IMG/VR virus record: IMGVR_UViG_3300031853_000015 | Span: 19,485-83,484 of that record | Strand: one strand, 5' to 3' | DNA: 64,000 bases | DNA from: a virus | Lineage: Duplodnaviria; Caudoviricetes | Shown here: piece after piece, positions 1 through 64,000 of the stretch | Numbering within the stretch: the first letter of the stretch is position 1 | How the letters are laid out: each line of letters starts with the position of its first letter | The notes under the pieces: model-generated | The model's input: the letters and a program-made list of their open reading frames with translations, nothing else | Told to the model about the DNA's origin: nothing | Databases searched by the model: none | Program-made: the position numbers and the translations under genes

Positions 1-980
1 TTATCTGTATTTATATTTATTGTTTGAACATTTCCCATTGCATTGAGAATTATAGAATTAATGGATGTTTCAAAGGTATAATCCCCTGAAGATAATTCTA
101 TAATAAGAACATCATTTTCATCTACAATACCATCGATGTTAAGTATTCCATCATCATCTACTACACCAATTAAATCAAGGATATAATCCTCATCCTAAGG
201 CTCAGGTTCAGGTTCAGGCTCTGGAGTAGGTGTAGGTGTAGGTGTAGGTTCTGGTTCTGGTTTTTCCTCTTCATCTTCATAAGTAAAATAAATAGTATCC
301 TCATCCTTTTCTTCAAGGGCTTCATACTCAGATTCTGTAAGAAATTCATGATGTATTCCATCTACTATTATAGAAGAACCATCTGTTCCATCTTTACCAT
401 CTTTACCACTTACTTTAAATTCAGTTTTAACTCCATTTATAACCCAATAACCATCATCACTGATAGCTATAGCAGTATTTCCTGTAGATATGATAGTGGC
501 TCCATCTTTTCCGTCTTTTCCATCTTTTCCAGGGTCTCCTTTATCACCCTTATCTCCTTTATCTCCTTTATCTCCTTTAGGACCTGATGCAGTAAATTCT
601 GTTTTTACTCCACCAATTACCCAGTAGCCATCATCACTAATAGTAATCTCCTTACCTTCAGTACTAATTATAGTAGCCCCATCTTTTCCATCTTTTCCTT
701 TAAGAGCTTCTAACTACTCTGGAGTAAAATCATAATAAGTAAATGGATCTCCTTTATCTCCTTTATCTCCCTATGGTCCTTGAAGATCCATAGTGTCAAT
801 TATGGCTGTAATAAGAGTATTGAGGGTGGATAAATACACTCTATAGTTTACACCATTTCTGACTATAGTAAAGAAATCTCCTTCCTAAAGATTTGAGACT
901 TCTTTAAACTATGAATCTTTCTTAGAGTGTTGTTTAAGATATTCCTCAATTTTCTTATAGTCTTCTTGTGTGAAAAACAT
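1..980 (-). CDS. Collagen-like tail fibre/spike protein, runs off the left edge; TAG=Gln
   Basis: ATG at 980, MFFTQEDYKKIEEYLK (crAss tail-fibre-type N-terminus). Contains GP*GDKGDKGDPFTYYDFTPE*LEALKG, where TAG occupies the usual Q positions, plus G-K-D repeats. No TAA/TGA in frame down to base 1. Confidence 0.8.
200..262 (-). repeat. Hexamer tandem repeat encoding a (PE)n(PT)n(PE)n linker
   Basis: ggttca/ggtgta/ggttct repeats translate to KPEPEPTPTPTPTPEPEPEPEP. Confidence 0.9.
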
Positions 981-1017
981 ATATGTTATCTTTAATTATT
1001 TTACTATAGTTTAACGA

Positions 1018-1027
1018 TGCAAAGATA
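1018..1027 (-). promoter_or_regulatory. Bacteroidota -7 promoter element for the tail fibre gene
   Basis: TATCTTTGCA on the minus strand, about 40 nt upstream of ATG 980; matches TAnnTTTG. Confidence 0.75.
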
Positions 1028-1096
1028 CAACAATTATTTTAAATCCCCAAGAAAATAATGAAAAAATTAATTATATGATATAAAGTTAGTAACTGA

Positions 1097-1130
1097 TTTG
1101 TAGGTATAAAATATTTACTTTATCTTTGCA
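1097..1130 (+). promoter_or_regulatory. Bacteroidota -33/-7 promoter
   Basis: TTTG at 1097-1100, 20-nt spacer, TATCTTTGCA at 1121-1130. Confidence 0.8.
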
Positions 1131-1150
1131 GGAATGATAAAAATAATCAT

Positions 1151-1354
1151 ATGAAAATATTTAATTTAACTGAAAAAGAAGAAGAGGCTGCTGAAAAATT
1201 TATGGAGAAACACAGACATAAAGATGTTTTCAAAGGAGCTATAGGAGGGCATTTAAGTTATAGATTCACCCTTACTTCCATAGGTACATGTGTTTCTGTG
1301 AGCTGCAGTATATGTGAGAAAACTAAAAATATTACTGATTATAGTAAATGGTAA
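1151..1354 (+). CDS. Small Cys-containing protein, possibly Zn-binding; TAG-free
   Basis: 67 aa ending in FTLTSIGTCVSVSCSICEKTKNITDYSKW; has its own promoter and terminator. Confidence 0.75.
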   Translation: MKIFNLTEKEEEAAEKFMEKHRHKDVFKGAIGGHLSYRFTLTSIGTCVSVSCSICEKTKNITDYSKW

Positions 1355-1356
1355 AT

Positions 1357-1385
1357 AAAAAAGGTGGTAGAAATACCACCTTTTT
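1357..1385. terminator. Bidirectional intrinsic terminator
   Basis: AAAAAAGGTGGTA-gaaa-TACCACCTTTTT between convergent genes. Confidence 0.85.
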
Positions 1386-1423
1386 AAATATAATCTTTGA
1401 AAGTTTAACTAATTTAATTATGA

Positions 1424-1651
1424 TTACTTAAAGTTTCTAAATTCCATCATATTACTAAGCATATTTGCTAGTACATTTCTACCAAAATCATCTTCATTTT
1501 CCTGATTAGCTCTGGAGATGTAATGATTTATTACTGTAATAATCTGTTTAAGAAGTATATTATTTTCTTTAAGCAGTTTATTGTTCTAATGTGTTTTATC
1601 TTTGATGTATTCAATTGTATCAAAGATATAATCTTCTTCTCTTTTTGTCAT
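1424..1651 (-). CDS. Small hypothetical protein, 75 aa, 1 TAG
   Basis: MTKREEDYIFDTIEYIKDKTH*NNKLLKENN...FGRNVLANMLS, ending TAA. Absent from the ORF track because of the TAG. Confidence 0.7.
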
Positions 1652-1798
1652 AAAAATCAAAATTTAATATGCAAATAATAACTTTCAAATGACCAAATAT
1701 TTTAAGTTAAATATTGTTAATGCTTCAATATTTAAATCAATTTATTATCAAAGTAACACTTTTATTGTTAAACTCTTGATAATATAAAATAAAACAGT

Positions 1799-1808
1799 TA
1801 CCTTTGCA
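1799..1808 (+). promoter_or_regulatory. Bacteroidota -7 promoter for the virion RNAP operon
   Basis: TACCTTTGCA. The TTG used as start by the ORF track lies inside this element. Confidence 0.7.
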
Positions 1809-1842
1809 CAATCAAAATAATAATAGTAAAAAAACAAGAAAT

Positions 1843-4800
1843 ATGAATAGAGCATATTGTTATAGCCCTCAAGCTATTGATAAAAAACTGGCAAATTATA
1901 TGAGTACTCGTCCTTATGCTATAGCATGGACTCCTGGATTTATAGCTACTCTAAGAGGTGCTTATGATCTTGCCAATGGTTTCTCTGAAGAACAGGGTAA
2001 GGTTAATCCTATGTGGTCTTTAGATATAGATACTGAAGATTATGATGGAGACAGTGTACAAGCGGATAACCTTTATAATATAGCACAAACTTTAGCAGAC
2101 TTTAGATTTGAGAAAAAGAAGGAACAAGCAAATGCTATAAATAATTTTAATGAAAATAGAACTGAAATATGGACAACTATTTCAGATAATTATTCTGATT
2201 TAAATACATTTTATCAGAGAGCTTCTCAACTTTCCTTCTATTTTATTCAAGCTGTAGATAATTATATAGAACAACAAAGGTTGGAGGGTAAAATATTCAC
2301 TAGAAAGCAGATTATTGAAGGCATTCCTTTGGAAGATGAAGATGGTCATTATGTTATGTCTAATGGAAAGCCTATGATGGCAATAGATTCTGATAAAATA
2401 TTTAGTGCTGTATTCAATAGGTTTATGGAGGATTATTCTGAAAGAATGGATGATCCTAATACTAAAGAAGCAGCAAAGAAAGAATATTATCATAATGAGT
2501 ATCAGAAGATATTTAATCCTAAAGTATGGGCGGCTTTATTAATGGCCTCTAAAGCCCAGCTTAAACAAATGGAGGGATTAAAGGTTAGTCTTACTGATAA
2601 TAGTGCTTCTGAAGTAGATTTAAGTACTCTTAATGATAATGATTTATCAGACTTATTTATTGCAGAAGAATCTGTCAGGGAAGGTTGGCAAGTAATTACA
2701 GATTGTTTATCTGCTTATGGAAATCTTTCCAAAGAAGTTAGAAAGGCTTTGAGTTATATACCTTTATTAGATGAAAAAGGGCAAGCTTTAGAAGATGACT
2801 TAGGTTACGATATAAGAATGAGTTCTATAACTGCTTATCATGATTTAATGGATTTACTTAGGAATTGTCGAAGTAAATCCAAAATGATGAAACTTATTGA
2901 GAGAAGTCAAGGATTTAGAAGCCTTTATGATAAATTAGTTAATAATGAGGTTCTTCAGTCCCAATTATATAATAACTTTAGAAAAACATCCCAACTTTAT
3001 GTACAGATACAATGGGAATGGAATAAAATTAAGTTTTATGTTTTAAATAAAACTAAAGGAGAGCATTCTGTAGGAAATTATTTATTTAGTATAAAATATC
3101 GTCCTGCAGGAAGTAGTATAGCTGCTTCTAGTAGAACTCATTGGAGCCAAGCAGATCTTGATTCTTTAAGCAACCTTTTAAAACAGTTTGAAGATAAATA
3201 TGATTCTGATGGGAAGTTAACCTATAGTTTCTGGAAAGAAAGGGCAACTCAACAGGCAACCCTTCTACGTAAAGTTTTTAATGCTTTAGGTATAGCATAT
3301 ACTGATAAGGCCCTTTCTACTTTATTAGATAATAAAAAGAATCTTTCCGAGGTTGTTAAACAGCTTGCAGGTTTAAGCCAACATGGAGGATTAAAAAGTG
3401 AGAGAGCTGACACTGAAGGATACAATTTTTATGCTTGGCTTACTTATAAAACTAAAGAACAGGAAAAGGGTGATACTCAAGCTAAAATTGAAAAGATCAT
3501 CACTAAACTTGAAGAGAGTGGTAATGGAATTGTTTATGAAAATAAATGTAGAACTGTAAATGGTAAAGGACAATCTGTTACTTACTATGGTGATGTACAG
3601 CCAAATTTTATGGGAGACTTATTAGGCAAAATTCAATCTTTTGCTCAAGCATTTCCAGAAGAAAGGGAAGAAAGTAGAAAAGAATTTAAAGAGTGGTTAC
3701 GTAATAAATATTTTTCTAGTTCTCAATTTTGCACAGATTTTGATGCAGAGGGTAATCCTAAATCTTCCAGTAATGTTAAAAACTTTTTATTAAGAACTCT
3801 TTGGGAAGAAGCTAATGCTGATGTAACCAATGCTAGAATAGAAGCAACTAATAAGCAAAGAAAATTAGATAATGAGGCACCTCTTCCTTATGTTACTGAT
3901 ATGTTTGATGATAATAGCCTTACCTCTCAGTTTCGATTTATGAGAGTTGTAACAGGTAAGTATCAACAGACAGTCATTCCTTTTGAAAACTTTACTACTA
4001 AGCAACATTTTGAACAATTAGTAGGTTCTTATTTTGCATTAGACACTCAATCGAATCAGCAAATGCAGGAATTTGTTTATGTTCCTGTATTTGTATTAGG
4101 AGACAGTGGAGTATGTAAAGTTCTTAAAATAAAAAGAAAATCTACTTTTGATGATTATCAAGATGATAAATTTAATGGAGATTCAGTTGTTGAAGAACTA
4201 TATAACCTTTATGAGTCAGAACTTAGAAGAATGACTCTTTTCCAAAAATTTATTGAACAGAATAATAAAAAACATATTAAAAATAATCCTAATATACTCA
4301 AAACTTCCAAGAAATTTACAATGCTCACTTTCTTAAATGAAGAATTTAAAGGCAGAGACTTTAAAACTCTTGGAAAACAAGAAGTAAAACAGGCTATTAA
4401 TAAGTACTTAGAAAAAGGATTTGCCGCATTTTTAAAAGTAGGAGAAAATACAGGAGCTCTCAAAGTAGATAGTTCTGGAAAACTAGGAAAGAATCCTATG
4501 TATCAAGATATATGTAGGATAGCAGATCCTAGGAAAGAAGCCCATTCTAAAACTCCTGCACTTAGGGAAAGGCTTAAAGAGCTTTATTATAATGTATATC
4601 TTTCCAATCTTTTACAGTATCAGATTTTTACTGGAGACTTAGGATATTACGAAAGTGTAAAGGAGTTTCAGAAGAGATATAAGGAAGTTCATGCTCCAGG
4701 AGAAGTATTGGATGTAAATGCTACTTGGAAAGGTAAGGAAGTAGTTAAGGCAAATGCTCAAGGACTTAAAACTCAAAAGACAATATATTTTGAAGATATT

Positions 4801-7800
4801 GGAGTCAGTGTAGAAGAAAATAATAAGGAGCTTGCTGAAGTACTTCTTAAATTACATTCCTCTGATAGAGCTGCAGCTGAAAAAGCCATCGCTGAGGGTA
4901 TTTTAGAGCCTAAGAAAGGAATAGAAGAGGATGAAAGACAAAAGCGACTTAAAGAACTTTTAGGAAGTAATTATAATGTATATTTAAAGTTCATTACTAC
5001 TCCTAAATCTGAAGTAACACGTGGTTCAAGTGGTAGTTCTCAAACAGATGGTCAAGGTTTTAGGCATATAGATTCTTATAGAAAGATAGAAATAATGAGA
5101 GGTACTTGGAGTAGCAATCCTCTTAAGGAAGTATTGTATCAAGAGGTCTCAACTATTAATGAAGATTGTATAAAGAATCATCGCAATCCTACTCCTGAAG
5201 AACTTGATAGAATTCAAGCCTTCCATGTGACAATAATGCCTTTAAAGCCTTACCTATTTACTATGGAAAAAGTACATATAAATGATGGAAAGACTGATGA
5301 TAATCTGTTTGTTCCTGTACAACATAAATATGCAGAAGCTATATTAATTCCTTGCCTGCTTCCTGTTGGAAGTAAACTTAGAGAAGTAGCTGAGTATATG
5401 GGAGAGAATAATATTGATTTGATATGTTCTGATTCTGTAGTAAAGGTAGGTATGTGGGGACAAACTGATATTGAGGAAAAGAGTTCCACTGACATTTCTA
5501 GCTTTGTTAATGAGGCAAAGAAGAATATTAGTAAACTGCCTTCATCAGTTAAAACTGATAGCAGTCCTCTTAGAATAATGAGTATTGAAAAGGGTCTTGA
5601 TTTTAATATTTCTGTAGGAGAAACCTATAATGTCAAGTTAGATGATAAAAATGCTCAATATCATATTCTTGGGTATGAACAAGATGGAGATCAACATCTT
5701 TCTAAAATATGGTTTACATCTTCTGAAGCTCCCAATAAAGTATCTAGTTTAGTAGGAAGCACTCTTGCAGAATTTATTGATGCTGCAGGTAGTCATAATC
5801 CCATTAAAGCTAATACTAACAGTACTATAAATATTAAGGATAATCTATCAAAAGCTGTTATACATGAATTGAATTATGAAGATTATAGAATTCAATCTAA
5901 TGTTCCTGAACATATAAATGTAGAAAGGGCATTGGGTACTCAGATAAGGAAACTTATTATGGGTAATATTAATATGTTTTCTAAGGATGTTTATGGATAC
6001 TTAAAAGATAAAAATGGAGAAGATATATCTTTTAGACTTACTAAAGGAGGAAGTAAAATGAAACTTACTGGTAGAAATCTAGTTTCTTTATATACTTCTC
6101 TTATAGTAGCTAATATGATGCAATCTTTTGCTAAGTTTAAAAGAAATATTGAAAATGAAAAGAAATTAAGTACCCTTCTTACTTCTGCTATTGTTAATAA
6201 TGATAGGTACTCTTTACATCAATTGCTAGACATAGCAGTTAATGATGGCGAGTTTGCTACTCCTTTATATGAAGGTTCTATAGAGCATGATACTATAAGT
6301 ATGATAGCCAGTATCTTCAGAAAAGAAGTTAATAAGCAGGATATGAATGGAGGTAGTGCTGTACAAGTTTCTGATTGGGGAATTACTGCTAAAGAAGAAG
6401 TTACAGGTACTGAAAGACCTCTTAAATTTGTAACGGATGTAAATAATGAAAATGTATTATATGCAGAAATTGAAATTCCTTTTAACTTTACTTATATCAA
6501 TTCTGATGGTATAGAAGTGGCTTTGGACTTTAATACTTATTGTAACCCTGATGGAACTTTTAAATTAACAGGTAATACTATTGATATAAAAGGAGTCAAA
6601 GTAGCAGAAACTAAAATAGAGCATGATTTTCCTGGCATACTAGACATAATTGCATATAGAATTCCTTCAGAAAGATGTTACTCAATGCTTAATTGTAGAG
6701 TAGTCAGATGTTCCAATATGACAGCTGGAGGTACTATAAGAGTTCCAGCCCAAGGTACTACTATTGCAGGTTTTGACTTTGATATTGATAAGTTATACTT
6801 ATTAAGAAGAAGTTTTGTTAAACGAAGAGTAGCTGTAGAATCTGCATATTCAGGAGCCGAAAAGTATGATATTTTTGCTAAAATATATGCTATGGATGCT
6901 GAAAGACAAAGAGTTCTTGAAGCTAAAGATAAGTCTCAAAAAGCAAATATTATTAATGCTCAAGCAGAGAAGACTTTAAGAGAAATGAATCAAGATCCTG
7001 ATGATTATGCTTCAGTAGAATCTCTTTGGGAAGAACTTTTTATAAATCTAGAAAGTCCTTATACTACAGTATATGAAGAACTAAGTAATGAAGATAAAGA
7101 TTATTTAGAGAATAAGCTCATAATACCAGGAGAAAGATTAAAAAATGTAATTTTCTTAAGCAATCTCTTTAATGAGGAGAAAAGACGTAAAGTTTCAGAA
7201 ATCTCCGATGATAAAATTTACAAAGGATCTGAAGTTTTTCATATGTTATTTGATGAACTGAATAATGGTCAAATAAGTAAAAAAGGTTGGAAAATTTATA
7301 ATAAATTAGACTATTCTCAGGAATATTATGATGAGGAACAAGTAAGAGAAGATGAAGACTATATTCCTTCTTCTGCTATAATATCTAAGTTAAGAGCTAT
7401 AAGAGAAGCTTCAGGAGAATATCACTATGAAAAAACTGCCAAAGGAAAAGTAAAGAAGGTTTATGATAAGGCTTTAGCTGAATACTGGAATACTATGATT
7501 GAGCAGAATCCTTATATGGAAGGTGAAGATGCTTATGATAAAGGCAAACTCTTTGAACAAGCAGCAAAAGAACTTGGCTTATGGAAAGAGATTGAATATA
7601 AGGAAGAACTTGAAAATTATGATTTTGATAAAGGAGTAACACAGAATAGTAGGTCCTCTAGAAATAATCTTATCTTTGAGTTAATGAGACAGAGACTTAT
7701 GGACCCTGAGACTCTTAGAGATAGGTTAACTCCGGGTGGATTTGATAATTCTAGAAATGCTGCTGCATATTTGAAAAAGCTTCTACATATTAATGAAGAA

Positions 7801-10800
7801 CAAGATGCTGCAGATCCAAGTACTCTATTATTCTATAATCAGCTTAATCAAGTAGCTGCTAAATTAATTGGTGTATTTGCTAATCAAAGCACTAATCACC
7901 AATTATCATCTATAATAAGAAGTTTAGATTTGAGAGAACCTATTCTTTTCGATGGTATGATTGATGCTAAACTTATTAAAAGCACAGAAGCCTTGGAAGG
8001 ACTAGAAGATACTGAGAAAGAAGAAAAAATAGGGCGTAGTTTATTATCTAAAATTATACAGTTGAAGGATGGTACTATAGTAGATATAGATTTAAACCTT
8101 GCAGAATTCCTTGCTGCTTCTGTAGATGCTGTAAAGGATCCTGTATTGAATTATCTTAACTTTAATACCACTACTGCCTCAGTAGGAGCCTTACTTGCTA
8201 GAATGGGCTATGCTACCAAGGATATAGGACTTTTATTTAATCAGCCTATAATTAAAGAGGTATGTGATATTATTCAAAATAGTGGTAATACATTATCCTT
8301 TAATAGTGTAAAGAGTGATATTATTAAAAAATATGGTACTTATGATGAATATAAAAAGATTGCAACTGATGTAACATCTGAAACATTAGAAGACACTATA
8401 ACCAGATATATAGATGTTTCTGAAAAAGCTCCTAATGCTCAAGAGGCCTTTCAATCTCTAAAGCAAGAGAAAGATTATATGCAGACACAATTAGCTGCAT
8501 TGAAAATATTTGATCAGGCCTTCAAAGCTTCCAGAGAATTAAACAATTTTATAAATACCACTAAATTCACTGCGGCAAATGCTGTAGGCAGTACTTTAGG
8601 CTTCTTTTATAATCAGCAATATAAAGTAGAAGATTATGTTAATCAATCAGACAACATGTTAAAGATGGTTATTTATGAATCTCTTAAGAATGCTCAGGAA
8701 ATACAAGAGGGTTCTAAAGAAGTACAAGATAAGTCTCTTAACACTAAAATACCAAGCAGTCTGGTTAATGATAGAGAAGCTTATATAAAATCTCAAATAG
8801 AAAATCCTTTTGCTTTTGAGCAGTGTATGTATGATTTAAATAAGGAATTTCTTAAAATATTAAGTAAGTACTATCCTTATGATAAAGCTATTTATAAAAA
8901 TAGAAGAGAGGTATTAAGAGATTTTTTAGCTTATACTAGAGTATTGGATGCAGAAACTATAGATTATGCCCATAGAGAAACTATGCAGCATATATTAAGT
9001 TCCACTGATAGTGCCTTTAATCCTACAGCTATTTATGTCAATGAAGCAGGTGAAGAAATATTGATAGATACTGATAAAAAGGATCTTGATGGTAATCCTA
9101 TTAAGCGTCCCTTAACTAATAGAGAATATTATTTATATCAATTTCCTATTGAATTGTTTAATATGGAGGGAGTTCCCAGAATTGATGCTTTAAAAGAGAA
9201 ATATCTCAAATTTACCTATTCAACACATACAGACACAACTACTGGAAAAGTTAATGCACAATTAAATATATCTGTAGATTTAGCTGTAGAACAAACAGAT
9301 AAAAATACTTTTACTAATCTTTGGGCACAGTTAGCTTCTCAGCATTCAGACCCTCTTCATATAAACCAGATAAAAGTAGACTTTATAAAAAAGTATATAA
9401 AACTTCATTATCTTATTCCAATGGATATTACATTGAAGAATTTAGAGCGTGCTAAAGGAGAACGTTATGAAGCTTTAAATAAAAAATATGAAGACTATGA
9501 AGAAAAATTGAAAGATTTCTTAAAAGATATACTGTCCTCAGAACAGTTAGAAGAAACACTTACATTTGCTAATGCAGAAACCTTTATAAACGTTTATAAT
9601 GTAGATAGAATTAATCTTCCTGCTGAGGAACAAGAAGCATTAAATAAAGAAATCCAAAAGAAAATAAATATGGATAATATATGTAATAAAGTAGCTTTAG
9701 GACTATATTTTCATAATTATTATAGAACTGGTTTTGGTACAGGTCCTTTTAGCTTCACACAATTTACTCCTATTGAAGTGAAAAATCTTATTGAAATAGG
9801 AGAGGGGGCAGACAGAATGCCTTATCTAGATTATATAAGGCCTGATAATTTGGAAACCTTAGCTACTGCAGCAATTAAAGGCAGGTATCCTAGAAGTGCT
9901 GTTGAATTTGCTTATATGTATGCTTTAAATCATACAGATGATTACAAACTTGTCACACCTATGCCTTCTACAGGTAATCAAACATATGCCTCCTATTTTG
10001 TAGATGCTTATGGCTATGCTACTTCAAAGTTTTCTATTGATATACACACTGCTGAAAAAGATATTAAGGAGGCTGATAAGAAGTTTGTTATGGCTGTAGA
10101 TAAAGAAACAGGAGATTTTAAGGTACATCCTGTTATTAGAAGGGGTGGACAAATTTATGTAGCCACTATAGATGGAGAATATAATTTTACTGGTAATATA
10201 TTTGATTCCTCCAGGCACATAGTTACTTATATGAATGTACCTATCTTAGGAAAGAAAAATGTTTCTACTACATATGCCTCTACTTTAGATGAAGCTTTAG
10301 CAATAAAGAAGGGAGATGCAGAAGTGCTTACAGCAATTGAACAATCTATAAGTGATACAATTAAAGAAGATATTATAAGAAGACAACTGGAAGAAAAAGG
10401 AGAAGAAGTTGATGTTGATGATCTTCTACATCAAAGTGAAGAGGTACCCTCGGAAACTGTTGAGGAAAATCCAATAGGGGCTAACTTTGCAGAAGATGAT
10501 TCTTATACTGAAGAAGATGTAGATGCTCTTATGGAGAGAATATCTGAATGTAATCAAGTAAATGAAGATTTCTTATTGGAATATGTTTTAAAAACTTATG
10601 ATGAAACAGCTCCTGAAGATCAAGAGGTTGTAAGAGAAAAAGCTGTACCTGCTATTAAAGAAAAATTAAATAAAGCAGTAGAAGAAGGTCTTCCTGCATC
10701 TATGCAAAATACTAAGGTAGCAGAAGCTTATAAAAAGCAACTTCTAATTGAACAATTAGCAAACAGATTAAAAGCCGATGTAAAAGCAGGAAGAATTGAA

Positions 10801-10836
10801 GTTTATACAAAATTAACAAAAGAAAAAATATGCTAA
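1843..10836 (+). CDS. Single-chain virion-type two-barrel DNA-dependent RNA polymerase, about 2997 aa
   Basis: Catalytic GFDFDIDK (DxDxD) motif, AYRIPSE and QTDGQGF motifs typical of crAss/phi14:2-type RNAP. Likely start ATG 1843, stop TAA, no in-frame TAG. Confidence 0.9.
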   Translation: MNRAYCYSPQAIDKKLANYMSTRPYAIAWTPGFIATLRGAYDLANGFSEEQGKVNPMWSLDIDTEDYDGDSVQADNLYNIAQTLADFRFEKKKEQANAINNFNENRTEIWTTISDNYSDLNTFYQRASQLSFYFIQAVDNYIEQQRLEGKIFTRKQIIEGIPLEDEDGHYVMSNGKPMMAIDSDKIFSAVFNRFMEDYSERMDDPNTKEAAKKEYYHNEYQKIFNPKVWAALLMASKAQLKQMEGLKVSLTDNSASEVDLSTLNDNDLSDLFIAEESVREGWQVITDCLSAYGNLSKEVRKALSYIPLLDEKGQALEDDLGYDIRMSSITAYHDLMDLLRNCRSKSKMMKLIERSQGFRSLYDKLVNNEVLQSQLYNNFRKTSQLYVQIQWEWNKIKFYVLNKTKGEHSVGNYLFSIKYRPAGSSIAASSRTHWSQADLDSLSNLLKQFEDKYDSDGKLTYSFWKERATQQATLLRKVFNALGIAYTDKALSTLLDNKKNLSEVVKQLAGLSQHGGLKSERADTEGYNFYAWLTYKTKEQEKGDTQAKIEKIITKLEESGNGIVYENKCRTVNGKGQSVTYYGDVQPNFMGDLLGKIQSFAQAFPEEREESRKEFKEWLRNKYFSSSQFCTDFDAEGNPKSSSNVKNFLLRTLWEEANADVTNARIEATNKQRKLDNEAPLPYVTDMFDDNSLTSQFRFMRVVTGKYQQTVIPFENFTTKQHFEQLVGSYFALDTQSNQQMQEFVYVPVFVLGDSGVCKVLKIKRKSTFDDYQDDKFNGDSVVEELYNLYESELRRMTLFQKFIEQNNKKHIKNNPNILKTSKKFTMLTFLNEEFKGRDFKTLGKQEVKQAINKYLEKGFAAFLKVGENTGALKVDSSGKLGKNPMYQDICRIADPRKEAHSKTPALRERLKELYYNVYLSNLLQYQIFTGDLGYYESVKEFQKRYKEVHAPGEVLDVNATWKGKEVVKANAQGLKTQKTIYFEDIGVSVEENNKELAEVLLKLHSSDRAAAEKAIAEGILEPKKGIEEDERQKRLKELLGSNYNVYLKFITTPKSEVTRGSSGSSQTDGQGFRHIDSYRKIEIMRGTWSSNPLKEVLYQEVSTINEDCIKNHRNPTPEELDRIQAFHVTIMPLKPYLFTMEKVHINDGKTDDNLFVPVQHKYAEAILIPCLLPVGSKLREVAEYMGENNIDLICSDSVVKVGMWGQTDIEEKSSTDISSFVNEAKKNISKLPSSVKTDSSPLRIMSIEKGLDFNISVGETYNVKLDDKNAQYHILGYEQDGDQHLSKIWFTSSEAPNKVSSLVGSTLAEFIDAAGSHNPIKANTNSTINIKDNLSKAVIHELNYEDYRIQSNVPEHINVERALGTQIRKLIMGNINMFSKDVYGYLKDKNGEDISFRLTKGGSKMKLTGRNLVSLYTSLIVANMMQSFAKFKRNIENEKKLSTLLTSAIVNNDRYSLHQLLDIAVNDGEFATPLYEGSIEHDTISMIASIFRKEVNKQDMNGGSAVQVSDWGITAKEEVTGTERPLKFVTDVNNENVLYAEIEIPFNFTYINSDGIEVALDFNTYCNPDGTFKLTGNTIDIKGVKVAETKIEHDFPGILDIIAYRIPSERCYSMLNCRVVRCSNMTAGGTIRVPAQGTTIAGFDFDIDKLYLLRRSFVKRRVAVESAYSGAEKYDIFAKIYAMDAERQRVLEAKDKSQKANIINAQAEKTLREMNQDPDDYASVESLWEELFINLESPYTTVYEELSNEDKDYLENKLIIPGERLKNVIFLSNLFNEEKRRKVSEISDDKIYKGSEVFHMLFDELNNGQISKKGWKIYNKLDYSQEYYDEEQVREDEDYIPSSAIISKLRAIREASGEYHYEKTAKGKVKKVYDKALAEYWNTMIEQNPYMEGEDAYDKGKLFEQAAKELGLWKEIEYKEELENYDFDKGVTQNSRSSRNNLIFELMRQRLMDPETLRDRLTPGGFDNSRNAAAYLKKLLHINEEQDAADPSTLLFYNQLNQVAAKLIGVFANQSTNHQLSSIIRSLDLREPILFDGMIDAKLIKSTEALEGLEDTEKEEKIGRSLLSKIIQLKDGTIVDIDLNLAEFLAASVDAVKDPVLNYLNFNTTTASVGALLARMGYATKDIGLLFNQPIIKEVCDIIQNSGNTLSFNSVKSDIIKKYGTYDEYKKIATDVTSETLEDTITRYIDVSEKAPNAQEAFQSLKQEKDYMQTQLAALKIFDQAFKASRELNNFINTTKFTAANAVGSTLGFFYNQQYKVEDYVNQSDNMLKMVIYESLKNAQEIQEGSKEVQDKSLNTKIPSSLVNDREAYIKSQIENPFAFEQCMYDLNKEFLKILSKYYPYDKAIYKNRREVLRDFLAYTRVLDAETIDYAHRETMQHILSSTDSAFNPTAIYVNEAGEEILIDTDKKDLDGNPIKRPLTNREYYLYQFPIELFNMEGVPRIDALKEKYLKFTYSTHTDTTTGKVNAQLNISVDLAVEQTDKNTFTNLWAQLASQHSDPLHINQIKVDFIKKYIKLHYLIPMDITLKNLERAKGERYEALNKKYEDYEEKLKDFLKDILSSEQLEETLTFANAETFINVYNVDRINLPAEEQEALNKEIQKKINMDNICNKVALGLYFHNYYRTGFGTGPFSFTQFTPIEVKNLIEIGEGADRMPYLDYIRPDNLETLATAAIKGRYPRSAVEFAYMYALNHTDDYKLVTPMPSTGNQTYASYFVDAYGYATSKFSIDIHTAEKDIKEADKKFVMAVDKETGDFKVHPVIRRGGQIYVATIDGEYNFTGNIFDSSRHIVTYMNVPILGKKNVSTTYASTLDEALAIKKGDAEVLTAIEQSISDTIKEDIIRRQLEEKGEEVDVDDLLHQSEEVPSETVEENPIGANFAEDDSYTEEDVDALMERISECNQVNEDFLLEYVLKTYDETAPEDQEVVREKAVPAIKEKLNKAVEEGLPASMQNTKVAEAYKKQLLIEQLANRLKADVKAGRIEVYTKLTKEKIC

Positions 10837-10837
10837 T

Positions 10838-13800
10838 ATGAGTAAATGTGTATTTAATTTTGATGCTAAAAATGAATTTACTGGGGAAATAACTCAAAGT
10901 ATACTTTGGTAGAGTTTGAGAACCCACTTCAAAGATAATTATGTCATGGCAAAAGCTTATTATAAGATTGCCACAGATGAAGAATTTTTGAATTTAGCAA
11001 AAGACCGTCTTTCATTCAATGATCAAGGGGACCCCACCCTTGAATCATTGATGGAAGCACTGGGGGAAAACATAGATAAAGAAAACTTAAGAGGCATTAT
11101 TGAAAAAGGTTTAGGTGAAGGTAAGCCTATGGATTATAGTACTGCTATATACAAAATATAGGCATACAATAAAACATATCCTGATTCTAAATTTATAGCC
11201 TCTTTTGAAGAAAATAATGATGGTACTGTTACTATTAAAGCTCTAGACAATACTGCTAAAAACAAAGCTAAATTATTAAGCAAAATTAAAGATAGGGCTT
11301 TAATAGACAGAATGATGTATTATCTTAGAAATGCAGGAGTAGATGTTAAATTCTTAGAAGATGGAACATAGTCTGTTTATAGTACTGAAAATGCTGAAAA
11401 AAATGCTTAGGGGCTTTATGAACTTATCTAGCTATCTAATACCTCAAATAGAAGTATTCGTGAAGATTTAACTGAACATTGCGGAAATTTAATTATTGAC
11501 ATATTAGGAAAAAACCATCCTTTAGTTTCAAGATTAATGACTGCCTTATAGAATAAAGACTTCTATCAAACTATTATAGAAAATGAGGTTCCTAACTTTT
11601 TACAGCATAGATTTTCCAATGAAGGAGATGCCAGGGTTTTAGCAGGATGGTTAATAGGCAAATAGCTAGAAATGGGAGCAGACAGAGCTATGAAAGCTGA
11701 TAGTTTCTTAGGAAAAATTTTTAAAGTAGTAGGAAACCTCATTAATAGAATGGTAGATCTTGTTAAATATATTTTAAAAAAGATTCCAAGTAAAGAGTAT
11801 GCTGCATCTTTGAGACAAGTTAATGATATAGCCTTATAGATTGCTCAAGGATTTGCTTCCCCTAATTTTCAAGGAATATCTGAAGAAGAGATAGAAAATA
11901 TTAATACTAGTTTTATCAAAGATACTATTAATCCCTTAAAACTTTCTACTAATGTTAGGGTTACTAAAAAAGCTTTAGATGAGATTAACAGGTTTGTATA
12001 GAGAGTGAAACTTTATGATACTAATTTTTATAAAGGCCTGCAAAAAGACTTATCTAAAGTAGAAGGATTTATTGATTTTACTAAAGTACTCTCTGCAGAT
12101 AAAACTATTATGGATGAAGAAGCTATGGTAGCTTTAGTAAATGCTGTACAAATGCTAATCTCAAACCATAATACTATTGTAGAAAGATTAAATAAAATTG
12201 ATTTTACTGCAGAAGCTGATTTTACTAAGAATATGGGTAAATATGCTAACTATATAAGAAGTGCTTTGGCCTATGCTTATACTGCAGAGAATATTGTTAA
12301 ATTAATAAAGCAATATACAGTAAATGATAAAACTCTTCCTTCTGAAGTTGTATTAAATGATTTTACACAAATCAAAGTACCAGCTAAATATGGAGGAATG
12401 ACTTATGTAGACCTAACAGAAATTAATAAAAGATTAGACACTCTAGTTAACTCTGCAGGAGGTATGTTCCGAGTTGTAAAAGCAAAGTAGAAAGCTTATG
12501 TTTTGAGATTCCTTACTGAAGCTATAGGCAGTCCTCAAATAGAAGTAGCTAGTAGAGTAATAGGATTTAAAGGTGCTGTAGAGGATGAACATATTTTGAC
12601 CATAGAACAGATTATGGATGAGTTAGGCAATGATTTAAATTGGTGGGAAAGATATTTTTCTTCTATGTCTAACAATCCTGATATTTGGGGATAGGCCTTT
12701 GATAAAATAACTAAGATAGCCAAACTTAATGCTAATAGATAGTATTTAAAAGACCGTGATGAATTAATATTAATAGAGCAGTATGCTTAGGATAAACATG
12801 TAAAGTTTGAAAAACTCTTTGATAGAGATGATAAGAATATTCCTACAGGATATTTAATAGGATATATTGATTATAATGGAGACCGTTTAGGTGTAGACTG
12901 GGCCAAATGGCAAGAAGACTTTGATGAATTTACTAAAAGGAAAAAGGACGAATTTCAAAAAATATATCAAAAGGAATTAGCCAAAGCAAGAGAAGCTAAA
13001 AGAGCAGTACTATGGAATGCTTTTTTTAAGGAAGCGTATAAAGAATGGCATAAAGAGAATTCTGTAACAATTGTAGAAAGAAATACGGAAGGAAAGGTTA
13101 TTAGATATGTTAATATGCCTAATCCAAGTAAGGAAAAATATGGTTCTGATAAATATGATAAATTATCTAAAGATGAGAAAGATGTATTAGATGAGTATCT
13201 TAAATGGAAAATCAAATAGGATAAAAAGCTTCCTAAAGGATCTACTTTAACTTTTAGAGTCCCTTAGATTTTAGGTTCTACTGTAAATCAAATACGTAAT
13301 AGAAGACTTACAAAACAGAATCTTCCAAAGGCAATACTTACTACTTTGATGTAGAATATATGTGACACTGTTGTAAAAAATGCAAATGATATAGATTTTG
13401 GTAGTGATCTTACAGTAAATGCACCAGATGTATTAAATGATAGATTGGCATATGAAGATGATAAAGTCGAAAGGATTCCTTTGTTTTATATTAATAGATT
13501 ATCTGAAGAACATAGAATAAGACTATCTACAGATCTTATAGGAAGTAGTATGGCCTATTCTGCTATGACAAACCAATATAATTATCTACAAAAGATTAAA
13601 GATTCTTTGGAACTTAGTCATGACTAGATGAAGGATAGGATTGTTAAAGTAAGAGGAAAGGTAGGGCCTGATCAGGGGCAATCTAATGCATATAAGAGAG
13701 TTACTACCTTTATGGAGAAAGAATTATATGGCTTGTAGTTTGGTTATAAAATGTCTGGTATGCAAGCAGCTCTTGCAAAATTAGTATAGTTGTCTACAGC

Positions 13801-15514
13801 ATTGGCTTCAAGGATGTTTCTTGGAGGTAATATTCCAGGTGGTGTTGCCAATACAACAATGGGATTCACTGAAGTGCTAAAAGAAGCTGCTGTTGGAGAA
13901 TATTTTGATCTAAAAGATTGGGGAAGTGCCATAGCAGAATATTTTGGAACTGATAAAGATAATAACCCCGAATATAATTTCCTTACAGATAATTTGTTTG
14001 TAGATAGCTTCAGATAGATTAAACGAAATAAAGTAAATCAATTTTCAGAATATTTTGATGCCTTTGGAGATAATAACAGACAATTCCGATATAATAACTA
14101 TTTTGGGGAAAAGTATTTTAAATTTAAAGGAAAAGAATATTCTGTAGATTTAGAAAATCTTAAAATAGCTGATATATTTTATCATAATGCTTTTGCTCCT
14201 TATAGCATAGGAGACCATTTTATGCAGTTAATACCTTTCATAGCATTAGCAAAAAGTATCAAATTGCATTATCTTGAAGATGGAAAAGTGGTTACTAAAA
14301 GTATGTATGATTGTTACTAGATTCTTCATGAAGGGGACTTAAGAGAGGAGCATATAAGTTCCAGAGGTAGATTTGGACTACCTAAACGTAATTATGTAAA
14401 AGACAAGGCAAATGTATAGCTTGTAGAAGATTTAGATAAGAAAATATCTAATATGGATGCTCTCATTGCAGCTATAGAAAATCATATTTCAAGTTTAAAT
14501 AGGTTTGGTTTTAAATCTTTTGATACTACTCCTTTTCAAAGTATAATTGATGAATATCACATAGAAGTCAATGATGATGAGTCTAGTCCTGTAAATAAGG
14601 AAAGTATATAGAAGCTTAAAAATGAACAATCCAAGTTAAGACAGTAGTTGCATGATTTAACTTGGCAGTCTGAAGATGAAAATGCTTTTAAACTTAAGGC
14701 CAGAGAAATAGGAAACAGATTACATGGTATTTATAATACATAGGATAAAGTAGAATTTTAGTAGAATATTCTAGGCAATTCTATATTAGCCATGCGTGGT
14801 TATATGTTAGGAATGGTAGAAAGACGTTGGGGCAGTAGTAAATATAGCTTAGCCTTAGGTTAGGATGTTGAAGGAAGTGAAAGAACTTTTTGGAAAACTT
14901 GGTTTGCTTTTTTGGGAGGCAATATGACTTTTAAACACATGGTTGCTCTGTAGTTATATCTCCCTTTAGTTAGACCTCAATATGCTAAAAAATTAATGAA
15001 AGACTATGGTTTCAGTGATAATCAATTTTATAACATGAGAAGACATCTTATAGACTGGCTTGTTATATTAAGCACTAGTATATTAGTTGGAGGAGTGTTT
15101 AGACTATTTGATTATTAGGGCATATTAGGAAGGCCTTCAGATAGTGATCCTGATGATTATTATCCTAAAAATAAGGATGATTATGCAGCAGCTTTGGCCT
15201 ATTATTTTATATCTAGATTATATATGGAACAGGCTGCATATAATGAACTTACAGCTGCTGCATAGGTAGAAGGTCCTAGTGTTTTCTCTTTAATAGGTTC
15301 TAATGTAGCAATGCTAGATAATGCTCTTACTATACTTAATCTTGCTATAAATGGAGATGAGTATAAACAAGGACCTTTTGCAGGCCAAAGTAAAGCTAAG
15401 ATTAAATTTCTTAAGTATATGCCTATATTTCGCTGGTGGTATACTGTAGATCAAGATCCTAGAAAATCTGCAGAAGCTTTTGAAGTTAATAGAGGAGGAA
15501 TTAGTAGAAGATAA
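10838..15514 (+). CDS. Large virion (ejected/cargo) protein, about 1558 aa; TAG=Gln
   Basis: ATG 1 nt after the RNAP stop. Track fragments 10916, 12005, 12503, 13445, 13790 and 15311 share one frame and join through TAG; ends TAA. Confidence 0.8.
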
Positions 15515-15534
15515 AACAACAGAATTTAAATACA

Positions 15535-15571
15535 AAGAGGAAGGGAAAATCTCCCTTCCTCTTATTTTTTT
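15535..15571. terminator. Bidirectional intrinsic terminator
   Basis: AAGAGGAAGGGA-aaatc-TCCCTTCCTCTT followed by a T tract, between convergent giant genes. Confidence 0.85.
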
Positions 15572-15589
15572 CATCTATTAAAGATTTCT

Positions 15590-18500
15590 TATAATCCTTT
15601 TACGTTGTACTCGCACACTTGATGCAGGTACTCCTGCTGTATGACAAGTTTTAGTATCATCTATTTCTTTAGCTTCTTCTGTAGTACTCATTCCTTCTAC
15701 TTTAACTTCAGAACCTACAACAGGATTTGCTAAATTTGAAGTTAATGTTTCTTTTTCCTATAAATGTAAATCTGAATGAATTACAATACCAGAAGGAGGT
15801 GGAGCCTCTACTTTCATATCAGCAACTCCTGAAGGATTCTATTCTCCATTTTCTATCTATAATTGTTTTATAATAGAATCAATTTTAGCTTCCTATGCTT
15901 CAGTCAAATTGTTTACATCTATAGAAACTTCAGATGTCATAGGTATATTTAAAGAAACAGCATAAGAAGATTTTAATATCTTTTCACGTAAAGTAGCATC
16001 TTCCTTACCTTCTTTTAATATTGCAATTTCTATAGGAGTAAATCCTACAGCCCTAAGCATTTTCTCTGCAGATTCAGACAGTGCTGTTTTTTCTTTTGCA
16101 CGTATTTTTGTGACTAGCATTTGTATGTCTATAGGCATTCCTAATCTAGTCTTTTCAGGATTTGTAAGTACAACAGGCTTGCCATTTAGCAGAAGTTGCT
16201 CTCCTTCTTTAGAATAAATATTATCCTCGGAAGGGGCCTCATAATCTACTTGGATAGGTATGATATGCACAGAGTCTACTTTTATACCCCATTGTTTCTC
16301 TAACAAATTTTTATAAACATTTAACTATATTCCATATTTATTAAATAAAACATCCTAGAAATTATCATCAGATCTAAAGGTTTTCATATCATATATATGA
16401 TACTTACCAAAGTTATCTACAGTTAACATATCCAAATGTCCTGTATTAGGAACTTCTATAGTTTTACCATTTTTAAGAGTAACTTTAATAGTACCATCTG
16501 TTACAACTTCTTCTGAAATTATTCTAGTCTCTCCTCTATCAAGCATCTGCTATTTAAGAACATTTAATCCTTCTACCATTTCATCAAGTACTTCTTTACT
16601 TAATACAGGATACTTAGCATAATCTACCTTTTTGAATAAGAAATTTCCTTCATCATCTGTTTCAAAGAAATCTCTTATAAAAGTATCTACTGCTGTACCT
16701 ATTATAGTTGAAGGTATATGATATGGGTTATCTTCTGAGAAATTACTATCATACAATATACCTGCTATTGTAGTTGCAGACAAATGTCCTTTAACATAGA
16801 GTTTTCCTTTCTAACCTCCCCCCTCTCGTTTCTTTTTTATTTCAGCTACACGTTTCCTGGAATACTTAAGAATTTTGTCTACAGTAAGTTTAACATTACT
16901 TGCAAGATTCTCTGCTACAGAAGGGCCTTTTTCAATAGTAGCATTTGCAGCATGACCATCATTACCTGCCAGATTGCCAGCATTGTCTCCATTGAATACT
17001 GTAGGAGCTATAGGAGCATTTGCAACAGGATTTCCTTCTAAAGTATAAGGAGCTGCAATATAAGCATATACCCCAGGAATACCTTCCTAGGAAAAAGATA
17101 AGATACCATCATCAAACAAAGCCCTTGCAATCTCTATGCCCATTTTGCTAGAGGAATCTTCCTATGTATTTAAGTTTGACCTGTACTCTGCTAAATCTTT
17201 TTCATGACTATTCCAGCCTAAACCTGCAATTTGGTTATCTCCTCTAAAAACAAATTCTGACTCTCCTCCTGAAGTTTCCACAGTATCAAATAGGAAATTT
17301 CTTATAAGAGTCATAGCAGAAGCATTATCTAAAAAAGTGACATTTGTTGGAATACTTAGTAACTCTGCTGTTTTAGTTCTCTGATAGGTTAATACTACTT
17401 GATAATGAGGTATATTCTATCCTTTAACTTCTTTTGAAACAGTTTTAACTTCTATGGAATATTCTTTGTTACCATTACTACTATAGAATATATTCTAGAT
17501 TTCTTTCTCAAAATCTTTACTTAACTGCATATCTCTAGATGCAGGAGTGGGAAGTTCTGTAGCCTTCTTAAGAGCCCAATTTAATCTTGTAACTAAATGC
17601 TTAAGCATAGCACTTCCTTCTATACCATTAGATAATAAGAAATCATCTAAATTTTGATTATTCCTTTTTATAGCATCCAGTAAAGTTAGAGTTTCAGTAC
17701 CTCTTACATCCTATATTTCTATAGTAGTATCTTTTAAAGGCTATGTAAATACTCTTAATTCTCGGTCTTCTCCATTCTCATAATCATATTTGTAAAATAC
17801 TCCTTGTTTCCCCTTAGTTTTAAACAGATTGCTTAAAACATAATCTCTAAATTTAGCATAGAGAGAGGTTTCTTTACCTGTATTTTTACCTTTAAAAATA
17901 TCTTCAAATACTTCTTCAACTTTACCTAAAGTAGAATTAAATCCTAATTTAGCTAAAGCAATATCAGCAATTGATGTAAAAGATCCTTTTTTCATTGAAG
18001 GAGGAGTAACTTTTCTTATTCTTATTAATGTAGAAGTAACAGGATTATTTTTATCATCTCTAATAAGCTAATCTGTTAATACAACTCCTTCTTTGATAGC
18101 GGCTTTTCTTAAAGGTTCTGTTCTACTTTGACCTAAAGAAGGTTTAGAATAATCTTGTCTTTCAGAAGTTGCAGGAGCTAATCCAATAGGAGTATAATGT
18201 ACATCTCTGAGGTTTCCTTTTCCATCATCCTACTGTATTACTATACCTCCTTTTTCATCTTCTACAACTGCTACTACAGGTAAATCTCTTAATTGCTCAT
18301 AATCAGGTAATGCAGAGACTTCATCTAACATGGATTTAGGAACTATAAAATAGACTGTTTTTCTGTCTTTAGGATTTCTCTTAGCAGCCTCTTCCCTAAG
18401 TATGCGATCCATAGCACTAATTCCTTCTTCTCCAAATAACTTAGCAAAGGCATCTTTTGTTTTTCCATAGGCAGGTCTGTCTTCTCTACTTTCCCATAGT

Positions 18501-21500
18501 AAAGGATTCTTAAATTCTATTGTACTACTCTGCCTACCTTCTTCATTTTTGAATATATTATCCATTACTTCTTTAGTTTCCTCCTCTGCCTTTTGATGCT
18601 CCTATTTAACTTCTTCTTTCTATTTAACCTCTTCTTCAGGAGCTATTTTACCCTCATGTTCAATAGTTTTAGGAGTTGCAGATTCTGTGGATTTACTACT
18701 TCCTTCCTCAGTGTCTATTAAGAGCTTCTTATATTTATCTACCATAGATTGTGCTACTCTATTAACACGCTCTTCGCTATTAACATACTCTTCTTCTTCT
18801 CTTCCAGGTCCTCCAGGATTTAATGCATTAAGTTTGTCCAAGTATTCCCTAGCTGTGATATTTCCATTTAAATAATCTGCAGTAGCTTGAAGGTGACCTT
18901 GTTCAATATCATTAACTTCTTTATCTCCTATATATTTTTCATAATAGTTATTAACTTCCTTAAGAGTAGTTTCTCTATCCATAAATAAATTTGGATTAAC
19001 TTGATATCTGCCTGTTGGAGTAGAAGCTTTAGGAGCAACAGATTCAGGTTGTTCAGCAACTTCAGGTTTAGGAACACTAACTTCACGCTGTCTTTCCTCT
19101 ATAATACGTTTATTGGTGGTATAATCTTCTATAGCTTTTTGTAATAGGTCTCTTACTGACATATTCTTATCAGTAGAAGTTACCATATCTATAATACCTA
19201 GAGGAGTATCTAAAGCAACATTATCATTTGTCTCTAAAACTTTTTGAATGTCTTTTATATTTTTATCAAAAAGTTCTAATATTGCTGCTCTATCTGAAAG
19301 ATCTAAAGGATTTTCCTTAGAAGCTTTTTCTTGTAAATATTCAACTACTGCATCAATAATATTCTTTTGGTTATCATCTACCTCTGTTACCTATGAAATA
19401 AACTCAGTTCTATCCTACTCATTTGCTACAGCAGTTTTATACTCAGCACTGTTGACCCATCTTTTTAGTTCATTTTTATACAATATTGCAGAAGTAGTAC
19501 GGGCATAAGCATAAAAGGCTTCTTTATCAGCTATTATTTCATTAATTGTTTTCTCATTTTCCTATAGCCTATTATATAATGTGGCTGCATCAGCAATATC
19601 TACTTTGAAATTAGAATTCTTTTTCTATTCCTACTCAATTAATTCTTTTATAATAGCCTACTGTTCATAACTAAAGTCTCTTGGATTTAAAATCATTTCA
19701 GCTCTCTACTCAGGATTAAGCTCCATTATTTGTTCTTTACTTAGAGTGGTTGGAGTTTTTTCAATACCCTCTTCTGCTTCTTGAATTTCTCTTTGTAGTC
19801 TTTGCTTTTTCTTTAATTGCTTCTAAAGATTTTCCAACTTCTTTTTAAAACGTGGTAACTACCATTTATCAACTGCTAGCATTTGTGTCTATTGTTCTGT
19901 TAACTCGTCATAAGACTTAAACTATTCAATCTATTTTTGCTTTTGTTCTATAGTAGCTTTAGTTTTATTAATCTCTTCTTGTATATTATCTATCTATTCT
20001 TTATTAGTATTACTAGTTCTATTATATTCTACAGCATCATTTGTTTCAGTATTATACCTAGTATTCCCTGTTAGTGCCTAAGTAATAGATTTTAATCTGT
20101 CTTCCCACTAATCCTATATAGTATAGGAATATGCTAATTGTACTGCAGCATCATCGTTTATATTATAATTCTAGAAAATTTTTCGTATATTTCCAAGATT
20201 TTTACGTAAGGTACTGTTCAGTTTAAGAAGTTTCTAAGCATTTGATTGAAGCTGCAGCTAAGCATAGAGTTTTTTTCCTTCATCATCCATCTAAACAACT
20301 TCTCCCTTTTCATTAGTACTAACATGTTCATCTAAAAGATGCACATTTTCAGGAGCACCTAAAAAAGCAGTAATATCTTCATCTGTTATTTGACCTTCTG
20401 CTATTCTCTTTAAATCTTCAAAATAGCTTTTAGCTATTTCTCCATAACGTCCTCCTTCTTCTTCAAGCTTAGCTAAGTTATACAGTATGGCAAAACCTAA
20501 ACCATCATTAGCGTCCTTTAAATCAATAAATTTTCCAAAATCATGGTTATCTTTTCTTCTGGCTGCCCAATAAAGTAATTGGTGAATATCATTAACTTTA
20601 ACTCCATTATCTGCTACTATTTTATTTAGCTACTATAATCTCTCATCAGTATTCTTTTGTTCCTCTCTAGTCATTGCTATACTTCCTACAAGAGAATTTC
20701 CCAAGAATTGATTTGCAATACTCCATTTAGATAGTTTTCTTCCATTTTCATCTGTAGAAAAATTATTCCACCATTTAGCCCAAGTACCTGTATTTTGAGT
20801 ATCTCCTCCTTTAGCTTGATCAAAAAAACTTGTAAATATTTTTAAGGTTCCTAAAGGATTCAGAGATGTTACTGTACCTAGAGCTCCTACAAATCCATCC
20901 ATGAAAGATTGTTTGTCAAATAAACTTTCACCTCCAGAATTAACTCCAGCCAAAAAGTTACCCATAACAGCAGTAGATTGCTAATAAGCATCGGGATTGT
21001 ACTTTACCTGCATATAATCATTGAAGTCATGCAAATGATATCCAGTAGCAAAACCTACTGAAACATCATCCATATAATTACTCCAAAAACCTCCCCAAAC
21101 ATTTTTACCTGCTTGGGTAACTGCTTCTGCACTCTATCTCCAACGTGAAGTATTTCTTTCTAATTGACCTGCCTCATTAATTTTATATTTACCAAATTTT
21201 CCTTGAAGCTTTTTTTCTATTCCTAACAATTCAGAAGATTTAGTAAAGTCAGGACGCAACTTTTCTGTACTAAAAAATTTTTTAGCTTGATTATAAGTAT
21301 CACGTACAGTTCTTAAAGGCTTTAATGGATTAGGAACTTCTAGAGGGATTCTTCCTTTATTTACTCTTCTTGCTGCATCCCTATAAATCCATGTTCTATA
21401 AGCAAGATTAATACCTGTATTTCTTAAAGATTCAATGGTAAAATTCATGTTATAAGCATCTGCTGCTCTTTTGTTAAGAGCTTCAAAATCCTCACTCTTT

Positions 21501-23749
21501 TCCTATTTCTTTTTATTTACCCATGGTGTTCTTAAAGCATCTAATTCATTTTGCTTTTCCTATATTAATCCAGCTATCTGTTCAGGGGATAAGTTACTAG
21601 TATCTATACTAGCATATTTATTTTGAATAGCATTATACTAAGCTACATATTTAGGATCTTTCTTCAATTCACTGTCTATTTGTTCTAGAATCTGTTGTAA
21701 TCCCTACTCTCTTACTTTATCATAAGCAGCCATTCCATAACCTACAGAAATAGGTATTGATCCAAAATAAGCTTTTGAATAACCATGCAGTTTATTAAAA
21801 AGGTCTGTCAGAGTTCCTTGTACTGCTAATTTATTGGTATCTGATAAACCTGTTTTTCCTAACATTTTAAAATTCTGAGCTCCTATCCATCTGCTTACTT
21901 TGTTGGTAAAAGCCATTTTATCAAATCTGCCTAAAAGCCATTGGGTAGCAGCCTAATCAGCAATATAACCAGACATTTTAAATGCTTCCAAAGCATTATC
22001 CGCAGTCCAGAAATCATGTTGTTCACCTATTTTTCTTATCCTCTAGTCAGGGGATATTCCAGATCCTTTATACTCCCCTGTTTTATCCTATTCCTCTATC
22101 CATTCCTCTCTAGTACCTCCTTGTGATAAAAAATCTTTATAAGCTTGAGAATCTGTTCCATAAACAATTCTTTCCTAATCTCTAACATTAAGAACTCCTA
22201 GTTTATCAACCCTATCCCAATACCTCATAGCTTTCCAATAATTATCTTCCTACTCTTTGCTTAAGAAACCTTTACCTAGTTTTTCCATAAGCCAGAGTGT
22301 TTTCTCTGCTCCACTTGCAAGGAATTTAAGACCTGCATCCTAAACAGCTTCTGATACCTAATCTCCATAGCCATTTTCTATCTGTTTATCAGATATTATA
22401 TCATTTATATCATCATTAAGTATCTATAAAGCTGCATCTAAACCATATTGATATGCAATAGCATTTGTTTGTGCTAATAATCTTAGTTTCTGTCCATCAG
22501 TAAGCTGTATCCTGTCTTTAAAAGTCTATACTAGAGGATTATTCTCTGTTATTTTATTCCAAGCCATTTGAAGATTATCTCTCCATTCAGGGTCTGTATT
22601 TTGCTTTTTCTCAGCTTCCTATACGAATTGCATCTGAAGATCTGCTGCATCTATTTTAATTTTTCTATTTGACTCTGCATGATACTTATCTAAAAGAACT
22701 TCTTTTCCTTTAGTATCATCATCTCCAAAAGGCATTAGATTCTAGGACCATTTGCTAAGGTTGCCTACACCTGCTCCTCCTATTAAACCTCCTATCCAAG
22801 CTCCCCAAGCAGACTTAGTTAAGACAGCTCCATATATACTGCCTATTACAGAACCTTCTTCTCCTCCACGCATTAGGGATTTTATTCCAAGGAAGCCTCC
22901 TCCTGTATCTTCACTATATGCAGGAGTAAATAGAGTGGCAGCATCTGAAAGGCCTTCAGATACATTATCAATTACTTTTTCATACCAAGTTCTATAGTCT
23001 TCATCTTCATCCTTTAAGGTTCCAAGTTTTACAGGCTTTTTATCTTCCGTATAAAGTTCACCTTCTGGGCTAATTCTACCATTAGCATACATTTCAGCTT
23101 TAGTATCAGGATGATAATTTTTTATATCTTCCCAATCTTTAGTGCCCTCAAACTTTCCTCTGAATAATTCATCAACATACCATCTATTCTACTATTCTGG
23201 AGACAAAGAATTAAAAAACTCTACTTTTCTAGCTCTTTCTTCTGATAATCTCTCATATTCCTCTAAATCAGCCTTCGTATAAGCTTCTTTTTCTTTAGCT
23301 ACTTTATCCTATACTTGCTGAGTTAGTTCTGCAGCAGATAGTTTACTTAGATTATTATATTGTATATCCCATTCCTATTGTCTTCCAATACCTTCTCTAT
23401 AAGCAGGATCTTCTTCACTTCTATCTGTACTGAAGGGATTTAACTTTTCTCTCCAAGTCCTTCTATCTACAGCTGTAGGTTCAGGCCTCTCTCCAATCAG
23501 ATAATCAGTAAGAGTTTTCCTATAATATTCTGGAGTAAAAAGATTTCTTCTCCTTATAAAATTTTCCATTCTTAATTCTGGAGTAAGATCCTAATCTAAT
23601 AAGAGATTAGCTGCATTATAGTTTCTATATACATAATCTTTATCTTCCTCAGAAAAATCATTCCATCCAGCAATTTTTTGAAGGTATTCTTTTTCTACAG
23701 CATCCCTATCTTCTGCTGATAAACCTTTTAATCCTTTTATATTAACCAT
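15590..23749 (-). CDS. Giant virion cargo protein, about 2719 aa, with a C-terminal RecB-like PD-(D/E)xK domain; TAG=Gln
   Basis: ATG 23749. Eleven track fragments (23569 down to 16306) share one frame; TAA at 15590-15592. Motifs GHLDML, IYDMKT and QLNVY. Confidence 0.8.
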
Positions 23750-23770
23750 TTTAAATTTTAAATTTATTAT

Positions 23771-25321
23771 TTATTTAGCGAAGTTTGGTAGTCCATTTGT
23801 TTCTGTGGTAGTAGAATTTCCTTCTACGGTGCCTTCATCAGTCTTTGGACTCTCATTAGACTCTGAAGGAGATTCTTCTTCATTAGCAGGTATATATGTC
23901 CCCTCTTCTCCAGTATTTCTTATGCAGACCCTAATATGATCATCAGACCAATTGTCTTGATCTACATATAATACTAAATCATCATAAGTTAACCTAGGAA
24001 TTTGTTTTTGTGCTTCCATTAATATTTCTTCCTTAGTGGACGCAGGTAAATCAGCTCGTCCCAAACTTATACCATTAAACTCATCTCCATCTGAATGCCC
24101 ATTAAAGCCATTTCCTCCTTCACTCAGCCTTCTAAATTTATTTTTAGGTCTTATAGTTTTTTCATAGCTATATCCTGTATAATCCTTCATTCTAAACTCA
24201 AAAGGTTCAAATCTATGACCTAATATTCTATAAGATTCATTACTTAATAATTCATCATTATATCCATTTTCTTGTTTTTCCCTGGTCCTTTTCCAGAACT
24301 CTTCTTGTTTATTAATAAGGTTTAGATCTTCCTTTTCACGGTTAACCTGCTGTTGTTGTAGTCTTGTATTAAGCTAAGCACCAGTTAATGGAGGACTTTG
24401 TACTGTTGGGGAAGACCAACTCTTTGTTTTTGGATTATATGTCCAAGTATGTCCTTCATAATCTTCTACATCTGCATACTGATCAGCATCATAATAATTT
24501 CCATATCCTAAAGGTCTAGAGTTTTTAGCATTATAATTACTAAGATGCTCATATTTAGGAGCCTATATTCCTCTTATAGCACCTATTATTGTATTATTCC
24601 ATATCTTATTGTTAGCTTCACTTGAATAGGTATCTTTAGCATAAGTATTATACACCTTATCTAAGGCGGAAACAAGTTGGCCTATATCTCCTGAATATTG
24701 AGTACTTGCAGTAGGATTGTGCTGCATTATTTGCTATAATGCTTGGTTTCCATCAAGTCCACTTTGCTTTAATACAAAATATTGTTTTGCAATATCTCCT
24801 GCCACCTCAGGGGCTTTCATTAAAGCATTATCAAGACCTTGTGTAACTCCTGCAGCTGCATTCTGTATTTCTTTAGCACTTACATGATCTAATGAAGGAT
24901 TAAGACCTCCAACAAAATCTTTAAAGGTGGCTGGATTACCAATAATAGCATCAGGACCTAAAGTTGCAACTTTATCCTAATATTTATTATAAGCCTCTGC
25001 AGCCCTGTTTATGGGAGCTACTTCTTCCTAATATCTTCTCCTTATGTTCATTACTGCAGCTCTGTTTCTAAGATTCATACCTCTACTGAAATCCTCTACA
25101 ACATCTGCATAATCTTGATTATACTAATTTATAACATCTTTATAAGGTTTATACTCATCTCCATCAGGAAGAGTATACTATCCTTTTTCCTAAGCTATCT
25201 TATCCAGCTAATCTTCAAGTCTATAATAGGCATCCCTATAATCACGAAGTATTTGTAACCTAGGAGTGATATCAAAGGGCTTAAAATTACTGGTGTCTAC
25301 AATTATATTATAGTTTGGCAT
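23771..25321 (-). CDS. Cargo/internal virion protein (crAss001 gp46-like), 516 aa; TAG=Gln
   Basis: MPNYNIIVDTSNFKPFDIT N-terminus; in frame with fragment 23771..24190; syntenic position. Confidence 0.7.
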
Positions 25322-25332
25322 ACGACATTAAT

Positions 25333-28300
25333 TTATGTATCAAAATAACCTCTTCTTCTCTTCTTTGCATCAGTATCTTCTTGAGCAGCAAACCAATCCT
25401 TTCCATACCCTGATATAGGAGCATAAGCACCTGCTTTAGTTGACCATCCAAATAGTTTATTATTATCATTCTAAGCTGCCCAATTGAAAAACATATTACC
25501 TAATCCTGTTACTCCAGAACTAATACCAGCACCTCTAGCATCATCTATCCTTTGCCCCAATAATGCAGCCTCTTTCTCAGCATCAAATTTATAGCCTCTG
25601 GCTTTTAAAGCAGCATCTTGATTTGCTTTATCTGCATCTAAGAATCCTGTACTATTAAATTTATCAACATCTGTATTGTGCTCCGCAACTTGTTTTTCTA
25701 AATTATTATTATATTCAAGACCTTGCCTATATACATTACCACTTGCTATTTGGTTATTATAAGCATTAGCCAATAATGCAGCATTTTGAGCTCCTTGATT
25801 ACCGCCACTATTCAGTATAGACCTGTCTGTAGCTCTTGCATTAGCATTTAATCTATTTTGTTCCTGCCATATATCAAATGGGCTATAAGTTAAATAATTA
25901 CCAATAGGCTTAAACTCCACAGGTTTATATCTACCTGCTTCTAAACCTGCATTTACTAAATCTGCTACATTACTATAATCAGGGTCTGTAAAGATATTAT
26001 ATCCTAAAGCTGCTGCCTATAAACCCGCTCCTAACCAATAAGGCCATGTATCTAAATCTGGGAATGGGTTATTATCAGTACCTAGATTACCTGTTCTGAC
26101 TATTGTACCATCAGGAGAAACTTCCAATCCCTCAGGTGTACCCTCTACTCTGTTGAAGTATATTCCTGCATTAGGATCTAGAGTGTAGATAGTAGTACCA
26201 TCATCTTTATTCTCTGTATTGACAATAGAATAATTGTCTCTCCAGTTACCCTCAGGATTTAAGTAAGTACCTTCATTACCTTTCATCTAATAAAGCTCTC
26301 TAGCTTGCTTAGTTCCATAAGTGCCATGCATCTATCCAGCAATTTGGTCAAAGAATCCACTTCTAGTACCATCAGCATTGGTCTTATTTAGAGTCTCATA
26401 GTTATCTTGGATGTACTTCTTAAAGGTATCATAATCCTGTAAACTTCCTGCGTAGTCTTTACCAAATATAACATTTGGGTCATATTTTGCTGCATAGTCA
26501 GGACTTAATCCTGCAACATAGTCCTACCATAGTTTCTTTCCAGCTTCATCTTGAGCAGCAGCACTCTTTGCTAACTCATATCTTGGTCTCAGATATTCAT
26601 CTGACAGCTCATAGGACTTCATATCATCATAGGTATTATCACCTACAACAATCTTTCCCTTATTATTAGCCCAATTTCTTGATTTATAATGTCCTCTAGT
26701 ACCTGCCTCTACAGGTACAGGAGTCTTCTCTCCATACAAAGGAGTATTCCAATCTATACTTCTACTCCAAGCTTCATCAGGATTTACTATTTGCCAATCC
26801 TTATGTGCTGATGAAGGGGCAAGAGTTTCATTCAACTGACCAAGAGTAACTTTATTTTTTTCTGAAAGTTTTACCAAATCATCATCAAGGGTTTCCCTTT
26901 GATTCATAGTCTTATAGTTATCAGCATTAAAATTTGGATCTAATGCTCTACCAAGTTTTACCTTCTGCTCATATGTGAGATTCTTAATGTCATCCTTAGT
27001 AAGAGTAGAATTCTTTTGTGCTTCTCTATAATCTGCAAGTTCCTTTTCTTTCTACAAATTGTCTTTGTAAGCAGCCATTTCAGTTTCAAAAGCCTTTCTA
27101 TCTGCCCTCTTTAATGAATGTTGATATTGTCTTATATATCTATTCTAGACAGCTTCGTCAAGTTTATTCCATTCTTCTTCTGTAAGATTATGGTGCTTAG
27201 CTACTTTAGCTATTGGACCACCAAGAGCATAGAGTTGTCCTCCATATGCTGCCATCTATTGAGCAGCAGCTGCTTCCTCAGGAGATACTTCCTACTATTG
27301 AGCTTGAGCCATTGCCTATTGCTGTTGCATCATAGCAACTTCTTCTGGAGACATCTCCTATTGTTGAGATGCTGCAGCCTAAGCTTCTGCCTATTGCTGC
27401 ATTTGAGCCTATTGCTCCTAAGCAGCCTACATTTCTTGCTGCTGTTGTAAAGCTGCAAATTCTTCAGGAGTCATATTATCAATGGCTTTCTTCATTTCTT
27501 CCAGTCTTTCTTTCTCCCTCTCTTTCTCCTATGCTACTGCAAGTACACTGAGAATAGCCTTAAAGCTCCTCTTTGCTATAGGGTCATTAGGTCTTTCATT
27601 TACGCCAGAATCTTTCTCTGCTTTCTTAGCAGCTTTAGCAAAAGTCATACCTTCATAAGGTTTAAGTACTTTATCTTCATAAGGTATTTCCTATTTTCCT
27701 TTTCCTCTCTCACCTCTAGGTACAACTAATCTATTAGAGAAAACATAGTCATCATAAACAACCTCTCCTTCCTCTAATAAATTAGGTACTCCCTAAGAAT
27801 CTGTGCCCATTGGTACACCTCCATTAGGATTCCTTTCATGAGAAAGTCCTGTATCTATATGGGTTAAACCTGTTGAGAAAGTTCCTCCACCAGCTTCTAC
27901 ATCTCCACCAAAGGCAAAAGCATTATTAGGCATTCCTGCAAACAAGTTAGGAATACCTCCAGTATTTCTTTTATTTATCATTCTATCTGTGTATATAGCA
28001 TAACCTATAGGAGTACTAGGATCAATAGTATCAATAGGTCCTCCATAAGCTGAAAAATTACTCATAACATTATCATTTGTTGTTGTGTTTACATTTGTGG
28101 CTCCTGTAGCCATACTATGATTCTAAAAGGCTAAAGCAGCATTTTCTTTTGCAATAAGGGCATTTCCTTTTCTAGTTCCTGAAGAAGTAAACCATCCATT
28201 CTTGTATAAATCTCCAGCCCTAAGCCCTGAACCTGCAGTCATTTTACCTGCAGCATTAAAGAAGTCTCCTGTAGTTGTAGCTCTTCCAAAAGCATTTCCT

Positions 28301-28803
28301 GCATTTCTTGCAGTAGTAGTATTATTCTTAATATAATCTATATTTGCCTGATTAGCTTTAACTCCCCAACCAGCATCAATTAAACTACCTACTCCTTTGG
28401 TTATTCCTCCTGCCATAGCTAACCAAGGATTGCCCTACTAAAGACCTGTTTTAGTTAAGCTTACTCCTATATCACCTACAGCTCCTCCTACATTAGATTC
28501 TCTTCCTCCTGTAAGATAATGGAAAGGGTCTGCTATATCCCATAAACCTCTTTTATTAGCATTAGACTTACCTATACTATCAAATGTTTGGGATAGTCCC
28601 CCTAATATTCCCCAAGCAGCACCTCCTTTACCCCAAGCTTCACTCCAAGCAGAAGTCTTGGGTTTTGAAGCAGAGAAGATTAAAGATGGGAACTTAAGGC
28701 CTTGTGCTATATTAACTCCTGGTCCTGGATCAAGTCTTATGTTGCTTAATAAGTTACTAGGTGTTGGTATTTTTCCTGAATATATTCCTGTTTCTGTAAA
28801 CAT
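25333..28803 (-). CDS. Cargo protein 1 (crAss001 gp45-like), about 1156 aa; TAG=Gln
   Basis: SHERNPNGGVPMGTDS*GVPNLLEEGEVVYDDYVFSNRL motif, Gln-rich tract and Gly-rich hydrophobic segments. All fragments are in one frame. Confidence 0.8.
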
Positions 28804-28820
28804 AAATAAATATTTTTGTT

Positions 28821-28830
28821 TGCAAAGATA
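28821..28830 (-). promoter_or_regulatory. Bacteroidota -7 promoter for the cargo operon
   Basis: TATCTTTGCA 17 nt upstream of ATG 28803. Confidence 0.75.
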
Positions 28831-28906
28831 CGGAAAAAATTATTTTTATGCAAGACTATAAGTAATTTAGTAATCTAATATAACAAATCTAGGTATAAAA
28901 AATAAC

Positions 28907-28939
28907 AAAAAAGTAGGAAACTTTTAAAAGTCTCCTACT
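28907..28939 (-). terminator. Intrinsic terminator after the muzzle gene
   Basis: AGTAGGAGACTTTT/AAAAGTTTCCTACT hairpin followed by a U tract. Confidence 0.75.
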
Positions 28940-28970
28940 AATTTTAAAGATAATTTTCCTAAAAATACTT

Positions 28971-31900
28971 TTAAGTAAAATAAGTCATTGCTATATCATG
29001 TATCTCAGTTCTAGGTAAATTAGCCTCTTCATTTTTCTATAACTTAATGTATACCCAAGGATTCCTTATTCTATCATTAGCATGTTTCTTAAATCTGAAT
29101 ATCCCTCTTTCATTTTCTTCAAGAGCATTTACCTCATAATTATCTCTTGGAATATCACATCTCCATATTCTGAACTTTCTTTTAAGAGAAGCATCATTTG
29201 AATCTGAGAAATGTTGATACTATTTATATCCAGGAAGATTTTTCAGATAAGCTATACCATGCTAATATTCATTCCAAACCTCAAGAGAATCTACAGGAAG
29301 ACTAGGGGTAAATTTATTAGTAGTACTATCAAATACTCCTTCTCCTTCTACACTGGCTCTAAATTCCAAATTAGTGAAAATCTTATCCAAGGTAGGGTCT
29401 TGATTACCAACAAGAATAGTGTAATAAGGTTTAATACTTCCAAAGAACTCTCCATACTCTCCTTTTTGATGTTGCCATAAAGTAATATGGTGTTCTACTT
29501 CTTTAGGAGGCTCTCCTTCTTTAACAATATAACTAATTGGTTTTACCCATATACCCATATCCTCAAAGTTACAGAACCAAGGAGCACCCTCATAGTTATA
29601 GAAACTGGTAAAAGTTCCTAATTTTTCATTATAAGCTAATGCAGTATTCTAATTAATAAACATTACCTCTTGATTCTTATTATCATAAATAGTTCTGAAA
29701 TCTCCAAAATCTGAAGGATTCCAGCCATTCTCTGTAAGGTTAATATTTTTCTTAGCCCAAGTATTAAAGCCTAGAGAAGTACTTAAATTATTTAATTCAT
29801 CATTAAATAAGAAAATATTCTTCCCAATAGAATCAATAAAGTATATACCCTTAGGACTATTAGCTATAGACCATTTATTACTACATCCTATAGTATTACT
29901 TAAATACCTTTTGCCCTATACTTTACCACTGTTAGCTATTTCAATAGGAACCCCTTCAGTACTAGATATCTGTACATTTTCATTATAAAGAATCTAACTG
30001 ATACCTCTATCTTGAAAACATATTATCTAATCATTGAATCTCTATAGACTTCTAATTTCTCCTTTATCTCCATCTAGTTCCAATACATTGGCAAGGGTAA
30101 TATTAGTCCATAAATCTACATCAGCTCCAGAGTTTTTAGTTTTAGTAAAGGTAATTTGGTTAGGATATTTAGCAATATCTAATATATTTTTTACTATAGT
30201 ATTACTAAAAAAATTATCTTGCTATGAGTATATTGGGTTTACTTGATTAAAATTTTGAGGACCCATTACAGTATTATCTACCTGCCCTCTATTTTTATCA
30301 TACCTACCATCAATATTTACACGGGTTTCACACATAAAGCTGAGTATCTCTACTAACTGATTAGAATCTTCTGCAGTATAAGGATATGTTTTCAGACAGT
30401 CATATCTTTGATAATAAGTATCTCCTTTATTCCAGACTATTGTAGTGTCTTCTCCCTCTTTAATATCTACAGATTCCCCAGCAACTATCCAAGTGTTATT
30501 TCTTAAAGCTACCTCAGTTTTTCCTCCAAATTTATTATCTACTTCTTTATATAATTCTCCAACCCAAAGATAATTATATAAATTAGGACTAAAATAAGTA
30601 TCTGACTAATAGTCAAAACTGTTTTCTGTCTAATTTTTTGTATAATTTAATCGAACAAAAAGTCTATCATTAAAGATAATTTTTGTATCTCCCCAAAAAG
30701 TTTTATCATAATTAGCATTACCATAGTATCCTACTTTTTCTAAAGCCTCTGTTTCCTTAAAAGAATCCACTGTTTCTTTATTAGGAAGAGATTTGTTTGA
30801 GGAATAATATATTCCATAAGGAAGGATTGGAATTCTAATAGGAATGTGCTCTTCTGCAATACCATCTACCTCAAACCCATTAAGAGCTATTACTATATGA
30901 GAAGTAGATTTATACTTCATCTCTATAGGAGTATTGATTGTACCTGTAGACTCCCAGACATTATACTATATAGGATACCCTTTTTCATTATATAATATAG
31001 TATCTATATTAGGATAATAATTTATATATGAAGCAGTATCTTTTTGAGGATTTAATCTATAATTAAATACCTCAGCATTTTCAGTAAGAATTGATGCAGC
31101 ACTTATATCCGCATATTCAACTATATTATTCCCTTTACTTAAATACTTAGTATTAGTAGAATATAAAAGATGGGAAATTTTTTTAGTACTTAACAAAGAA
31201 GAAGCTTTATCTTCTCCTCTAAAATCATTATTTAAAGATCCTTTCCTTTGCCAGGGATATACAGCAAAATTTACAAGATTTTCAGTTTTTATTTTATCAT
31301 CATCTTCTTCCTAAGAAGCATCTGCTTTTACTAAGGCATCCTACCATAGATATTCTGTAACTAAACGATTTCCTGCATTTATATCTAAATTAAAATGAGT
31401 TACATTGGTTCCTAAGTCTCCTATACCAAATAACCTGATACCTCCACTGTTATTATGATAAGATTCTAACATAGAAGATTTTGTAAATATTTTATGGTAA
31501 GAAGAGTTTGCTGTTATAGGTATTAATCCTATAATTCTCAATTTATAATTATTTAGACTATTATTTTGAACATCTGTATCGAATTCTATATCAGGAGAAT
31601 TTAAAGTTACTATACTTTGGTCTACAAAAAACTAAGTATTAGATTTATTAGACTAGTCATTAATAGTAGAATCAAAAACATCAGTGTAAGTAGCTACTGC
31701 TCCTTGAATTTCAGATTTATAAACATCTTTTGAATTTTTAGTAACCAGTGTTTCATAATGATTAAATGCTAAAGGATATCCTTCTGTATTAGTATCTTGA
31801 GCTACAGAATTTTCTTCTACACTTTTATATAGTATCTTAAAAATGTGTGTTTCTGTCTCATTAAGAACTGAAAATTTAAAGGTAAACTAAGAAGGAGCCC

Positions 31901-34025
31901 CTTCATAAGTAATTTTTTGATAATATGGCTGAAGACGGTCTGTAAATCTCATACCTTCTCCCATGACAAAAGGAGTCCTAGGTAGGACATAAGAAGAACC
32001 TTCCTCTATTTTAGGAGGATATTTTACATCAAAAATTTCTTCTTCTTGTATCTAGGGAGTATATTGACCTATCCACTATCCACGCTAAGAATCTTCTGTT
32101 TTTTCCTAGGACCACTCCTATTCACTAATAAGAATATATTGATGTACATTATGGTTTTTATAGTCACCTTCTTCAATAGGTATTACTTTACGATTATTAC
32201 ATTCTATAATACCTATTATATTAAAGGTAGAATAATTATCCTACTTAATAAAACGATCCTCATTTATATATTTTATATAGGAGGATTTGTAGCCTAGTTT
32301 TTTAGTTGTCCTTAAATCATCAATTACAGTTTCCGTAGTATTAACTACTAATATAAATACTTCAAAAGTAAGGTTAGGATTATTACTAAAAAACTCATCT
32401 AATTTTAAATCTTCTCCAGATTCAATTTTAGATTCTGGTACTTCTACAGTTATATGACTTTCCTTAGTATTAATCATATAAGGCCTGAAGAACCAAGATG
32501 CCTAAGCAAATGGAGCTTTATTAACTCTACCTTCTACATTAAACACAGTAGGATTCAGTACTCCCTAACATAATACCTCTCTTTCTCCTATATTAGGAAA
32601 TACTACTAAAGGTCGTACTTTTTTATATTTTGAAATATCTATACCCTACAATATTGTTTCGAAGTTTATTTTTGCACTTGCTTTTACTAACTATGTTTCT
32701 CCTTGTATTGTAGTTTTTGGATATAAAGTATTTTTTATATCATCTATATAAATAGGATTTGACCACTCACCTGTTTCTGTTTGTAGTTGGATACCAAATC
32801 TATAAGTTTCTCCTCCTTTAAAAGTAGTTATCTCTTCTTGATTCTTAGTAGCTATTTGATTCACATGATTATATATATCTCTAGAAACAATAGAAGTATG
32901 AAAAGGGTCTTTATAATTAAAACTTATTAAAGACTTCAGGTTTTTATTTTCTCTATTTAATCTATCTGAATTAAAAGCATTTTGAATATTCTAAACTATA
33001 TTAGCAGGCATCTATATATTTCCTAAAAACAGAGTTTGATCTTTGTCAATCATTGTTAAAGGATGAATCTCTATGCCTCCTATATAAAGTAATTCTGTAG
33101 GATCCATAGTACTTCCAGTAGTACCATTATCTACATAAACAATATCTGCTGAATCTTCATTTGAAGATGTATAAGGTATAGGAATAACATCAAGCAACTT
33201 TACTAAAGGAACATCATCTATTGAAGTTCTCTAAACACTATATAGACGGATACTTTCAAAGGATACATCTAAACCTGTAATACTTATTTTTAAAGAGTTT
33301 GATACTTTATCTTTAGGACTAGCCCCTCTTTCAGGATAAGAAAGATAATATAAAGGAGAAAAGTCTACTATATTACTCTATTGACCATATGTGTTAGAAT
33401 AACTGAAGCAATATTGAATTACTCCTGGAGCAAATAATCCTCCTGCATCTGGAGTATTAACAACAGTAAAACTTGAAGGATGCTTAAATGTAGGAATAAA
33501 ATCAAAAGAAGTGTCTCCCCATTTTCCTTGTTGTTCAGGAGTAGCAGCTATATTAATCATCCTAGATTGATTTTTTCCATCAACCCAGTATACTTTCTAT
33601 ATATGTTCTGCTTCATAACTTACATGGGTCTCCAAAGGATGTTCTACATCCATATTTAAATTTCCATGATATAATTCTCCTAATAGAAAAACACCTTCTT
33701 TTACTACAGCTGCTTTATATATATAATTTGGTTTATTATATTTATCTTTCTCATCAACAGTAAATAATACTAAAATATGATTTAATACAGCAGTTCCTAT
33801 TACAGTACCTTTTATAGTATCCTCTATAAGAGTCTATGAATCATTTACACTAACTAAAGTAATTTCTTTAGTACCTTTTTCATTTACCCAACTCATTAAA
33901 GTATTACCTTCATTAGTGCTTAACCTTAGGTTCATGTTTTCAAAGGAGAAGTCAGGATTGAAAGCTGAAACACTCTAATCCTGATTCATTCCTTTAGTTT
34001 TCCAATTTATCGCTTTCTTGCCCAT
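28971..34025 (-). CDS. Muzzle/tail stabilisation protein (gp44-like), about 1684 aa; TAG=Gln
   Basis: N-terminus KGMNQD*SVSAFNPDFSFENMNLRL resembles gp44 KGMQRDLSVSKFNPEYAF (recalled). Seven fragments in one frame; TAA. Confidence 0.85.
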
Positions 34026-34031
34026 AATAAA

Positions 34032-34748
34032 TTAATGCTGTTTAATATACTCTCTATCACCTAAATTTCTAAACCCATTGTCAAAGTCTGTAGTTCTTTG
34101 AATCAATGTAGTCCAACTCCTACAAATACTTTCCATTTCACTTTCTGAAGGTATATTGTATTCACTAGTAAGCTGCCCAGCTCTCCAAGCATACTGCTAT
34201 TCTGTATGACTTAATACATCCCCTTTAATAGCACCTTCATCAAATAATATAGTGAATACTTCTACTTTTATATACAACTCTAGAGTTTTCAAATAAGTAG
34301 GATTATCTGGAATTAAAGGAAAGTTATATTCATCTACAGGTATGGCTTTATAACTTACTTTAACTTCTCCATCTTCAAAAGAAGTAAAGATAATATGATT
34401 CTATACTCTAAAAGTAAGTTCATCTGCATATCCTGTATAACCTGCAGTCTTCTTTCCTCTCTAGTAATTATCAGGAAAGAAGGTGTCTGTCATACTTCTC
34501 ATACAAGTATGACTGCACATGTCCATTACCTAATTAATAGAGATAAGATCACAAGGTAATTCTCCTCTATGACATTTTATTGGGACTATTATTTCTTTAT
34601 CCTCAAACATTTCAGGAAGACCAAATATATGAATAAAGTCTATTGTATACTAGACAGCTTGTTCCATATTGACTTTTTTAAGCTTAGGGTGTCTTAATAT
34701 CCTACTTAATACTTCCTGCAATTTAATATATTTCACATTCTTATTCAT
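34032..34748 (-). CDS. Tail ring protein R1 (gp43-like), 238 aa
   Basis: RILRHPKL...AV*YTIDFIHIFGLP versus gp43 AIQYTLDF; C-terminus LGDREYIKQH. Confidence 0.85.
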
Positions 34749-35286
34749 ATCTTTTTAATACAAAAGCATCAAGAGTTCCTGCTCTGGCACTCTTAGTTAA
34801 ACCTTCTTTTATTCTTCTATTAGGTTGAAAAGCATAAAAACTTTTATTTTTATAGTTAGCATCTTTCTTATTATAGTATACTTTAAATACTTCCTCAGTT
34901 TCTATTCTTACAATAGTCTTATTATCAAAAGCCTCTTTATCTTCATACCACAGTTTTAAAGTAGCATCTATATCTATAGGAAGACTCGTAACAAGTTTAC
35001 CATCAATTATAGCTACTCTTGTAGGTCTTTTTCTTATTTCAAGAGTACCTAATCTATGAGGAAGATTAATAGCATTTCCTTTTGATAATTCTATAGCAAG
35101 AAGGTCATTAATACTTCTTATTATACTATAAAATTCTCCTTCTTTTAAAGGTCTTGGAATGTCAAACCATTTATTTTTTCTTATGTATTTGTAAGCATCA
35201 TATGAACCTAAAGACCCAGTAACTTTATGATGTCTTGGTAAATTTAATTTCTATACTTTTCTTTTAAATTCTTCATACTCCTCCAT
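34741..35286 (-). CDS. IHF/HU-like DNA-binding protein (crAss gene 53 family), 181 aa
   Basis: GSYDAYKYIRKNKW...INLPHRLGTLEIRK; 1 TAG; stop overlaps the next ATG. Confidence 0.7.
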
Positions 35287-35301
35287 ATATCTTTCTTTTT
35301 A

Positions 35302-36033
35302 TTAAGAAGTTATTTGTCTAGCTAAATCTGATTTCATATTTCTTCTTATATAAGCAATGATATCAGATAAATCATCATTATCATTGTTTGCTTTGTCTTT
35401 AGGCCTGTAATTAACTCCAAGAAGTTCCTTTGTAATAAGTTCTATCATTTGGGGAATTAAATCAGCCTATAAAGGAAAATTCTACTCCAATATATCACAA
35501 TTAGCCCCAGTATCATCACAGACTAATTCTGCAGCCTTCTGAGAATCCTCAAATACTCCTGTAACCTTTGCTTTCTTAAGATATTTGAATTGAGGATTAG
35601 CAGAGTTAAAATAAATATGATTATCAGAACCTAAGGTACAATAGATAATATTTCTAAGGTATTGATTATGCCCAACATATTTAAATCTTTCTTTTGATAC
35701 AAAGGCTGTCATAATACTAAATAAATCCACTAAATTAACCCTAACAGATTCTTCATTTACCACATCAGGAATTTCCTATACTGACCTTAAATATATATCA
35801 TTGCAATATTCCAATCCTGGTATTGCATCTGTTTTTTCAAGGTCTATACAGAGGGTCTATTCATTTGAAGAGGATAAAGCACTCTCCCCTTCCTTTAATT
35901 TTTTCTAGGCTATTAAAAATAATCTATATTGATTAGCTAAAAATATAACATGTTCTTCTGTTATATCACTGTCTCCAGAATGTGCTTTAATCTCATCTAG
36001 CACAGTGTATACAATATCTTTGTAAGTTGCCAT
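35302..36033 (-). CDS. Tail ring protein R2 (gp40-like), 243 aa
   Basis: MATYKDIVYTVLDEIK...YVGHNQYLRNIIYC...NPQF; TAG read as Gln. Confidence 0.85.
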
Positions 36034-36059
36034 ATATTATACATTGATAAAATCCTTGC

Positions 36060-36069
36060 TGCAAAGATA
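36060..36069 (-). promoter_or_regulatory. Bacteroidota -7 promoter
   Basis: TATCTTTGCA upstream of R2, lying inside a CCTTGCTG/CAGCAAGG inverted repeat. Confidence 0.7.
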
Positions 36070-36127
36070 CTAATAATATCTTAAATCAGCAAGGAGTTTT
36101 ATAAGTTTGTGTATTAAAATTACTAAA

Positions 36128-36484
36128 TTACTAATCTACTAATCTAAGACCTTCCTCAGCTTCAGTATGTCTTATTATCTCATCTTCTGTAATTCTGACA
36201 GGTTCCAAAACAGTATATCCATTTACAGGAAGACTCATCGATTTATATTGTTTATAAGGAATAAGACAAGAAGCTCCTGATAAGCACTGTATAATACTCT
36301 CTATTTTATTATAATCCTCCTCAGTTATATAATATTCATAATTTTGAAGAAATTCTTGAAGGAATTGTAGTAGAATTAACTTATTTACATTAGTTTCTGA
36401 GGTGTAGCCAACTTTTTCAAGAACTGTAAAATATCTTTCAAGAGAATCATAAGTTAGTTTATCCAATTCTTCCATGACATCCAC
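36128..36484 (-). CDS. Tail hub protein B-like (gp39-like)
   Basis: Track ORF ends in TAG followed directly by TAA; position follows crAss001 synteny. Confidence 0.7.
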
Positions 36485-37001
36485 AATTATAAGTTATAGT
36501 CTTTTCTTTCTCATCAAAGAATGCATTCCAGTACTCAATAGCTTTCAAATAATTTCCTGTAAGAAGACTTAAATCAAAAGCTTTACCTCTAAGAATATAA
36601 TCTATGAAATTACTTGCAGGATTACATCCTTCAATTTCATTTATAAGATTCATCCCCTAAATATACCAAGGATATTTATCATAAGTAACCCCTAGTATAA
36701 CACCTTCTCCCATACCGCATGGAGTATCTTCAGAAGGTTCACCAGTAGATATAGTATATACAAAGAATAGATTATCAGCAATACTATCAATATCTATAAA
36801 CTATCTGAAATGCTTAACATTACCACAATCTATAGTCATTAAAGGTTTAGAAGAAGGACCTGCGGCTGAAAATGTTTTCTATGTATCTATAATTATACTA
36901 TCGAGATAAACATTCTCATAGTATTCCATATCCTATACTTGAACATCAATTATAAGATGCTTTTTATCTGGTGTAATTCTTAAGTCATTGTACTAAATCA
37001 T
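36459..37001 (-). CDS. Tail hub protein A-like (gp38-like), 180 aa
   Basis: MI*YNDLRITPDKKHLIIDV; C-terminal CGC; in frame with fragment 36459..36653. Confidence 0.75.
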
Positions 37002-37026
37002 ATATCTATTCTTTTATTATTAAACT

Positions 37027-37056
37027 AAAAAAGGGAAGGGATTATTCCCTTCCCTT
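37027..37056 (-). terminator. Intrinsic terminator
   Basis: AAGGGAAGGGA-ttat-TCCCTTCCCTT with a U tract on the minus strand. Confidence 0.85.
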
Positions 37057-37071
37057 ATAGGGTTTCTTTAA

Positions 37072-38214
37072 TTAAGGATTCTAGTTTTCTGCAGTATTTT
37101 CAAGCTCTGCTACTCTTTCCTCAATAGTCTTTGGATAAGTTGCATTGTTATTTGCTGTACCATCATAGAGGTCAGTTTTATGAACAATAGAACTCAAGCC
37201 TAAACCAGTGATTACAGCATCCAGCACAGCCTTTGTTTCAGCAAGAATAGTCATAGTCTTTTCAGAGTTCTGAATATCCTCACATGTGCCTTTATAAGCA
37301 TACTGAATATCCAAGCAGTAGTAAGTCTTTGTAGGATCTACAAAATACTTAGTAGGAATACTATTAGGCCACATGATATTTCTGTACTGATCACCTCTTT
37401 CACCCATGCAGAAATACTCAAGGTTTGCCATTTTATAACCATTACCTACAACTTGATTATAAGTAGCAGTGTAATCAGTTACAGTTCCCCAATTTACTTC
37501 ACCTGCCTGAGGATCAGTTACTGTAGTAGGAATAACCTGGAAGTATACTGGAGTATACTGTTTATTCAGTGCCCACTCATTTACTTGACTCATCTCTGCG
37601 ATAATCAGTTTAGTAGGAGAAGCAACAGCTGTACCTGTAGCTGTAGAAACCTCAGAAGTAGGTACATAGGTAAATGTAATATTACCTGTGGAATCTTTGG
37701 AAGCACTCTTAATCAGGGTAAAACCATTAGCATCAGCAAGACCTACATAAAGCAGAGGTGCATATGTTCTATGGAAATTCTTTACCAGAGAATAAGCCAT
37801 TTCTTTTAGGAAAGTAGCTTTATCAGAAGATGTACAATGTACAGCTCCAAACTTCTGATAGAGATCTTCATCAGACGCTCCATACAACTGACGGAAATTA
37901 ATTCTTACAATATAATCCTGTCCTACAATAGGATTACCACTATTAACTGTGCTCTTTAGCTCTAAAGCATAAGCCTTCAGTTTAATTTCAGTATCCTTGG
38001 GTCCTGATGCATTAGCCCACATGATACTCTTAGGATTGATAAGGTCACTTCTTACAATGCCTCCATATCCATTTTGGTTAATAAACTTGCAGCCTTCTTT
38101 ATCAGAACCTACATAAATTTTACCAAGATTGGCTGCTCCCTGAATGCCTGCAAGGGTATTCTCTACTGCCTTTGCAACATACAGTTGTCTGTTTTGATTA
38201 GTCGAAAAAGTCAT
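37072..38214 (-). CDS. Auxiliary capsid protein (gp36-like)
   Basis: MTFSTNQNRQLYVAKA N-terminus and FCMGERGDQYR motif. Single TAG three codons before the TAA. Confidence 0.85.
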
Positions 38215-38247
38215 TTTCGTAAAGTATTAAGTTAAACATCAGTGAGT

Positions 38248-38979
38248 TTATTCCCCACTATTACCTTTATTATTAAATATTGTTTTACTAGCAAGAGCTA
38301 ATTGTACTGCTCTTTTTAGTATAGTTTTATGAAGTATACCATTAAGTTTACAAGAGGTCTCTTCAGATGTTCCTTCAATTTCAAGACCATTAGGCAACTT
38401 TTCTAATATTATTGGAGAAGGTTTAGCCAAGTATTTAATTAAATACTTATCAATAGGATATTTAGATATTAATTCTACAATATTATTTCCAGTATCCATT
38501 CTAAGCACTCTATGGTTAGTAGGGCCTCTAAAAGGGTTTCTGATTATTCTATTAAACTCATCTTGAGTTACAGGATAAACATCAGCTGTTTTTCCCTTAT
38601 AACATCCTGCATCTTCACCAAAAGTTACCTATTCAAAAGTAATAAAAGCTACATCCTTTTCAAGCTTGTAAAATACTGAATTAATATAAACCTTATCCTC
38701 AATAGAATCTAAAGTGTCTTCCGCAGTATAAGATTTGGTTTTTACCAGACCATCTAAATATCTTCTCAGTTCTTCAGAACTCTCAAAGGAATCTCCATAA
38801 GGATTTTTACCATTATATAGGTTTATTACTACTTCTTCTTGAGCCTAAGTAAGAAATAGAGATTTTTCATATTCATCTACTTCTATATTTAAAGAAGAAC
38901 CTTCCTTACCAAAAAGAGCTTGTGTACTAAAACTATTTAAAAGTACATCAAATTCATCTGAAAACTGTTGATTAGTCAT
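38248..38979 (-). CDS. Tail ring protein R3 (gp35-like), 243 aa
   Basis: MTNQQFSDEFDVLLNSF...VDEYEKSLFLT*AQEE; C-terminus HKTILKRAVQLA. Confidence 0.85.
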
Positions 38980-38991
38980 AAGTATTATTTA

Positions 38992-40203
38992 TTACTCACT
39001 TCTCTATCCAGAAGTTATATGTGTCTATACTGCAGCTATTTCTTCTTGGCTACTAGCCCAAGCTACTTTAGCTAACTCTACAGCTCTTTGTACTATCTCC
39101 TAATGAATCTCAGGATGTAATTCACAAACATTATAACTACCATCTGTTTGTGCATCCTAACCTATATACTATCCCCAAGGTTTATCTTTACCCTCAATAG
39201 TTAATCCCTATGAACTGAGGTCTTCAAGAATAATTGGATAAGGAGTTCTTACATAACGAAGAGTGTATTTAACATCTTTTCCTTTATTTTTCCAATGAGG
39301 AATAATCTCCATTACTCCATTATCACCATTATCATTACTACCAAGAAGTTTCCATACCTGCCTTTTAAGAGGATCTCCAGAAGGTTTAGACATCAGTCTT
39401 TGATATTCCTCATGGGTAATAGGCAGTACTTGATAAAGTTGAGAAGCTATAGTAACTGATTCATGGAGCTATATATACAAATCTTTAGGAAAAGTAATTA
39501 AGACTCCTCTAGGGTCTAAAGTATTTATCCACATAGGACCTGTAGCCTCTAAATCTGTATAGGTAAACTCTGCAGTAAAAGAAGTTCCCTAAATATCTCC
39601 AAGATACTAGCTAATGGGATAAAAAGGATTTTCTGTTCCCTCTCTATATTCACAGCTTATATAAAAATGTCCTTTATCTGTAATAAAGAAAGAGTTTGTT
39701 GGAATGAGAAAAGTATATACTGTATAATCCCCTTCTTCCTCACCTAAAGATTCTACTACTAAGGTGTTTGTACCAGAAGAATCCCCTAATGTAAATGTTA
39801 AAGGATATATATCCATGAAGGGAACAGCATTCTTTGGAATTTTTAAAACTGCTTTTCCCTATATCCTTATTCTAGTATGAGGAGTTTCAGGAATGTCATA
39901 GTAATATGAAGCCTATGATAATAGCTGAGAAAGATCTTCCTATCTAGTAGTAACATTTCTGTTAGTAGTACTGGTAAATACTTTTATCAAGCATGAAAAA
40001 TCAGACAGCCTTTTATTAGAATCTTCAATACCCTGCTGATATTTATTTCCTCCTTGAACAGGAGTAAAATAATTCTTACTGAGCTCATTCTAAGCCTTAG
40101 TTAATAACTAAGACTTTTCAAATTCATTGAGCCCAGGGGCTTGATTACTGGATGCATTGTTATAAAGTAAATCAAATTCTGCAGAAAACTCATTTCCCGT
40201 CAT
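38992..40203 (-). CDS. Tail ring protein R4/R5 (gp34-like) with an internal insertion, 403 aa
   Basis: FSAEFDLLYNNASSNQAPGLNEFEKS*LLTKA*NE versus gp34 KAQEE; RLMSKP and YVRTPYPIIL motifs. Confidence 0.85.
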
Positions 40204-40216
40204 ATATTATATATTT

Positions 40217-41236
40217 TTATTGTTTAAGTTTTGCTTCAAGGCTTAACTTTAATTCCTGTCTCTTAGGATCATTAAGATATCTTGCAGCTACTGATAATAC
40301 AGGTTCTTCACCTCCTTCACATAGAGGAGTATTATCACTTCTTAAATATAGATAATTAGCTTTCTTAGAGATAATACCTGCATCAATACACTTATTGATA
40401 AGTACTTTGGTTTCCAGAAGCTTATCTTGAACTACATTCAAGAAAAGTCTTGGGTCTGCCTCAAGTAATTCTCCTGCTTTGGTCTGCAGGAAATCCAATT
40501 TAGAATTAGCTGCCAAAGGTTTTCCTGTAATAGTCTCAATAACAAGTTTTAGAACATCAGCCTTATTTTCAATCTTACCATATTCAATGTAGCAGCGTCT
40601 CTTAGTAGTCATCTTGTCTCTAACAGAACTATTAACTTCATCCTCAGCTACTATAACAAATCTATAAGTTGCTTTAGGTTTATCACGAAGTTCATGAATA
40701 CTTGGAGCAATCAAGTCCTTATTAGCAAGCAGTATCTTATACTTAATATAGTCAATAGGATCTGCCAAATTTAAAGGATTATCATACTTAGTCAGACGTA
40801 CTCTTGAGATACCTCCTTCAGTATTATTACTCCAAAAATTATTCTCTTTATTATAGACATTTAAAGCTCCTGCTTCAAGACCCATAGCTGCTTCAAGAAA
40901 GTCTTTCTCATCATCAGTAAGAACGTTTTTATAAGTACCTGATCTTAGTTTAGGAACAGTAATTGTAACTACTGACCTCTCAGCCATACCTCCAAAAAGC
41001 ACATGCTTTGGATTATTAACAGTTCCTGGCTGAGGAATAAATTTAACTATCACAGTTTTATTCTATAAACAGTTAATTAAACCATCAGTACTTCTTTGCC
41101 TTTCTGCAACAGTTACTTTACTATGTTTTAGTGGTTTAACAAGCTATGTCTCCTATTGCATTTGCTGCACATTTTGCACCTCTTCTGTGTCTAAGGTAAA
41201 ATCCATAGCATCTTCTACTTCTTCTTTTTTTGCCAT
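40217..41236 (-). CDS. Conserved crAss protein downstream of MCP (gp33/gene 75-like), 339 aa
   Basis: ATG 41236 is in frame with the track ORF; LNLADPIDYIKYKILLAN motif. Confidence 0.8.
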
Positions 41237-41265
41237 ATTTATTTATCTCCCTTTTAATTAAAATT

Positions 41266-41300
41266 ATAAAATGATTGTGGGAGACTTAACTCCCACAATC
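41266..41300 (-). terminator. Terminator after MCP
   Basis: GATTGTGGGAG-acttaa-CTCCCACAATC hairpin. Confidence 0.8.
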
Positions 41301-41316
41301 TTTATTTTACTTTAGA

Positions 41317-42825
41317 TTATCCCTCTAAAGCTGCGGGTATCAGTGACATTGTTCTTGTAGGATCAAGAATACATACACCAAGTGTAGTCTTTCTATGCAT
41401 CACAGCAGCATCTTCATCAAATGAAGCACTCATATTATTAGTCTCTCCAGTGAAAGGATTAGCAAAAGGACCCCATTGGAAGCCTCTAAATTCAGGATGA
41501 CCTTTAAGGGCACACTTGAAGATATTAGGCTGATCCATAGTACCAATGTACATAATATCAAACCTGGAGCTCATAAGAGGATGTCCTTTATCATCTGTCA
41601 GTTTATTCCTAACTGGATCATCATAGAAGTTATCTACTTCAAGTTTTACTGTAACTCCATTAGGAGCACTCCACTCTGTGAACTGATAACCTGCAGCCAA
41701 TGCATTGCTATTGAGAGGAGAATTAGTTTTTCTAACAACTCCAAGCTGGTCTGCATTAACTTGGAATTCAGTCCAACCACTCATTGCATTTCTAACTGCA
41801 TTATGAAAGAGAATTGCACCCTGTTCACCTGTTCTAACCACAAAGGTTCTTTGACCAAAATCAAGTTTAGCTGCACTCAATTCATAGAGAGCATCTTCAA
41901 GCATCTTCAAAGAGAAGTCATTATAGTAATATGTATTACCATACTTCATCTGTGCAAGAAGACCATCACCCATTCTAATAACTTCACCAGATTTGCCAAT
42001 GTTACCATACTCACCATTGGGGTTTCTATTGGAAGTACCGAACATAAGAGCAGAATTCTTTTCATCAGACCACTCCTGTTCAAACTGCCATTCTACCCAA
42101 GGCATCCACATGGTTTCTACTTTCTTATTGCCCTTCTTATCAACTAATGGAACACCACAAGCAAGTTTCTTATTCAACATAGTTGAACCAGGAACCTTGA
42201 ACTGCTTTCTAAGTGTAGTCCATTCATTTCTCATGGCAACAGGAGCAGAGAATCTTACATCACCAACTTTTCTTGAATTTTCTCTTTCTACAGGAGCAAA
42301 CTCATGGGAGAATCTTTCACCTTGCAGAAGTCTTTCAGAAGGAATACCATCTGTAATACCTCCCATAAGCTCCACTTTATACACAGCATTTGTGCCTTCC
42401 ATTCTTGGATCACCCAGTACTCTCATTGGGTAAACCTCATTGAGGTTTCCAAAAAGTACCTCACCATCAGCGAACCAATCCTCACCAAATACAAGATAGA
42501 AAGGAGCAGTACCTACACCTACATTAGGATCACCTGCCTGAACTACTTTTCCACTTTCATCTCTAGCTTCCAGAAGAGGAATATTTCTTCTAGAAGAACC
42601 AACTACCTGCCATGTGAACTCATCATCTGTATCAAACTCTTTAGTTGGATATTTGGCTAATTCACTTTCAAGAGACTTACCTCTATAAAGTGCAAGAAGT
42701 TGAACCATAAAATCAGATACTGGTTGAGGAGCCTTCTAATAAATAGAGGCTAAATGATTATCTTTAGTCAGACCTTTCCAACCAGTAAACTGAACCATTT
42801 GAAATCTACCTAGCTTACCTGCCAT
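41317..42825 (-). CDS. Major capsid protein, 502 aa, single TAG at codon 30
   Basis: MAGKLGRFQM...WKGLTKDNHLASIY*KAPQ versus crAss001 MCP MAGKLGKFQM...WKGLTSDNHLGAIFQQAPQ (recalled); C-terminus LDPTRTMSLIPAALEG. Confidence 0.95.
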
Positions 42826-42851
42826 AATAAATCAATTTATTAATTACGAAT

Positions 42852-44051
42852 TTAATTTATATCTATTGAAAATCCTTGATCAAAAATTGACTTTCCTCCA
42901 TTGTCACTTCCAAAGCCTATATATCTAGAACCTCCGTCAGTGCTTTTGTTGTTATTATTAAGGACATGTTCTAACTCTTGTAACTTTCTTTTTACTTGTT
43001 TCTTAGCCGGAGGTGCTACCAACTTATCTAAGTTTTTGAACCCATCAGTAAGTGTAAAGAGTATTCCTACATTCTTAATAAAGTCACTTTCATTTTCAAG
43101 TTTGTATTTCTGTAAAGCTGTAAGATATTCTCCTGTCTCAGGGTCTTTATAAATAGGCTTGGATACATTTTCAAAAGCCTTTTGTCTAGTAATCTTATCA
43201 ATTTCCATTCCACCAAATACTGTATCACTAGACATAATATCTTTTTTCAATTGTTCTGCCTATCTCTTAACAGCCAATCTTTCTTCTTCACTCTTCCTTT
43301 TAGCATCTTCAAGGAGTTCATTGTATTTATCTCCAAAGAAATCCTTATTACTTTGTAAAGCTTGCTTTGCTTCTTCAATGTCTTCTCCAGAAGCAAATAA
43401 CTTTTCAGTCATTTTTGCAGCTCTTTCCTCAGTATACTTTCTGTTCATGAAGTCTTGCATTAGCAGTTGTCTTCTTAACTGCACACCTTTATCACTTTCA
43501 TCATTAAGGTGTTCTTCTTTAATGCTGTTTAGGAATCCTAATGTTTTTTCATATTGTTTTATAGCATTAGGTTCTACTCCATTATTAAGGGCATTATATA
43601 TTCTTCTTTGAGCTTCATCAAGACCTGCCTATATTTGTCTCTCAAATATCTCCCTAAAGTCTTCAGGTCCCTTAATATCATCAACTTCTTTATCATCAAG
43701 GTCAGGAAAGACACCTTCTTCCTTCAAAGCACTGGCAATGGAAGAGTAGAAGTTAGTTTCGGGAGAAGTACCAGTCTCTTCTTCAGAAGAGGTGTCTTTT
43801 TTCTCCTTACCTTTTTTCTCTTCACTACCTACGCTCTCTGGTTCTTCCTCATCAAATAGATGTTCAGGATCAACCTCAGTAGTTTTATTTGTTTCTTTAT
43901 TTTTATCTTCAGGATCTTCATTAGGAGTTTCTTCAGAAGAACCTTTACTTTCATTATCTTTAGCAGGAGGAGTAGCCTCTTCTTGAAAATCTTCGAACAA
44001 AGAAGCTGCTTCATCCCCTGTAAAAATATTATCCATACTTAAAATATCCAT
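42852..44051 (-). CDS. Acidic protein upstream of MCP (gene 77-like, possible scaffold), 399 aa, 2 TAG
   Basis: Three track fragments in one frame; very acidic N-terminus; conserved synteny. Confidence 0.75.
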
Positions 44052-44094
44052 ATTTAAATTCTCCCTTTTTAGTGTTTAAATAATGTTTAACTGG

Positions 44095-44104
44095 TGCAAA
44101 GATA
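44095..44104 (-). promoter_or_regulatory. Bacteroidota -7 promoter for the capsid operon
   Basis: TATCTTTGCA upstream of ATG 44051. Confidence 0.75.
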
Positions 44105-44168
44105 AATAAAAAAATATTACTATGCAACCCCTTTTATAAAATTACTAATATCTACTATATAAAAATCT

Positions 44169-44501
44169 TTATTTACTGTCGTCCTATGTATTACTAAATA
44201 TTCGTTTTTTACAAGTTAAATCCATGCAAATATTCATTGCTAAATTAAGCACTTGTGATTTCAAATCTGATACTTCTTTCTCAAGCTAATCATTTTTCTG
44301 TAAAACTCTTGTAAGCCTCTCACGATTATCATCACTTAATTGTTTATAAAACTCTAGTGAGTCTTTCATATTGGTTATCACAGTACTATCTACTTCACTG
44401 TAATATTTCTTTTTTGCCATTAACCAAGAAGCAAAGCCTGTAATAACAGGAGCTAGAATATTAGTTATGATTAGAACATTAATTTCGGTAGTCATTTCCA
44501 T
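44169..44501 (-). CDS. Holin-like membrane protein, 110 aa
   Basis: One N-terminal hydrophobic helix followed by a coiled coil; 2 TAG; translationally coupled to the upstream lipoprotein gene. Confidence 0.5.
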
Positions 44502-44884
44502 ATTTTAAATTTATTTAATAGTGTTCCTATAAGTAATAACAATCCTACTCCTCCTAACCACATTAAAGCTTTCTACCAAGTATATAATTTATTTGTTGTA
44601 ACAGTTTTCACTACCTCTACTATTACTGGAATACTGTCTGTTTTAAGTACAGTATCTTTAACAAATACTTCCCTTGTTTTATATTTAAATTTATTTACAT
44701 AGACTGTATCTCCCTTCATTTCTATGAATACATTTATAGAATCCTATAAATGTACATACTCTTTCTAAACTTCATATTCAGTTCTTACAGTTTCTATAGG
44801 TACTTTAACATATTCAGTTGTCTTACATCCAGCAAATAAAGTTATAGATAATATTAGACTTATTAATAGTATTTTAAATTTCAT
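44492..44884 (-). CDS. Putative unimolecular spanin, 130 aa
   Basis: Lipoprotein signal MKFKILLISLILSITLFAG-C, beta-rich middle, C-terminal TM W*KALMWLGGVGLLLLIG; 3 TAG; stop TGA. Confidence 0.6.
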
Positions 44885-47340
44885 TTTTGTGTTTTTGCCC
44901 TAGCCCTTAACTAGTCTTTACTGATTTTCTCTTTTAATTGTAATGTCTCTCTATGCTTCTACTTCTCAAAGTCCAATTTCTCCCTATCTAATGCTAATTG
45001 CTTATCAAATTTTAGCATATCCTGCATTAATTTATCCTTAGCTTCTTGACTATATTCATCGGGTTTTATACCATCATTTTCTTCATCTGCCTCTGTCATA
45101 CGATTCTTTAGTTGAAGAATAGCCATTTCAGCTTGAGAATTAATTTCTGCAACAACTACTTTAGTTTCATTATCTCTTTGGTTTATAGAATCTTTAAAGT
45201 CTCTTTCTGCTTGTTTATCTTGCATCTGAGCTTCCAAAGCCTATTGTTGTTGTTGCATTTGTAACTGCTATTGTTGCTGCTATTGTTGTTGGATATTCAT
45301 TTCATCCCTTTCAACAAATCTTTGTTTTTCTGCTATTGAAGCACTCATATAGAGTTTCATTATAGTAGAGAAACTTAAAGTTTGTGTCTATAGAGCAGCC
45401 TAAGCAAGAGTCTCTAATTTTTGCTGTAATTCTTGCAGACCTCTACTATTATCTACTACAAGACCATAATCACATTCAGCAAAAGTATCTCCTTCTATTT
45501 CTATTACTTGCTTTGAATTATCAGGAAGAATATAATTAAATTTTTTAGTTCTTCCTTTCATAGCAATTTTAGCAGTTTCAAGGAAACATTCAAGAACTCT
45601 TCTCTTTACATCATCATGAATTGAAAATAACCATTCTGTAATATGGGAAGATTGAAGAGTAGCTCTTTCTACACCTCCTACAGTTTCTCTATTGGAAATT
45701 TGTCCTTCTCTTTGTTTACTAATACCTGCAATATCAGACATTTCCATCTTAATAAATTCAAGAAGATTGATATACTATTGAATATTATTACCAAAGTCTG
45801 CGTCAATAACTCCTTGAGTATTACTATTCATGCCTCCTGCAAGTTTGCCTGTAGCAGCTCCTATAGTCCCTTCATTAAAACTATCTTCTACAAATAGTCC
45901 TAAAGTTTTGGCATAATATAACCATTTCTCCATCTTCCATGCTTTAGGTTTCTTTGATAGGTCTAATCTAGTCATTTTGCCCCAGTTCCTAGCCATCATT
46001 TTATTAAGCCTGTCATGAATTATATCATAAAGATAATTAAGAGGCTTCATCATATCTACCATAGAAAATGGCTTATCATCATTAATATTGTAGATAGAAC
46101 CTATGATACCAAAATGACATTCAGAAGGATTATCTAATCTATTATATTGAATTATACGGGGTCTTATATTTACATAAATATCCTAACCTATCTTAGTACC
46201 CTCCCAGGCTTCATTAATCCAGAAAACCTTTTCTTCTTCTCCTTTCATTTCATTAGGTATATAAGATTCAGGCATAAAAGTAAAATCCTCTTCTCCTGTT
46301 TGGGGATCATAGAATTTAATCTTTTTAATCTTTCTCCTGGATTTCCAATATACTCTTATTACTCTGATATTACCATTCATATCAAAAGGAAGAAGTTCAT
46401 TATTAACAGTATCAGCATACTATCCAAAAGGATCAAAAAACATAGTACTATCAGCTATAGTATCAGATATCATATGGGAATTTACAAACCCATATCTTTC
46501 ATCTATATTATCCATAGAATCTACTGCTCCCTAACTGAAATGGTCAGGGAACTACTCAAGGTATTTAAGATCTTTTGGTTTTAATACATCTTGAAAAACA
46601 TCATAGACTTTGCCTGGACTCCAATAATCTTCTAATATAATCATATCAGCATCTTCAATCCTATTACTATATCCTGATTTGAAAATTCTGACTTTCATAG
46701 GATTAAGCCTTTCTACTATAGGTTCTCCTCCAACAATATCACATTGATAGATTTCTTCCCCTACAGCCATAGCATCAGTAAATCCTCTATTGAATATTAA
46801 AGGCATATTATACTATCTGGTATAATGATTAAGGACACAATTACCCATTACCTCCTTAAAATCCTACCATTCAAAAGTATAATAATCATTTAGCTTTTCA
46901 AGTTCCTGATTAAACTACTCCTCACTGAGAGCATTATCCTAAATAATCTATTGCAGACTTTGAAATAAAGCCTGCTTCTTATTGTTTTCTATTTCTGAAA
47001 TTGCATTAGGATTAGTGACCATAACCCTATAATCAAAAACTCTTCCAAGTTCTTCTCCTTTAAGAACATTCATTTTAGAGTTCATGATAGCATAATGCTA
47101 TATTTTATCAGGAATAAAGTTAGCCTTTATTCCTTCAGGATTATTTATAAGCTCAAGGTCATCCATATGAATTTTTCCTGCCATAAGATCATAGTTAATC
47201 TTCTGATGAAGAATACTCTATCTTATGAAGGAATAATTAAAATGCAATTTAGAATCCGCAAAGTCCACACACTATCTTCTCCAGGCTTCATTCTTTCTGG
47301 AATTAGATAACTGTTGTGGAGGAAACTGCACATTATTCAT
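44881..47340 (-). CDS. Portal protein, 819 aa; TAG=Gln
   Basis: GEEIYQCDIVGGEP...KSGYSNRIEDADMIILEDYWSPG crAss portal motifs; all fragments in one frame; poly-Gln tract containing TAG; stop TGA. Confidence 0.93.
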
Positions 47341-47358
47341 AATTAATCTTTTTAGTGG

Positions 47359-47368
47359 TGCAAAGATA
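47359..47368 (-). promoter_or_regulatory. Bacteroidota -7 promoter for the portal gene
   Basis: TATCTTTGCA 18 nt upstream of ATG 47340. Confidence 0.75.
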
Positions 47369-47439
47369 CAAATAAAAGATAATATAAACAATAGTTTAAA
47401 TAAATTATTTATTTATATTATCTTTTTTACTAAATTTAC

Positions 47440-49722
47440 TTAGTACATAAAACTATTTTGCTCTTCTTCTGTAAATCTTTTATCATAATTCTCTAAGAAA
47501 AACTCATCATTTCCAGCATAATCAGCATCTTCACTCATTCTATGGCCTTTTACATCTCCTTGATAGAGAATTATTTTTTCTTCTCTAAATAACATTAATT
47601 GCCCTAAAGCCCTTACTCTATCCACATTGATAAAAGGATTATAAGCTACAAGTTCTTTTAACAGGGCTCTATTCCTTATTAAGTATAGATTAGGTATAGT
47701 AGTCTCTTTATCTTCTCCATCTTCTTGTACTACAGTAGGTACTGGTTTAATTAGCCATTCTTTTATTAAAGCATCTGCATAATTATTTATTGCAGCAGTA
47801 GCTCTAACACCTTTACTATTATTACCAAAGCTTGTATACTTTAATATCTGCTTATCTCTTAAATATTCAGGAGTATCCGCTAATAAATGAGAACAATTCA
47901 TTTTACTAAAATATGAATAAGTTCCTTTAATATTAGCTTCATACATACACTTAGCATTATAGTATAAACACAATAATCTTACTTTTTCATATAATTCTTC
48001 TGCATAAGTGGTTCTTCCTGTATATTCTGCTACTAATCTATCTGTAAATAAATCCAATACCAATGCTGATCCTAAAGACATAGAATTAGCCTAATCATTA
48101 TCATATGGGTCAAATCCTATTATATATCTGTCAGACTATACTTTTCCATCTTTATTTTTTTCAGGCTATTCAAATATCTCAACACATCCTTTTGCAGTAT
48201 TATCTTTAAGAGGGAATATTCTTATAGGTAAATCATTAGTAAGCTTAAACTTAACTTCTCCTGATTTATCAAGTACTAAATCTCCACACCAAACATCATC
48301 ATACTCATTAGGATTATTATCTATCTAAGTAATTCTTTCATTAAGTTGTGTGATAGGAAATACATTGCCTTTAGTTCTAAGGACTGCTTCTTGAGGAGTA
48401 ATAGGAATTTCTGCTATAGTTTTCGTTATAGAGTTTACATCAGTACTATTGTATTTAACTCTGTATCTATCACTTAGTATTTCAAGTAAAGCTTTAGTTA
48501 CATTACTATTACCATCTTTATCATAACAACCTTTTCTATTTAAGTATCCAGGAAAAAAGAAAGTAATAGTCTGTCTTCCCTAGCCATCTTTATCATAAAC
48601 ATTAGGAATACCATACATTCTATAACCTTTAGGGTTATACACTATTTCTTGAGCTCCTGAAAAATCACTTTCTTCATCACCGGCAGTACCTATCAAGTAC
48701 ATACTCCCGAAAGAAATATCTCCTTCTTGTACTGAAGGAATCATAATATTATATAATTCCAATACATTTTTGAAGCTACCAAATTCTTCTACTACAATAA
48801 AATTCTGTCTTTTACCTCTGACTTTGGAGCTGTCATCTTTAGCAGATACTCCTAATACTTCATTTAAAGTACCTTTATCTGTCCCAGTATCTAAATCTCT
48901 ATAGCCCATCTTCCAGGCCATATCCTGCAAAGAACTTTTAAGCCTTTTACTTGGAAACTGTGTAGTCTATGCTAAGAAATCTATACCTGCTTGGAATTTA
49001 TTTAGAATACCATCTGAAGTAAGATATTGTTTCTAATAAGCAGTTACCATACATTTAACTGCTCTATTTACATCTTTAGATTCTCCTAACACAAACCTTT
49101 TACCCATCATAGAAGACATACAGTATGACTTGGATTTGCCTCTACTGCTTATTTCACAGCCATTATTTCCTCCTTTAGGGTCATATATTCCTCCATTAAT
49201 AGCCTAATCTATATAATTATATCTATAGAATATACCATCCCAAACTTCTGGAAAATCAATAATTCTTTCTCCTTTTTTTGAACCTTTTTTATACCTAGTT
49301 TGCATAATAGGCCAATAATTCAGAAAGAAATACATATCCCCAGTTATCCAAGCTCCATCAGATTTTCTTACATATCCTTCATAGCATCTTCTTACTTCTT
49401 CTCTAATCCATTTACCAAAATCACTATTAGGATTACTATTAGGTCTTAATTTAGTAAATACTCCTGTCTTTTGATAATGCAAAGCAGTAGGTCTAAAATA
49501 ATCCATATCTGTAAGTATAGGAGGGTCAGTAATATCTATAATAACCTTACCTTGTTCATCTCTTGGCAAATCTTTAAAATAAGGTCTATTAGGAGATATT
49601 AATCTCTATACAAAAGGTACATTACATATAATGTCCCAAAACTATTCCTGTACCTCTTGAGGATAATTTTCTAATTGTAATTCTTCTACAGAAGATTGAT
49701 ATTTATTAAAGGTGTACTCCAT
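47440..49722 (-). CDS. terL: Terminase large subunit, 760 aa; TAG=Gln
   Basis: Walker A-like SSRGKSKSY, Walker B IVVEEFG, nuclease-domain NVDRVRALGQLML; single frame. Confidence 0.92.
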
Positions 49723-49978
49723 AGTATTTCAACATATTTTCAATAGTTTTTTGGATTACTTTATCTTCTATATCTATTACAGACATTTCAGAACTATTAA
49801 AATTCTCTTCTACTTTACTTATCAGTTTATTCTCTTCAGGACAATGTACTTCTATAGTATAGTGTTTTATAGCTGGAAACTTCTTATCAGTTATATTAGA
49901 AGTCACAGGTACAAAGGAAGAAGGTTTTAATCCTAATACATTCTCAAATGCTCTTAAAAAAATATCTAAGCTTTTCAT
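49706..49978 (-). CDS. Hypothetical protein, 90 aa
   Basis: Complete ORF overlapping both neighbours in an operon-like way. Confidence 0.7.
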   Translation of the reverse strand: MKSLDIFLRAFENVLGLKPSSFVPVTSNITDKKFPAIKHYTIEVHCPEENKLISKVEENFNSSEMSVIDIEDKVIQKTIENMLKYYGVHL

Positions 49979-50526
49979 ATTAAAATTCCATCATCCATTA
50001 ATGTTTTTCCATTACCTCCTCTAGCTCTACCCTGTTCTTGAATTTCTTTAGCTATAGTCTTTTCAGCTTCCATAACTTCTTTAGCTAATTGAGGAATTTG
50101 TCTGATAGCAGTAGTAATACTATTAATAGTATATATAGGCTTACCTTTATCATCTGTAGTATTTAAATTTACAGTTTCTAAGAATTCCTTGACTTTAACT
50201 ATAGCTATCTTAGTACTTTGCAGCAACTCTTGACTTATAGTAGTAGTAAGCTTTTTATATAAATTTATACATTCTAATTGAAGGTCTGTAAATTTAGGGA
50301 CTTCCAGCCCATTAGTAATACACACCTCTTGCAGTCTTTCATTATCATCTACTATGTAAGAATAATCACTTCTTGGATCATAAGTAAAGTAAACTATAGT
50401 TAAAAAATCCATAAAGTCTGACTTATCCTTACTTCTGTCACTTTTATATAACTTCTTGAAAGGTTTCAATAAAAGCAACTCATCTTCTATCTATAATTGA
50501 TAATTATCTATTTTTACTAACTTCAT
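49975..50526 (-). CDS. Conserved crAss protein upstream of TerL (possible small terminase), 183 aa
   Basis: ATG 50526 read through 1 TAG; YDPRSDY and RARGG motifs. Function inferred from position only. Confidence 0.6.
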
Positions 50527-50543
50527 ACTCTTAAATAATTAAA

Positions 50544-50565
50544 GCCTGTCAGAAATCTGACAGGC
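50544..50565 (-). terminator. Hairpin terminator
   Basis: GCCTGTCAGA/TCTGACAGGC followed by a U-rich run on the minus strand. Confidence 0.65.
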
Positions 50566-50580
50566 CATTGTTTATAATAT

Positions 50581-51027
50581 TTATACTATGATTGAAGGTT
50601 TTTGAGGTATATATAGAGGATTAGAAGAATCTTTAATAACTTTTTCATCCTCTTCATCATCTTCTTCCTCTTCACTGTCAGTTATTACATAGGCAATATC
50701 TCTTTCCTCTATCATAAAGTATTCTACACCATTCATTTCTACTGTAGGAACATCTATAGAGATTATAGGATTATCAATAAAATCTTCTCTTAATGAATTG
50801 TCAGAGAACTTTCTCTTCATATATCGAGTAATATCCATCAGGATTAGGTCTCCTTCTTTAACTTCCCTAACAGCACTGCCTATTCTTACTACTCTCTGAT
50901 ATTCTTTATATTTACCTTCAAGTTTACTGGCATCTAAGATAGTTCCTTTTATCTTTTGAGCTTTCTTATATTTTTCTGCAGTAACAATCAGTTTAGTATA
51001 AAGAGGTCTTATATCTTTAATTATCAT
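50581..51027 (-). CDS. GroES-like co-chaperonin
   Basis: IRPLYTKLIV...QRVVRIGSAVREVKEGDLIL...VEYFMIEERDI follows the Cpn10 pattern; acidic tail. Confidence 0.65.
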   Translation of the reverse strand: MIIKDIRPLYTKLIVTAEKYKKAQKIKGTILDASKLEGKYKEYQRVVRIGSAVREVKEGDLILMDITRYMKRKFSDNSLREDFIDNPIISIDVPTVEMNGVEYFMIEERDIAYVITDSEEEEDDEEDEKVIKDSSNPLYIPQKPSIIV

Positions 51028-51292
51028 CTTTATGTCTTAAATTATTAATATATTCAAATCTTTTCTTTACTCCCAGATATCTTTCTCTGGTACAATATAA
51101 TTTACCAAGACTGGGTATATTGAAATTTGTTTTAAGAGTTTTGAAGTCCTCTTCATTAAGGTCCTCCTTTAAAGGAAGTTCCTAAATAGTATCTCTTATA
51201 AATTGCCAGTAAGCCTTGTAGGTTTTTCTTACTAGGTCTACTGGCAACTATAAATCATTCGACACCTTGTTTATTATCTATTCGTATGTCAT
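51017..51292 (-). CDS. IHF/HU-like small protein (crAss gene 54 family), 91 aa, 3 TAG
   Basis: MTYE*IINKVSNDL*LPVDLVRKTYKAYW...NFNIPSLGKL; missed by the ORF track. Confidence 0.7.
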
Positions 51293-51677
51293 CATCTTCA
51301 ATATCAAAAACCAAAAGTAATTGAAATAATCTTGAGTCTTTTAAATTTGGAATTAGTCGAGGATTAATCCTATCATTGATGAAAAATTTCTTATTTTTTA
51401 GTTTACTTTTGATTACTTGAAAATGCTGATTAGATAGCTTACATTCTTTTTTAAGATCTTTTTGACATTCTTCTCCCATTAAAGTTCTATCTACTAAATC
51501 AGCATCTAGAATTACTTTACTTAAACGGTATCTTTCTTTTAAAAAAGCTGTAGCAACATCAGTTTCTCTACTTGTAAGTTTATGAAAAGGAACTAAAAAT
51601 TCTAACCAATAACGAAATATAGTATTTAAATTACAAGGTATTCTTATTACATTATTTGGTTTTAATGCTCCTGCCAT
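51255..51677 (-). CDS. Conserved crAss hypothetical protein, 140 aa
   Basis: Complete ORF; possible winged-helix pattern (NQHFQVIKSKLKNKKF). Confidence 0.75.
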   Translation of the reverse strand: MAGALKPNNVIRIPCNLNTIFRYWLEFLVPFHKLTSRETDVATAFLKERYRLSKVILDADLVDRTLMGEECQKDLKKECKLSNQHFQVIKSKLKNKKFFINDRINPRLIPNLKDSRLFQLLLVFDIEDDDIRIDNKQGVE

Positions 51678-51682
51678 AAAAT

Positions 51683-51982
51683 TTACTTTTTTTCTGGAAC
51701 TTCTTTTTTAGTCTCTTTCTCGACTTCTTCATTAGGAGGAGTTAATATAAACTGAATCTCCTTAGCACAATAGGTTACAAAATCTGAATCAAAATGCTTC
51801 TCAGCCTTCAGTACTTCAAATAACCAAGGAAGTTTATTTAATACATCAGTTACTTGATTAAGTCTTTCTGCAACTTTATCTCTCTGCATTAAAAGCTGAT
51901 TGCAGTAATATTTTAATTCCTCATAAGTAGGTTTCTGACTTTCTGCTGAAGCAGCAGCATCTAACTTCTTCTCTTCTGCCAT
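51683..51982 (-). CDS. Hypothetical protein, 99 aa
   Basis: Complete ORF; KPTYEELK motif. Confidence 0.75.
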   Translation of the reverse strand: MAEEKKLDAAASAESQKPTYEELKYYCNQLLMQRDKVAERLNQVTDVLNKLPWLFEVLKAEKHFDSDFVTYCAKEIQFILTPPNEEVEKETKKEVPEKK

Positions 51983-51997
51983 AATATTTAAATAAAT

Positions 51998-52198
51998 TTA
52001 TTTGTTAATAAAATGATGTCCATATCTTGATACATACATAGTATCCCATTCTTCAATACTGGTAGTTCCTATGTCAGTAGAACCACAATCATCACAGTAT
52101 TCAGAATCTTCTACCCGTTCTACATTTCTTATCTTTAAAGATAAGCAATTTTTACAGTAGAATACAGGTTCTTTATTATATTCATTTTTGGTATCCAT
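51998..52198 (-). CDS. Small Zn-ribbon protein, 66 aa
   Basis: CxxC...CxxC (YCKNCLSL, YCDDCGST). Confidence 0.8.
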   Translation of the reverse strand: MDTKNEYNKEPVFYCKNCLSLKIRNVERVEDSEYCDDCGSTDIGTTSIEEWDTMYVSRYGHHFINK

Positions 52199-52353
52199 TA
52201 CTGATAATATATTAAAACATAAGAACCACTATTTTCTTGTAATATAGATACAATATTATCTTTCATTACCCCCATGTTATTAGCAGCTTCTACTAAGTCT
52301 CTTACTGTAGAACTTTTTATAGCACAGAGTGTTTCTTTTACTTGTCTTTCCAT
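52198..52353 (-). CDS. Small hypothetical protein, 51 aa
   Basis: MERQVKETLCAIKSSTVRDLVEAANNMGV; stop overlaps the next start. Confidence 0.6.
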   Translation of the reverse strand: MERQVKETLCAIKSSTVRDLVEAANNMGVMKDNIVSILQENSGSYVLIYYQ

Positions 52354-52369
52354 ATAAAGTTAATTAAGT

Positions 52370-52438
52370 TGCGGGCCTAGGACTTGAACCCAGAGCTTAA
52401 GGCTATGATCCTCATATGTTACCTTTACACCAACCCAC
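52370..52438 (-). tRNA. tRNA with anticodon CAT (elongator Met or Ile2)
   Basis: Cloverleaf GTGGGTT...TGAGG-ATCATAG-CCTTA...TTCAAGT...GGCCCGC; G1-C72, so not initiator type. Confidence 0.75.
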
Positions 52439-52465
52439 ATATAACTTCTACTCTTTTTTAACCCA

Positions 52466-52678
52466 TTACTTCTTTTTTCCAGATATCTTACCTCCAGCAG
52501 CAAGCTGCATTGCTTGAACCCTCTTAGATAGTTCAGCAGCTCTAGTCTTAGCAACTTTAACAGCAGCTGCTTTTCTATTCTTATCTGAAATTATCTCCTA
52601 ATAGCGTGCCAATGTTTCAGCATCACTTTCAGCTTGCCATTTCTTTTCATTTGCAGTCATATCTTGTAATCCTTTCAT
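52466..52678 (-). CDS. Small basic helical protein, 70 aa, 1 TAG
   Basis: MKGLQDMTANEKKWQAESDAETLARY*EIISDK. Confidence 0.65.
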
Positions 52679-52683
52679 TTTAA

Positions 52684-53142
52684 TTAATTGATAGTTAATT
52701 GTATTGGAATAGTACTACTTTGAAGTATTTTGTATAACTTTATAAAAGTCTCTTTAGAATTAAGAACTTTACCCACTGCCTTGTTTTCTCCTACTATAAT
52801 ACAACCTGCACTATCTTCAGCTGTATTACCTGCATGTATTAATACTCCTTCAAATCCAGGTACATTCAATAGCCTTGGAAGTCTACCTCCATTAGCATTC
52901 TTCATATAGAAGTCTTTTGTACCAAATCTAGGACTTATAGTATTTAATACTATTGTGTAAGTACCTGTAGGTATAGCAGTTTCATTCTAAACTTTCATAC
53001 TTTTTATTACAGATAGAGGCATAGTCTATTTTAATCCTCTATCTTTATCTTCTATAGTATTACAAAAGAAGGCATCATCTATAAACAATTTACCTATAGT
53101 ATAAGTGTCCTTCTTAGCAATTCGCTTTAATAGCAATTTCAT
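52684..53142 (-). CDS. DUF5675-family protein (L,D-transpeptidase-like), putative endolysin, 152 aa
   Basis: MKLLLKRIAKKDTYTIGKLFID...ETAIPTGTY...GVLIHAGNTAEDSAGCIIVG. Confidence 0.8.
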
Positions 53143-53153
53143 ATTTTAAAAGT

Positions 53154-53315
53154 TTATTTCTTTTTGTGCTTAAAGTGTTTTGCGTTCTATGCAAATATAG
53201 CCCTTTTCCTTGTTATAGGATTCTTACTATGAGTAAGTTCTTCAGTACTCTTACCTGTTCTTTTCTTAGTAGCAGTAAATTTGCCTCTGTTTTCTTTCTT
53301 AATATGTATTGCCAT
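53154..53315 (-). CDS. Small basic protein, 53 aa
   Basis: MAIHIKKENRGKFTATKKRTGKSTEELTHSKNPITRKRAIFA*NAKHFKH. Confidence 0.7.
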
Positions 53316-53392
53316 AATATTATAGTGCTATTAAATATGTATTGTTTTAATCTACATCTCCATATGGAGGTGACTTATACATTAAATTTAAG

Positions 53393-53464
53393 TAGTCCCT
53401 AGCAGAATTGAACTGCTCTTTAGAGATTGAAAATCTCTTGTCCTAACCAATAGACGAAAGGACC
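53393..53464 (-). tRNA. tRNA-Glu(TTC)
   Basis: AGAGA-TTTTCAA-TCTCT anticodon arm; T arm AGCAG-TTCAATT-CTGCT. Confidence 0.9.
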
Positions 53465-53467
53465 ATG

Positions 53468-53540
53468 AGCAGATGATGGGATTCAAACCCACAACTTTCA
53501 GAATGGAAATCTGACGCTCTGTCAATTGAGTTACATCTGC
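53468..53540 (-). tRNA. tRNA-Gly(TCC)
   Basis: GCAGATG/CATCTGC acceptor; TCAGA-TTTCCAT-TCTGA anticodon arm. Confidence 0.85.
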
Positions 53541-53703
53541 ATATGCTGTAGTTTATCCATCATCCTACAGCTAATGTGGATAGTACGACATCCAACAGGA
53601 CTAATCTTATGTTGTATTTCTAAACTATCAAAACTTAAAATATCAGAAACAACAGCCTGTAAGTTACGTTGAGTTTTACACTAGTACTATACTCTTTATT
53701 GTG

Positions 53704-53776
53704 AGCCTCCTATAGGACTTGAACCCATAACACACTGATTACAATTCAGTAGTTCTACCAATTGAACTAAAGAGGC
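53704..53776 (-). tRNA. tRNA-Thr(TGT)
   Basis: GCCTCTT/AGGAGGC acceptor; ACTGA-ATTGTAA-TCAGT anticodon arm. Confidence 0.9.
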
Positions 53777-53992
53777 AAAAGAAGGAGGATAAAAACAAAC
53801 TATTCTCAGAAAAAAAGATCCTCCCTCCCATCATTAATAACCACCATCGTAGTTATCATTATTACTATTATAAACACCAATCATATATCCTATAACAAAT
53901 GTTATTAGGAGATATATAAAAACAATCAAGTCTCTCATTAAAATGTTACAGATATTTTATTAACAGCATCCATAAAATTTAATGAATCCTAC

Positions 53993-54385
53993 TCATTCTG
54001 AAGTTGCTTTACTTGCAGTTCTTCTACTACGCTTTTTAACTCCATTAGAACAGTCTTCATCCTTTCCTTTAGTCTCTGTTCCATTGTCTTCTCCATTAGA
54101 CTTATTAACTGTTTTAGTTGTTTTCCTCTTAGGTTTTTCTGTTTCTAATTCCTCTTTCTTAACTTCCTGTACTATTTCCTCTGGTTCTACAGGAACTAAC
54201 ATTAATATTATAAGAGAAATTACTGCCAGTAAAATTGGAAGAATAACTATTATCCAAGGTAATGTGCTATAACTTACCATTTTAAGTAGTATACAAACTA
54301 CTCCTGCTATGAATAATACTGCCACTCCTTTATTAACAACTTCAGTGGAATTAACTAAACTTTCTAATTTTTCTACTAACTTCAT
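53993..54385 (-). CDS. Two-TM membrane protein with a charged tail, inside the tRNA cluster; TAG-free
   Basis: Two hydrophobic segments followed by a Lys/Glu-rich C-terminus; stop TGA. Confidence 0.7.
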   Translation of the reverse strand: MKLVEKLESLVNSTEVVNKGVAVLFIAGVVCILLKMVSYSTLPWIIVILPILLAVISLIILMLVPVEPEEIVQEVKKEELETEKPKRKTTKTVNKSNGEDNGTETKGKDEDCSNGVKKRSRRTASKATSE

Positions 54386-54410
54386 ATTTTATTTTATGTT
54401 AAAATAAATG

Positions 54411-54482
54411 TACCCCCACTAGGATTCGAACCCAGACAAGAAGGCCTAGAATCTTCCGTGCTAGCCATTACACCATAGGGGA
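54411..54482 (-). tRNA. Amber suppressor tRNA (anticodon CTA), Gln-type body
   Basis: TCCCCTA TG GTGT AATGGCTA GCAC G GAAGA-TTCTAGG-CCTTC ... CTGGG-TTCGAAT-CCTAG TGGGGGT A. Weak 1-72 pair and G37, as in the neighbouring tRNA-Gln. Confidence 0.9.
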
Positions 54483-54511
54483 TTATATACCCAGTATTTC
54501 AAAGAACTTTT

Positions 54512-54585
54512 TGGTTGCTCCTGAGAGATTCGAACTCCCCAATTCAGAACCAAAATCTGATGTATTGCCACTATACTAAGGAGCA
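54512..54585 (-). tRNA. tRNA-Gln(TTG) with encoded CCA
   Basis: TCAGA-TTTTGGT-TCTGA anticodon arm; ends AGGAGCAACCA. Confidence 0.92.
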
Positions 54586-54589
54586 ATAG

Positions 54590-54661
54590 CTGCCTAGAAG
54601 AATTATGATATCTTGACCTGCTGATTAACAGTCAGCTGCTCTTCCTCTGAGCTACTAGGCA
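54590..54661 (-). tRNA. tRNA-Asn(GTT) with a degenerate T loop
   Basis: GCTGA-CTGTTAA-TCAGC anticodon arm; T arm reads AAGATATCATAATTCTT, without TTC. Confidence 0.65.
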
Positions 54662-54668
54662 ATTTTTG

Positions 54669-54740
54669 TAGGGGATGGGAGAATCGAACTCCCTTCACTT
54701 GCTCCCAAAGCAAGAATCTTATCCATTAGACCAATCCCCT
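54669..54740 (-). tRNA. tRNA-Pro(TGG)
   Basis: CTTGC-TTTGGGA-GCAAG anticodon arm; GGGAG-TTCGATT-CTCCC T arm. Confidence 0.9.
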
Positions 54741-54918
54741 AAATAGCATCTCTATAATCACTTACCGAGATGCTCAGAACCTTAAGGTTCATCCTCAATG
54801 ACCGTCACTCTATTAAGAAAGAGCCTCTCATCGCCCAAAATTTCTTGAGACTCTTAACAGTCATCGGGATTCATTTAATTCGAATCTCCATTATGAAAAC
54901 AAAACATTCATTTCATGG

Positions 54919-54952
54919 TGCAAATATAAATAAAATATTTGACATGACCAAA
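54919..54952 (-). promoter_or_regulatory. Bacteroidota -33/-7 promoter for the tRNA cluster
   Basis: TTTG (54949-54952), 20 nt, then TATATTTGCA (54919-54928). Confidence 0.75.
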
Positions 54953-54962
54953 TTTATTAACA

Positions 54963-55481
54963 TTATTTAACGAAATTTTTTATTTTTCTAATAAAATCCT
55001 TTAATTTTGCAGGGTCTAACACCTCTTTATTAGTGATTCTCTCTATTCTTATATTAGGATTACATCTCATTATATCCTCAGTTCTCCATTCATCAAGATA
55101 CTATTGGTCAAGAGTTTGATGATATTCACCATCTACTTCTATAACAAGATTAAGTGTTGGAAGGAAGAAATCTACTATATAGAATCTTTCAACCTTTCTA
55201 TCCTCTCCTACTATATATAAAGGATACTGGAAGATAAAGTTTATATGTTCCTTATAAAGAAGTTCATATAATCTCTACTCTGCTTTAGTAGGATTCATTG
55301 CTAATTTTCTTGCATATTCTTGAGCAGCAACTACTACATTCTTTCCTACAGGTTTTTCAGTACCTTTAATTCTTGCTCTTACTTTCTTCCTGGAAGAAGT
55401 GGCACAAGTTTCAGATTTACTCTTCTTCTTGAAACCACTTCTTTTCCAAGTATAAGTTTTCTTTGTTTTAGACTGTATCAT
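54963..55481 (-). CDS. DUF559/Vsr-like endonuclease, 172 aa, 2 TAG
   Basis: PTKAE*RLYELL...FQYP...FYIVDFFLPTLNLVIEVDGEYH...DEWRT. Confidence 0.8.
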
Positions 55482-55483
55482 TA

Positions 55484-58400
55484 TTATTTAAATAAATCAG
55501 CAATTCTTGTATCTGTAGCATACCCTACAGACTTTCCATTCTTTAACCTGTTCAAGATATATTGTTTAGGATTGGCTCTGTTATAGTATATAGGAAGATA
55601 TGTGGCGATGGTTGATTCATCAGCATTAGGAAAGTCCTTCTTAATTCTTTCAGCATCTGCAGCCATCCTTGCAGCCATTAAGACAATACCAGCTTTATTA
55701 TTTTTTAAATTTATCCAACGACCTTCTTCCCCTCTTTCATTAGTTTGACCTTCTCCTTCTTCTATACTATAAAAATTTTTATATTTTTCAGGCACTGTCA
55801 CTTCTCCATTATATATCTGAGAACCTACTAAGTCTAAGCCAAAATGCTGATAATAGTTTCCTAAGAGTTCTTTGTAGTCATTAGCAGCTCTTACAGAATT
55901 AAGATCAAACTTACTAGGAGAATCATTGAACGCATTATTATATGCTATTTGATCATCAACAAATCCCTCATGTGCAAGTCTGCTTGCTATAGCTTGTGCA
56001 GGAACTCCCAGCTCTTTGCTTATCTCTTTTATATCAGTAATAAGTTCAGGATGTTGCTGGAAATATTTATATCTGGCATCATTTGTTGAACCTCCTATAA
56101 AAATAGGATTTTTCATTCCATTGTATTTTTGCTTTAATAACTGATTATTTATATATTCCTCAAAAGTTAGTCCCAACTCTTTTCCATGATACTGAGGATC
56201 ATATTCTTCCCAATCTCCGTAAGATTTATTAAGAAAGTCTTCATAGTCTGTATAGTTGATACCATTGGCTTCAGACATCGTAGAGACTCCTATAGGATCT
56301 CTATAGCCTGCCTCTCCATGTTTCAGGAACTCAGGAAGAGTTGTGAAAGTATCTGGAATTGAAACAATCTTAGCTTTGTAATCATATAAAGGAACTTCTT
56401 TTTTATTAGCAAGCTGTTGTTCATATTCTACTAATTCTTCCCATGTTGCTGGTGTAGTATTATCTCCTGAGCTTCCTGACATTGTATTCTCAAGTATACC
56501 TCCACTTTGGAAAGAATTAGCACGCTCTACTAATGGCCCTCTTAATGCTTCTTGATTAGTGGTTATTTGTGGGGTACTTATATTAGGAATAGGAGCTTTA
56601 GACAGGGCATTTTCTAAATAGTCTGGATTGTTTTTTAAAGTCCACAGCCATTGATCATTAAGTCCATTCTGTGTAAGATACTCTATCTGTTGTTGTTCTG
56701 AAAGCCCGTTAAGATAATCTATATGTGGAGTCCTGGAGAAATTTATTCCATTTGGAAGATTTAATCCTTCATCAAGTTTTACATATCCTTTTGCAGGATC
56801 ATACTGATAAAAATCAAATTCTGAAATAGGAGCACTGTTAAATTCTCCATTATATTTTGGAGATACCGCAGCTCCATTTACAGATTCCCACTCAAGATTA
56901 GATTTTGGTTTAGATACTACCCACACATCTCCATATTTTTTAGTTTCTTCTCGATATAAAGATGGTTTTCCTTTAGTAAACATTGGAACTTCATACCTTG
57001 TAGGATTATTACCATACTTATTAAACTGAGACACAACCCCATTAGCTTTATAAGAATCTAAAGCATCTGGCCCTACTTGTCTATAATATCTGCCCTCTTC
57101 AATAGGAAGTTCCTTAATCCAAGGTTCCCCTCCAAGGCCTACATTAGATTCTATAATTGGTTTCTTTGCAGCAGCGACTCCATACTTTTCTGTCACCAAC
57201 TTTCTGACATCTTTTATTCCCATCCCACTAACTTTTAAAGCTGCTTTGGCTTCTTTATCTCCTTGTCTAGCTGCATTTAAAAATTTGACTAAAGGCTCTT
57301 CAGTAATAGCTCTAGACTCTATAGGAGTACCATTCATTCCTAAATATCCAGGTTTAAATCTATATTCTCTATTACCAATTTTAATCCAATTACCTGTTAA
57401 AGGAGAGTTGAATAATTCCATCCCAGGCTGTACTACTCCTTTATATATAGGCTTAGCCAACCTTCCAAAAGGAAGTACCTCAAGAGCTGTCATAGGAGTA
57501 ACATTACCACTAACAATATCTTTTCTTGCTTCATTAGCCATATCAGCTGTTAGTACAGCATCTACATAAGGATTTGTCAATACTTTATTAATTCCTGCAA
57601 CTGTAGAACTTACAGCACCATTACCTAAAGCAGCAGCACCTAAGAAAGGTAATGTCATAGCAGCACTTCCAGCAGCTGAAGCTGCTAAGTATTTCTGCAT
57701 ATCATTATATTCTTGTTTCTTAGCAGTAGCAGCTTCTACACCTTCTTTTTCATAAGTATCTGCTTTATCTTTATGACCCATTATTTGTTCAAACCTCCAA
57801 TCAAGAGGGTCTTTAAATCCTATATTAGTATCTCTTACTGTTTTATCAGCAGCATAGTCTGAAGCATTATAAGGAGCAAATACATCTACTTCAGGTAATA
57901 GTATTATTTTAGCAATACCTTCTTCTTTATCTTTTTGTGCTTGCATTGCAGCTTGAACACTGGACATTCTACTTCTAGAACCTCCTCCTGCAAACTTATT
58001 AATTTTACCACCGTGTTTAAATATATAATGGAGTCCAGGATAAATGGGATAATCTTTAGTATCTTCAAATATACTCCAAATAGGATTACCTTCGTTAAAC
58101 TTTAATGCTCTAGCATTCGGAACTGCATCAACATTACCACCTGCTTTTATAACATCGTCTAATAAAGATTTAGATATACCATATTCTCCATCTTTTAACA
58201 TTTGTTTATATACTTTTGCAAACGATAAATTAATTGTATTTTCAGCTTCTTTTCTATTAGGATATGTTCTTATAGCATCTATTGATGGAGTTTCTCCGTA
58301 TATATGGTCACTAATTTTAGGCTCTTCTAAAGTTCCTAAATTTACATTAGCAAACGAATTTCCGGGAGAGTTATAATGTTTGGGATATAATAATCCAGGA

Positions 58401-60637
58401 AATCTACCTGTTTTTATTCTTGATTTACTTAATTTATTAACAGCATTATTTAACAAAACTATACTATTAGCACTAAAATCAGCACCAGTATTTTCATGTA
58501 ATCTAAATTCTGGAGCAATATTCATATTTTCTAAAGTAGCTGCTAATAATCTTCTATTATGTTCAGAACCTCGTGGTAAATTAGGATGTATCGGATAACC
58601 ATGCAATTTACTATACGCAAGTAATTCTATCGGTGTATAATTTAATGTTGGTTTATATGTAGGAGTTTCAGTTAATAGTTTTGTAGCTATCTTATTATCA
58701 GGTACATTTCGTACTACATTTGCTATCTCAGTTTGCCAACTATTATCCTGTCTATTCATTAATATTTTTAAAATATCATCATCTGTAAAACCTCTTTTCC
58801 ACAAACGGTCAATAACAGAACCTGGTTGCGATAATGCATGTATAGGATTTCCTCCTAAATTTATAATATTTTTAATATCATCTATATCATTAAGCCTATT
58901 ACGCATAAAAATAGAAAAAGGAACAAATAAAGCTCTTGTAAAATCATCATCTGATATATGTAGTTTATTAACTTTATCAGTTGGTACTTTTAATTCTTTT
59001 CCTATTTTACGTTTAAAAGCAGAAAATAAACCTGGATTATTATTTATTAAAGTTGTTTTATATTGATTAATAGCACTACTTAAATTTGATGTCGGAATAA
59101 ATTTTAAAGCATCTGTACCAAGACTTTTACGAAAACCTAAATTTTGTAATATATTAGCTTTTAGATAAGAATCTAAAGGTTCGTTCAACCTATTAATATT
59201 TTTTAAAATATAATCGTTAATAAATTTTCTATTAACACCAGTTACTTCACTAACAAAATTCAACGCATTATCATAATTATTATCAATATTATCAAAAAAT
59301 TCATAAAAAGGTTCGTTAATATCTTCTTTTCTTTTAGTAGGTATTATTTCGTCTAGTAATCTTTCCATTTCAAGATTTGCAGCAGAAATGTTTGCTGGAT
59401 TTTCAACTTTTTTAAATAAATTAATAACCCCTTTAATACCTTTTATAGCAGTAGGGCCTAAAGGTAATAAGCTAGCAATAGCTCCAGCTGTAGGATTTGC
59501 CTAATTAATTGCTTCCAATCCAATAGTTAAAGGTGCTGTTTCAGCTCCTAATAATATATTTCCTAAAATAGGAGCAGCTTTGTTTGTAGCACTATGTATA
59601 TTTCTAGTTATATCACCTGCTTGTTTCATAGCAGCTTCTCTAGCAGCATCTTCTTGAGCATAAGCTCTAGATACTTTAGGACTAATGACAATAGGTTCTT
59701 GATCAGGTCTTACTACAACTTCATTCATTAAACCTCCCCAATAAGTAGGGTCTTCCTCATCAGTTTCTCCTCCTATAGCAAATTTATTTGCTTCAGTAAT
59801 CAAGGGTCCTCCTAATGAATATTTAGAAGGAGCAGTTACTTCTACTTCAGGCAACTAATAACTCTCTAAATAATTTCTAATAGCATCTACCTTAGTACCA
59901 AGGGTAGTATTACTTAAATCTACAGGAGCATCATACCCTCCTTTAATACCTCTCATATAGTCAGGAGCAAACTATCTTCTTAAGAACCCATCAAATATAG
60001 GCTTTATAATTTCCTATTCCTCGGTACTTAAAGGCTTGCCACTATAATATTTATTAAGTACCTCAGTACCCTATATTCCAAATTCATCACTAGCAGTCTC
60101 ATATATAGCAGCATTATTCTTTGCAGATTCAATATAGTCATTATATAAATCCTCATATACAGGATTATCATGCATTATATGTAAAGCATCTAAAGATATA
60201 GCATCCCTATTTGCATGATTTGGATTATATATAATACTGTTATTACCAAATGAAGGATTGACTAAATGACCCTTACTATTCATATATTTACCCTAAGCCC
60301 CAGGATATACTATCCTGTTAGCTTCATATTCATTTATATCATCCCCCCATAATGCTTTTACCTAATTAGGAGTAATAGTACTAGTATATCCCCTACCTTC
60401 AATAGGATCTTCTACAAATGTACTATCAGGATATGTATTAAACTTTACAGTTCCTAATGCAGGCCAGTTAATTAATCCTCCATCTTGAAATCTATTAGCA
60501 TCAGATTTTTTAGTATACTCATTATATACCTACTTAATACTATCAATATCCCTATAGCCATTTGCTACTCCTAATCTTATATAGGCAGCTCTTTGTTTCA
60601 TGGATAATTTATCCCAATCGAGTATGTTATTTGACAT
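55484..60637 (-). CDS. Large modular (probably virion cargo) protein, about 1717 aa
   Basis: ATG 60637 (MSNNILDWDKLSMKQRAAYIRLGV). Fragments 60283, 59854 and 59368 share one frame through TAG; five F/YxxGG motifs. Confidence 0.8.
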
Positions 60638-61079
60638 TCTTATATCCTTTCTCTGTTAAAGCTTCAGTTAATAAATATTCATGAAGGTAAGTATAGCCTT
60701 CATTATTACCACTATATCTATACTCCATTCCTGCATAGTCTAATATTCCAAAAGTAGCATGTAGCAACTCATGCGATAGATTAGCTATTTCTACAGGATT
60801 ATATGTAAAGGAGAAAATAGGAAGATGTACTACCCAGTAGCCATAATCACTATAATAGCATCTTGCAGCTACTCCTTTATTTCTATATTCTTCTTCATTA
60901 CAAATTTTCTGTATATCTTCTACCATATCCTGTACTTCAGGATAATTATAAAATTTCTTAGCCCATTTCCTCAAGGATGCACAATCTCCTATAAATACAG
61001 ATACTCCTCTTTTATAAATATCACAGTATATATATTTATATTTGGCACTAACCTTAATATCCTTCTTTTTACTACTCAT
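60627..61079 (-). CDS. HExxH (zincin-like) small protein, about 150 aa
   Basis: LSHELLHATF motif. Likely start MSSKKK at 61079, in frame with the track ORF. Confidence 0.7.
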   Translation of the reverse strand: MSSKKKDIKVSAKYKYIYCDIYKRGVSVFIGDCASLRKWAKKFYNYPEVQDMVEDIQKICNEEEYRNKGVAARCYYSDYGYWVVHLPIFSFTYNPVEIANLSHELLHATFGILDYAGMEYRYSGNNEGYTYLHEYLLTEALTEKGYKNVK

Positions 61080-61397
61080 ATTATCTTTAAAATTAAATAT
61101 AACAATCCCTAAGCCTAGGTTTTCACCTTTGCTCAGACATATATTACTATATGCCATTAACCACTAATACTTCAGATAGGCGGTTAACCCCTAGAGCACT
61201 TTACCCTCAACCTTTTCTCATCTCCTTTGGTGTGCTACTATCTTATTATATTATTTGTGGTCATTTTTGGTCAGGGATTAAACCTCTTCTCTATATGTAC
61301 TATGTACTGAGAATACTACCCCTGTCAACAACTAGGTCTGTATCTTGTTAATATGATTCCTAGTCGGAGATATTCTTTAGGAGATTCAGAATAACGC

Positions 61398-61407
61398 TGC
61401 AAAGATA
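61398..61407 (-). promoter_or_regulatory. Bacteroidota -7 promoter at the head of the late module
   Basis: TATCTTTGCA with a TTTG-like element about 20 nt upstream. Confidence 0.75.
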
Positions 61408-61435
61408 GTAATAAAATTTGATATAACCAAATAAT

Positions 61436-61625
61436 TAATAAAATTTAACTATCAAATAAAGTAAAAAATTAATTTTTGAAATTTTTTTTTAAATTTTTAT
61501 TTTAAATTTTTTTTCTATTTTTTTTTATTTTTTTTTCTAAATCTTTTGTATTTACATGAGCGGGGTATTTTACACTCTTCCCCCCGTATTGAGATAGACA
61601 ATTGGGTACATACCCCCTAGGGTCT
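61436..61625. other. Strand-switch region with poly-T tracts and G/C runs (candidate genome end or origin)
   Basis: About 110 nt of nearly pure T/A tracts, then CGGGG...CCCCCCG and GGGTACATACCCC; gene orientation flips here. Confidence 0.45.
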
Positions 61626-61776
61626 ATCAAGGAGTACTGATTCCAAATACTACTTACAAATGCTACTAGGAACTAGTACTCCCTACTATACCAATGGTAT
61701 AGCAAGTGAGAGACAGAAACTCACTATAATAAAACGGAGGGAAGGAAAACCCTAAAGTAAACCACCTCATTTAAAG

Positions 61777-61849
61777 CTGTCCACTCAATAAGTTTCAAGC
61801 GCAGAGACTGCGTTGGGTGGACAGTAAATAACAATCAGCAGTCTCTGCG
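61777..61849 (+). ncRNA. H-type pseudoknot in the leader of the first early gene
   Basis: S1 61777-61788 with 61813-61824 (12 bp, one G-U); S2 61800-61811 with 61838-61849 (12 bp perfect). Confidence 0.65.
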
Positions 61850-61857
61850 AAGATTCT

Positions 61858-62157
61858 ATGAAGTATCAGCAGACATGGAAAGATTGTTTCATTCATCATC
61901 AGACACAGAAGGACGTTATTCTCCAGAGAATACGTGAAGCCAAACTGAAAGCTGCTAAGTATTCTATGAAGAGATGGAATGAGCTTTACGAGATTAACAA
62001 AAAGCTCTCTGATGAATTCTGGGCATTGTCAGATAAATACCACTCTACAGGGGATTCTGACAAAACATTGGTTTGGAGTATGCGTAGTCTCCATACCAAG
62101 ATGTCTAAGAATAATGAAGAAATGGATCTTATCTGGAAGTTTAACCATAAAAGCTAG
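61858..62157 (+). CDS. Early hypothetical protein, 99 aa, ends at TAG
   Basis: Complete ORF in the standard code; readthrough would add 18 aa up to TAA 62209-62211. Confidence 0.65.
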   Translation: MKYQQTWKDCFIHHQTQKDVILQRIREAKLKAAKYSMKRWNELYEINKKLSDEFWALSDKYHSTGDSDKTLVWSMRSLHTKMSKNNEEMDLIWKFNHKS

Positions 62158-62166
62158 ACTTCCTTA

Positions 62167-62268
62167 ACAGGTCATGGCCCTGTAGAACAGACTTTACATC
62201 TGTTCTACTAAGCCCATTAAGCCATGAGCGTCCCCACACTATGCGCTTGAATAGTGTGGGGGGTTGGG
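62167..62268 (+). ncRNA. Pistol self-cleaving ribozyme
   Basis: P1 ACAGG/CCTGT; pseudoknot TCATGG/CCATGA; P2 CCCA/TGGG; TTAAG; GCGT; 11-bp P3; GGT cleavage junction (predicted 62263/62264). Same element order as env25 pistol. Confidence 0.8.
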
Positions 62269-62340
62269 AATAAAGGGTTAATCCAAAAGCCCATCACATA
62301 AGTGATAAAAAGGATATAACTTTATAAATTCTAAATACAT

Positions 62341-62568
62341 ATGATGTATAAGGAATTTAAAGTAGAAGTCTCAAAGACTCTCGCTGCTAAAGTATGCATA
62401 TCCAAAGAGGATTTGCATGCTCTGGGTGTTAGTACCTCAGAGGTAGCAGAAGAGTTCTTGAAGTCTAACCCTGAATATAAAAGCTGCACTTCTGATGCAG
62501 ACTTTAATAATGGGGTTTGGACTATCTCTTTCTATACTACTTCTGAAGTAGTATTTAAGGAGGTGTAA
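62341..62568 (+). CDS. Early hypothetical protein, 75 aa
   Basis: Complete ORF after an AT-rich leader; TAA stop. Confidence 0.7.
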   Translation: MMYKEFKVEVSKTLAAKVCISKEDLHALGVSTSEVAEEFLKSNPEYKSCTSDADFNNGVWTISFYTTSEVVFKEV

Positions 62569-62621
62569 GACTCTCTGCAAGTTGGGTTTAGGCACACCCA
62601 ATATATAGACAAAAGGCATCT

Positions 62622-62659
62622 TGACTTAATGGGAGATTCAAATAGAAATCTCCCATAGT
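62622..62659 (+). promoter_or_regulatory. Repeated leader hairpin, copy 1 (TGACTTAA-stem-TTCAAATAGAAA-stem-AGT)
   Basis: ATGGGAGA/TCTCCCAT stem; 12-nt loop identical to copy 2. Confidence 0.6.
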
Positions 62660-62683
62660 AATTAACCTTTAAATTCAGATGAT

Positions 62684-62875
62684 ATGAATATATTAGCTGG
62701 ATTCGCACTATGCAGTTTCTTTACTGTGTGTGTAGTGTTCATGCTGGATGCAGCAGTGGATACTACGTACCGCAGTAAATATGCGAAGATTGCTATGTAT
62801 ACTTATGTAAGCATAGCAACTCTTCTTGTAGGAGCTGCATGGTTGTTACTTATATACTCAGCTGTATGTAAGTAA
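62684..62875 (+). CDS. Early two-TM membrane protein, 63 aa
   Basis: Two hydrophobic helices; TAA stop. Confidence 0.7.
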   Translation: MNILAGFALCSFFTVCVVFMLDAAVDTTYRSKYAKIAMYTYVSIATLLVGAAWLLLIYSAVCK

Positions 62876-62929
62876 TAACAATTGGTTGCCAATGGGCATT
62901 AAATGACAGGTAGGGCTGTCAGCCAAACT

Positions 62930-62982
62930 TTCCTCCATTACAATGGGTATTAAGGAGGGTTCAAATCCCTCTGGAGGAACTA
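62930..62982 (+). ncRNA. Minimal tRNA-like element (acceptor + T arm), copy 1
   Basis: TTCCTCCA/TGGAGGAA stem; GAGGG-TTCAAAT-CCCTC T arm; 17-nt linker. Confidence 0.55.
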
Positions 62983-63111
62983 TGTCATGTAGGCTGTCAT
63001 TAGTATGCCTAAGAGTATTGCAGGCTCTGCTTGGCAACTGTTAAAGTACCAAGTTAATAAGACTAATGTGACGAGGGAAAGACCTAATTGCCACTTTAAT
63101 AATCCAAGGGC

Positions 63112-63402
63112 ATGGAAAGTAATATGAATACCTTCTTTAATAATCTTGTTGCTGCTGGTGCTAAGTATCACAACTGTGCCAATGGCGTAGCTGTAGAATT
63201 ATGTGGGCACTTCTGGGTGTTCACTGACACCAAAGAGCCAATCTCCTTGTGGGGAGATGGTAATGGTAGTTATGTCTCTGTACCTCTCAGTACAAAGAGA
63301 CCAGTTGTTTTGGTCGAGAGAGAAAGTATAGCCTGGGGAAAATACTGGGAATTAAGATATAGTATTCCCTTGGATGGAAGTAAATATAGGGTATTTTGTT
63401 AA
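63112..63402 (+). CDS. Early hypothetical protein, about 93-96 aa
   Basis: Complete ORF with TAA stop; start may be ATG 63112 or 63124. Confidence 0.7.
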   Translation: MESNMNTFFNNLVAAGAKYHNCANGVAVELCGHFWVFTDTKEPISLWGDGNGSYVSVPLSTKRPVVLVERESIAWGKYWELRYSIPLDGSKYRVFC

Positions 63403-63434
63403 TATTACAGTCCTACCAAATGACTATAAAATGG

Positions 63435-63470
63435 TGACTTAAAGAAGGTTCAAATAGAAACCTTCAAAGT
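63435..63470 (+). promoter_or_regulatory. Repeated leader hairpin, copy 2
   Basis: TGACTTAA-A-GAAGG-TTCAAATAGAAA-CCTTC-AAAGT. Confidence 0.6.
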
Positions 63471-63491
63471 ATAATAAATATAATATATGAT

Positions 63492-63818
63492 ATGAGAAAT
63501 CAATATTGTATTTATTGTGACTCTATCCATGATGAGAAATCTGAGATGCTCACAAATGGCATTTACAGATGTATTCATCTGGATACCTTCCTTAGAGATT
63601 ATAAGGAAGAGTTTGACATTAATAATGATCTTATCATTATTAATGATCCTGACTCTGCTATTAAAATGGCAGATTCTGCTAAGATTCTTCCTTTCTACCT
63701 TAAAGAAGCAATTCTTCATACTTTGGAAGTTGCTTCTAGGTATGCTCTCAGGAAGGACTGGCCAGATGCGTGGTTAAGGGCTGAAGAAGCAAAGCTCTTA
63801 ATCTACAATAGTCTGTAG
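63492..63818 (+). CDS. Early hypothetical protein, 108 aa, ends at TAG
   Basis: N-terminal YCIYCDSIHD (CxxC); TAG stop; readthrough would add 6 aa up to TGA. Confidence 0.7.
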   Translation: MRNQYCIYCDSIHDEKSEMLTNGIYRCIHLDTFLRDYKEEFDINNDLIIINDPDSAIKMADSAKILPFYLKEAILHTLEVASRYALRKDWPDAWLRAEEAKLLIYNSL

Positions 63819-63868
63819 TCTGTAGAGTCACATTGAGTTTCAAATCTCAATATAGACAAAATTGGGCA

Positions 63869-63956
63869 TCCTCCAACTACACAATAAAAGTGTAGGAAAT
63901 GGCTATACTCTCATACTACTGAGAGTTAGGTAGTTCAATTCTATCTGGAGGAACTA
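63869..63956 (+). ncRNA. tRNA-like element, copy 2
   Basis: TCCTCCA/TGGAGGA acceptor; GGTAG-TTCAATT-CTATC T arm; two internal hairpins; same 3' TGGAGGAACTA as copy 1. Confidence 0.55.
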
Positions 63957-64000
63957 AGCAGATGCCTAACTGCTATAACAAAATAGGAAGGGTAAAACCT

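Follow-up and report, generated by a model that had tools for sequence, protein, structure and literature searches.

A TAG-free gene for the catalytic RNA polymerase subunit beside TAG-rich partner genes in a clade of TAG-recoded crAss-like phages

The gp66 protein of phage phi14:2 is said, in work by Drobysheva from 2021, to be a virion RNA polymerase (PDB 6VR4). Packaging of such RNA polymerases (RNAPs) in the virion is known from phi14:2 and crAss001 virion proteomics (PMC8375218, PMC10136315). In crAss001, the one crassvirus with time-resolved RNA-seq and the basis of our timing comparison, gp49 and gp50 belong to the middle class of genes and gp47 to the late class (Shkoporov 2021, PMC8375218), and the authors ask why the production of RNAP subunits splits in time. 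Gut phages that recode a stop codon are thought to gate the synthesis of their late proteins in this way, and the gene-level rules are poorly mapped. For code-block phages with reassigned TAG or TGA, which have 'dual-coded' early genes and recoded late genes (Ivanova 2014; Yutin 2021, PMC7886860; Borges 2021, 10.1101/2021.08.26.457843; the MgCod preprint, 10.1101/2022.06.29.495998; Peters 2022, PMC9523058), the literature gives as a rule that the code changes where the coding strand changes, and it describes the blocks as whole modules; Fig. 3 of Yutin 2021 shows in-frame stops within the transcription block, and no mention of a TAG-free catalytic RNAP or of its lineage dependence was found in the passages searched. 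The Borges 2021 preprint also describes one gene family depleted of the reassigned stop, the integrase of the temperate phages Garnet and Topaz, where the depletion is taken to mean that the gene must be expressed ahead of the switch.

We analysed a window of 64,000 nucleotides (positions 19,485 to 83,484 of IMG/VR record IMGVR_UViG_3300031853_000015, the whole stretch being meant throughout) from a crAss-like phage of the cattle gut whose late genes use TAG as a glutamine codon. The crAss Pfam matches in the window were the major capsid protein (MCP), AuxCP, ring proteins 1-4, muzzle, cargo 1 and cargo 2. A giant ORF is open in the standard code from 1804 to 10836 on the plus strand (3010 codons counted from a TTG), and its likely start is the ATG at 1843 (Table 1), from which the 2997-aa product is identical to the database protein P0001. 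Searches of Pfam, PHROGs and, with single sequences, the PDB gave no match for the three giant proteins of the region. Tblastn matched the ORF to Steigviridae genes annotated 'putative RNA polymerase', blastp aligned it with crAss001 gp50 in five colinear HSPs, and a profile of 16 homologues matched 6VR4 chain A in four colinear stretches (E=6.1e-24), with its DFDID motif aligned to the DFDID loop of phi14:2 gp66. The surrounding GFDFDIDKLY (residues 1643-1652) was invariant in alignments of the 16 homologues. By tblastn, the motif and the profile search, the ORF is identified as the gene of the catalytic crAss-type RNAP, a homologue of phi14:2 gp66 and crAss001 gp50, and the colinear homology to 6VR4 suggests two double-psi beta-barrel domains in one chain. 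Although the catalytic loop is common to both proteins, sequence identity to gp66 is very low and the RNAP of the window is about 800 aa longer. Its packaging in the virion and its transcription of early genes are assumed here by homology. As a query for related loci the single protein recovered no relatives, and an alignment query was needed to recover them.

Table 1. Coordinates of the features discussed (positions in the window).
Feature	Position	Strand	Remarks
Host-type (Bacteroidota sigma-A-like) promoter of the RNAP gene	1776..1806	+	TTG, 20 nt, TACCTTTG; -7 box 1799-1806
Catalytic subunit of the crAss-type RNA polymerase, 2997 aa	1843..10836	+	0 in-frame TAG, 127 CAA/CAG; profile match, blastp, tblastn
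DFDID metal-binding motif, inside GFDFDIDKLY	6775..6789	+	RNAP residues 1645-1649
Partner gene for a homologue (1558 aa) of the crAss001 'RNAP subunit' gp49	10838..15514	+	31 TAG, 37 CAA/CAG; blastp
Bidirectional hairpin terminator, 12-13 bp stem	15535..15563	.	Ends both the RNAP-partner unit and the late unit that converges on it
Giant convergent gene for a homologue (2723 aa) of the late crAss001 'RNAP subunit' gp47	15578..23749	-	62 TAG, 82 CAA/CAG
Amber suppressor tRNA, anticodon CTA	54410..54482	-	ARAGORN
Host-type promoter of the tRNA cluster with the suppressor	54921..54955	-	TTTG, 20 nt, TATATTTG at 54921-54928; sequence read and pattern scan

The RNAP gene sits in a transcription block beside cargo and muzzle genes, in the order known from Kolpuevirus and crAss001, and the order and orientation of the gp50, gp49 and converging gp47 homologues are the same as in crAss001. 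The partner gene, which matched a Kolpuevirus subunit (5e-134) and crAss001 gp49 (3e-23) in blastp, begins 1 nt past the RNAP stop, and its first TAG is already codon 25 (10910-10912). Neither a terminator nor a conserved promoter was found at the junction; a promoter-like box inside the RNAP end at about 10482-10490 was not conserved in the related recoded lineages L004, L005 and L008. The two genes thus apparently share one transcript. In a public RNA library (X3), where DNA carry-over is possible, contigs at least 99% identical to the window covered portions of its tail-fibre genes, of the RNAP gene and of the partner gene; they cover RNAP and partner alike, and such contigs cannot rank expression.

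The sequence-only reading had described the RNAP gene as open in the standard code for about 9 kb, with a hundred or more Gln codons estimated by eye, all CAA or CAG, amid giant neighbours carrying dozens of TAGs, and it had proposed a count of TAG/(TAG+CAA+CAG) per gene with a significance test. Our counts bore out this description. The 3010-codon frame contained 0 TAG, 88 CAA and 40 CAG, whereas both giant neighbours were rich in TAG (Table 1), as were the genes of the muzzle (34 TAG), cargo 1 (23) and portal (20). The MCP and the auxiliary capsid protein had 1 TAG each, in 502 and 380 codons. In the pooled late genes TAG made up 0.376 of the Gln-like codons, so that about 55 were expected in the RNAP gene, and the observed zero was highly significant (log10 P = -26 binomial, -24 Poisson). 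The in-frame TAGs of conserved late genes in the window fell at Gln-compatible positions; aligned with TAG in other lineages, Glu was most frequent, CAA came next and CAG was also common. The off-frame TAG density of the RNAP gene (12.5 and 7.7 per kb) was normal beside its neighbours (11-16 and 6-11 per kb), indicating that the depletion is restricted to the reading frame. Chance, mutational bias or a chimeric assembly is an extremely improbable source of this pattern: no evidence in its support was found, P is about 1e-24, off-frame TAGs are normal on the very strand that carries the TAG-rich partner, assemblies made independently from different samples repeat the RNAP-partner junction, and the region is spanned by Logan contigs.

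Four further recoded lineages, with RNAPs 31-65% identical to that of the window, also had a TAG-free gene (TAG/Gln codons 0/107 in L004, 0/92 in L005, 0/97 in L008 and 0/110 in L071; 0/533 in total with the window), while their partner genes held 8, 22, 12 and 41 TAGs, respectively (Fisher p 1e-3 to 3e-16 for RNAP against partner). The partner gene was TAG-rich in every recoded lineage examined. Among the TAG columns of the partner alignment, 84 were found in one lineage only, 12 were common to two and 2 to three, which shows that TAGs mostly arise independently in each lineage beside a TAG-free RNAP gene; the recurrent zero and the independent gain in the partner together indicate ongoing purifying selection. 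The switch of code fell between RNAP and partner, on one strand, in the window, L004, L005, L008 and G001, and in G001 the code boundary was exactly this junction. Some other late-region genes were TAG-free in single genomes, among them a gene of 1034 aa and the G001 block 344-11899, a point against the explanation favoured below.

That the RNAP gene was acquired only lately from a phage with the standard code, and has had no time to gather TAGs, had been named beforehand as an outcome that would undo this reading, and we found no evidence for it. Codon usage of the RNAP gene resembled the rest of the genome (RSCU r=0.98) with GC3 equal to that of the late genes, and the zero was conserved down to 31% identity. 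Identity to the window ran in parallel for RNAP (65/40/41/32%) and partner (65/38/37/25%), and the RNAP tree placed the window clade on a long stem (SH-aLRT 100) with no close standard-code relative. An import is therefore very unlikely.

The other such outcome, orthologues with a normal TAG density in recoded relatives, did occur. In L075 the RNAP gene had 56 TAG per 65 CAA/CAG, a share of 0.463 against 0.465 in the partner; in L145 it had 46 per 90 (0.338 against 0.293); and 17-35 TAGs were counted per RNAP piece in L009 and L037. Across lineages the distribution was bimodal: the RNAP gene either lacked TAG or matched its partner in TAG density, with L149 as an intermediate (only 4 TAGs, all past codon 2561 and outside the catalytic core). 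Genome size (125-137 kb) does not determine which state is found, given the TAG-rich RNAP on the 125-kb contig L145. In the TGA-recoded L155 the partner had 18 TGA and the RNAP fragment 0, but this fragment has one Trp codon only. A 136-kb TAG-recoded gut phage, phAss-1 (PMC10607447), was set aside as a relative since it has a tape-measure protein and is no crassvirus. These results show that the TAG-free RNAP is a rule of the window's clade, and TAG-rich RNAPs in other recoded crassviruses mean that RNAP synthesis before the switch is no general crAss requirement.

The same comparisons bear on two other explanations of the zero. If host RF1 competes with read-through at TAG, an essential enzyme of 3000 codons might stay TAG-free so that full-length product is made, whatever its timing, and the TAG-poor genes of the most abundant virion proteins, MCP and auxiliary capsid protein, do suggest that TAG lowers yield. 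However, equally long genes are laden with TAG (the gp47 homologue here, and that of G001 with 111 in 3436 aa), the RNAPs of L075 and L145 hold 46-56, and virion RNAPs, as cargo proteins, are expected in few copies. We regard such protection of yield as unlikely. Alternatively, the RNAP gene may ancestrally have ended a standard-code replication block, as it does in G001 and Steigviridae, and have remained TAG-free since its mRNA is mainly present before the switch, with no need for early protein. In Kolpuevirus, crAss001, G001 and G002 the RNAP gene comes after the replication block and shares its strand, which agrees with this, as does the enrichment of replication and transcription among TAG-free genes reported in the MgCod preprint (10.1101/2022.06.29.495998). 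Yet in the window clade the gene stands apart from any replication block and lies among opposite-strand, TAG-bearing tail-fibre genes, in G002 an identically placed RNAP is TAG-rich, and the TAG-rich partner on the same apparent transcript requires that this mRNA be translated after the switch too, so that passive membership of a block also appears a rather poor candidate, slightly behind yield protection.

The promoter that had been proposed for the RNAP gene, of the form TAnnTTTG, is real. It lies 37 nt upstream of the ATG, and its TAnCTTTG box was invariant in the window, L004, L005, L008 and L071 amid divergent AT-rich DNA. The identical class stands ahead of the tail-fibre, cargo-1, ring-2, scaffold-like and portal genes, and also ahead of the G001 replication block and of the suppressor tRNA cluster. 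Being common to late genes, replication genes and the tRNA cluster, and preceding the TAG-rich RNAP of G002 as well, this class cannot serve as a timing marker, and the RNAP promoter is uninformative on timing. Upstream of the suppressor tRNA(CTA), at a distance of 29 nt, lies tRNA-Gln(TTG) (54512-54585). A need for new phage RNAP to transcribe the suppressor was considered and rejected, since a host-type promoter precedes the cluster and the upstream unit is headed by a TATCTTTGCA box.

Selection that keeps the RNAP translatable without the suppressor tRNA is supported for the window's clade. The explanation that we favour as a whole, and hold to be probable, is clade-wide selection on a catalytic RNAP that can be translated before suppression, with its partners gated by TAG. 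Purifying selection would purge every in-frame TAG from the RNAP gene, leaving it as the one large late-region gene that host ribosomes could translate fully without the phage suppressor tRNA, and the gp49 and gp47 homologues would be blocked by TAG, from about codon 25, until suppression is active. A single mRNA would then give polymerase at any time and partner only after the code switch. The sequence-only reading had taken crAss-type RNAPs to be late-made, a premise at odds with the middle class of crAss001 gp50 and gp49 in RNA-seq (PMC8375218); given this class, an amber-free RNAP fits the prior data and overturns none. That reading had also drawn possible early or mid-infection synthesis from suppressor independence. 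The independence itself is supported for the window clade, where the TAG-free frame is under selection, and does not extend to the other recoded lineages with TAG-rich genes; early or middle synthesis would be a further step. From this pattern we infer that the RNAP of the clade would be made before the switch, perhaps at a middle stage as the crAss001 homologue is transcribed, with the early supply as the trait selected. More speculatively, newly made RNAP might act while that cycle of infection is still under way, with replicated genomes among its possible templates. It is also possible, although we propose it tentatively, that the catalytic RNAP has a job in the infected cell before the switch and without its gp49 and gp47 partners, such as amplifying early or middle transcription from replicated genomes, and that the partners are needed later for packaging or injection.

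The locus shares with the code-block phages late structural TAGs read as Gln beside TAG-free early genes, a suppressor tRNA(CTA) encoded at the head of the late strand, and the proposed translational gating of late proteins, and the RNAP case is a further form of this known gating. It departs from the rule given in those papers, in that the switch falls between co-oriented genes 1 nt apart and leaves a TAG-free island among late genes. The Garnet and Topaz integrase differs in protein class and lifestyle, and in the RNAP gene the depletion is total and stands against a TAG-rich neighbour in the same apparent operon. In crAss001, which uses the standard code, the split is transcriptional and gp50 and gp49 are co-expressed; the phage of the window would add a translational split between their homologues.

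The gate would thus act within an apparent operon, separating the catalytic RNAP from two giant partner proteins, and this bears on the question raised for crAss001, namely the temporal split of RNAP subunits, and on action of new RNAP in the same cycle. The RNAP-partner boundary would be misplaced by multi-code gene callers that work in blocks and let the code change only where the strand does. The TAG state of the RNAP gene offers a sequence-only marker that sorts uncultured crassviruses by their likely expression programme. If the RNAP does have a job before the switch, the TAG pattern would serve as nature's own genetic dissection of this transcription module, and TAG-free and TAG-rich RNAPs may mark two infection programmes among recoded crassviruses.

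Counting confirmed the claim of the sequence-only reading that the RNA polymerase (RNAP) gene is open in the standard code for about 9 kb with all its Gln codons CAA or CAG: the ORF at 1804-10836 has no standard-code stop, and in frame there were 0 TAG against 127 CAA/CAG. The start is likely the ATG at 1843; the 2997-aa product from there has the same sequence as database protein P0001. Taking the pooled TAG share among Gln-like codons of 17 late genes (0.376), about 55 TAG would be expected in RNAP (P ~1e-26, binomial; ~1e-24, Poisson), so the count and significance test which that reading proposed came out in its favor. The other two frames contained 12.5 and 7.7 TAG per kb, as frequent as in neighboring genes, indicating that the depletion is limited to the reading frame and is neither a mutational nor a restriction-site effect. 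The density of Gln-like codons was the same in RNAP as in the next gene (42.5 vs 43.6 per 1000 codons). These results show that the absence of TAG is real and strongly non-random. A recent import of RNAP was excluded, because its codon usage matched that of the late genes (RSCU r=0.98, equal GC3) and its divergence paralleled that of the partner gene.

Single-sequence searches of Pfam, PHROG and PDB with the three giant proteins gave no match. We found GFDFDIDKLY at RNAP residues 1643-1652, invariant across 16 homologues, and a profile of these aligned with the virion RNAP gp66 of phi14:2 (PDB 6VR4, E=6e-24) over four colinear segments, the DFDID loop included. By blastp against crAss001 (MH675552), the window RNAP paired with gp50, which bears a DFDVD motif, the downstream 1558-aa partner with gp49, and the convergent 2723-aa protein with gp47. 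The GenBank record (53433-64723) places the DxDxD motif (SDFDVDK, residue 1483) in gp50, with gp49 as the 1349-aa partner, at odds with Shkoporov 2021 (PMC8375218), where the predicted catalytic subunit is gp49.

Features of the window
Feature	Position	Strand	Remark
Promoter box TACCTTTG	1799-1806	+	TTG 20 nt upstream; 37 nt before RNAP ATG
Bidirectional hairpin, 12-13 bp	15535-15563		closes RNAP-partner unit
Auxiliary capsid gene	37072-38214	-	one TAG
Major capsid gene	41317-42825	-	one TAG
Suppressor tRNA, anticodon CTA	54410-54482	-	ARAGORN; adjoins tRNA-Gln(TTG)
1717-aa ORF	55484-60637	-	just upstream of suppressor tRNA cluster, same strand

The source contig of this crAss-like phage is 83.5 kb (window, 19485-83484), and a 132-kb ENA contig encodes a protein identical to the window RNAP, so the assembly is partial. 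All public runs with window DNA (checked for 1-20000) were bovine gut metagenomes. One metatranscriptomic library held contigs of at least 99% identity to tail-fibre, RNAP and partner genes; contig presence carries no timing information. Using Pfam and PHROGs, we identified the crassvirus major capsid protein (MCP), auxiliary capsid protein, ring proteins 1-4, muzzle, cargo 1, cargo 2, portal and terminase, all encoded on the minus strand and each broken by TAG under the standard code. Most late genes had a TAG share of 0.3-0.5, the two capsid genes one of 0.05-0.06; the virion's most abundant proteins are low in TAG yet still gated. The 1717-aa ORF, without a match in Pfam, PHROG or PDB, has 8 TAGs, none of them beyond codon 379; the other ~1340 codons hold most of its 43 CAA/CAG and include a 1294-aa standard-code ORF from an internal ATG (55484-59368). 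It deviates slightly in codon usage (RSCU r 0.91-0.96).

RNAP does have its own TAnnTTTG promoter, as had been claimed; its TAnCTTTG core was invariant in five lineages while the surrounding DNA diverged. The RNAP stop codon TAA (10834-10836) is followed one base later by the partner ATG (10838). No terminator-like site was found in this gap, and a promoter-like box within the RNAP 3' end was not conserved. In the window, codon 25 is the first TAG of the partner; in relatives the first falls between codons 10 and 55. The same host-type promoter class also precedes late genes (tail fibre, cargo 1, ring 2, scaffold-like protein, portal), the suppressor-bearing tRNA cluster and the unit preceding that cluster, genes in each of two blocks of the relative G001 (TAG-free replication and late), and the TAG-rich RNAP of the relative G002. 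Nothing visible but TAG content therefore sets RNAP apart from its neighbors, and the promoter class does not indicate timing.

We compared TAG with CAA/CAG across recoded lineages using recoding-aware gene calls and our own ORF analysis.

TAG/(CAA+CAG) in RNAP and partner gene
Lineage	RNAP	Partner	Remark
Window	0/127	31/37	
L004	0/107	8/75	RNAP 65% identical to window
L005	0/92	22/46	RNAP 40% identical
L008	0/97	12/50	RNAP 41% identical
L071 (G001)	0/110	41/59	RNAP 32%, MCP 81% identical
L149	4/100	19/71	all four TAG past codon 2561
L075 (G002)	56/65	33/38	
L145	46/90	24/58	125-kb contig

Four orthologues were likewise TAG-free, whereas those of L075 and L145 were TAG-rich and the split RNAPs of L009 and L037 had 17-35 TAG in each piece. 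RNAP and partner shares were 0.463 vs 0.465 in L075 and 0.338 vs 0.293 in L145, and in the other tabulated lineages the RNAP share was ~0; it is bimodal, either partner-like or ~0. Selection for suppressor-independent translation, as originally proposed, was supported for the window's clade; as a general rule it was not. Among partner-gene TAG columns of the five clean lineages, 84 occurred in one lineage only, 12 were common to two and 2 to three. New TAGs thus continue to appear 1 nt downstream of RNAP, yet its ~9 kb have fixed none, which indicates ongoing purifying selection. Protection of yield in a long gene was contradicted by gp47 homologues of equal length, which hold 62-111 TAGs, and by the TAG-rich RNAPs. 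Passive membership in a TAG-free block was weakened, since the partner, which apparently shares its transcript with RNAP, is TAG-rich in all recoded lineages examined.

Sub-clades share early partner TAGs: codon 25 (10910-10912) in both the window and L004, codons 52 and 60 in both L005 and L008. The partner TAGs of L004 are front-loaded (3/8 in the first 107 codons). In L009 (14809-15705) and L037 (14197-15083), ~0.9 kb separates the two RNAP ORFs, and no plus-strand frame has an intact DFDID motif; the interruption may be an intron, intein or other break at the catalytic motif, resembling the Zeta-group disruption described in Yutin 2021 (PMC7886860). In the TGA-to-Trp recoded lineage L155 (1-7007), the partner has 18 TGA and only 2 TGG, and a 969-aa RNAP fragment has 0 TGA, with just 1 TGG to judge against. 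The MCP matched in 3-4 separated pieces in G002 (C1:6048-9782) and G003 (C1:1750-4045), recoded relatives of 94 and 102 kb, which suggests capsid-gene introns; it is uninterrupted in the window and G001.

In quick IQ-TREE trees (LG+G4) of RNAP, the window, L004, L005 and L008 formed one clade (SH-aLRT 100), L145 and L149 were separate deep branches, L071 joined L075 and L009 (a placement flagged by the tool for long branches), and L037 nested within standard-code phages. Recoding therefore arose several times, with RNAP both TAG-free and TAG-rich. The two TAG-free groups might have a single origin, given the closeness of the G001 MCP to that of the window. The code boundaries of the complete genomes G001 and G002 are offset by precisely one gene. 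RNAP of G001 is TAG-free like the replication block that leads into it, and the boundary is its junction with the partner; in G002 the boundary lies upstream of RNAP. In the window's clade, the pair lies between opposite-strand TAG-bearing tail-fibre genes (BACON, BspA-LRR, collagen/tail-tip) and the gp47 homologue; a clean RNAP despite such flanks speaks for selection acting on this gene and not for an effect of its position. G001 (125 kb) also has TAG-free minus-strand genes of 183-712 aa beside structural genes (C1:344-11899) and a TAG-free 1034-aa gene adjoining a portal-sized gene (C1:26610-29714). In the window, tail-fibre and TerL genes do contain TAGs; late genes other than RNAP therefore differ in TAG status from lineage to lineage.

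In the searchable literature passages, nothing was said of a TAG-free catalytic RNAP, of a code switch inside an operon or of two regimes. Published work reports reassignment in genome regions with putative late genes, with a figure marking in-frame stops in the transcription block (Yutin 2021), tests of crAss-like families preferring TAG, with the avoidance test limited to integrases of other phages (Borges 2021 preprint, 10.1101/2021.08.26.457843), and enrichment of replication and transcription among TAG-free genes, with code changes following changes of strand (MgCod preprint, 10.1101/2022.06.29.495998); TGA is reported in the RNAP of Zeta phage Lera. The earlier premise of a late-made RNAP was not borne out: in Shkoporov 2021, crAss001 gp49 and gp50 belong to the middle class and gp47 to the late one, the reason being posed as a question. 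We infer that RNAP may be synthesized early or in the middle of infection, and that the newly made enzyme may function within the same cycle.

Follow-up and report, generated by a model that had tools for sequence, protein, structure and literature searches.

A putative glutamine-inserting amber suppressor tRNA in tandem with tRNA-Gln(UUG) in a bovine-gut crAss-like phage

A tRNA gene with a CUA anticodon lies directly behind a tRNA-Gln(UUG) gene in the tRNA array of a gut phage. This arrangement raises the question of whether the CUA tRNA is a functional amber suppressor, which amino acid it would insert at UAG and which synthetase would charge it. The window considered here, i.e. the whole stretch of 64,000 nucleotides that was analysed, corresponds to positions 19485-83484 of a linear IMG/VR virus record of 83,484 bases. 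The completeness of this record is ~81% (CheckV estimate), and the missing ~19% of the genome could hold another suppressor, a release factor or an aminoacyl-tRNA synthetase. The record belongs to a crAss-like phage from the bovine gut with a G+C content of 31%, whose major capsid protein, portal and large terminase (TerL) are all of crAss type (PHROG profiles). The closest deposited DNA is that of the IAS virus and of a Kolpuevirus, both Steigviridae, with ~74% identity in the portal gene. The CUA tRNA is very probably a functional amber suppressor that reads TAG as glutamine ('code 15') and is charged by the host glutaminyl-tRNA synthetase (GlnRS).

The tRNA array and the CUA tRNA

Seven tRNA genes were identified by ARAGORN within 52368-54740, each on the minus strand, and Rfam adds an eighth (Table 1). 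The initial annotation had described an amber suppressor with the loop TT-CTA-GG in tandem with tRNA-Gln(TTG), 29 nt apart, and ARAGORN, Rfam and reading of the sequence all agree with this description. The ARAGORN run that it had proposed as a check returned a CTA-anticodon tRNA at 54410-54482 on the minus strand. This is the only CTA tRNA in the whole 83.5-kb record. The tRNA-Asn(GUU) has an atypical T-arm without the usual GTTCRA motif, with a four-pair stem and a nine-base loop in the fold. Small ORFs are interspersed among the tRNA genes of 52368..53776. Between the suppressor and tRNA-Thr lies a 130-aa ORF of holin-like layout, with two hydrophobic segments plus a charged tail; its only match is a weak one, to a PHROG of unknown function. 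A scan for sigma-70 promoters and terminators around the array remained at chance level (15 found for 15.3 expected), with models that do not cover Bacteroidota or phage promoters.

Table 1. Features of the window, in window coordinates
Feature	Coordinates	Strand	Basis and remarks
3010-codon ORF	1804..10836	+	0 TAG, 128 CAA/CAG; would be translatable without suppressor
1558-codon ORF	10838-15514	+	31 TAGs; starts one base after the 3010-codon ORF
Major capsid gene	41317..42825	-	PHROG 11589; single in-frame TAG (codon census)
Portal gene	44881..47391	-	PHROG 6547, E 1e-124; 20 in-frame TAG; putative suppressor client
Large terminase gene	47440..49722	-	PHROG 6681, E 1e-99; 760 aa; 10 in-frame TAG; putative suppressor client
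tRNA-Met(CAU)	52368-52439	-	ARAGORN/Rfam
tRNA-Glu(UUC)	53392-53464	-	ARAGORN/Rfam
tRNA-Gly(UCC)	53467-53540	-	ARAGORN/Rfam
tRNA-Thr(UGU)	53703-53776	-	ARAGORN/Rfam
130-aa ORF	53993-54385	-	No TAG; PHROG match E 2e-4
Putative amber suppressor tRNA(CUA), glutamine-type body	54411..54482	-	ARAGORN 54410-54482; Rfam RF00005 45.0 bits
Spacer, tRNA-Gln(UUG) to suppressor	54483..54511	-	29 nt, from gene coordinates
tRNA-Gln(UUG)	54512..54585	-	ARAGORN; Rfam RF00005 59.8 bits; U1:A72, A73, loop UU-UUG-GU, encoded CCA
tRNA-Asn(GUU)	54590..54661	-	Rfam 51.7 bits; missed by ARAGORN; 4 nt upstream of tRNA-Gln
tRNA-Pro(UGG)	54668..54740	-	ARAGORN + Rfam; first gene of the array
HNH/homing-endonuclease-like ORF	54963-55481	-	PHROG 559, E 6e-8; two in-frame TAGs; immediately upstream of the tRNA array

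The suppressor carries U1·U72, C2:G71, C3:G70, G10, A31·C39, the loop UU-CUA-GG (with G37 and G38) and A73. The gathering score of RF00005 is 29 bits. Exactly two pairs are flagged as non-standard in the Infernal alignment, 1:72 (U·U) and 31:39 (A·C), which are the two mismatches that had been noticed at the outset. The D-loop with its GG, the TTCGAAT T-loop and the five-position anticodon stem are all canonical. In tRNA-Gln(UUG) the CCA is encoded (54512-54514). The suppressor gene does not encode one (A73 then CAT at 54408-54410) and its product therefore needs a CCA-adding enzyme; this addition would presumably be performed by the host.

Assembly does not account for the suppressor, whose sequence is real. 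In a bovine-gut RNA library obtained independently, a 927-nt contig spans 53705-54631 with zero differences, and a DNA strain variant from another sample shows five differences over 1320 nt, none of them inside the suppressor. Where pieces of run X5 overlap the suppressor, they belong to a diverged relative. The tRNAs are covered by RNA-library contigs, although presence in such libraries is no proof of transcription.

The meaning of TAG

Reading TAG as a sense codon changes the gene content of the window from 12 ORFs of at least 150 aa (table 11) to 29, which tile the sequence. Over 64 chosen ORFs of the whole record, 330 in-frame TAGs were counted, and these ORFs stop at TAA (53) or TGA (11) but never at TAG. 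The Gln-type codons of the whole record are CAA (569), CAG (233) and TAG (330). At record positions 37-5526, 12 of 13 plus-strand genes are TAG-free, the ORF 2839-3141 having two. The TAG-free 3010-codon ORF stands directly before the TAG-rich 1558-codon ORF, and a code boundary thus falls inside an apparent gene pair. No family was found for the giant ORFs in PHROG searches. The major capsid gene has one TAG for 18 CAA/CAG codons, and the portal and tail-region genes have ~2 TAGs per 100 codons.

The amino acid for which TAG stands was approached through alignments of the portal with 120 full-length standard-code homologues and of TerL with 97. At seven portal TAG columns (98, 176, 287, 539, 664, 668 and 717) the homologue residues are all or nearly all Q, and 60% of the homologue cells over all portal TAG columns are Q. 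The same holds for TerL columns 27, 173 and 230, where Q is invariant in the 97 homologues. When the TAG columns conserved at 90% or more in the two proteins are considered, ten are Q, one is E and one is M; a conserved portal column under a TAG has E in 119 of 120 homologues. The mean profile of the 30 TAG columns (Q 0.58, E 0.10, K 0.07) resembles that of the phage's own CAA/CAG columns (Q 0.65, K 0.08, E 0.07) and differs from those of the Glu columns (E 0.74, Q 0.04) and of the Lys columns (K 0.67, Q 0.03). This indicates that TAG stands for glutamine. The BLOSUM62 fit at TAG columns is also best for Q, with 3.0 versus 1.5 for E. From these alignments, UAG is almost certainly read as glutamine in this phage. 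Glutamate and lysine as the meaning of TAG were rejected for this phage, since the column profile fits its own Gln codons.

Body, relatives and charging of the suppressor

The body of the suppressor was compared with cellular tRNAs by searching bacterial genomes for its D-arm and T-arm, the anticodon region being left free. This pattern occurs in at least 120 places, mostly in Bacteroidales. Among the matches listed, 119 are bacterial tRNAs with the anticodons TTG (93), CTG (17), GTG (6) and TCG (3): 110 have a Gln anticodon, six a His and three an Arg anticodon, and none a Glu or Lys anticodon. The preponderance of Gln anticodons identifies the body as that of a tRNA-Gln, in the form that the likely host clade uses. 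The Gln derivation proposed at the outset is borne out both by this signature and by the TAG columns, which behave like Gln-codon columns. Identity to tRNA-Gln of Bacteroidales and to other cellular tRNA-Gln is 74-79%. Additionally, blastn of the tRNA region matches true tRNA-Gln(TTG) of Gordonia phages.

Within the cellular tRNA-Gln among the matches listed (n=85), U1:A72 is found in 76, G2:C71 in 79, A73 in 67, G37 in 78 and U32 in 68. G37, which the initial annotation had singled out, is therefore nothing unusual; like A73, it is a host tRNA-Gln feature of the suppressor rather than an anomaly. U32 is likewise normal for a Bacteroidales-type tRNA-Gln. The pairs C2:G71 and C3:G70 and the base G38 differ from the cellular majority.

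Suppressors of the same family are present in other crAss-like phages. By blastn against deposited phages, the suppressor matches genes annotated as 'tRNA-Gln' in the RefSeq genomes cr130_1, cr53_1, cr60_1, cr7_1 and cr124_1; the three that were inspected (cr130_1, cr53_1 and cr7_1) have the anticodon CTA. A search of IMG/VR with a pattern made of the D-arm and U33-CUA retrieved at least 112 contigs, and 43 distinct suppressors of 71-75 nt were found among the matches listed. The nearest of them, in L089, shares 90% identity with it and departs from it in the anticodon arm only. Identity is 78-90% with suppressors of other crAss families and 54% with the adjacent tRNA-Gln(UUG), which argues against a recent local duplicate. 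Local duplication of tRNA-Gln(UUG) as the origin was rejected, within-genome Gln/Sup pairs being no closer than between-genome pairs.

The gene order is found again in two relatives, L008 (TerL 81% identical) and L010 (TerL 68% identical). In both, Gln(TTG) is followed by Sup(CTA) upstream of the terminase, with a spacer of 32 nt and Thr directly after in L008, and with a spacer of 4 nt and Thr after an Arg gene in L010. Their TerL and portal genes contain 21 and 49 in-frame TAGs, 17 and 30 of which, respectively, are opposite a Q of the window phage. L008 and L010 are two of the six nearest relatives by TerL; the other four, whose compared loci contain no suppressor, have no in-frame TAG in TerL and portal, and the standard-code IAS virus has no CTA tRNA among its 22 tRNAs, Gln(TTG) included. 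Suppressor presence and recoding go together among these relatives.

Many close TerL homologues (L008:8952-12230; P0122, P0124, P0145 and others) are ~1100 aa long and contain Hom_end/LAGLIDADG-type Pfam domains, a sign of intein-like insertions. The TerL of the window is without these insertions. An identical TerL is listed on a 132-kb contig.

The phage suppressors differ from cellular tRNA-Gln at three places, counted over mutually related sequences that do not represent independent events. Among the 43 listed phage suppressors, 22 lack a Watson-Crick pair at 1:72 (U·U in 11, U·G in 8, A·C in 3), versus none of the 85 cellular tRNA-Gln; 31:39 is G:C or C:G in 26 versus 8, and A37 is found in 40 versus 7. 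These counts may be taken as a sign that phage Gln-type amber suppressors are systematically retuned relative to cellular tRNA-Gln, a generalization that we consider rather unlikely. The open 1:72 position could compensate the lost contact with G36 by easing the opening of the acceptor end that GlnRS requires. The loop UU-CUA-GG was found once among the 43 listed suppressors, 40 of which have CU-CUA-AA or CU-CUA-AC. The pair 31:39 is formed in 39 and mismatched in four: outside the window, A31·C39 occurs only in L107 and a C·U mismatch in L008 and L057. The tRNA of the window, and in part that of L008, would follow another design, in which G37 and an unpaired 31:39 make what is effectively a nine-base loop. 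The suppressor of the window keeps the host-like U32. With this design, suppression could be deliberately weak and dose-dependent and so gate the late genes. The suppressor L107:5151-5222 has a different acceptor stem, A31·C39 and the loop UU-CUA-GC, one base off the loop UU-CUG-GC of Bacteroidales tRNA-Gln(CUG). This resemblance of the loops suggests a repeated origin of suppressors from host-type tRNA-Gln.

The initial annotation had seen no synthetase or release factor in the window. This stands, and profile searches of the whole 83.5-kb record (~81% complete) were equally negative for release factors (PF00472, PF03462), for a class Ic synthetase core, GlnRS or GluRS (PF00749, TIGR00440) and for PylS (TIGR02367). 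Five of five genomes of Bacteroidaceae/Prevotellaceae, the candidate host clade, encode a GlnRS (TIGR00440, 638-683 bits versus a cut-off of 425.8). We infer that the host GlnRS charges the suppressor, with which both the absence of a synthetase from the record and the presence of GlnRS in the candidate host clade are consistent. Recognition by GlnRS involves U35 and the acceptor end, and amber suppressors tend toward glutaminylation (PMC9976931, PMC1483225). The E. coli GlnRS identity set comprises U1-A72, G2-C71, G3-C70, G10, Y34, U35, G36, A37, U38 and G73 (PMC9976931). Compared to this set, the suppressor keeps U1 (with 72 unpaired), G10, C34 and U35, and departs from it at C2:G71, C3:G70, A36, G37, G38 and A73. 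Because G37 and A73 prevail in Bacteroidota-type tRNA-Gln, the E. coli set is not transferable unchanged. In the E. coli complex, GlnRS opens the 1:72 pair on binding. The unpaired U1·U72 of the suppressor fits this opening.

The alternative that survives best is that of a functional tRNA at which another residue is wholly or partly inserted at UAG, either lysine via LysRS or glutamate via GluRS. LysRS also recognizes U35, as GlnRS does, and is prone to mischarging amber suppressors. Amber suppressors of E. coli fall into Gln- and Lys-accepting classes, a strong 31:39 pair favouring Gln acceptance and a weak, flexible one shifting it toward Lys (PMC1483225). With its A31·C39 mismatch the anticodon stem is weaker here and, by analogy with E. 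coli, some mischarging is conceivable; the portal TAG column occupied by E would also suit this alternative. Nevertheless, the alignments give no sign of lysine as the intended meaning of TAG, the column profile is that of the Gln columns and not of the Glu or Lys columns, Q outnumbers E and M among the best conserved columns, and Glu and Lys anticodons are absent from the listed bacterial tRNAs with the same body. Insertion of another residue is therefore judged very unlikely.

Proposed decoding and known systems

In the proposed mechanism, the array would be co-transcribed and expressed early relative to the late genes, an assumption that agrees with the model put forward in the Borges et al. 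2021 preprint. The CUA anticodon would pair with UAG and the tRNA would compete against the host release factor 1. The suppressor would carry glutamine as a consequence of its tRNA-Gln body being accepted by the host GlnRS. It would enable the translation of ~50 genes with their 330 TAGs, among them those for portal, terminase, capsid and giant virion proteins. Being TAG-free, the early block and the 3010-codon gene could be made under the standard code of the host. The tRNA-Gln(UUG) would serve CAA, the commonest Gln codon of this AT-rich phage. Both tRNAs, which jointly cover 899 of 1132 Gln-type codons, would form a glutamine-decoding pair in an array of co-oriented tRNA genes located upstream of the packaging genes.

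It can also be proposed that the CTA tRNA is a weak or degenerating copy, TAG being decoded by another suppressor located in the missing part of the genome or encoded by the host. The incompleteness of the record leaves room for this, and recoded phages without detectable suppressor are known from published surveys (Yutin 2021 PMC7886860; Borges 2021 preprint). The tRNA itself has two non-standard pairs in addition to a weak four-pair AU-rich anticodon stem, and its Rfam score is the second lowest among the eight array tRNAs. Its computed minimum-energy fold (-23.3 kcal/mol) is not a cloverleaf, the cloverleaf (-17.8 to -19.0 kcal/mol) lying 4-5 kcal/mol above; this gap carries little weight, since the closest family member has a similar one. 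On the other hand, no second CTA tRNA is present in the 83.5 kb, the suppressor is unchanged in the strain variant that differs elsewhere, and relatives hold one suppressor at the same position after tRNA-Gln only if they are recoded. Moreover, the recurrence of U·U at 1:72 (11 of the 43 listed suppressors) and of 31:39 mismatches (four of 43, the nearest relative with an array included) argues for tolerated or selected features over decay. Decoding of TAG by another tRNA is accordingly held to be highly improbable.

A pyrrolysine tRNA, which has the CUA anticodon alone in its favour, has a negligible probability: the ARAGORN label 'tRNA-Pyl' is the program's name for any CUA anticodon, tRNA-Pyl has a short D-loop without GG, an elongated anticodon stem, a 3-nt variable loop and a PylS, and it was rejected here on the canonical D- and T-loops and anticodon stem, the lack of PylS in the record and the Q at TAG columns.

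The preferred reading, a suppressor charged with glutamine by the host GlnRS, has several known counterparts. The E. coli suppressor supE44 (glnV44) has a tRNA-Gln body with a CUA anticodon (G36 to A), is charged by GlnRS and inserts Gln at UAG. It is a chromosomal point mutant that acts by partial suppression in a standard-code cell, whereas the suppressor of the window is a dedicated phage gene facing hundreds of sense TAGs. The latter also breaks the E. coli identity rules at 2:71, 3:70, 37, 38 and 73, contrary to supE44. The glutaminylation of amber suppressors and GlnRS identity elements were reviewed by Giege 2023 (PMC9976931).

The TGA-recoded Jade phages possess a 'code change module' made of a suppressor tRNA, TrpRS and RF1 (Borges et al. 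2021 preprint). As in these phages, the suppressor of the window is phage-encoded and located near recoded late genes; unlike them, the present record contains no synthetase and no release factor.

TAG-recoded crAss-like phages with tRNA-Sup(CTA) were described by Yutin et al. 2021 (PMC7886860). The suppressors of cr130_1, cr53_1 and cr7_1 (Suoliviridae) have, like that of the window, CUA on a Gln-type body, A73 and a U1 that pairs weakly or not at all with position 72, and are 78-79% identical to it. The phages share late-gene in-frame TAGs and the lack of a phage synthetase or release factor. The window phage differs from them in that its nearest deposited relatives are Steigviridae, and its suppressor differs in the loop UU-CUA-GG with A31·C39, versus CU-CUA-AA or CU-CUA-AC with a paired 31:39. 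The tandem position behind tRNA-Gln(UUG) is otherwise found only in its two close relatives.

For two crAss-like phages, TAG=Gln was demonstrated by mass spectrometry (Peters et al. 2022, PMC9523058). A broad survey proposed charging by the host GlnRS (Borges et al. 2021 preprint). The window phage resembles the code-15 phages of these two studies in that its structural genes use TAG=Gln, its early genes keep the standard code, it encodes a suppressor and a charging role of host GlnRS is proposed. In contrast to the human-gut phages with peptide evidence, it is a bovine-gut phage in which TAG=Gln is deduced by comparison. Overall, the system is already published for this phage group and the current understanding of phage recoding is unchanged. 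A well-supported bovine-gut code-15 crAss-like phage, near Steigviridae, joins the published set, and gene calling on its genome must use TAG=Gln. What is new is one more member with small peculiarities, i.e. the tandem with tRNA-Gln, the host-like loop (U32, G37) and the open 31:39 pair, and with it a concrete tRNA variant (open 1:72, open 31:39, G37) for probing how the host GlnRS accepts a stop-codon-reading tRNA.

Follow-up and report, generated by a model that had tools for sequence, protein, structure and literature searches.

CrAss-like phages belong to the most abundant viruses of the gut, and little is understood of how they make and control their first transcripts; phage phi14:2, for instance, yielded no early promoter motif. 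The DNA studied here, a stretch of 64,000 nucleotides (hereafter referred to as the window), derives from a cattle-gut crAss-like phage. Unusually long spacers lie between its first five small early genes. A sequence-only reading of the window had claimed that every early intergenic gap carries a structured RNA element, and had proposed that a long early transcript made by the injected RNA polymerase is cut, protected and tuned through these elements. We regard it as an even bet that the first 2.4 kb form one polycistronic plus-strand RNA, in which interchangeable, cis-acting spacer modules would cut gene-sized mRNAs and cap the newly formed ends.

Coding-score tests of the early block classified five plus-strand open reading frames as coding and the intervening gaps as non-coding. 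These are gene 1 (61858-62157; 99 amino acids, TAG stop; coding score +0.075 in frame and negative out of frame), gene 2 (62341-62568; 75 amino acids; coding score +0.277), gene 3 (62684-62875; 63 amino acids, hydrophobic), gene 4 (63112-63402; 96 amino acids) and gene 5 (63492-63818; 108 amino acids, TAG stop). Gene 1 belongs to no known family, and searches of Pfam and PHROGs provided a function for none of the early proteins. No homologue of the gene 5 protein was found among 5.8 billion proteins, and neither this protein nor a neighbouring protein of 176 amino acids matched any viral contig. Between 61550 and 63961, elements and genes follow each other in the order leader/pseudoknot, gene, pistol ribozyme, gene, hairpin module, gene, tRNA-like element, gene, hairpin module, gene, hairpin plus tRNA-like element, and a discrete RNA fold that is not a terminator is present in six of the six spacers. 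The folds, the open reading frames and the coding scores thereby bear out the order of elements and genes previously claimed for 2.3 kb of this block. Non-coding DNA makes up 766 of the 2104 nt (36%) between 61858 and 63961, while gaps elsewhere in the window are short; such a share, when set against the tight gene packing of the late region and of the downstream sequence, favours RNA processing as the role of the spacers.

The claim that every early gap is structured holds for all six gaps of the first 2.4 kb but not beyond position 63961. A metagenome contig (L019), identical to the window from 63874 to 64000, runs on for 7.86 kb past it and was used to extend the analysis into the adjacent sequence. 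This extension contains about 20 tightly packed open reading frames, none of them separated by more than 69 nt; searches of it gave neither a tRNA nor an Rfam match at E values up to 1, and the structured gaps stop after 63961. The ten largest open reading frames of the 7.9-kb extension matched no Pfam or PHROG family.

Perfect stems of at least 10 bp occur five times in 61550-64000 against 0.095 in dinucleotide shuffles. The helices comprise 135 Watson-Crick and seven G-U pairs with no mismatches, and the pair G62581-U62602 in the hairpin X1 (see below) is an eighth G-U. All eight non-Watson-Crick pairs in the plus-strand helices are G-U and none is A-C, a pattern that favours processing of a plus-strand transcript. 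The modules exist, they are non-random, and they are folds of the plus-strand RNA. Fold z-scores of the six early gaps are, in order, -7.3, -5.8, -2.7, -1.7, -1.5 and -3.7; the stability of the two gaps with z-scores of -1.7 and -1.5 is not significantly above that of shuffles, and this counts against processing. Late gaps consist of single G+C hairpins followed by T-runs, i.e., canonical terminators, and with z-scores of -3 to -5 they are structured as much as the early ones. What sets early and late gaps apart is consequently their kind and length rather than their stability; the proposed contrast between structured early and plain late gaps is upheld as far as the late terminators are concerned, but not with respect to the degree of structure. 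No plus-strand intrinsic terminator (G+C hairpin followed by a T-run) was found in 61100-64000, and a scan for sigma-70-type promoters detected no excess of promoter-like sites in the early block. The lack of plus-strand terminators in the early block, set against the canonical terminators in the late gaps, again favours processing.

In front of gene 1 lies a leader with a chain of five hairpins (61555-61730, plus strand; z = -2.85 for 61555-61700 and -7.3 for 61550-61857), in which a G-run/C-run hairpin located 3' of a T-rich tract is common to phage cr128_1, as judged from an alignment. Two interleaved 12-bp helices follow (61777-61849): S1 pairs 61777-61788 with 61813-61824, and S2, one of the five perfect long stems mentioned above, pairs 61800-61811 with 61838-61849. 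The inverted repeats of the leader pair at 12 of 12 positions in one case (I18) and through 11 Watson-Crick pairs plus one G-U in the other (I23). The interleaved helices stop 8 nt 5' of the AUG at 61858 and may represent either an H-type pseudoknot or a two-state switch; a pseudoknot at this position could protect or gate the 5' end of the transcript.

DNA similarity to deposited phages is confined to a conserved 68-nt element upstream of the block. The early operon of phage crAss001 lies downstream of the same element and is syntenic with the early block studied here. Transcription of this operon occurs within the first 10 min of infection (PMC8375218). Relatives possess, in the same early block, true tRNA genes, tmRNA genes and a TROVE (Ro60) gene; an Rfam search of their early regions recovered tRNAs and tmRNAs and no ribozymes. 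True tRNAs and tmRNAs are RNase P substrates. Both the synteny with crAss001 and its early timing, as well as the tRNAs and tmRNAs of relatives in this position, favour processing. The same applies to phage phi14:2, whose early 5' ends lack a common upstream promoter motif and whose early intergenic RNA is present in large amounts, exceeding most mRNAs; the protein gp66 of this phage prefers single-stranded DNA templates.

The gap between genes 1 and 2 contains a candidate for a pistol-type self-cleaving ribozyme on the plus strand (62167-62268; Rfam RF02679, 31.7 bits, E 0.0027), with a score 2.8 bits under the Rfam gathering cut-off of 34.5 bits. In common with canonical pistol ribozymes (RF02679, env25; PMC6154101), it possesses P1 (62167-71/62179-83, 5 bp), a 6-bp pseudoknot (62172-77 with 62222-27) that joins the P1 loop to the P2-P3 junction, P2 (62213-16/62265-68, 4 bp) and P3 (62231-42/62251-62, 11 Watson-Crick pairs and one U-G); apart from this one U-G, the helices are Watson-Crick throughout. 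The pistol core has been defined from the env25 structure as a purine at position 32, G33, G40, C41, G42 and a 2-nt G-U junction (PMC6154101), and it is complete here: A62220 (A32), G62221 (G33), G62228-C62229-G62230 (G40-C41-G42) and the G62263-U62264 junction. The candidate differs from canonical pistols in its long 12-bp P3, in its score below the cut-off and in a 23-nt hairpin (62184-62206) inserted between P1 and P2. This hairpin plus ACUAAG takes the place of the P1-P2 linker, whose A-rich consensus AUAAAUA aligned only in part; the RF02679 alignment contains one 23-nt and one 11-nt insertion. A match with the full core favours processing, while the score, the 23-nt insertion and the apparent lack of the consensus A-rich linker count against it. 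Cleavage is predicted between G62263 and U62264; it would give the gene 1 message a structured 3' end, and the gene 2 message a leader carrying a 5'-OH.

Two further gaps carry tRNA-like elements on the plus strand. Element A (62883-63039) has a 48-nt core (62931-62978) composed of a 7-bp acceptor stem, a 17-nt linker and the T arm GAGGG-TTCAAAT-CCCTC, with the trailer ACTA behind it; outer helices (62884-91/63032-39, 62894-99/63005-10 and 62902-09/62994-63001) enclose it. Its match to the Rfam antisense-tRNA model (33.8 bits, E 1.5e-4) is one that true tRNAs score alike. In the last gap, the stretch 63832-63967 (z = -3.9) contains a hairpin, X2 (63832-63851), and ATAGACAAAA (63852-63861), and then element B, whose core (63869-63952) comprises a 7-bp acceptor stem, two hairpins (one D-like, the other anticodon-like with a loop of 6 nt) and the T arm GGTAG-TTCAATT-CTATC; here, too, the trailer ACTA comes next. 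Element B is bracketed by a 5-bp helix (63864-68/63963-67) containing the AUG (63962) of the next gene, which encodes 219 amino acids and was read from L019. In both elements, acceptor and T stem form a 12-bp stack, and the A-C-T trailer is as in the phage's own CCA-less tRNA genes. A descriptor scan of 83 kb (7-bp acceptor, 5-bp T stem, G53-C61, TTCRANN loop) recovered, outside of true tRNAs, A and B only, with 0.05 matches expected, and these two elements favour processing. The T stems of A and B differ by two double changes and one single change, all of which preserve pairing. In viral contigs, a scan with the tRNA-like pattern found no match, and in metagenomes it found chance matches and L019 only.

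Neither element is a complete tRNA: A is devoid of D and anticodon arms, and in B the "anticodon" loop is only 6 nt long and the D-like loop lacks GG. ARAGORN at default settings called neither of them a tRNA, no plus-strand match to RF00005 was found in 61100-64000 at E values up to 10, and the tmRNA and permuted tmRNA models matched neither this region (E up to 10) nor L019 (E up to 1). We also considered A and B as attP-type copies of the 3' end of a host tRNA; we rejected this idea since both acceptor strands are present, the copies differ in a compensatory manner, and no integrase was seen. The acceptor/T-arm helix is what RNase P and RNase Z recognise, and host RNase P together with an RNase Z-type enzyme could excise both elements. 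Excision would, in the case of B, free the AUG of the next gene from its 5-bp helix. This idea of a start codon held in a helix applies to element B only; the matching ATG of element A opens a 40-codon reading frame that scores as non-coding, and this restriction weakens the case for processing. In animal mitochondria, plant mitochondrial t-elements and MALAT1 mascRNA, tRNA-type elements punctuate polycistronic RNAs, whose ends are made by RNase P and RNase Z. The resemblance lies in an acceptor/T-arm mimic without decoding capacity between coding regions; the phage locus is different in that it is a bacteriophage operon with intermixed ribozyme and hairpin modules, for which processing is proposed.

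Elements A and B, and perhaps the hairpin modules described below, might instead be genes for trans-acting small RNAs, either tRNA decoys or Y-RNA-like partners of Ro60/TROVE or of tRNA-binding factors, with release from the operon as a by-product. The true tRNA, tmRNA and TROVE genes in the early block of relatives speak for this explanation, as does the early intergenic RNA of phi14:2 that outnumbers most mRNAs. Furthermore, bacterial Y RNAs have tRNA-like domains and occur in phages, and in Y RNAs/YrlA a long helix ends in a tRNA-like T arm and acceptor (Chen et al., 2014; PMC4201824); element A likewise forms the end of a long interrupted helix. However, A and B have the arm order of a normal tRNA and not that of the permuted YrlA, the Ro-binding motif GNCGAA is missing (CGAA is absent from both), and no Rfam Y-RNA or tmRNA matched at E values up to 10. 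There is no TROVE gene in the 83-kb contig, nor any Pfam or PHROG family among the ten largest open reading frames of the L019 extension. Since a trans-acting role would also leave the pistol and the fixed 27-nt spacing between H hairpins and start codons unexplained, we consider it unlikely.

The gap between genes 2 and 3 holds a module of two hairpins, X and H (62576-62661, plus strand), in which X1 (62581-62602) is followed by the invariant ATATAGACAAAA (62603-62614), by TTGACTTAA (62621-62629) and by H1 (62629-62656) with the loop TTCAAATAGAAA; the module ends 27 nt 5' of the AUG at 62684. A second H module (63388-63472, plus strand; 34 bits and E 5e-4 with our model R1) contains TGACTTAA (63435-63442) and H2 (63444-63465), which has the same 12-nt loop as H1 on an exchanged stem, and it likewise ends 27 nt 5' of an AUG (63492). 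Model R1 scores 103 bits at the X-H module of the window, 100 bits in viral contig L048 and 84 bits in viral contig L092. Throughout the window, L048 and L092, the H and X stems are exchanged, and the loops and linkers are invariant. The comparative covariation that had been put forward as a check is seen, as compensatory stem changes next to invariant single-stranded motifs, within the limits of paralogues and three distant contigs, with that of X judged by inspection only. Taken together with the preserved T-stem pairing of A and B, it favours processing. H1 and H2 had been labelled T-loop hairpins, a name that we abandon: their likeness to a T-loop is limited to the letters TTCAAAT, and their loop has 8 nt (12 with two U-A pairs opened) closed by U-A, while the motif requires a 7-nt TTCRANN closed by G-C. 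The X-H module matches no Rfam family. X is not a preQ1-I-type riboswitch as judged from Rfam preQ1 searches, which gave no match in the window (E up to 10) or in L174, L175, L191, L227 and L092 (E up to 1). A GGCATC-extended X pattern returned unrelated sequences, as did a scan of a genome collection, and most matches in two loose motif scans were due to chance or were other conserved sequences without hairpins. In a processing system, an endonuclease might cut the conserved A-rich linker of X-H, whereupon X would serve as a 3' cap and H as a 5' cap 27 nt before the start codon. Both hairpin-only gaps are without a recognised cutter, and this counts against processing.

The hairpin modules could alternatively be promoters or protein operators. 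As promoters, H modules (hairpin and TTGACTTAA together), and possibly X as well, would act at the DNA level, one per gene, for an injected phage RNA polymerase or the host enzyme, and transcripts would start with a 5' hairpin. Hairpin promoters are used by the N4 virion RNA polymerase, and the preference of phi14:2 gp66 for single-stranded DNA templates fits this picture. It is also in line with an invariant TTGACTTAA at a fixed distance from the hairpin, and with a hairpin-to-ATG distance of 27 nt that is kept in L048, in L092 and in the two copies of the window. We nevertheless rate this possibility as quite unlikely: the helices contain G-U but never A-C pairs (G-U is also present in the H of L092 and in L048-b), at 8-12 nt the loops are large for a hairpin extruded from DNA, and the copies in L048 and L092 lie inside short operons that already have promoter-like and terminator modules of their own. 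The early 5' ends of phi14:2, without a common upstream motif, and the sigma-70-type scan, without excess, point in the same direction. A sigma-70 reading of TTGACT-N16-TAGAAA was discarded for the latter reason and since the L092 copy alters the TA of the "-10". Finally, the elements could be decaying, functionless remnants, with a dead ribozyme and tRNA pseudogenes that persist from early regions which in relatives are rich in tRNAs and ribozymes. The tRNA finder's failure to recognise A or B, the pistol score under the Rfam cut-off and the real tRNAs at the corresponding place in relatives might suggest this, but we consider it highly improbable, since all helices are intact and without mismatches, the catalytic residues of the pistol are all retained, paralogues differ by compensatory changes, and phage genomes rarely retain 36% dead spacer.

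An RNA-level cutting system hence appears to be the most economical reading of the early block, given the synteny with crAss001, the lack of internal terminators and of a promoter excess, the pistol, and the two acceptor/T-arm elements. The proposal that the early transcript is processed at the RNA level is accordingly sustained in part: synteny, missing internal terminators, the pistol core, two putative substrates of the RNase P/Z type and the G-U pairs support it. In T7 early mRNA, RNase III cuts structured intergenic sites to yield monocistronic mRNAs with hairpin ends. The parallel drawn with T7, structured intergenic sites in what we propose to be an early polycistronic phage RNA, is a functional one only; unlike in T7, the sites are not long, regular double-stranded helices of the RNase III type, and the cutter would be the RNA itself or tRNA-processing enzymes. 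A closer precedent, which favours processing, is provided by hammerhead ribozymes that flank single genes in phage and prophage operons and whose transcripts of about 2 kb are cleaved in vitro (Perreault et al., 2011; PMC3088659); genes of this kind also have pistol, twister-sister and hatchet ribozymes in their vicinity (Harris et al., 2015; PMC4604425). As in those operons, a self-cleaving ribozyme candidate lies just 3' of a stop codon between small phage genes without assigned function in what is probably one transcription unit, and the role proposed for hammerheads, the cutting of long transcripts to gene-length mRNAs, is the one proposed here. [quoted passage not shown] Phage operons punctuated by ribozymes have been on record since 2011; what is new is a conserved hairpin motif in such an operon.

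X-H, which occurs in at least three viral contigs, is a candidate for a new RNA family. Since ribozyme, tRNA mimics and hairpin module occupy equivalent positions, their interchangeability as mRNA-processing signals is testable, and the long-standing question of the purpose of phage ribozymes can be addressed in this defined operon. It is conceivable, though we put this forward only tentatively, that crAss-like phages, and Bacteroidota phages related to them, divide and time their first transcript with a few interchangeable punctuation cassettes made of RNA (ribozyme, tRNA-like minihelix and X-H), with X-H as a new class of processing site that would have a nuclease or protein partner, and with excision of a tRNA-like element unmasking a start codon.

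The window represents the final 64 kb of an 83,484-bp contig of a bovine-gut crAss-like phage, and window and contig end at the same point. The early block is on the plus strand and begins past a divergent AT-rich region. Within positions 61100-64000, DNA similarity to deposited phages was confined to a conserved non-coding element of 68 nt (61178-61245) just upstream of this block. It is 80-90% identical in crAss001, cr112_1, cr128_1 and ten IMG/VR contigs, with flanking sequences that cannot be aligned. Within the element, a covarying 5-bp stem (AGCAC/GTGCT versus AGCCT/AGGCT) encloses in its loop the invariant 22-mer TTTACCCTCAACCTTTTCTCAT. No Rfam family matched the element; its location, with the divergent late/tRNA block on one side and the early block on the other, makes it a candidate for an early promoter, a leader or an ncRNA. 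In crAss001, the genes 3' of the 68-nt element constitute an early operon that is switched on within 10 min (PMC8375218), and by synteny with this phage it seems reasonable to label the five-gene block of the window "early".

These five plus-strand ORFs (99, 75, 63, 96, and 108 amino acids; starts at 61858, 62341, 62684, 63112, and 63492) possess codon scores that are positive in frame and negative out of frame, as is the case for small genes in other parts of the genome; the gaps of the block and its minus-strand ORFs obtain non-coding scores. Pfam and PHROG gave no family above noise for any of the five proteins; the 108-amino-acid product of gene 5 is an orphan for which no homologue was found. 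A leader of 308 nt is followed by gaps of 183, 115, 236, 89, and 143 nt, and the non-coding share of 61858-63961 amounts to 36%; the late region and the left-hand plus-strand block have few gaps, most of them measuring 48-230 nt. Genes 1 and 5 terminate with TAG (62155-62157; 63816-63818), and the phage carries a tRNA with the anticodon CTA (54410-54482). Read-through of the gene 1 stop codon would enter P1 of the putative pistol ribozyme. The longest perfect stem of the block, a 13-bp hairpin with a 3-nt loop (CATTAATAATGAT / ATCATTATTAATG; 63617-63645), lies within the coding region of gene 5.

The stretch 61550-64000 contains five perfect stems that are 10 bp or longer, compared with 0.095 in dinucleotide shuffles, and the fold z-scores of the six gaps were -7.3, -5.8, -2.7, -1.7, -1.5, and -3.7. 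Late gaps are equally stable (z -3 to -5) but are built as classic terminators, a single G+C hairpin followed by a T-run, while no plus-strand terminator-like site was found in the early block. The contrast between early and late gaps drawn by the sequence-only reading is hence one of kind and not of stability. Across 21 helices we counted 135 Watson-Crick pairs, 7 G-U pairs and no A-C pair (hairpin X1, read by hand, adds one G-U); this bias points to helices that act as plus-strand RNA rather than as DNA hairpins or minus-strand RNA.

The leader contains a chain of hairpins (61555-61730) and then two interleaved 12-bp helices (61777-88/61813-24 and 61800-11/61838-49; plus strand) that can together form an H-type pseudoknot. 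The second helix has a 5' arm that is also able to fold on itself, which makes a two-state switch just as possible. The leader structure stops 8 nt 5' of the first AUG.

The stretch 62167-62268 is probably a slightly atypical pistol ribozyme, as judged from its sequence. It scored 31.7 bits with the Rfam model, whose cut-off is 34.5 bits (E 0.0027 for 2.9 kb, both strands, and all Rfam families). When read against the published architecture, the plus strand provides P1 (62167-71/62179-83), a 6-bp pseudoknot of UCAUGG with CCAUGA (62172-77 with 62222-27), P2 (62213-16/62265-68), A32 and G33 (62220-21), G40-C41-G42 (62228-30), a U-G-closed P3 (62231-42/62251-62), and the 2-nt junction G62263-U62264 as the predicted cleavage site. 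It departs from the consensus by a 23-nt hairpin (62184-62206) in the P1-P2 linker and by the absence of the A-rich linker. Pistol ribozymes are known to be associated with phages, including in Alistipes, a genus of the Bacteroidales.

A strict tRNA-like descriptor (7-bp acceptor stem stacked directly on a 5-bp T stem, G53-C61, and a TTCRANN loop) retrieved from the whole 83-kb genome five true tRNAs and two further sites, A (62931-62978, after gene 3) and B (63869-63952, after gene 5), versus 0.05 matches in shuffled genomes. Neither ARAGORN nor the tRNA model called A or B as a tRNA. The Rfam Plastid-ycf2 model matched them with 33.8 and 25.5 bits, respectively, and also matches true tRNAs of related phages on the antisense strand (28.8-32.8 bits). 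Element A is devoid of both the D and the anticodon arm; in B, the D-like hairpin lacks GG and the loop of the "anticodon" hairpin measures 6 nt. Directly 3' of both is A-CTA, resembling the discriminator and trailer of the phage's own tRNA genes, which encode no CCA. A GGGCA(U)/(A)UGCCU helix brackets each element; at B it includes the AUG of the next gene (63962), and at A the same ATG opens just a 40-codon ORF that is non-coding by score.

Hairpins H1 (gap 2, 62629-62656) and H2 (gap 4, 63444-63465) have in common an invariant TGACTTAA and an invariant 12-nt loop, TTCAAATAGAAA, their stems being exchanged; each stops 27 nt 5' of a start codon. Their previous designation as T-loops lacks support, given loops of 8-12 nt and closing U-A pairs. 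The hairpins X1 (62581-62602) and X2 (63832-63851) are each directly followed by the invariant ATATAGACAAAA. Composites of X, linker and H also occur in two other viral contigs, L048 and L092, with the same linker motifs and with H stems that differ yet remain complementary. A comparable T-rich tract plus G/C hairpin stands at the beginning of the early-type block of the 15-kb contig L048, and in L092 the composite separates two tiny ORFs within a unit that runs from promoter to terminator. We derived a covariance model from these three composites; it returned its own training sequences with 103 bits (gap 2; E 5.9e-19), 100 bits (L048; E 2.5e-18), and 84 bits (L092; E 6e-15), and scored gap 4 with 34 bits (E 5e-4), contig L086 with 22.8 bits (E 0.13), and a second L048 site with 20.5 bits (E 0.39). 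Neither X nor H has a match in Rfam.

X without H is present in four more contigs, three of them of crAss-like size (95-100 kb). The hairpins have the form GTTGGG...CCCAAC followed by GTGTAGACAAAA (L174 2115-2177, minus strand; L175 4143-4205 and 4895-4957; L191 1201-1263; L227 10850-10912), as does L048 4892-4954 (minus strand). In all five contigs the X loop is able to base-pair with the five nucleotides 3' of ACAAAA, and by inspection this pairing covaries, with four complementary versions (UGCCU/AGGCA, GGCCU/AGGCC, GAUUU/AAAUC, and CCUAU/AUAGG). The result would be a compact pseudoknot of the H type that includes an A-rich strand; the X copies of the window do not have this pairing.

The metagenome contig L019 is identical to 63874-64000 and extends 7.86 kb beyond the window. 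Past B, about 20 plus-strand ORFs follow one another with gaps that never exceed 69 nt, and this part yielded neither a tRNA nor, up to an E-value of 1, any Rfam match; structured spacers are therefore limited to the first five genes, to which the claim that every early gap is structured has to be restricted. The ten largest L019 ORFs belong to no Pfam or PHROG family. Some gaps carry a simple hairpin and then a recurring TAACTATTAACAATT leader just 5' of the start codon (L019 2704-2759, 3509-3575, and 4764-4825; about window 66577-68698). The related AACAATT is found at 62873-62884 and ahead of the first early gene of cr128_1.

The most economical reading of the block would be a single polycistronic early RNA processed by interchangeable modules. 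The pistol would cleave itself, A and B would be excised by RNase P and an RNase Z-type enzyme, and an endonuclease would cut the conserved single-stranded linker of X-H; the hairpins flanking the cuts may serve as end caps. Alternatively, the elements might be trans-acting small RNAs, for example Y-RNA-like RNAs or decoys; a TROVE gene is present in the early blocks of crAss001 and cr112_1. H might also be a promoter element; promoter-like sites are not in excess in the early block. Less probably, the elements could be decaying remnants; against this, the T stems of A and B differ in three pairs with pairing kept in all (two double changes, one A-U to G-U). Ribozymes that flank single genes in phage operons have been known since 2011, along with the proposal that they cleave long transcripts (PMC3088659); by comparison, the crAss-like early-operon setting, the combination of different module types, and the motif X-H are new.

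Several further RNAs were observed in other phage contigs. In crAss001, a 144-nt tRNA-model match with a large insertion directly follows the TROVE (Ro60-like) gene (L014 2454-2597, minus strand); it may represent either a tRNA with an intron or a Y-RNA-like partner. An unannotated 94-nt tRNA-like element with a 7-bp acceptor stem, a canonical T arm, and no obvious D arm lies within tRNA clusters in phages of the crAss001 type (L001 681-774 and L003 1121-1214, minus strand; L009 3252-3345, plus strand). L175, the contig with two X hairpins, has a hammerhead-like core (CUGAUGAG...CGAAAC, E 0.048) 70 nt 5' of a tRNA and then a weak RAGATH-12 match (E 0.1; 7001-7503).

True tRNAs and a tmRNA reside in the early blocks of crAss001, cr112_1, and cr128_1-type contigs, and phage tmRNA genes are found in early-type blocks of Asinivirinae-like phages (L022 4031-4502; L004 6348-6800; L008 10119-10569; L175 12111-12325, the last permuted). 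The first of these, in phi14:2 (46 bits, cut-off 47; E 4.5e-16), lies within the g004-g006 non-coding stretch, for whose two intergenic regions (g004-g005 and g005-g006) transcription above that of most genes has been reported; the same transcription study detected no motif shared by the sequences that precede early 5' ends. The presence of tRNA-family RNAs within the early transcript is thus a family trait, and this phage has A and B as non-decoding mimics in a comparable position.

Follow-up and report, generated by a model that had tools for sequence, protein, structure and literature searches.

The window of 64,000 nt analysed here is the final part of an IMG/VR virus record of 83.5 kb (81% complete by estimate; G+C content, 32%). 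On its plus strand, a short gene ends in TAG and a pistol ribozyme begins 9 nt further on. The features of the locus, together with the phage tRNA that bears on the TAG, are as follows.

61858-62157, plus strand: ORF99, 99 codons plus TAG; the first plus-strand (early-type) gene past the divergent gap, with no internal TAG
62155-62157, plus strand: TAG of ORF99; a stop in the standard code, Gln once the phage suppressor tRNA acts
62158-62166, plus strand: spacer of 9 nt from the stop to P1, ACUUCCUUA; its sequence is conserved in ORF99 homologues
62158-62211, plus strand: readthrough extension of 17 sense codons (TSLTGHGPVEQTLHLFY), then TAA at 62209-62211
62167-62268, plus strand: pistol ribozyme with inserted hairpin, matching Rfam RF02679; predicted cut G62263/U62264
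62167-62171 with 62179-62183, plus strand: P1, ACAGG with CCUGU, 5 bp by manual reading
62172-62177 with 62222-62227, plus strand: pseudoknot, UCAUGG with CCAUGA; extendable to UCAUGG(C) with (G)CCAUGA (62221-62227), hence 6-7 bp
62182-62208, plus strand: inserted hairpin in the P1-P2 linker, 27 nt, with a 10-bp stem and the loop CUUUACA
62213-62216 with 62265-62268, plus strand: P2, CCCA with UGGG
62231-62242 with 62251-62262, plus strand: P3
62341-62568, plus strand: next early ORF, 75 codons with a TAA stop, 72 nt past the ribozyme
54410-54482, minus strand: tRNA with anticodon CUA (amber suppressor), in the late-strand tRNA cluster; found by ARAGORN, Rfam tRNA score 45 bits

The first-pass annotation had placed the TAG 9 nt before P1 and had followed a readthrough frame through P1, the 5' pseudoknot strand and the hairpin to a TAA. 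All of its coordinates were correct. The TAG and the spacing are read directly from the sequence, the codon listing agrees with the frame, and the Rfam Pistol alignment gives the predicted junction at 62263/62264. From the TAG, the frame crosses P1, the loop that holds the 5' pseudoknot strand (UCAUGGC, 62172-62178) and the inserted hairpin, and its TAA ends one base short of P2. By chance, 61-63% of TAGs in this genome should have a TAA or TGA in frame among the next 18 codons. The TAG-P1-TAA layout is real but, taken alone, not improbable.

We found homologues of ORF99 at 73-89% identity, and all of them stop at the same position (...NHK followed by S, G or D). Comparison of the window with the homologue on L003 gave 38 third-position versus 5 second-position differences, and the reading frame survived codon indels among the homologues. 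With third positions taking up most of the differences and the frame intact, ORF99 is a real gene. No Pfam or PHROG family was found for ORF99, for the downstream ORFs or for ORF108, the first early gene of the relative G001 described below. The last ~85 nt of the ORF99 leader were conserved in the homologue contigs, and within this leader, at window positions 61701-61767, the DUF805 RNA motif was matched weakly (20.8 bits, E = 0.68).

A crAss-like phage with TAG recoded to Gln

The genes for the major head protein, the portal and the large terminase are open only when TAG is read as sense, and their PHROG matches identify the phage as crAss-like. In the minus-strand block 15578-61199 (late genes), reading TAG as sense gave long ORFs with up to 62 in-frame TAGs. 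In addition, the TAG codon in the window capsid gene aligned opposite Gln in the major capsid protein of G001, and vice versa. The phage, a gut phage, is crAss-like and TAG=Gln recoded, and it has its own tRNA-CUA. An eighth tRNA was detected by Rfam at 54590-54661 on the minus strand (51.7 bits) and was absent from the ARAGORN list.

The plus-strand ORFs had a different composition. From 61858 to the contig end, and also at the record start, internal TAG was almost absent. These ORFs look like a standard-code early module whose transcription points away from the late genes, and ORF99 is presumably expressed early. As a stop codon, TAG ended 3/19 of the early plus-strand ORFs of the window genome. 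A plus-strand scan of 61850-64000 found no terminator-like sites, and early ORFs without such a separating site fit a single long transcript. A half-tRNA-like element (acceptor stem and T arm) occupied an early intergenic gap at 62931-62980, where Rfam gave a partial tRNA match of 21.8 bits on the plus strand and a Plastid-ycf2 match of 33.8 bits on the minus strand. Elsewhere on the plus strand (1804-15514), a 3010-codon ORF with zero TAG has a neighbour 2 nt downstream on the same strand, an ORF of 1558 codons that contains 31 in-frame TAGs.

Borges et al. (bioRxiv 10.1101/2021.08.26.457843) describe stop-codon recoding as a regulator of late genes, in which the recoded codon is also a legitimate early-type stop. 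The window phage resembles their Crassvirales phages of code 15, with TAG-free early or lysogeny genes, TAG-rich late genes and a phage tRNA-CUA. The effects of late readthrough on RNA structures behind early genes, which concern us herein, were not considered there.

A search of a GenBank phage collection for similar DNA gave no match. A protein-seeded locus search of viral contigs with ORF99 and its 1294-aa neighbour gave no match either. The bovine-gut metatranscriptome X2 contained 57% of the words sampled and was not counted as evidence.

The pistol ribozyme and its inserted hairpin

The window element scored 31.7 bits (E = 0.0014 on 1.5 kb) against Rfam RF02679, below the curated cut-off of 34.5. 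The inserted 27-nt hairpin accounts for this low score. Homologous copies without the insert scored 50.4, 48.5, 46.5, 37.3, 35.7 and 35.3 bits (overall range, 34.5-50.4). In the Rfam alignment, CCCAUUAAGCCAUGAGCGU and GGU-UGGG of the window agree with all upper-case consensus positions, and the core columns and those of the two-nucleotide junction G62263-U62264 were invariant in 24 relatives. The element shares with the pistol class (RF02679; Weinberg et al. 2015; Harris et al. 2015, PMC4604425) the stems P1, P2 and P3, a pseudoknot joining the loop of P1 to the junction of P2 and P3, the conserved core AUUAAG...GAGCGU, a cut site at a G-U junction of two nucleotides, and an association with phages. 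It is unlike the class in three respects. First, a 27-nt hairpin with a conserved loop lies between P1 and P2. Second, the linker is short (UAAG). Finally, the 5' strand of P1 comes from whichever gene end lies upstream.

Covariation was measured in a model-based alignment of the copies. Paired cells amounted to 97%, and 15/25 pairs had changes on both sides. None of 500 shuffles was as good, and sliding the partners lowered the pairing to 31-48%. P3 had both-side changes in 8/11 pairs and four fully complementary versions in a script parse, and P2 was invariant. For P1, both-side changes in 3/4 pairs were counted, partly from hairpin rows that had been aligned to P1. The pseudoknot had compensatory changes in 4/6 pairs and was 95.9% paired; because the model used for aligning did not include it, this evidence does not depend on the alignment. 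Three fully complementary pseudoknot versions were found: UCAUGG/CCAUGA in the window, UGCCAG/CUGGCA in clade 2 of the ORF99 homologues, and CUCGG/CCGAG in L027. The insert-bearing copies were misaligned by MAFFT, and our custom model put the 5' part on the hairpin. Given this unreliability of the alignment, P1 and pseudoknot pairing of these copies was parsed by script. P1 was 2-6 bp long across copies in the parse, with 5 bp in the window. On sequence and pairing, then, the window element is a genuine member of the pistol family, and its cleavage is predicted. One pistol copy was seen in the 81%-complete record.

The inserted hairpin had a folding energy of -13 kcal/mol (z = -4.25), and it competes with P1, the two outer pairs of each helix being involved. 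Given this competition and a score that falls short of the cut-off (31.7 versus 34.5 bits), the window pistol could be an inactive relic, disabled by the insertion and leaving nothing to gate. We consider this very unlikely. Every conserved core position fits the model, P1 has 5 bp and the pseudoknot 6-7 bp. Furthermore, the hairpin-bearing form was present in at least 7 gene contexts and carried compensatory changes. The hairpin lay within the P1-P2 linker in the window, L005, L030, L033, L035, L036 and L040, and 8-14 nt upstream of P1 instead in L029 and L041 (L029:625-653 and L041:706-734, compared with L030:7079-7107). In L030 an inner A-U pair of the stem was changed to G-C, and in L029 the outer stem was wholly exchanged. 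The hairpin motif was found next to pistols only, with no second copy in the window. As an observation in its own right, the CUUUACA-loop hairpin behaves as a separate module travelling with pistols.

Stop codon and spacing in homologous and unrelated carriers

In the contigs of ORF99 homologues, the same ORF end was followed by the same ribozyme element. The codon at the equivalent stop varied by clade. It was TAG in clade 1 (the window, L002 and L046-L052; all 7 contig types), TGA in clade 2 (L003/4, L053 and L054) and TAA in clade 3 (L005). The spacer was 9-11 nt in ORF99 homologues under all three stop codons. The clade-1 sequences differed by ~7% of nucleotides, and TAG to TAA was the sole neutral stop change available to them; at such a divergence, and with one neutral change possible, the TAG of clade 1 is explicable by descent without selection. 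The contigs that carry TGA and TAA are at most 5.6 kb long, too short for reading the genetic code, so these carriers do not strictly contradict the view that TAG occurs here only in recoded phages. The natural TAG, TGA and TAA variants of one cassette could serve directly as experimental controls.

The readthrough extension was not conserved as a coding sequence among the homologues. In the clade-1 copies that lack the insert, a different extension of 11 residues closes at the UAA contained in the invariant AUUAAG core. L005 does carry the hairpin, but there the frame is shifted by an indel of 2 nt, which leaves the equivalent TAA out of frame. The comparison thus spoke mostly against reading this layout as a switch: the stop differs by clade (TAG, TGA or TAA), the TAA shifts its position, and the TAA has the chance expectation noted above (0.61-0.63).

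A pattern scan recovered 22 further metagenome loci with this pistol subfamily. Their upstream genes differed, and the shared sequence began only at GGUCAUGG. Among carriers (window 62167-62272 compared with L002-L054), homology was confined to the ribozyme, which fills the intergenic gap. The carriers were shuffled, with at least 10 kinds of upstream genes and ~6 kinds of downstream leaders, and the downstream ORFs began 13-72 nt past the ribozyme. The 5' break in homology falls within P1, so the 5' strand of P1 is supplied by the end of the upstream gene, and the length of P1 varies from 2 to 6 bp. From these breakpoints, the ribozyme looks like a module at which recombination takes place, or one that itself moves.

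In the subfamily, the upstream gene mostly ended in a TAA lying against P1 or overlapping it, and A residues of P1 often came from this stop; TAG and TGA were rarer. The other members had stops that overlapped P1 or lay 17-45 nt away, and none had the 9-11 nt spacing. Where the TAA overlaps P1, each terminating ribosome would melt P1, so ribosome entry into P1 is evidently tolerated. On the 64.8-kb contig L031, two pistol copies lie 419 nt apart (5472-5546 and 5891-5965), and both follow the same repeated gene end ...CGUGUAA, whose TAA overlaps P1.

The recurrent spacing raised the possibility of a coupling to translation that is independent of the genetic code. A spacer of 9-11 nt would put the ribozyme just outside the terminating ribosome, and translation of the ORF would tune the folding. 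It could, for instance, remove competing pairings that the spacer and stop region form with the pseudoknot strand or with P2 on its 3' side. The same range under all three stop codons, and the 9 nt in G001, are consistent with this idea. The minimum-free-energy fold is also consistent with it, pairing the stop region GCUAGACUU with AGGUCAUGGC and thereby hiding the pseudoknot strand. We nevertheless regard this coupling as unlikely: the other members of the subfamily place their stops over P1 or 17-45 nt off, the alternative pairing was weaker in L005 (by eye) and showed no covariation, and conservation of the spacer may reflect close kinship alone.

We searched 50 large records, related by capsid protein, for pistols, and G001 was the single carrier. 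G001 is a complete genome of 125 kb with 81% capsid identity. Its capsid gene contains three internal TAGs and a late ORF of 907 codons contains 33. From the in-frame capsid TAGs and the Gln alignment, G001 is TAG=Gln recoded too. The window tRNA-CUA DNA had no match in G001, which is uninformative either way. The G001 pistol, at 54.9 bits, is of another subfamily, and its P1 is ACUCG/CGAGU and its pseudoknot ACUAGG/CCUAGU; a scan for relatives of this type returned the same strain only. It follows the first early ORF, ORF108 (108 codons), whose similarity to ORF99 is not detectable. The TAG of ORF108 is exactly 9 nt before P1, with a spacer sequence different from that of the window. The G001 readthrough frame runs for 52 codons, across the whole ribozyme and beyond the cut site. 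Therefore, the part that recurs between the window and G001 is the TAG with 9 nt; a TAA before P2 does not recur. Hammerhead ribozymes of type III and type II, the two families looked for in the 51 related records, were not detected.

We compared the upstream stop with the genetic code of the carriers. Both recoded carriers (the window and G001) had TAG with 9 nt. L042 and L031, which look standard-code, had TAA upstream of the pistol. These two had been candidates for recoded carriers and were rejected: their long minus-strand ORFs containing TAG were antisense artefacts, as standard-code plus-strand ORFs cover the same DNA. PHROG searches on the code of L042 and L031 gave no deciding match.

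In G001, 7/19 of the early plus-strand ORFs end in TAG (C1:39111-47817, equivalent to L136:11111-19817), and the TAG share of early-ORF stops is 16-37% across the window and G001. With 3/19 and 7/19 early ORFs ending in TAG, a TAG stop before a pistol is not distinctive. The G001 proportion also means that late readthrough would extend many early proteins together. Several of the TAG-ended early ORFs of G001 have further in-frame TAGs just behind.

Termination, readthrough and ribozyme cleavage

We think it probable that the TAG of ORF99 is an ordinary early-gene stop beside a transcript-processing pistol, and that late readthrough is a by-product. Early in infection, ORF99 would be read under the standard code and its TAG would be a true stop. 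The pistol most likely cuts an early multi-gene transcript between ORF99 and the next gene, with which ORF99 is presumably co-transcribed, and self-cleavage in vivo would be expected. The ORF99 mRNA would keep a structured 3' end with a 2',3'-cyclic phosphate, and the downstream RNA would carry a 5'-OH. Once tRNA-CUA is active, some ribosomes would insert Gln at the TAG, extend the product by 17 residues and terminate at the TAA at 62209-62211. Such readthrough would be a tolerated side effect of the code switch, not a built-in control of the ribozyme, and probably has no regulatory effect.

Ribozymes that flank single genes are known from the operons of phages and prophages (Perreault et al. 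2011, PMC3088659; Weinberg, Weinberg & Hammann 2019, PMC6765202). Like these, the window pistol fills the gap directly after a stop codon, among small phage genes. Their proposed role is to cut a long transcript into gene-length mRNAs, and by analogy the same may apply here. The window differs from them in that the ribozyme is a single copy in the record and the phage is recoded, so that the meaning of the upstream stop changes during infection.

The first-pass annotation had proposed a code-gated switch, which we restrict here to recoded lineages. Termination at TAG would spare the pistol early, and readthrough by tRNA-CUA would delay or block cleavage of new early transcripts. In the G001 version, readthrough would run across the whole ribozyme, and the processing or stability of the early transcript would be altered. 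The physical premises of this proposal stood: the pistol is real, the TAG is recoded, the layout is as described and the suppressor tRNA is present. P1 and the pseudoknot are both required for pistol activity (Harris 2015, PMC4604425). Readthrough would force the ribosome to open these two elements, P1 and the strand of the pseudoknot, and in this sense the physical premise of a switch is sound. The geometry is suitable as well. As is known from toeprinting, the ribosome covers about nine nt beyond a stop codon held in the A site, so P1 at +10 would be just clear of a terminating ribosome. A spacing of 9 nt thus fits a ribozyme that is spared by termination and melted by readthrough.

The regulatory part of the proposal was not supported by the comparison. 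TAG was present in all 7 clade-1 contig types, and TAG with 9 nt and P1 appeared again in the independently recoded G001, behind another ORF and in front of another pistol; it is mainly owing to G001 that a code-gated effect in recoded lineages keeps its weight. Against this, sister clades of the same cassette use TGA or TAA, TAG stops are frequent in early genes, the end point of readthrough is not conserved, and n = 2 cases only. The kinetics also weigh against it. Pistol cleavage proceeds at ~10 per minute under physiological conditions (PMC4604425). Given cleavage this fast and irreversible, transcripts made early should have been cut well ahead of suppressor accumulation. Translation of 18 codons takes about a second. 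With a cut that is irreversible and made within seconds, against ribosome passage of ~1 s, only dense translation of newly made transcripts late in infection could matter. If transcripts are cut early, and later cleavage is blocked only under dense translation, a sharp switch is unlikely and a modest delay is possible. Overall, we judge a code-gated effect in recoded lineages improbable. The broader proposition is slightly more doubtful still: in recoded crAss-like phages, the TAG of the first early gene would precede a pistol by exactly the leading edge of a ribosome (9 nt), and the code in force would set ribozyme activity.

In leader-peptide attenuation (trp, ermC), whether a ribosome stops or continues decides the downstream RNA structure. 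There, tRNA charging or a drug gives the signal, and the outcome is a terminator or an exposed ribosome binding site; here, by analogy alone, a code change would give the signal and ribozyme folding would be the outcome.

The first-pass annotation also held that no link between recoding and ribozymes had been described. In recoded gut phages, theta (HDV-like) ribozymes adjoin suppressor tRNAs, with a proposed role in suppressor-tRNA processing (Kienbeck et al. 2024, PMC10879173). Since theta ribozymes flank suppressor tRNAs, the link between recoding and ribozymes is itself not unprecedented. The narrower claim held: our literature search found no paper on readthrough linked to ribozyme control. 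The theta ribozymes already connect small self-cleaving RNAs of gut phages to the TAG code switch. In their proposed role they would act upstream of the switch, whereas the window ribozyme would be its target, and unlike them the window element has a pistol fold, is located in an mRNA and lies 7.7 kb from the tRNA-CUA. HDV-like families were searched for around the tRNA cluster (52200-55000), and none was found at E <= 1.

Pistol ribozymes are so far without a demonstrated role in biology (PMC6765202). If readthrough did control cleavage, this would be the first concrete function for a pistol ribozyme. It would join two unsolved problems, namely the role of pistols and the shut-off or re-tuning of early genes in recoded phages, and it would provide a simple reporter for when the code switches. 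If, as is best supported, the TAG is an ordinary early stop and late readthrough a by-product, the locus matters less: it would be a clean pistol, supported by comparison, in a crAss-like phage and beside an early gene whose stop changes meaning.

Follow-up and report, generated by a model that had tools for sequence, protein, structure and literature searches.

A probable pistol ribozyme with a hairpin inserted next to P1, between two small genes of a crAss-like phage from the cattle gut

Between two small, probably early genes of a crAss-like phage we find an RNA element that we take to be a true pistol ribozyme by descent, belonging to a sub-type with an inserted hairpin (the H form) and most likely working by ordinary pistol chemistry; judging from sequence and its comparison, we put the probability of this reading at about 0.6. 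The stretch of DNA analysed, referred to here as the window, is the final 64 kb of the 83.5-kb virus record IMGVR_UViG_3300031853_000015 in IMG/VR. Within it, the Rfam Pistol model (RF02679) aligned to positions 62167-62268 on the + strand, end to end over model positions 1-68, with a score of 31.7 bits; this falls short of the curated gathering cut-off of 34.5 bits, and in a default Rfam scan only tRNAs reached cut-off. The E-value is 3.3e-4 when all 4227 Rfam families are compared with the 351 bases from 62050 to 62400, and 1.8e-5 for the whole 83-kb record. A check with this covariance model, as proposed in the initial annotation, therefore gives a match that is significant by E-value and yet stays under the curated score. 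No other ribozyme family matched among the 4227 Rfam families on 62050-62400, and for the hammerhead families there was no match on the same bases at E up to 10.

The pairings and motifs that the initial annotation had listed (P1, pseudoknot, P2, TTAAG, GCGT and P3) are all found in the sequence, and the element and its neighbours are laid out as follows.

61858-62157, + strand: upstream small gene (99 aa) from the list of open reading frames; its stop TAG at 62155-62157 lies 11 nt before the conserved ribozyme start
62169-62181, + strand: P1 hairpin in the register shared by the family, AGG 62169-62171 paired to C62178/C62179 and U62181; the loop UCAUGG provides the pseudoknot's 5' strand
62182-62208, + strand: inserted hairpin, 10-bp stem 62182-62191/62199-62208, loop CUUUACA 62192-62198
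62209-62212, + strand: remainder of the P1-P2 linker, UAAG, without the conserved AAA of canonical pistols
62213-62216, + strand: P2 5' strand CCCA, pairing with 62265-62268
62217-62231, + strand: catalytic strand aligned to RF02679, with UUAAG 62217-62221, pseudoknot strand CCAUGA 62222-62227 and GCGU 62228-62231
62231-62262, + strand: P3, a U62231.G62262 wobble (also paired by the Rfam model) and 11 Watson-Crick pairs 62232-62242/62251-62261, 12 pairs in total; loop GCGCUUGA at 62243-62250
62263-62264, + strand: predicted scissile junction G62263/U62264, the two-base GU junction of the Rfam model
62265-62268, + strand: P2 3' strand UGGG, pairing with CCCA
62341-62568, + strand: downstream small gene (75 aa), its ATG 77 nt past the predicted cut

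In the pistol core, roles have been assigned to residues A32, G33, G40, C41 and G42 (PMC6154101), and cleavage takes place in a two-base GU junction (PMC4604425); the junction is usually GU, and its length is strictly conserved in the class. In the window, UUAAG 62217-62221 supplies the equivalents of A32 and G33, and GCGU 62228-62231 those of G40, C41, G42 and U43; by alignment to the Rfam model, G62221-C62229 corresponds to the G33-C41 pair and G62228 to G40. The window's element thus has in common with the pistol class the order of parts (P1 with the pseudoknot loop, P2, UUAAG, pseudoknot strand, GCGU, P3, GU junction, P2), a 6-bp pseudoknot, a 4-bp P2, the equivalents of all five core residues, the association with phage and the location between genes. 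The pseudoknot strands UCAUGG 62172-62177 and CCAUGA 62222-62227 form six Watson-Crick pairs out of six; since the pseudoknot is absent from the RF02679 covariance model and hence unscored, this complementarity is independent support for the match. The pistol identity claimed in the initial annotation is borne out by the order of elements, by every core base matching the family model, and by sister copies that pass the curated cut-off.

With a score below the Rfam cut-off, one might ask if the resemblance is a chance one, or if the element belongs to another class, such as the pseudoknot-containing hammerhead, which shares the pistol topology with the same helix connectivity and a compact pseudoknot fold (PMC11300833). 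That hammerhead has a different catalytic core and mechanism, however, and its core is absent from the window's element, whereas the pistol-specific UUAAG and GCGU are both present. Pistol is moreover the sole match among the 4227 families, and homologous copies score 48.5-54.9 bits. Taken with the E-value for the record and the sister copies above cut-off, we regard this reading as refuted, its probability being close to nil.

Solved pistol structures have P1 stacked on the helix of the pseudoknot and on P3, with P2 alongside and the AAA of the linker bracing P1 (PMC6154101, PMC6101554, PMC11300833); the env25 crystal structures 5K7C and 5KTJ are reviewed in PMC6154101, and in the crystals the A-minor triples on P1 come from the linker AAA (PMC6101554). 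It is here that the window's element departs from the class: P1 and the linker are separated by a hairpin of 27 nt, what is left of the linker is UAAG without AAA, and only 2-3 bp of P1 are conserved. The ~7-nt single-stranded P1-P2 linker with its AAA, highly conserved in the class, is thus lacking in the window; it is evidently not obligatory, since hairpin-less sister copies with a linker UAUAG, likewise without AAA, still pass the curated cut-off.

With a pattern scan of viral and metagenome contigs, the number of distinct copies with P2 CCCA/UGGG rose to 26. They take four forms. In the hairpin-less S form (15 distinct copies), P1 has 3 bp (AGG/CCU), the pseudoknot loop 6 nt and the linker 5 nt (UAUAG), and 11 of the 14 copies that were scanned reach the Rfam cut-off, at 34.5-39.4 bits. 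Set against the window, S copies such as L093:577-649, L099:660-732 and L097:340-414 have the same pseudoknot, P2 and core, several also the same P3 and loop, and the same kind of position, with a stop codon 0-12 nt upstream and the next ATG 18-77 nt downstream; they differ in having no hairpin, in the linker UAUAG, and in that most score above the Rfam cut-off. The H form (seven copies: the window, L090, L091, L105, L108, L109 and L121) consists of the S-form core plus a hairpin of 27-29 nt that follows a shortened P1 and precedes the four final linker bases, UAAG. The stem of this hairpin is GUAG-AACAGA/UCUGUU-CUAC, its loop CUUUACA is invariant in all H copies, and an AG bulge is found in the stem of six of them and not in the window. 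Against Rfam, the other H copies align to the 3' half of the model only, with 27.7-29.9 bits. Three copies of an H2 form, L104:3671-3757(-), L106:603-689(-) and L126:717-804, have another hairpin, of 4 bp, in the place between P1 and UAAG that the insert occupies in the H form, with one pseudoknot mismatch and a poorly paired P1. The C form is the canonical-length copy (L088). Two hits of the first DNA pattern scan, L082 and L083, lie in coding DNA and were discarded as chance matches.

The 99-aa upstream protein has three orthologues (89, 80 and 73% identity), and a pistol copy follows the gene of each. Behind the 89% orthologue it is a short hairpin-less copy, and behind the 80% orthologue it is L088 (48.5 bits), which has an A-rich linker and in which the pseudoknot covaries, with UGCCAG/CUGGCA replacing the window's UCAUGG/CCAUGA so that both strands have changed. 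The copy behind the 73% orthologue, L090, carries the window's hairpin, with GUGU replacing GCGU. As a group, the seven H copies sit behind differing upstream genes.

If the hairpin is left out, the H form has as many bases from the pseudoknot loop to P2 as the S form; we thus read the hairpin as an insertion into an already minimised pistol and not as a replacement of the AAA linker. That a hairpin had been inserted, as claimed initially, is upheld by hairpin-less sisters that are otherwise near-identical and by the same insert in seven copies. The accompanying claim, that this hairpin had taken the place of the A-rich linker, stands only in that AAA is absent: the nearest hairpin-less sisters already have UAUAG. 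We found no description of this form, in which a minimised pistol has gained a helix where P1 meets the linker, in the literature searched, and the sub-type appears to be uncatalogued; the same literature contained no pistol in Crassvirales and no pistol with a linker hairpin, though the founding alignment (Weinberg et al. 2015) may include such variants. The presence of a pistol in a phage is by itself ordinary, pistols being known as phage-associated, with one also coming from a genome of the Bacteroidota, that of Alistipes putredinis (PMC4604425).

The proposed structure was examined with a covariance model built from four H copies and used to align 24 distinct copies, the pairs then being counted with the pseudoknot added; as the alignment is fitted to the structure of the model, and P2 is invariant because the search pattern fixed it, the counts are to be read with these two limits in mind. 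Across the 24 copies, 98.1% of cells pair, compared to 86.7% in shuffles and 28-53% when the partners are slid. P3 shows double changes in 10 of 11 pairs, with 99.6% of cells paired, and its variants within the H group keep pairing, including a double change from C-G to U-A. The inserted hairpin is paired in 100% of cells, with all ten stem pairs present in every H copy; within the H group one pair, in L091, has changed on both sides from A-U to G-C, and three double changes separate H from H2. Across the 24 copies P1 is without covariation; its G-C pairs are kept in 24 of 24 and 21 of 24 copies, and its A-U pair in 18 of 24, this third pair being lost in three of the seven H copies. Minimum-energy folds draw the insert as a hairpin of its own, with the pseudoknot helix and P3 unchanged compared to the S and canonical forms. 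The 5' flank UUCCUUAAC also pairs with GUUGGGAA in the minimum-energy fold (62160-62168 with 62263-62270 of the window), competing with P2 for its 3' strand; this flank is common only to the copies behind the orthologous upstream gene.

In the window, P1 can be extended to 5 bp (ACAGG 62167-62171 with CCTGT 62179-62183), and the hairpin can then be read as 8 bp, 62184-62191/62199-62206, the 10-bp reading using the last two bases of the 5-bp P1. This division into a 5-bp P1 and an 8-bp hairpin, put forward in the initial annotation, does exist in the window, but it is not conserved: L090 is the only other copy that has it, and the register common to all seven H copies is a P1 of 2-3 bp with a hairpin of 10 bp. 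A further pairing, offered by the covariance-model alignment between ACAG 62167-62170 and CUGU 62200-62203 with 23 nt in the P1 loop, was rejected, since in L091 the second strand has changed together with the strand it pairs with in the hairpin, and the first strand is absent from other H copies.

Another reading would make the hairpin a functional module that tunes the timing of cleavage, by binding a protein or RNA or by switching fold, the switch in the window being between a 5-bp P1 with an 8-bp hairpin and a 3-bp P1 with a 10-bp hairpin. A gated ribozyme of this kind might account for the invariant loop CUUUACA and for the second, different hairpin at the same site in L104, L106 and L126. 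It would also fit two contigs, L099:618-732 and L124:699-813, in which a pistol without the insert is preceded, at a distance of 9 nt, by the hairpin core (stem AACAGA/UCUGUU, loop CUUUACA), with a differing stem extension GCAUG/UAUGC and, in L124, a G.U pair and a change in the loop; this placement hints at a role of the hairpin's own. We nonetheless find gating very unlikely: the two-register alternative is limited to the window and L090, the hairpin has no known partner, and outside unrelated coding DNA it was not found free-standing elsewhere in the window or in the viral contigs. Taken more broadly, the idea of a working add-on, be it a 'three-helix' pistol whose hairpin replaces the A-minor brace, or factor-gated timing of the cut in an early transcript, is likewise unlikely in our view; if true, it would provide a natural allosteric or protein-gated pistol, with the same module also working from just upstream in L099 and L124. 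The hairpin as a mobile element is unsupported, as it occurs once in the window and its non-ribozyme matches in viral contigs are unrelated coding DNA. The best of these, L137:8874-8906, comes from an unrelated viral contig and matches the hairpin and the following CUAAGCCC at 30 of 31 aligned bases; an insertion can be ruled out here, since the segment codes for an integral and conserved stretch (GLDRTDVKSV) in a family of 382-aa proteins that have a metallophosphatase-like domain.

We thus return to the plain pistol as the preferred reading. The S form is a pistol that is already minimised, with 3 bp of P1 and a 5-nt linker without AAA; the H form adds to it a self-contained 10-bp hairpin on the distal end of P1 that leads into UAAG. 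In cleavage of the ordinary pistol kind, the 2'-OH of G62263, assisted by Mg2+, would attack the phosphate that follows; the upstream message would end in a 2',3'-cyclic phosphate, and the downstream one would begin at U62264 with a 5'-OH. We consider cleavage at G62263/U62264 probable, since the insert, being at the far end of P1, is directed away from the active site, and the catalytic bases are intact. There are doubts about cleavage by the H form: P1 is very short, and disruption of P1 strongly lowered the activity of a pistol tested previously (PMC4604425); AAA is missing; two of the seven H copies have additional defects, namely the C-to-U change in GCGU of L090, which turns a G-C pair into G.U, and a damaged P1 5' strand in another; and the form may have spread recently, since H and S copies have identical 3' halves, so that their conservation may reflect such spread rather than selection.

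These same points could mean that the insertion, coming on top of a minimal P1 and linker, inactivated the ribozyme, and that what we see is a disabled relic, which persists by recent spread or because a block of 70-100 nt serves as a recombination joint between gene cassettes. The score under the cut-off, the weak P1 and the absent AAA would all fit, as would, for an exchange joint, near-identical copies between at least ten different gene pairs. Against this, the core bases are all present and the pseudoknot intact in six of the seven H copies, with the catalytic strand identical in six of seven; the P3 variants of the H group keep their pairing; and the insert is at the solvent-facing end of P1. 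A role as a joint and ribozyme activity can also coexist. We therefore hold the relic to be possible, if somewhat unlikely, and continue to favor an H-form pistol that cleaves in the ordinary way.

The major capsid protein, terminase and portal of the window match phage families in a PHROG search, and the capsid is 64-66% identical to those of IAS virus, cr116_1 and crAss001-like Bacteroides phages; on this capsid identity the phage is crAss-like. Most of its long (late) genes are open only when TAG is read as a residue, and a suppressor tRNA with anticodon CUA is encoded at 54410-54482 on the minus strand; both this and the capsid agree with the crAss-like origin given in the initial annotation. 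The tRNA array as a whole spans 52368-54740 (-) of the window and comprises eight tRNAs by Rfam and seven by ARAGORN. The sequencing runs containing the stretch are labelled bovine gut (the RNA runs, which contain part of it, bovine gut metatranscriptome), and the host phage is thus a cattle-gut, TAG-recoded, crAss-like one.

At the right end of the record, from 61858 to 63818, there is a run of small + strand genes that are complete in the standard code, with TAG as a stop. The stops of the orthologues of the upstream gene fall at an equivalent site and are TAG, TGA and TAA, that of the window being TAG, so TAG acts as a stop here; judged from these stops, a TAG-dependent switch is not conserved at the ribozyme's upstream gene. 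Completeness in the standard code, together with orthologues that end at the same place in TAG, TGA and TAA, leads us to infer that the small genes around the ribozyme are probably an early operon. The downstream 75-aa protein had no PHROG match. A nucleotide search of 50,697 phage records with the ribozyme region gave zero matches, and back-translated scans of viral contigs with both flanking proteins found nothing. A public contig with the downstream gene begins at about 62175 of the window; we considered this as an RNA end and read it instead as a break in the assembly graph, since ~62175 is the start of the first 31-mer including base 62205, at which the window departs from the other H copies.

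In the nearest long relative, whose capsid is 81% identical, a pistol scoring 54.9 bits comes directly behind a TAG stop, and the order capsid (-), terminase (-), pistol (+) is that of the window. Full synteny does not hold beyond this gene order: in the relative there is no match to the window's flanking small proteins, to its 176-aa protein or to most of its 1717-aa protein. The terminase match of this relative (G001:C1:26610-29714, -) is in two pieces ~850 nt apart, with one TAA inside the match; the split could be due to an inserted element, an intron or an intein. A pistol at Rfam level was found in none of 49 other relatives, whose capsids are ~65% identical.

Apart from those of the H2 form, the copies start at points ranging from 2 nt inside a stop codon to 12 nt past it, and the next ATG follows 18-77 nt after the predicted cut; at least ten distinct genes are found downstream of the copies, and many distinct ones upstream. 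As the copies occur at stop/start junctions of many unlike small genes, the ribozyme forms a recurrent joint between small gene cassettes. The conserved block at these joints is a recognisable ribozyme, and a promoter function is not indicated. Copies between many crAss-like small genes provide a concrete system for asking what pistols do in phages, candidate roles being transcript processing, separate fates of neighbouring cistrons, and cassette exchange. Should the H form indeed cleave, the pistol scaffold would tolerate both loss of the A-minor linker and a helix at the P1-linker joint, and this joint would be a natural site for inserting aptamers in engineered switches.

Two pistol-like elements, L110:~430-499 and L115:159-~230(-), have the 5' pseudoknot strand ACUAGC directly before P2, without a P1 3' strand or linker, and may be 'P1-less' pistols; that of L110 had no Rfam match at E up to 1. 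With H forms under the cut-off and such possible P1-less forms unmatched, the curated model under-counts pistols in gut and rumen viromes. In L102:5473-5961, two pistol copies lie 419 nt apart with a small gene between them, and a 98-kb contig (L132) has at least five pistol-like matches within 4 kb, at 5065-9215 on the - strand.
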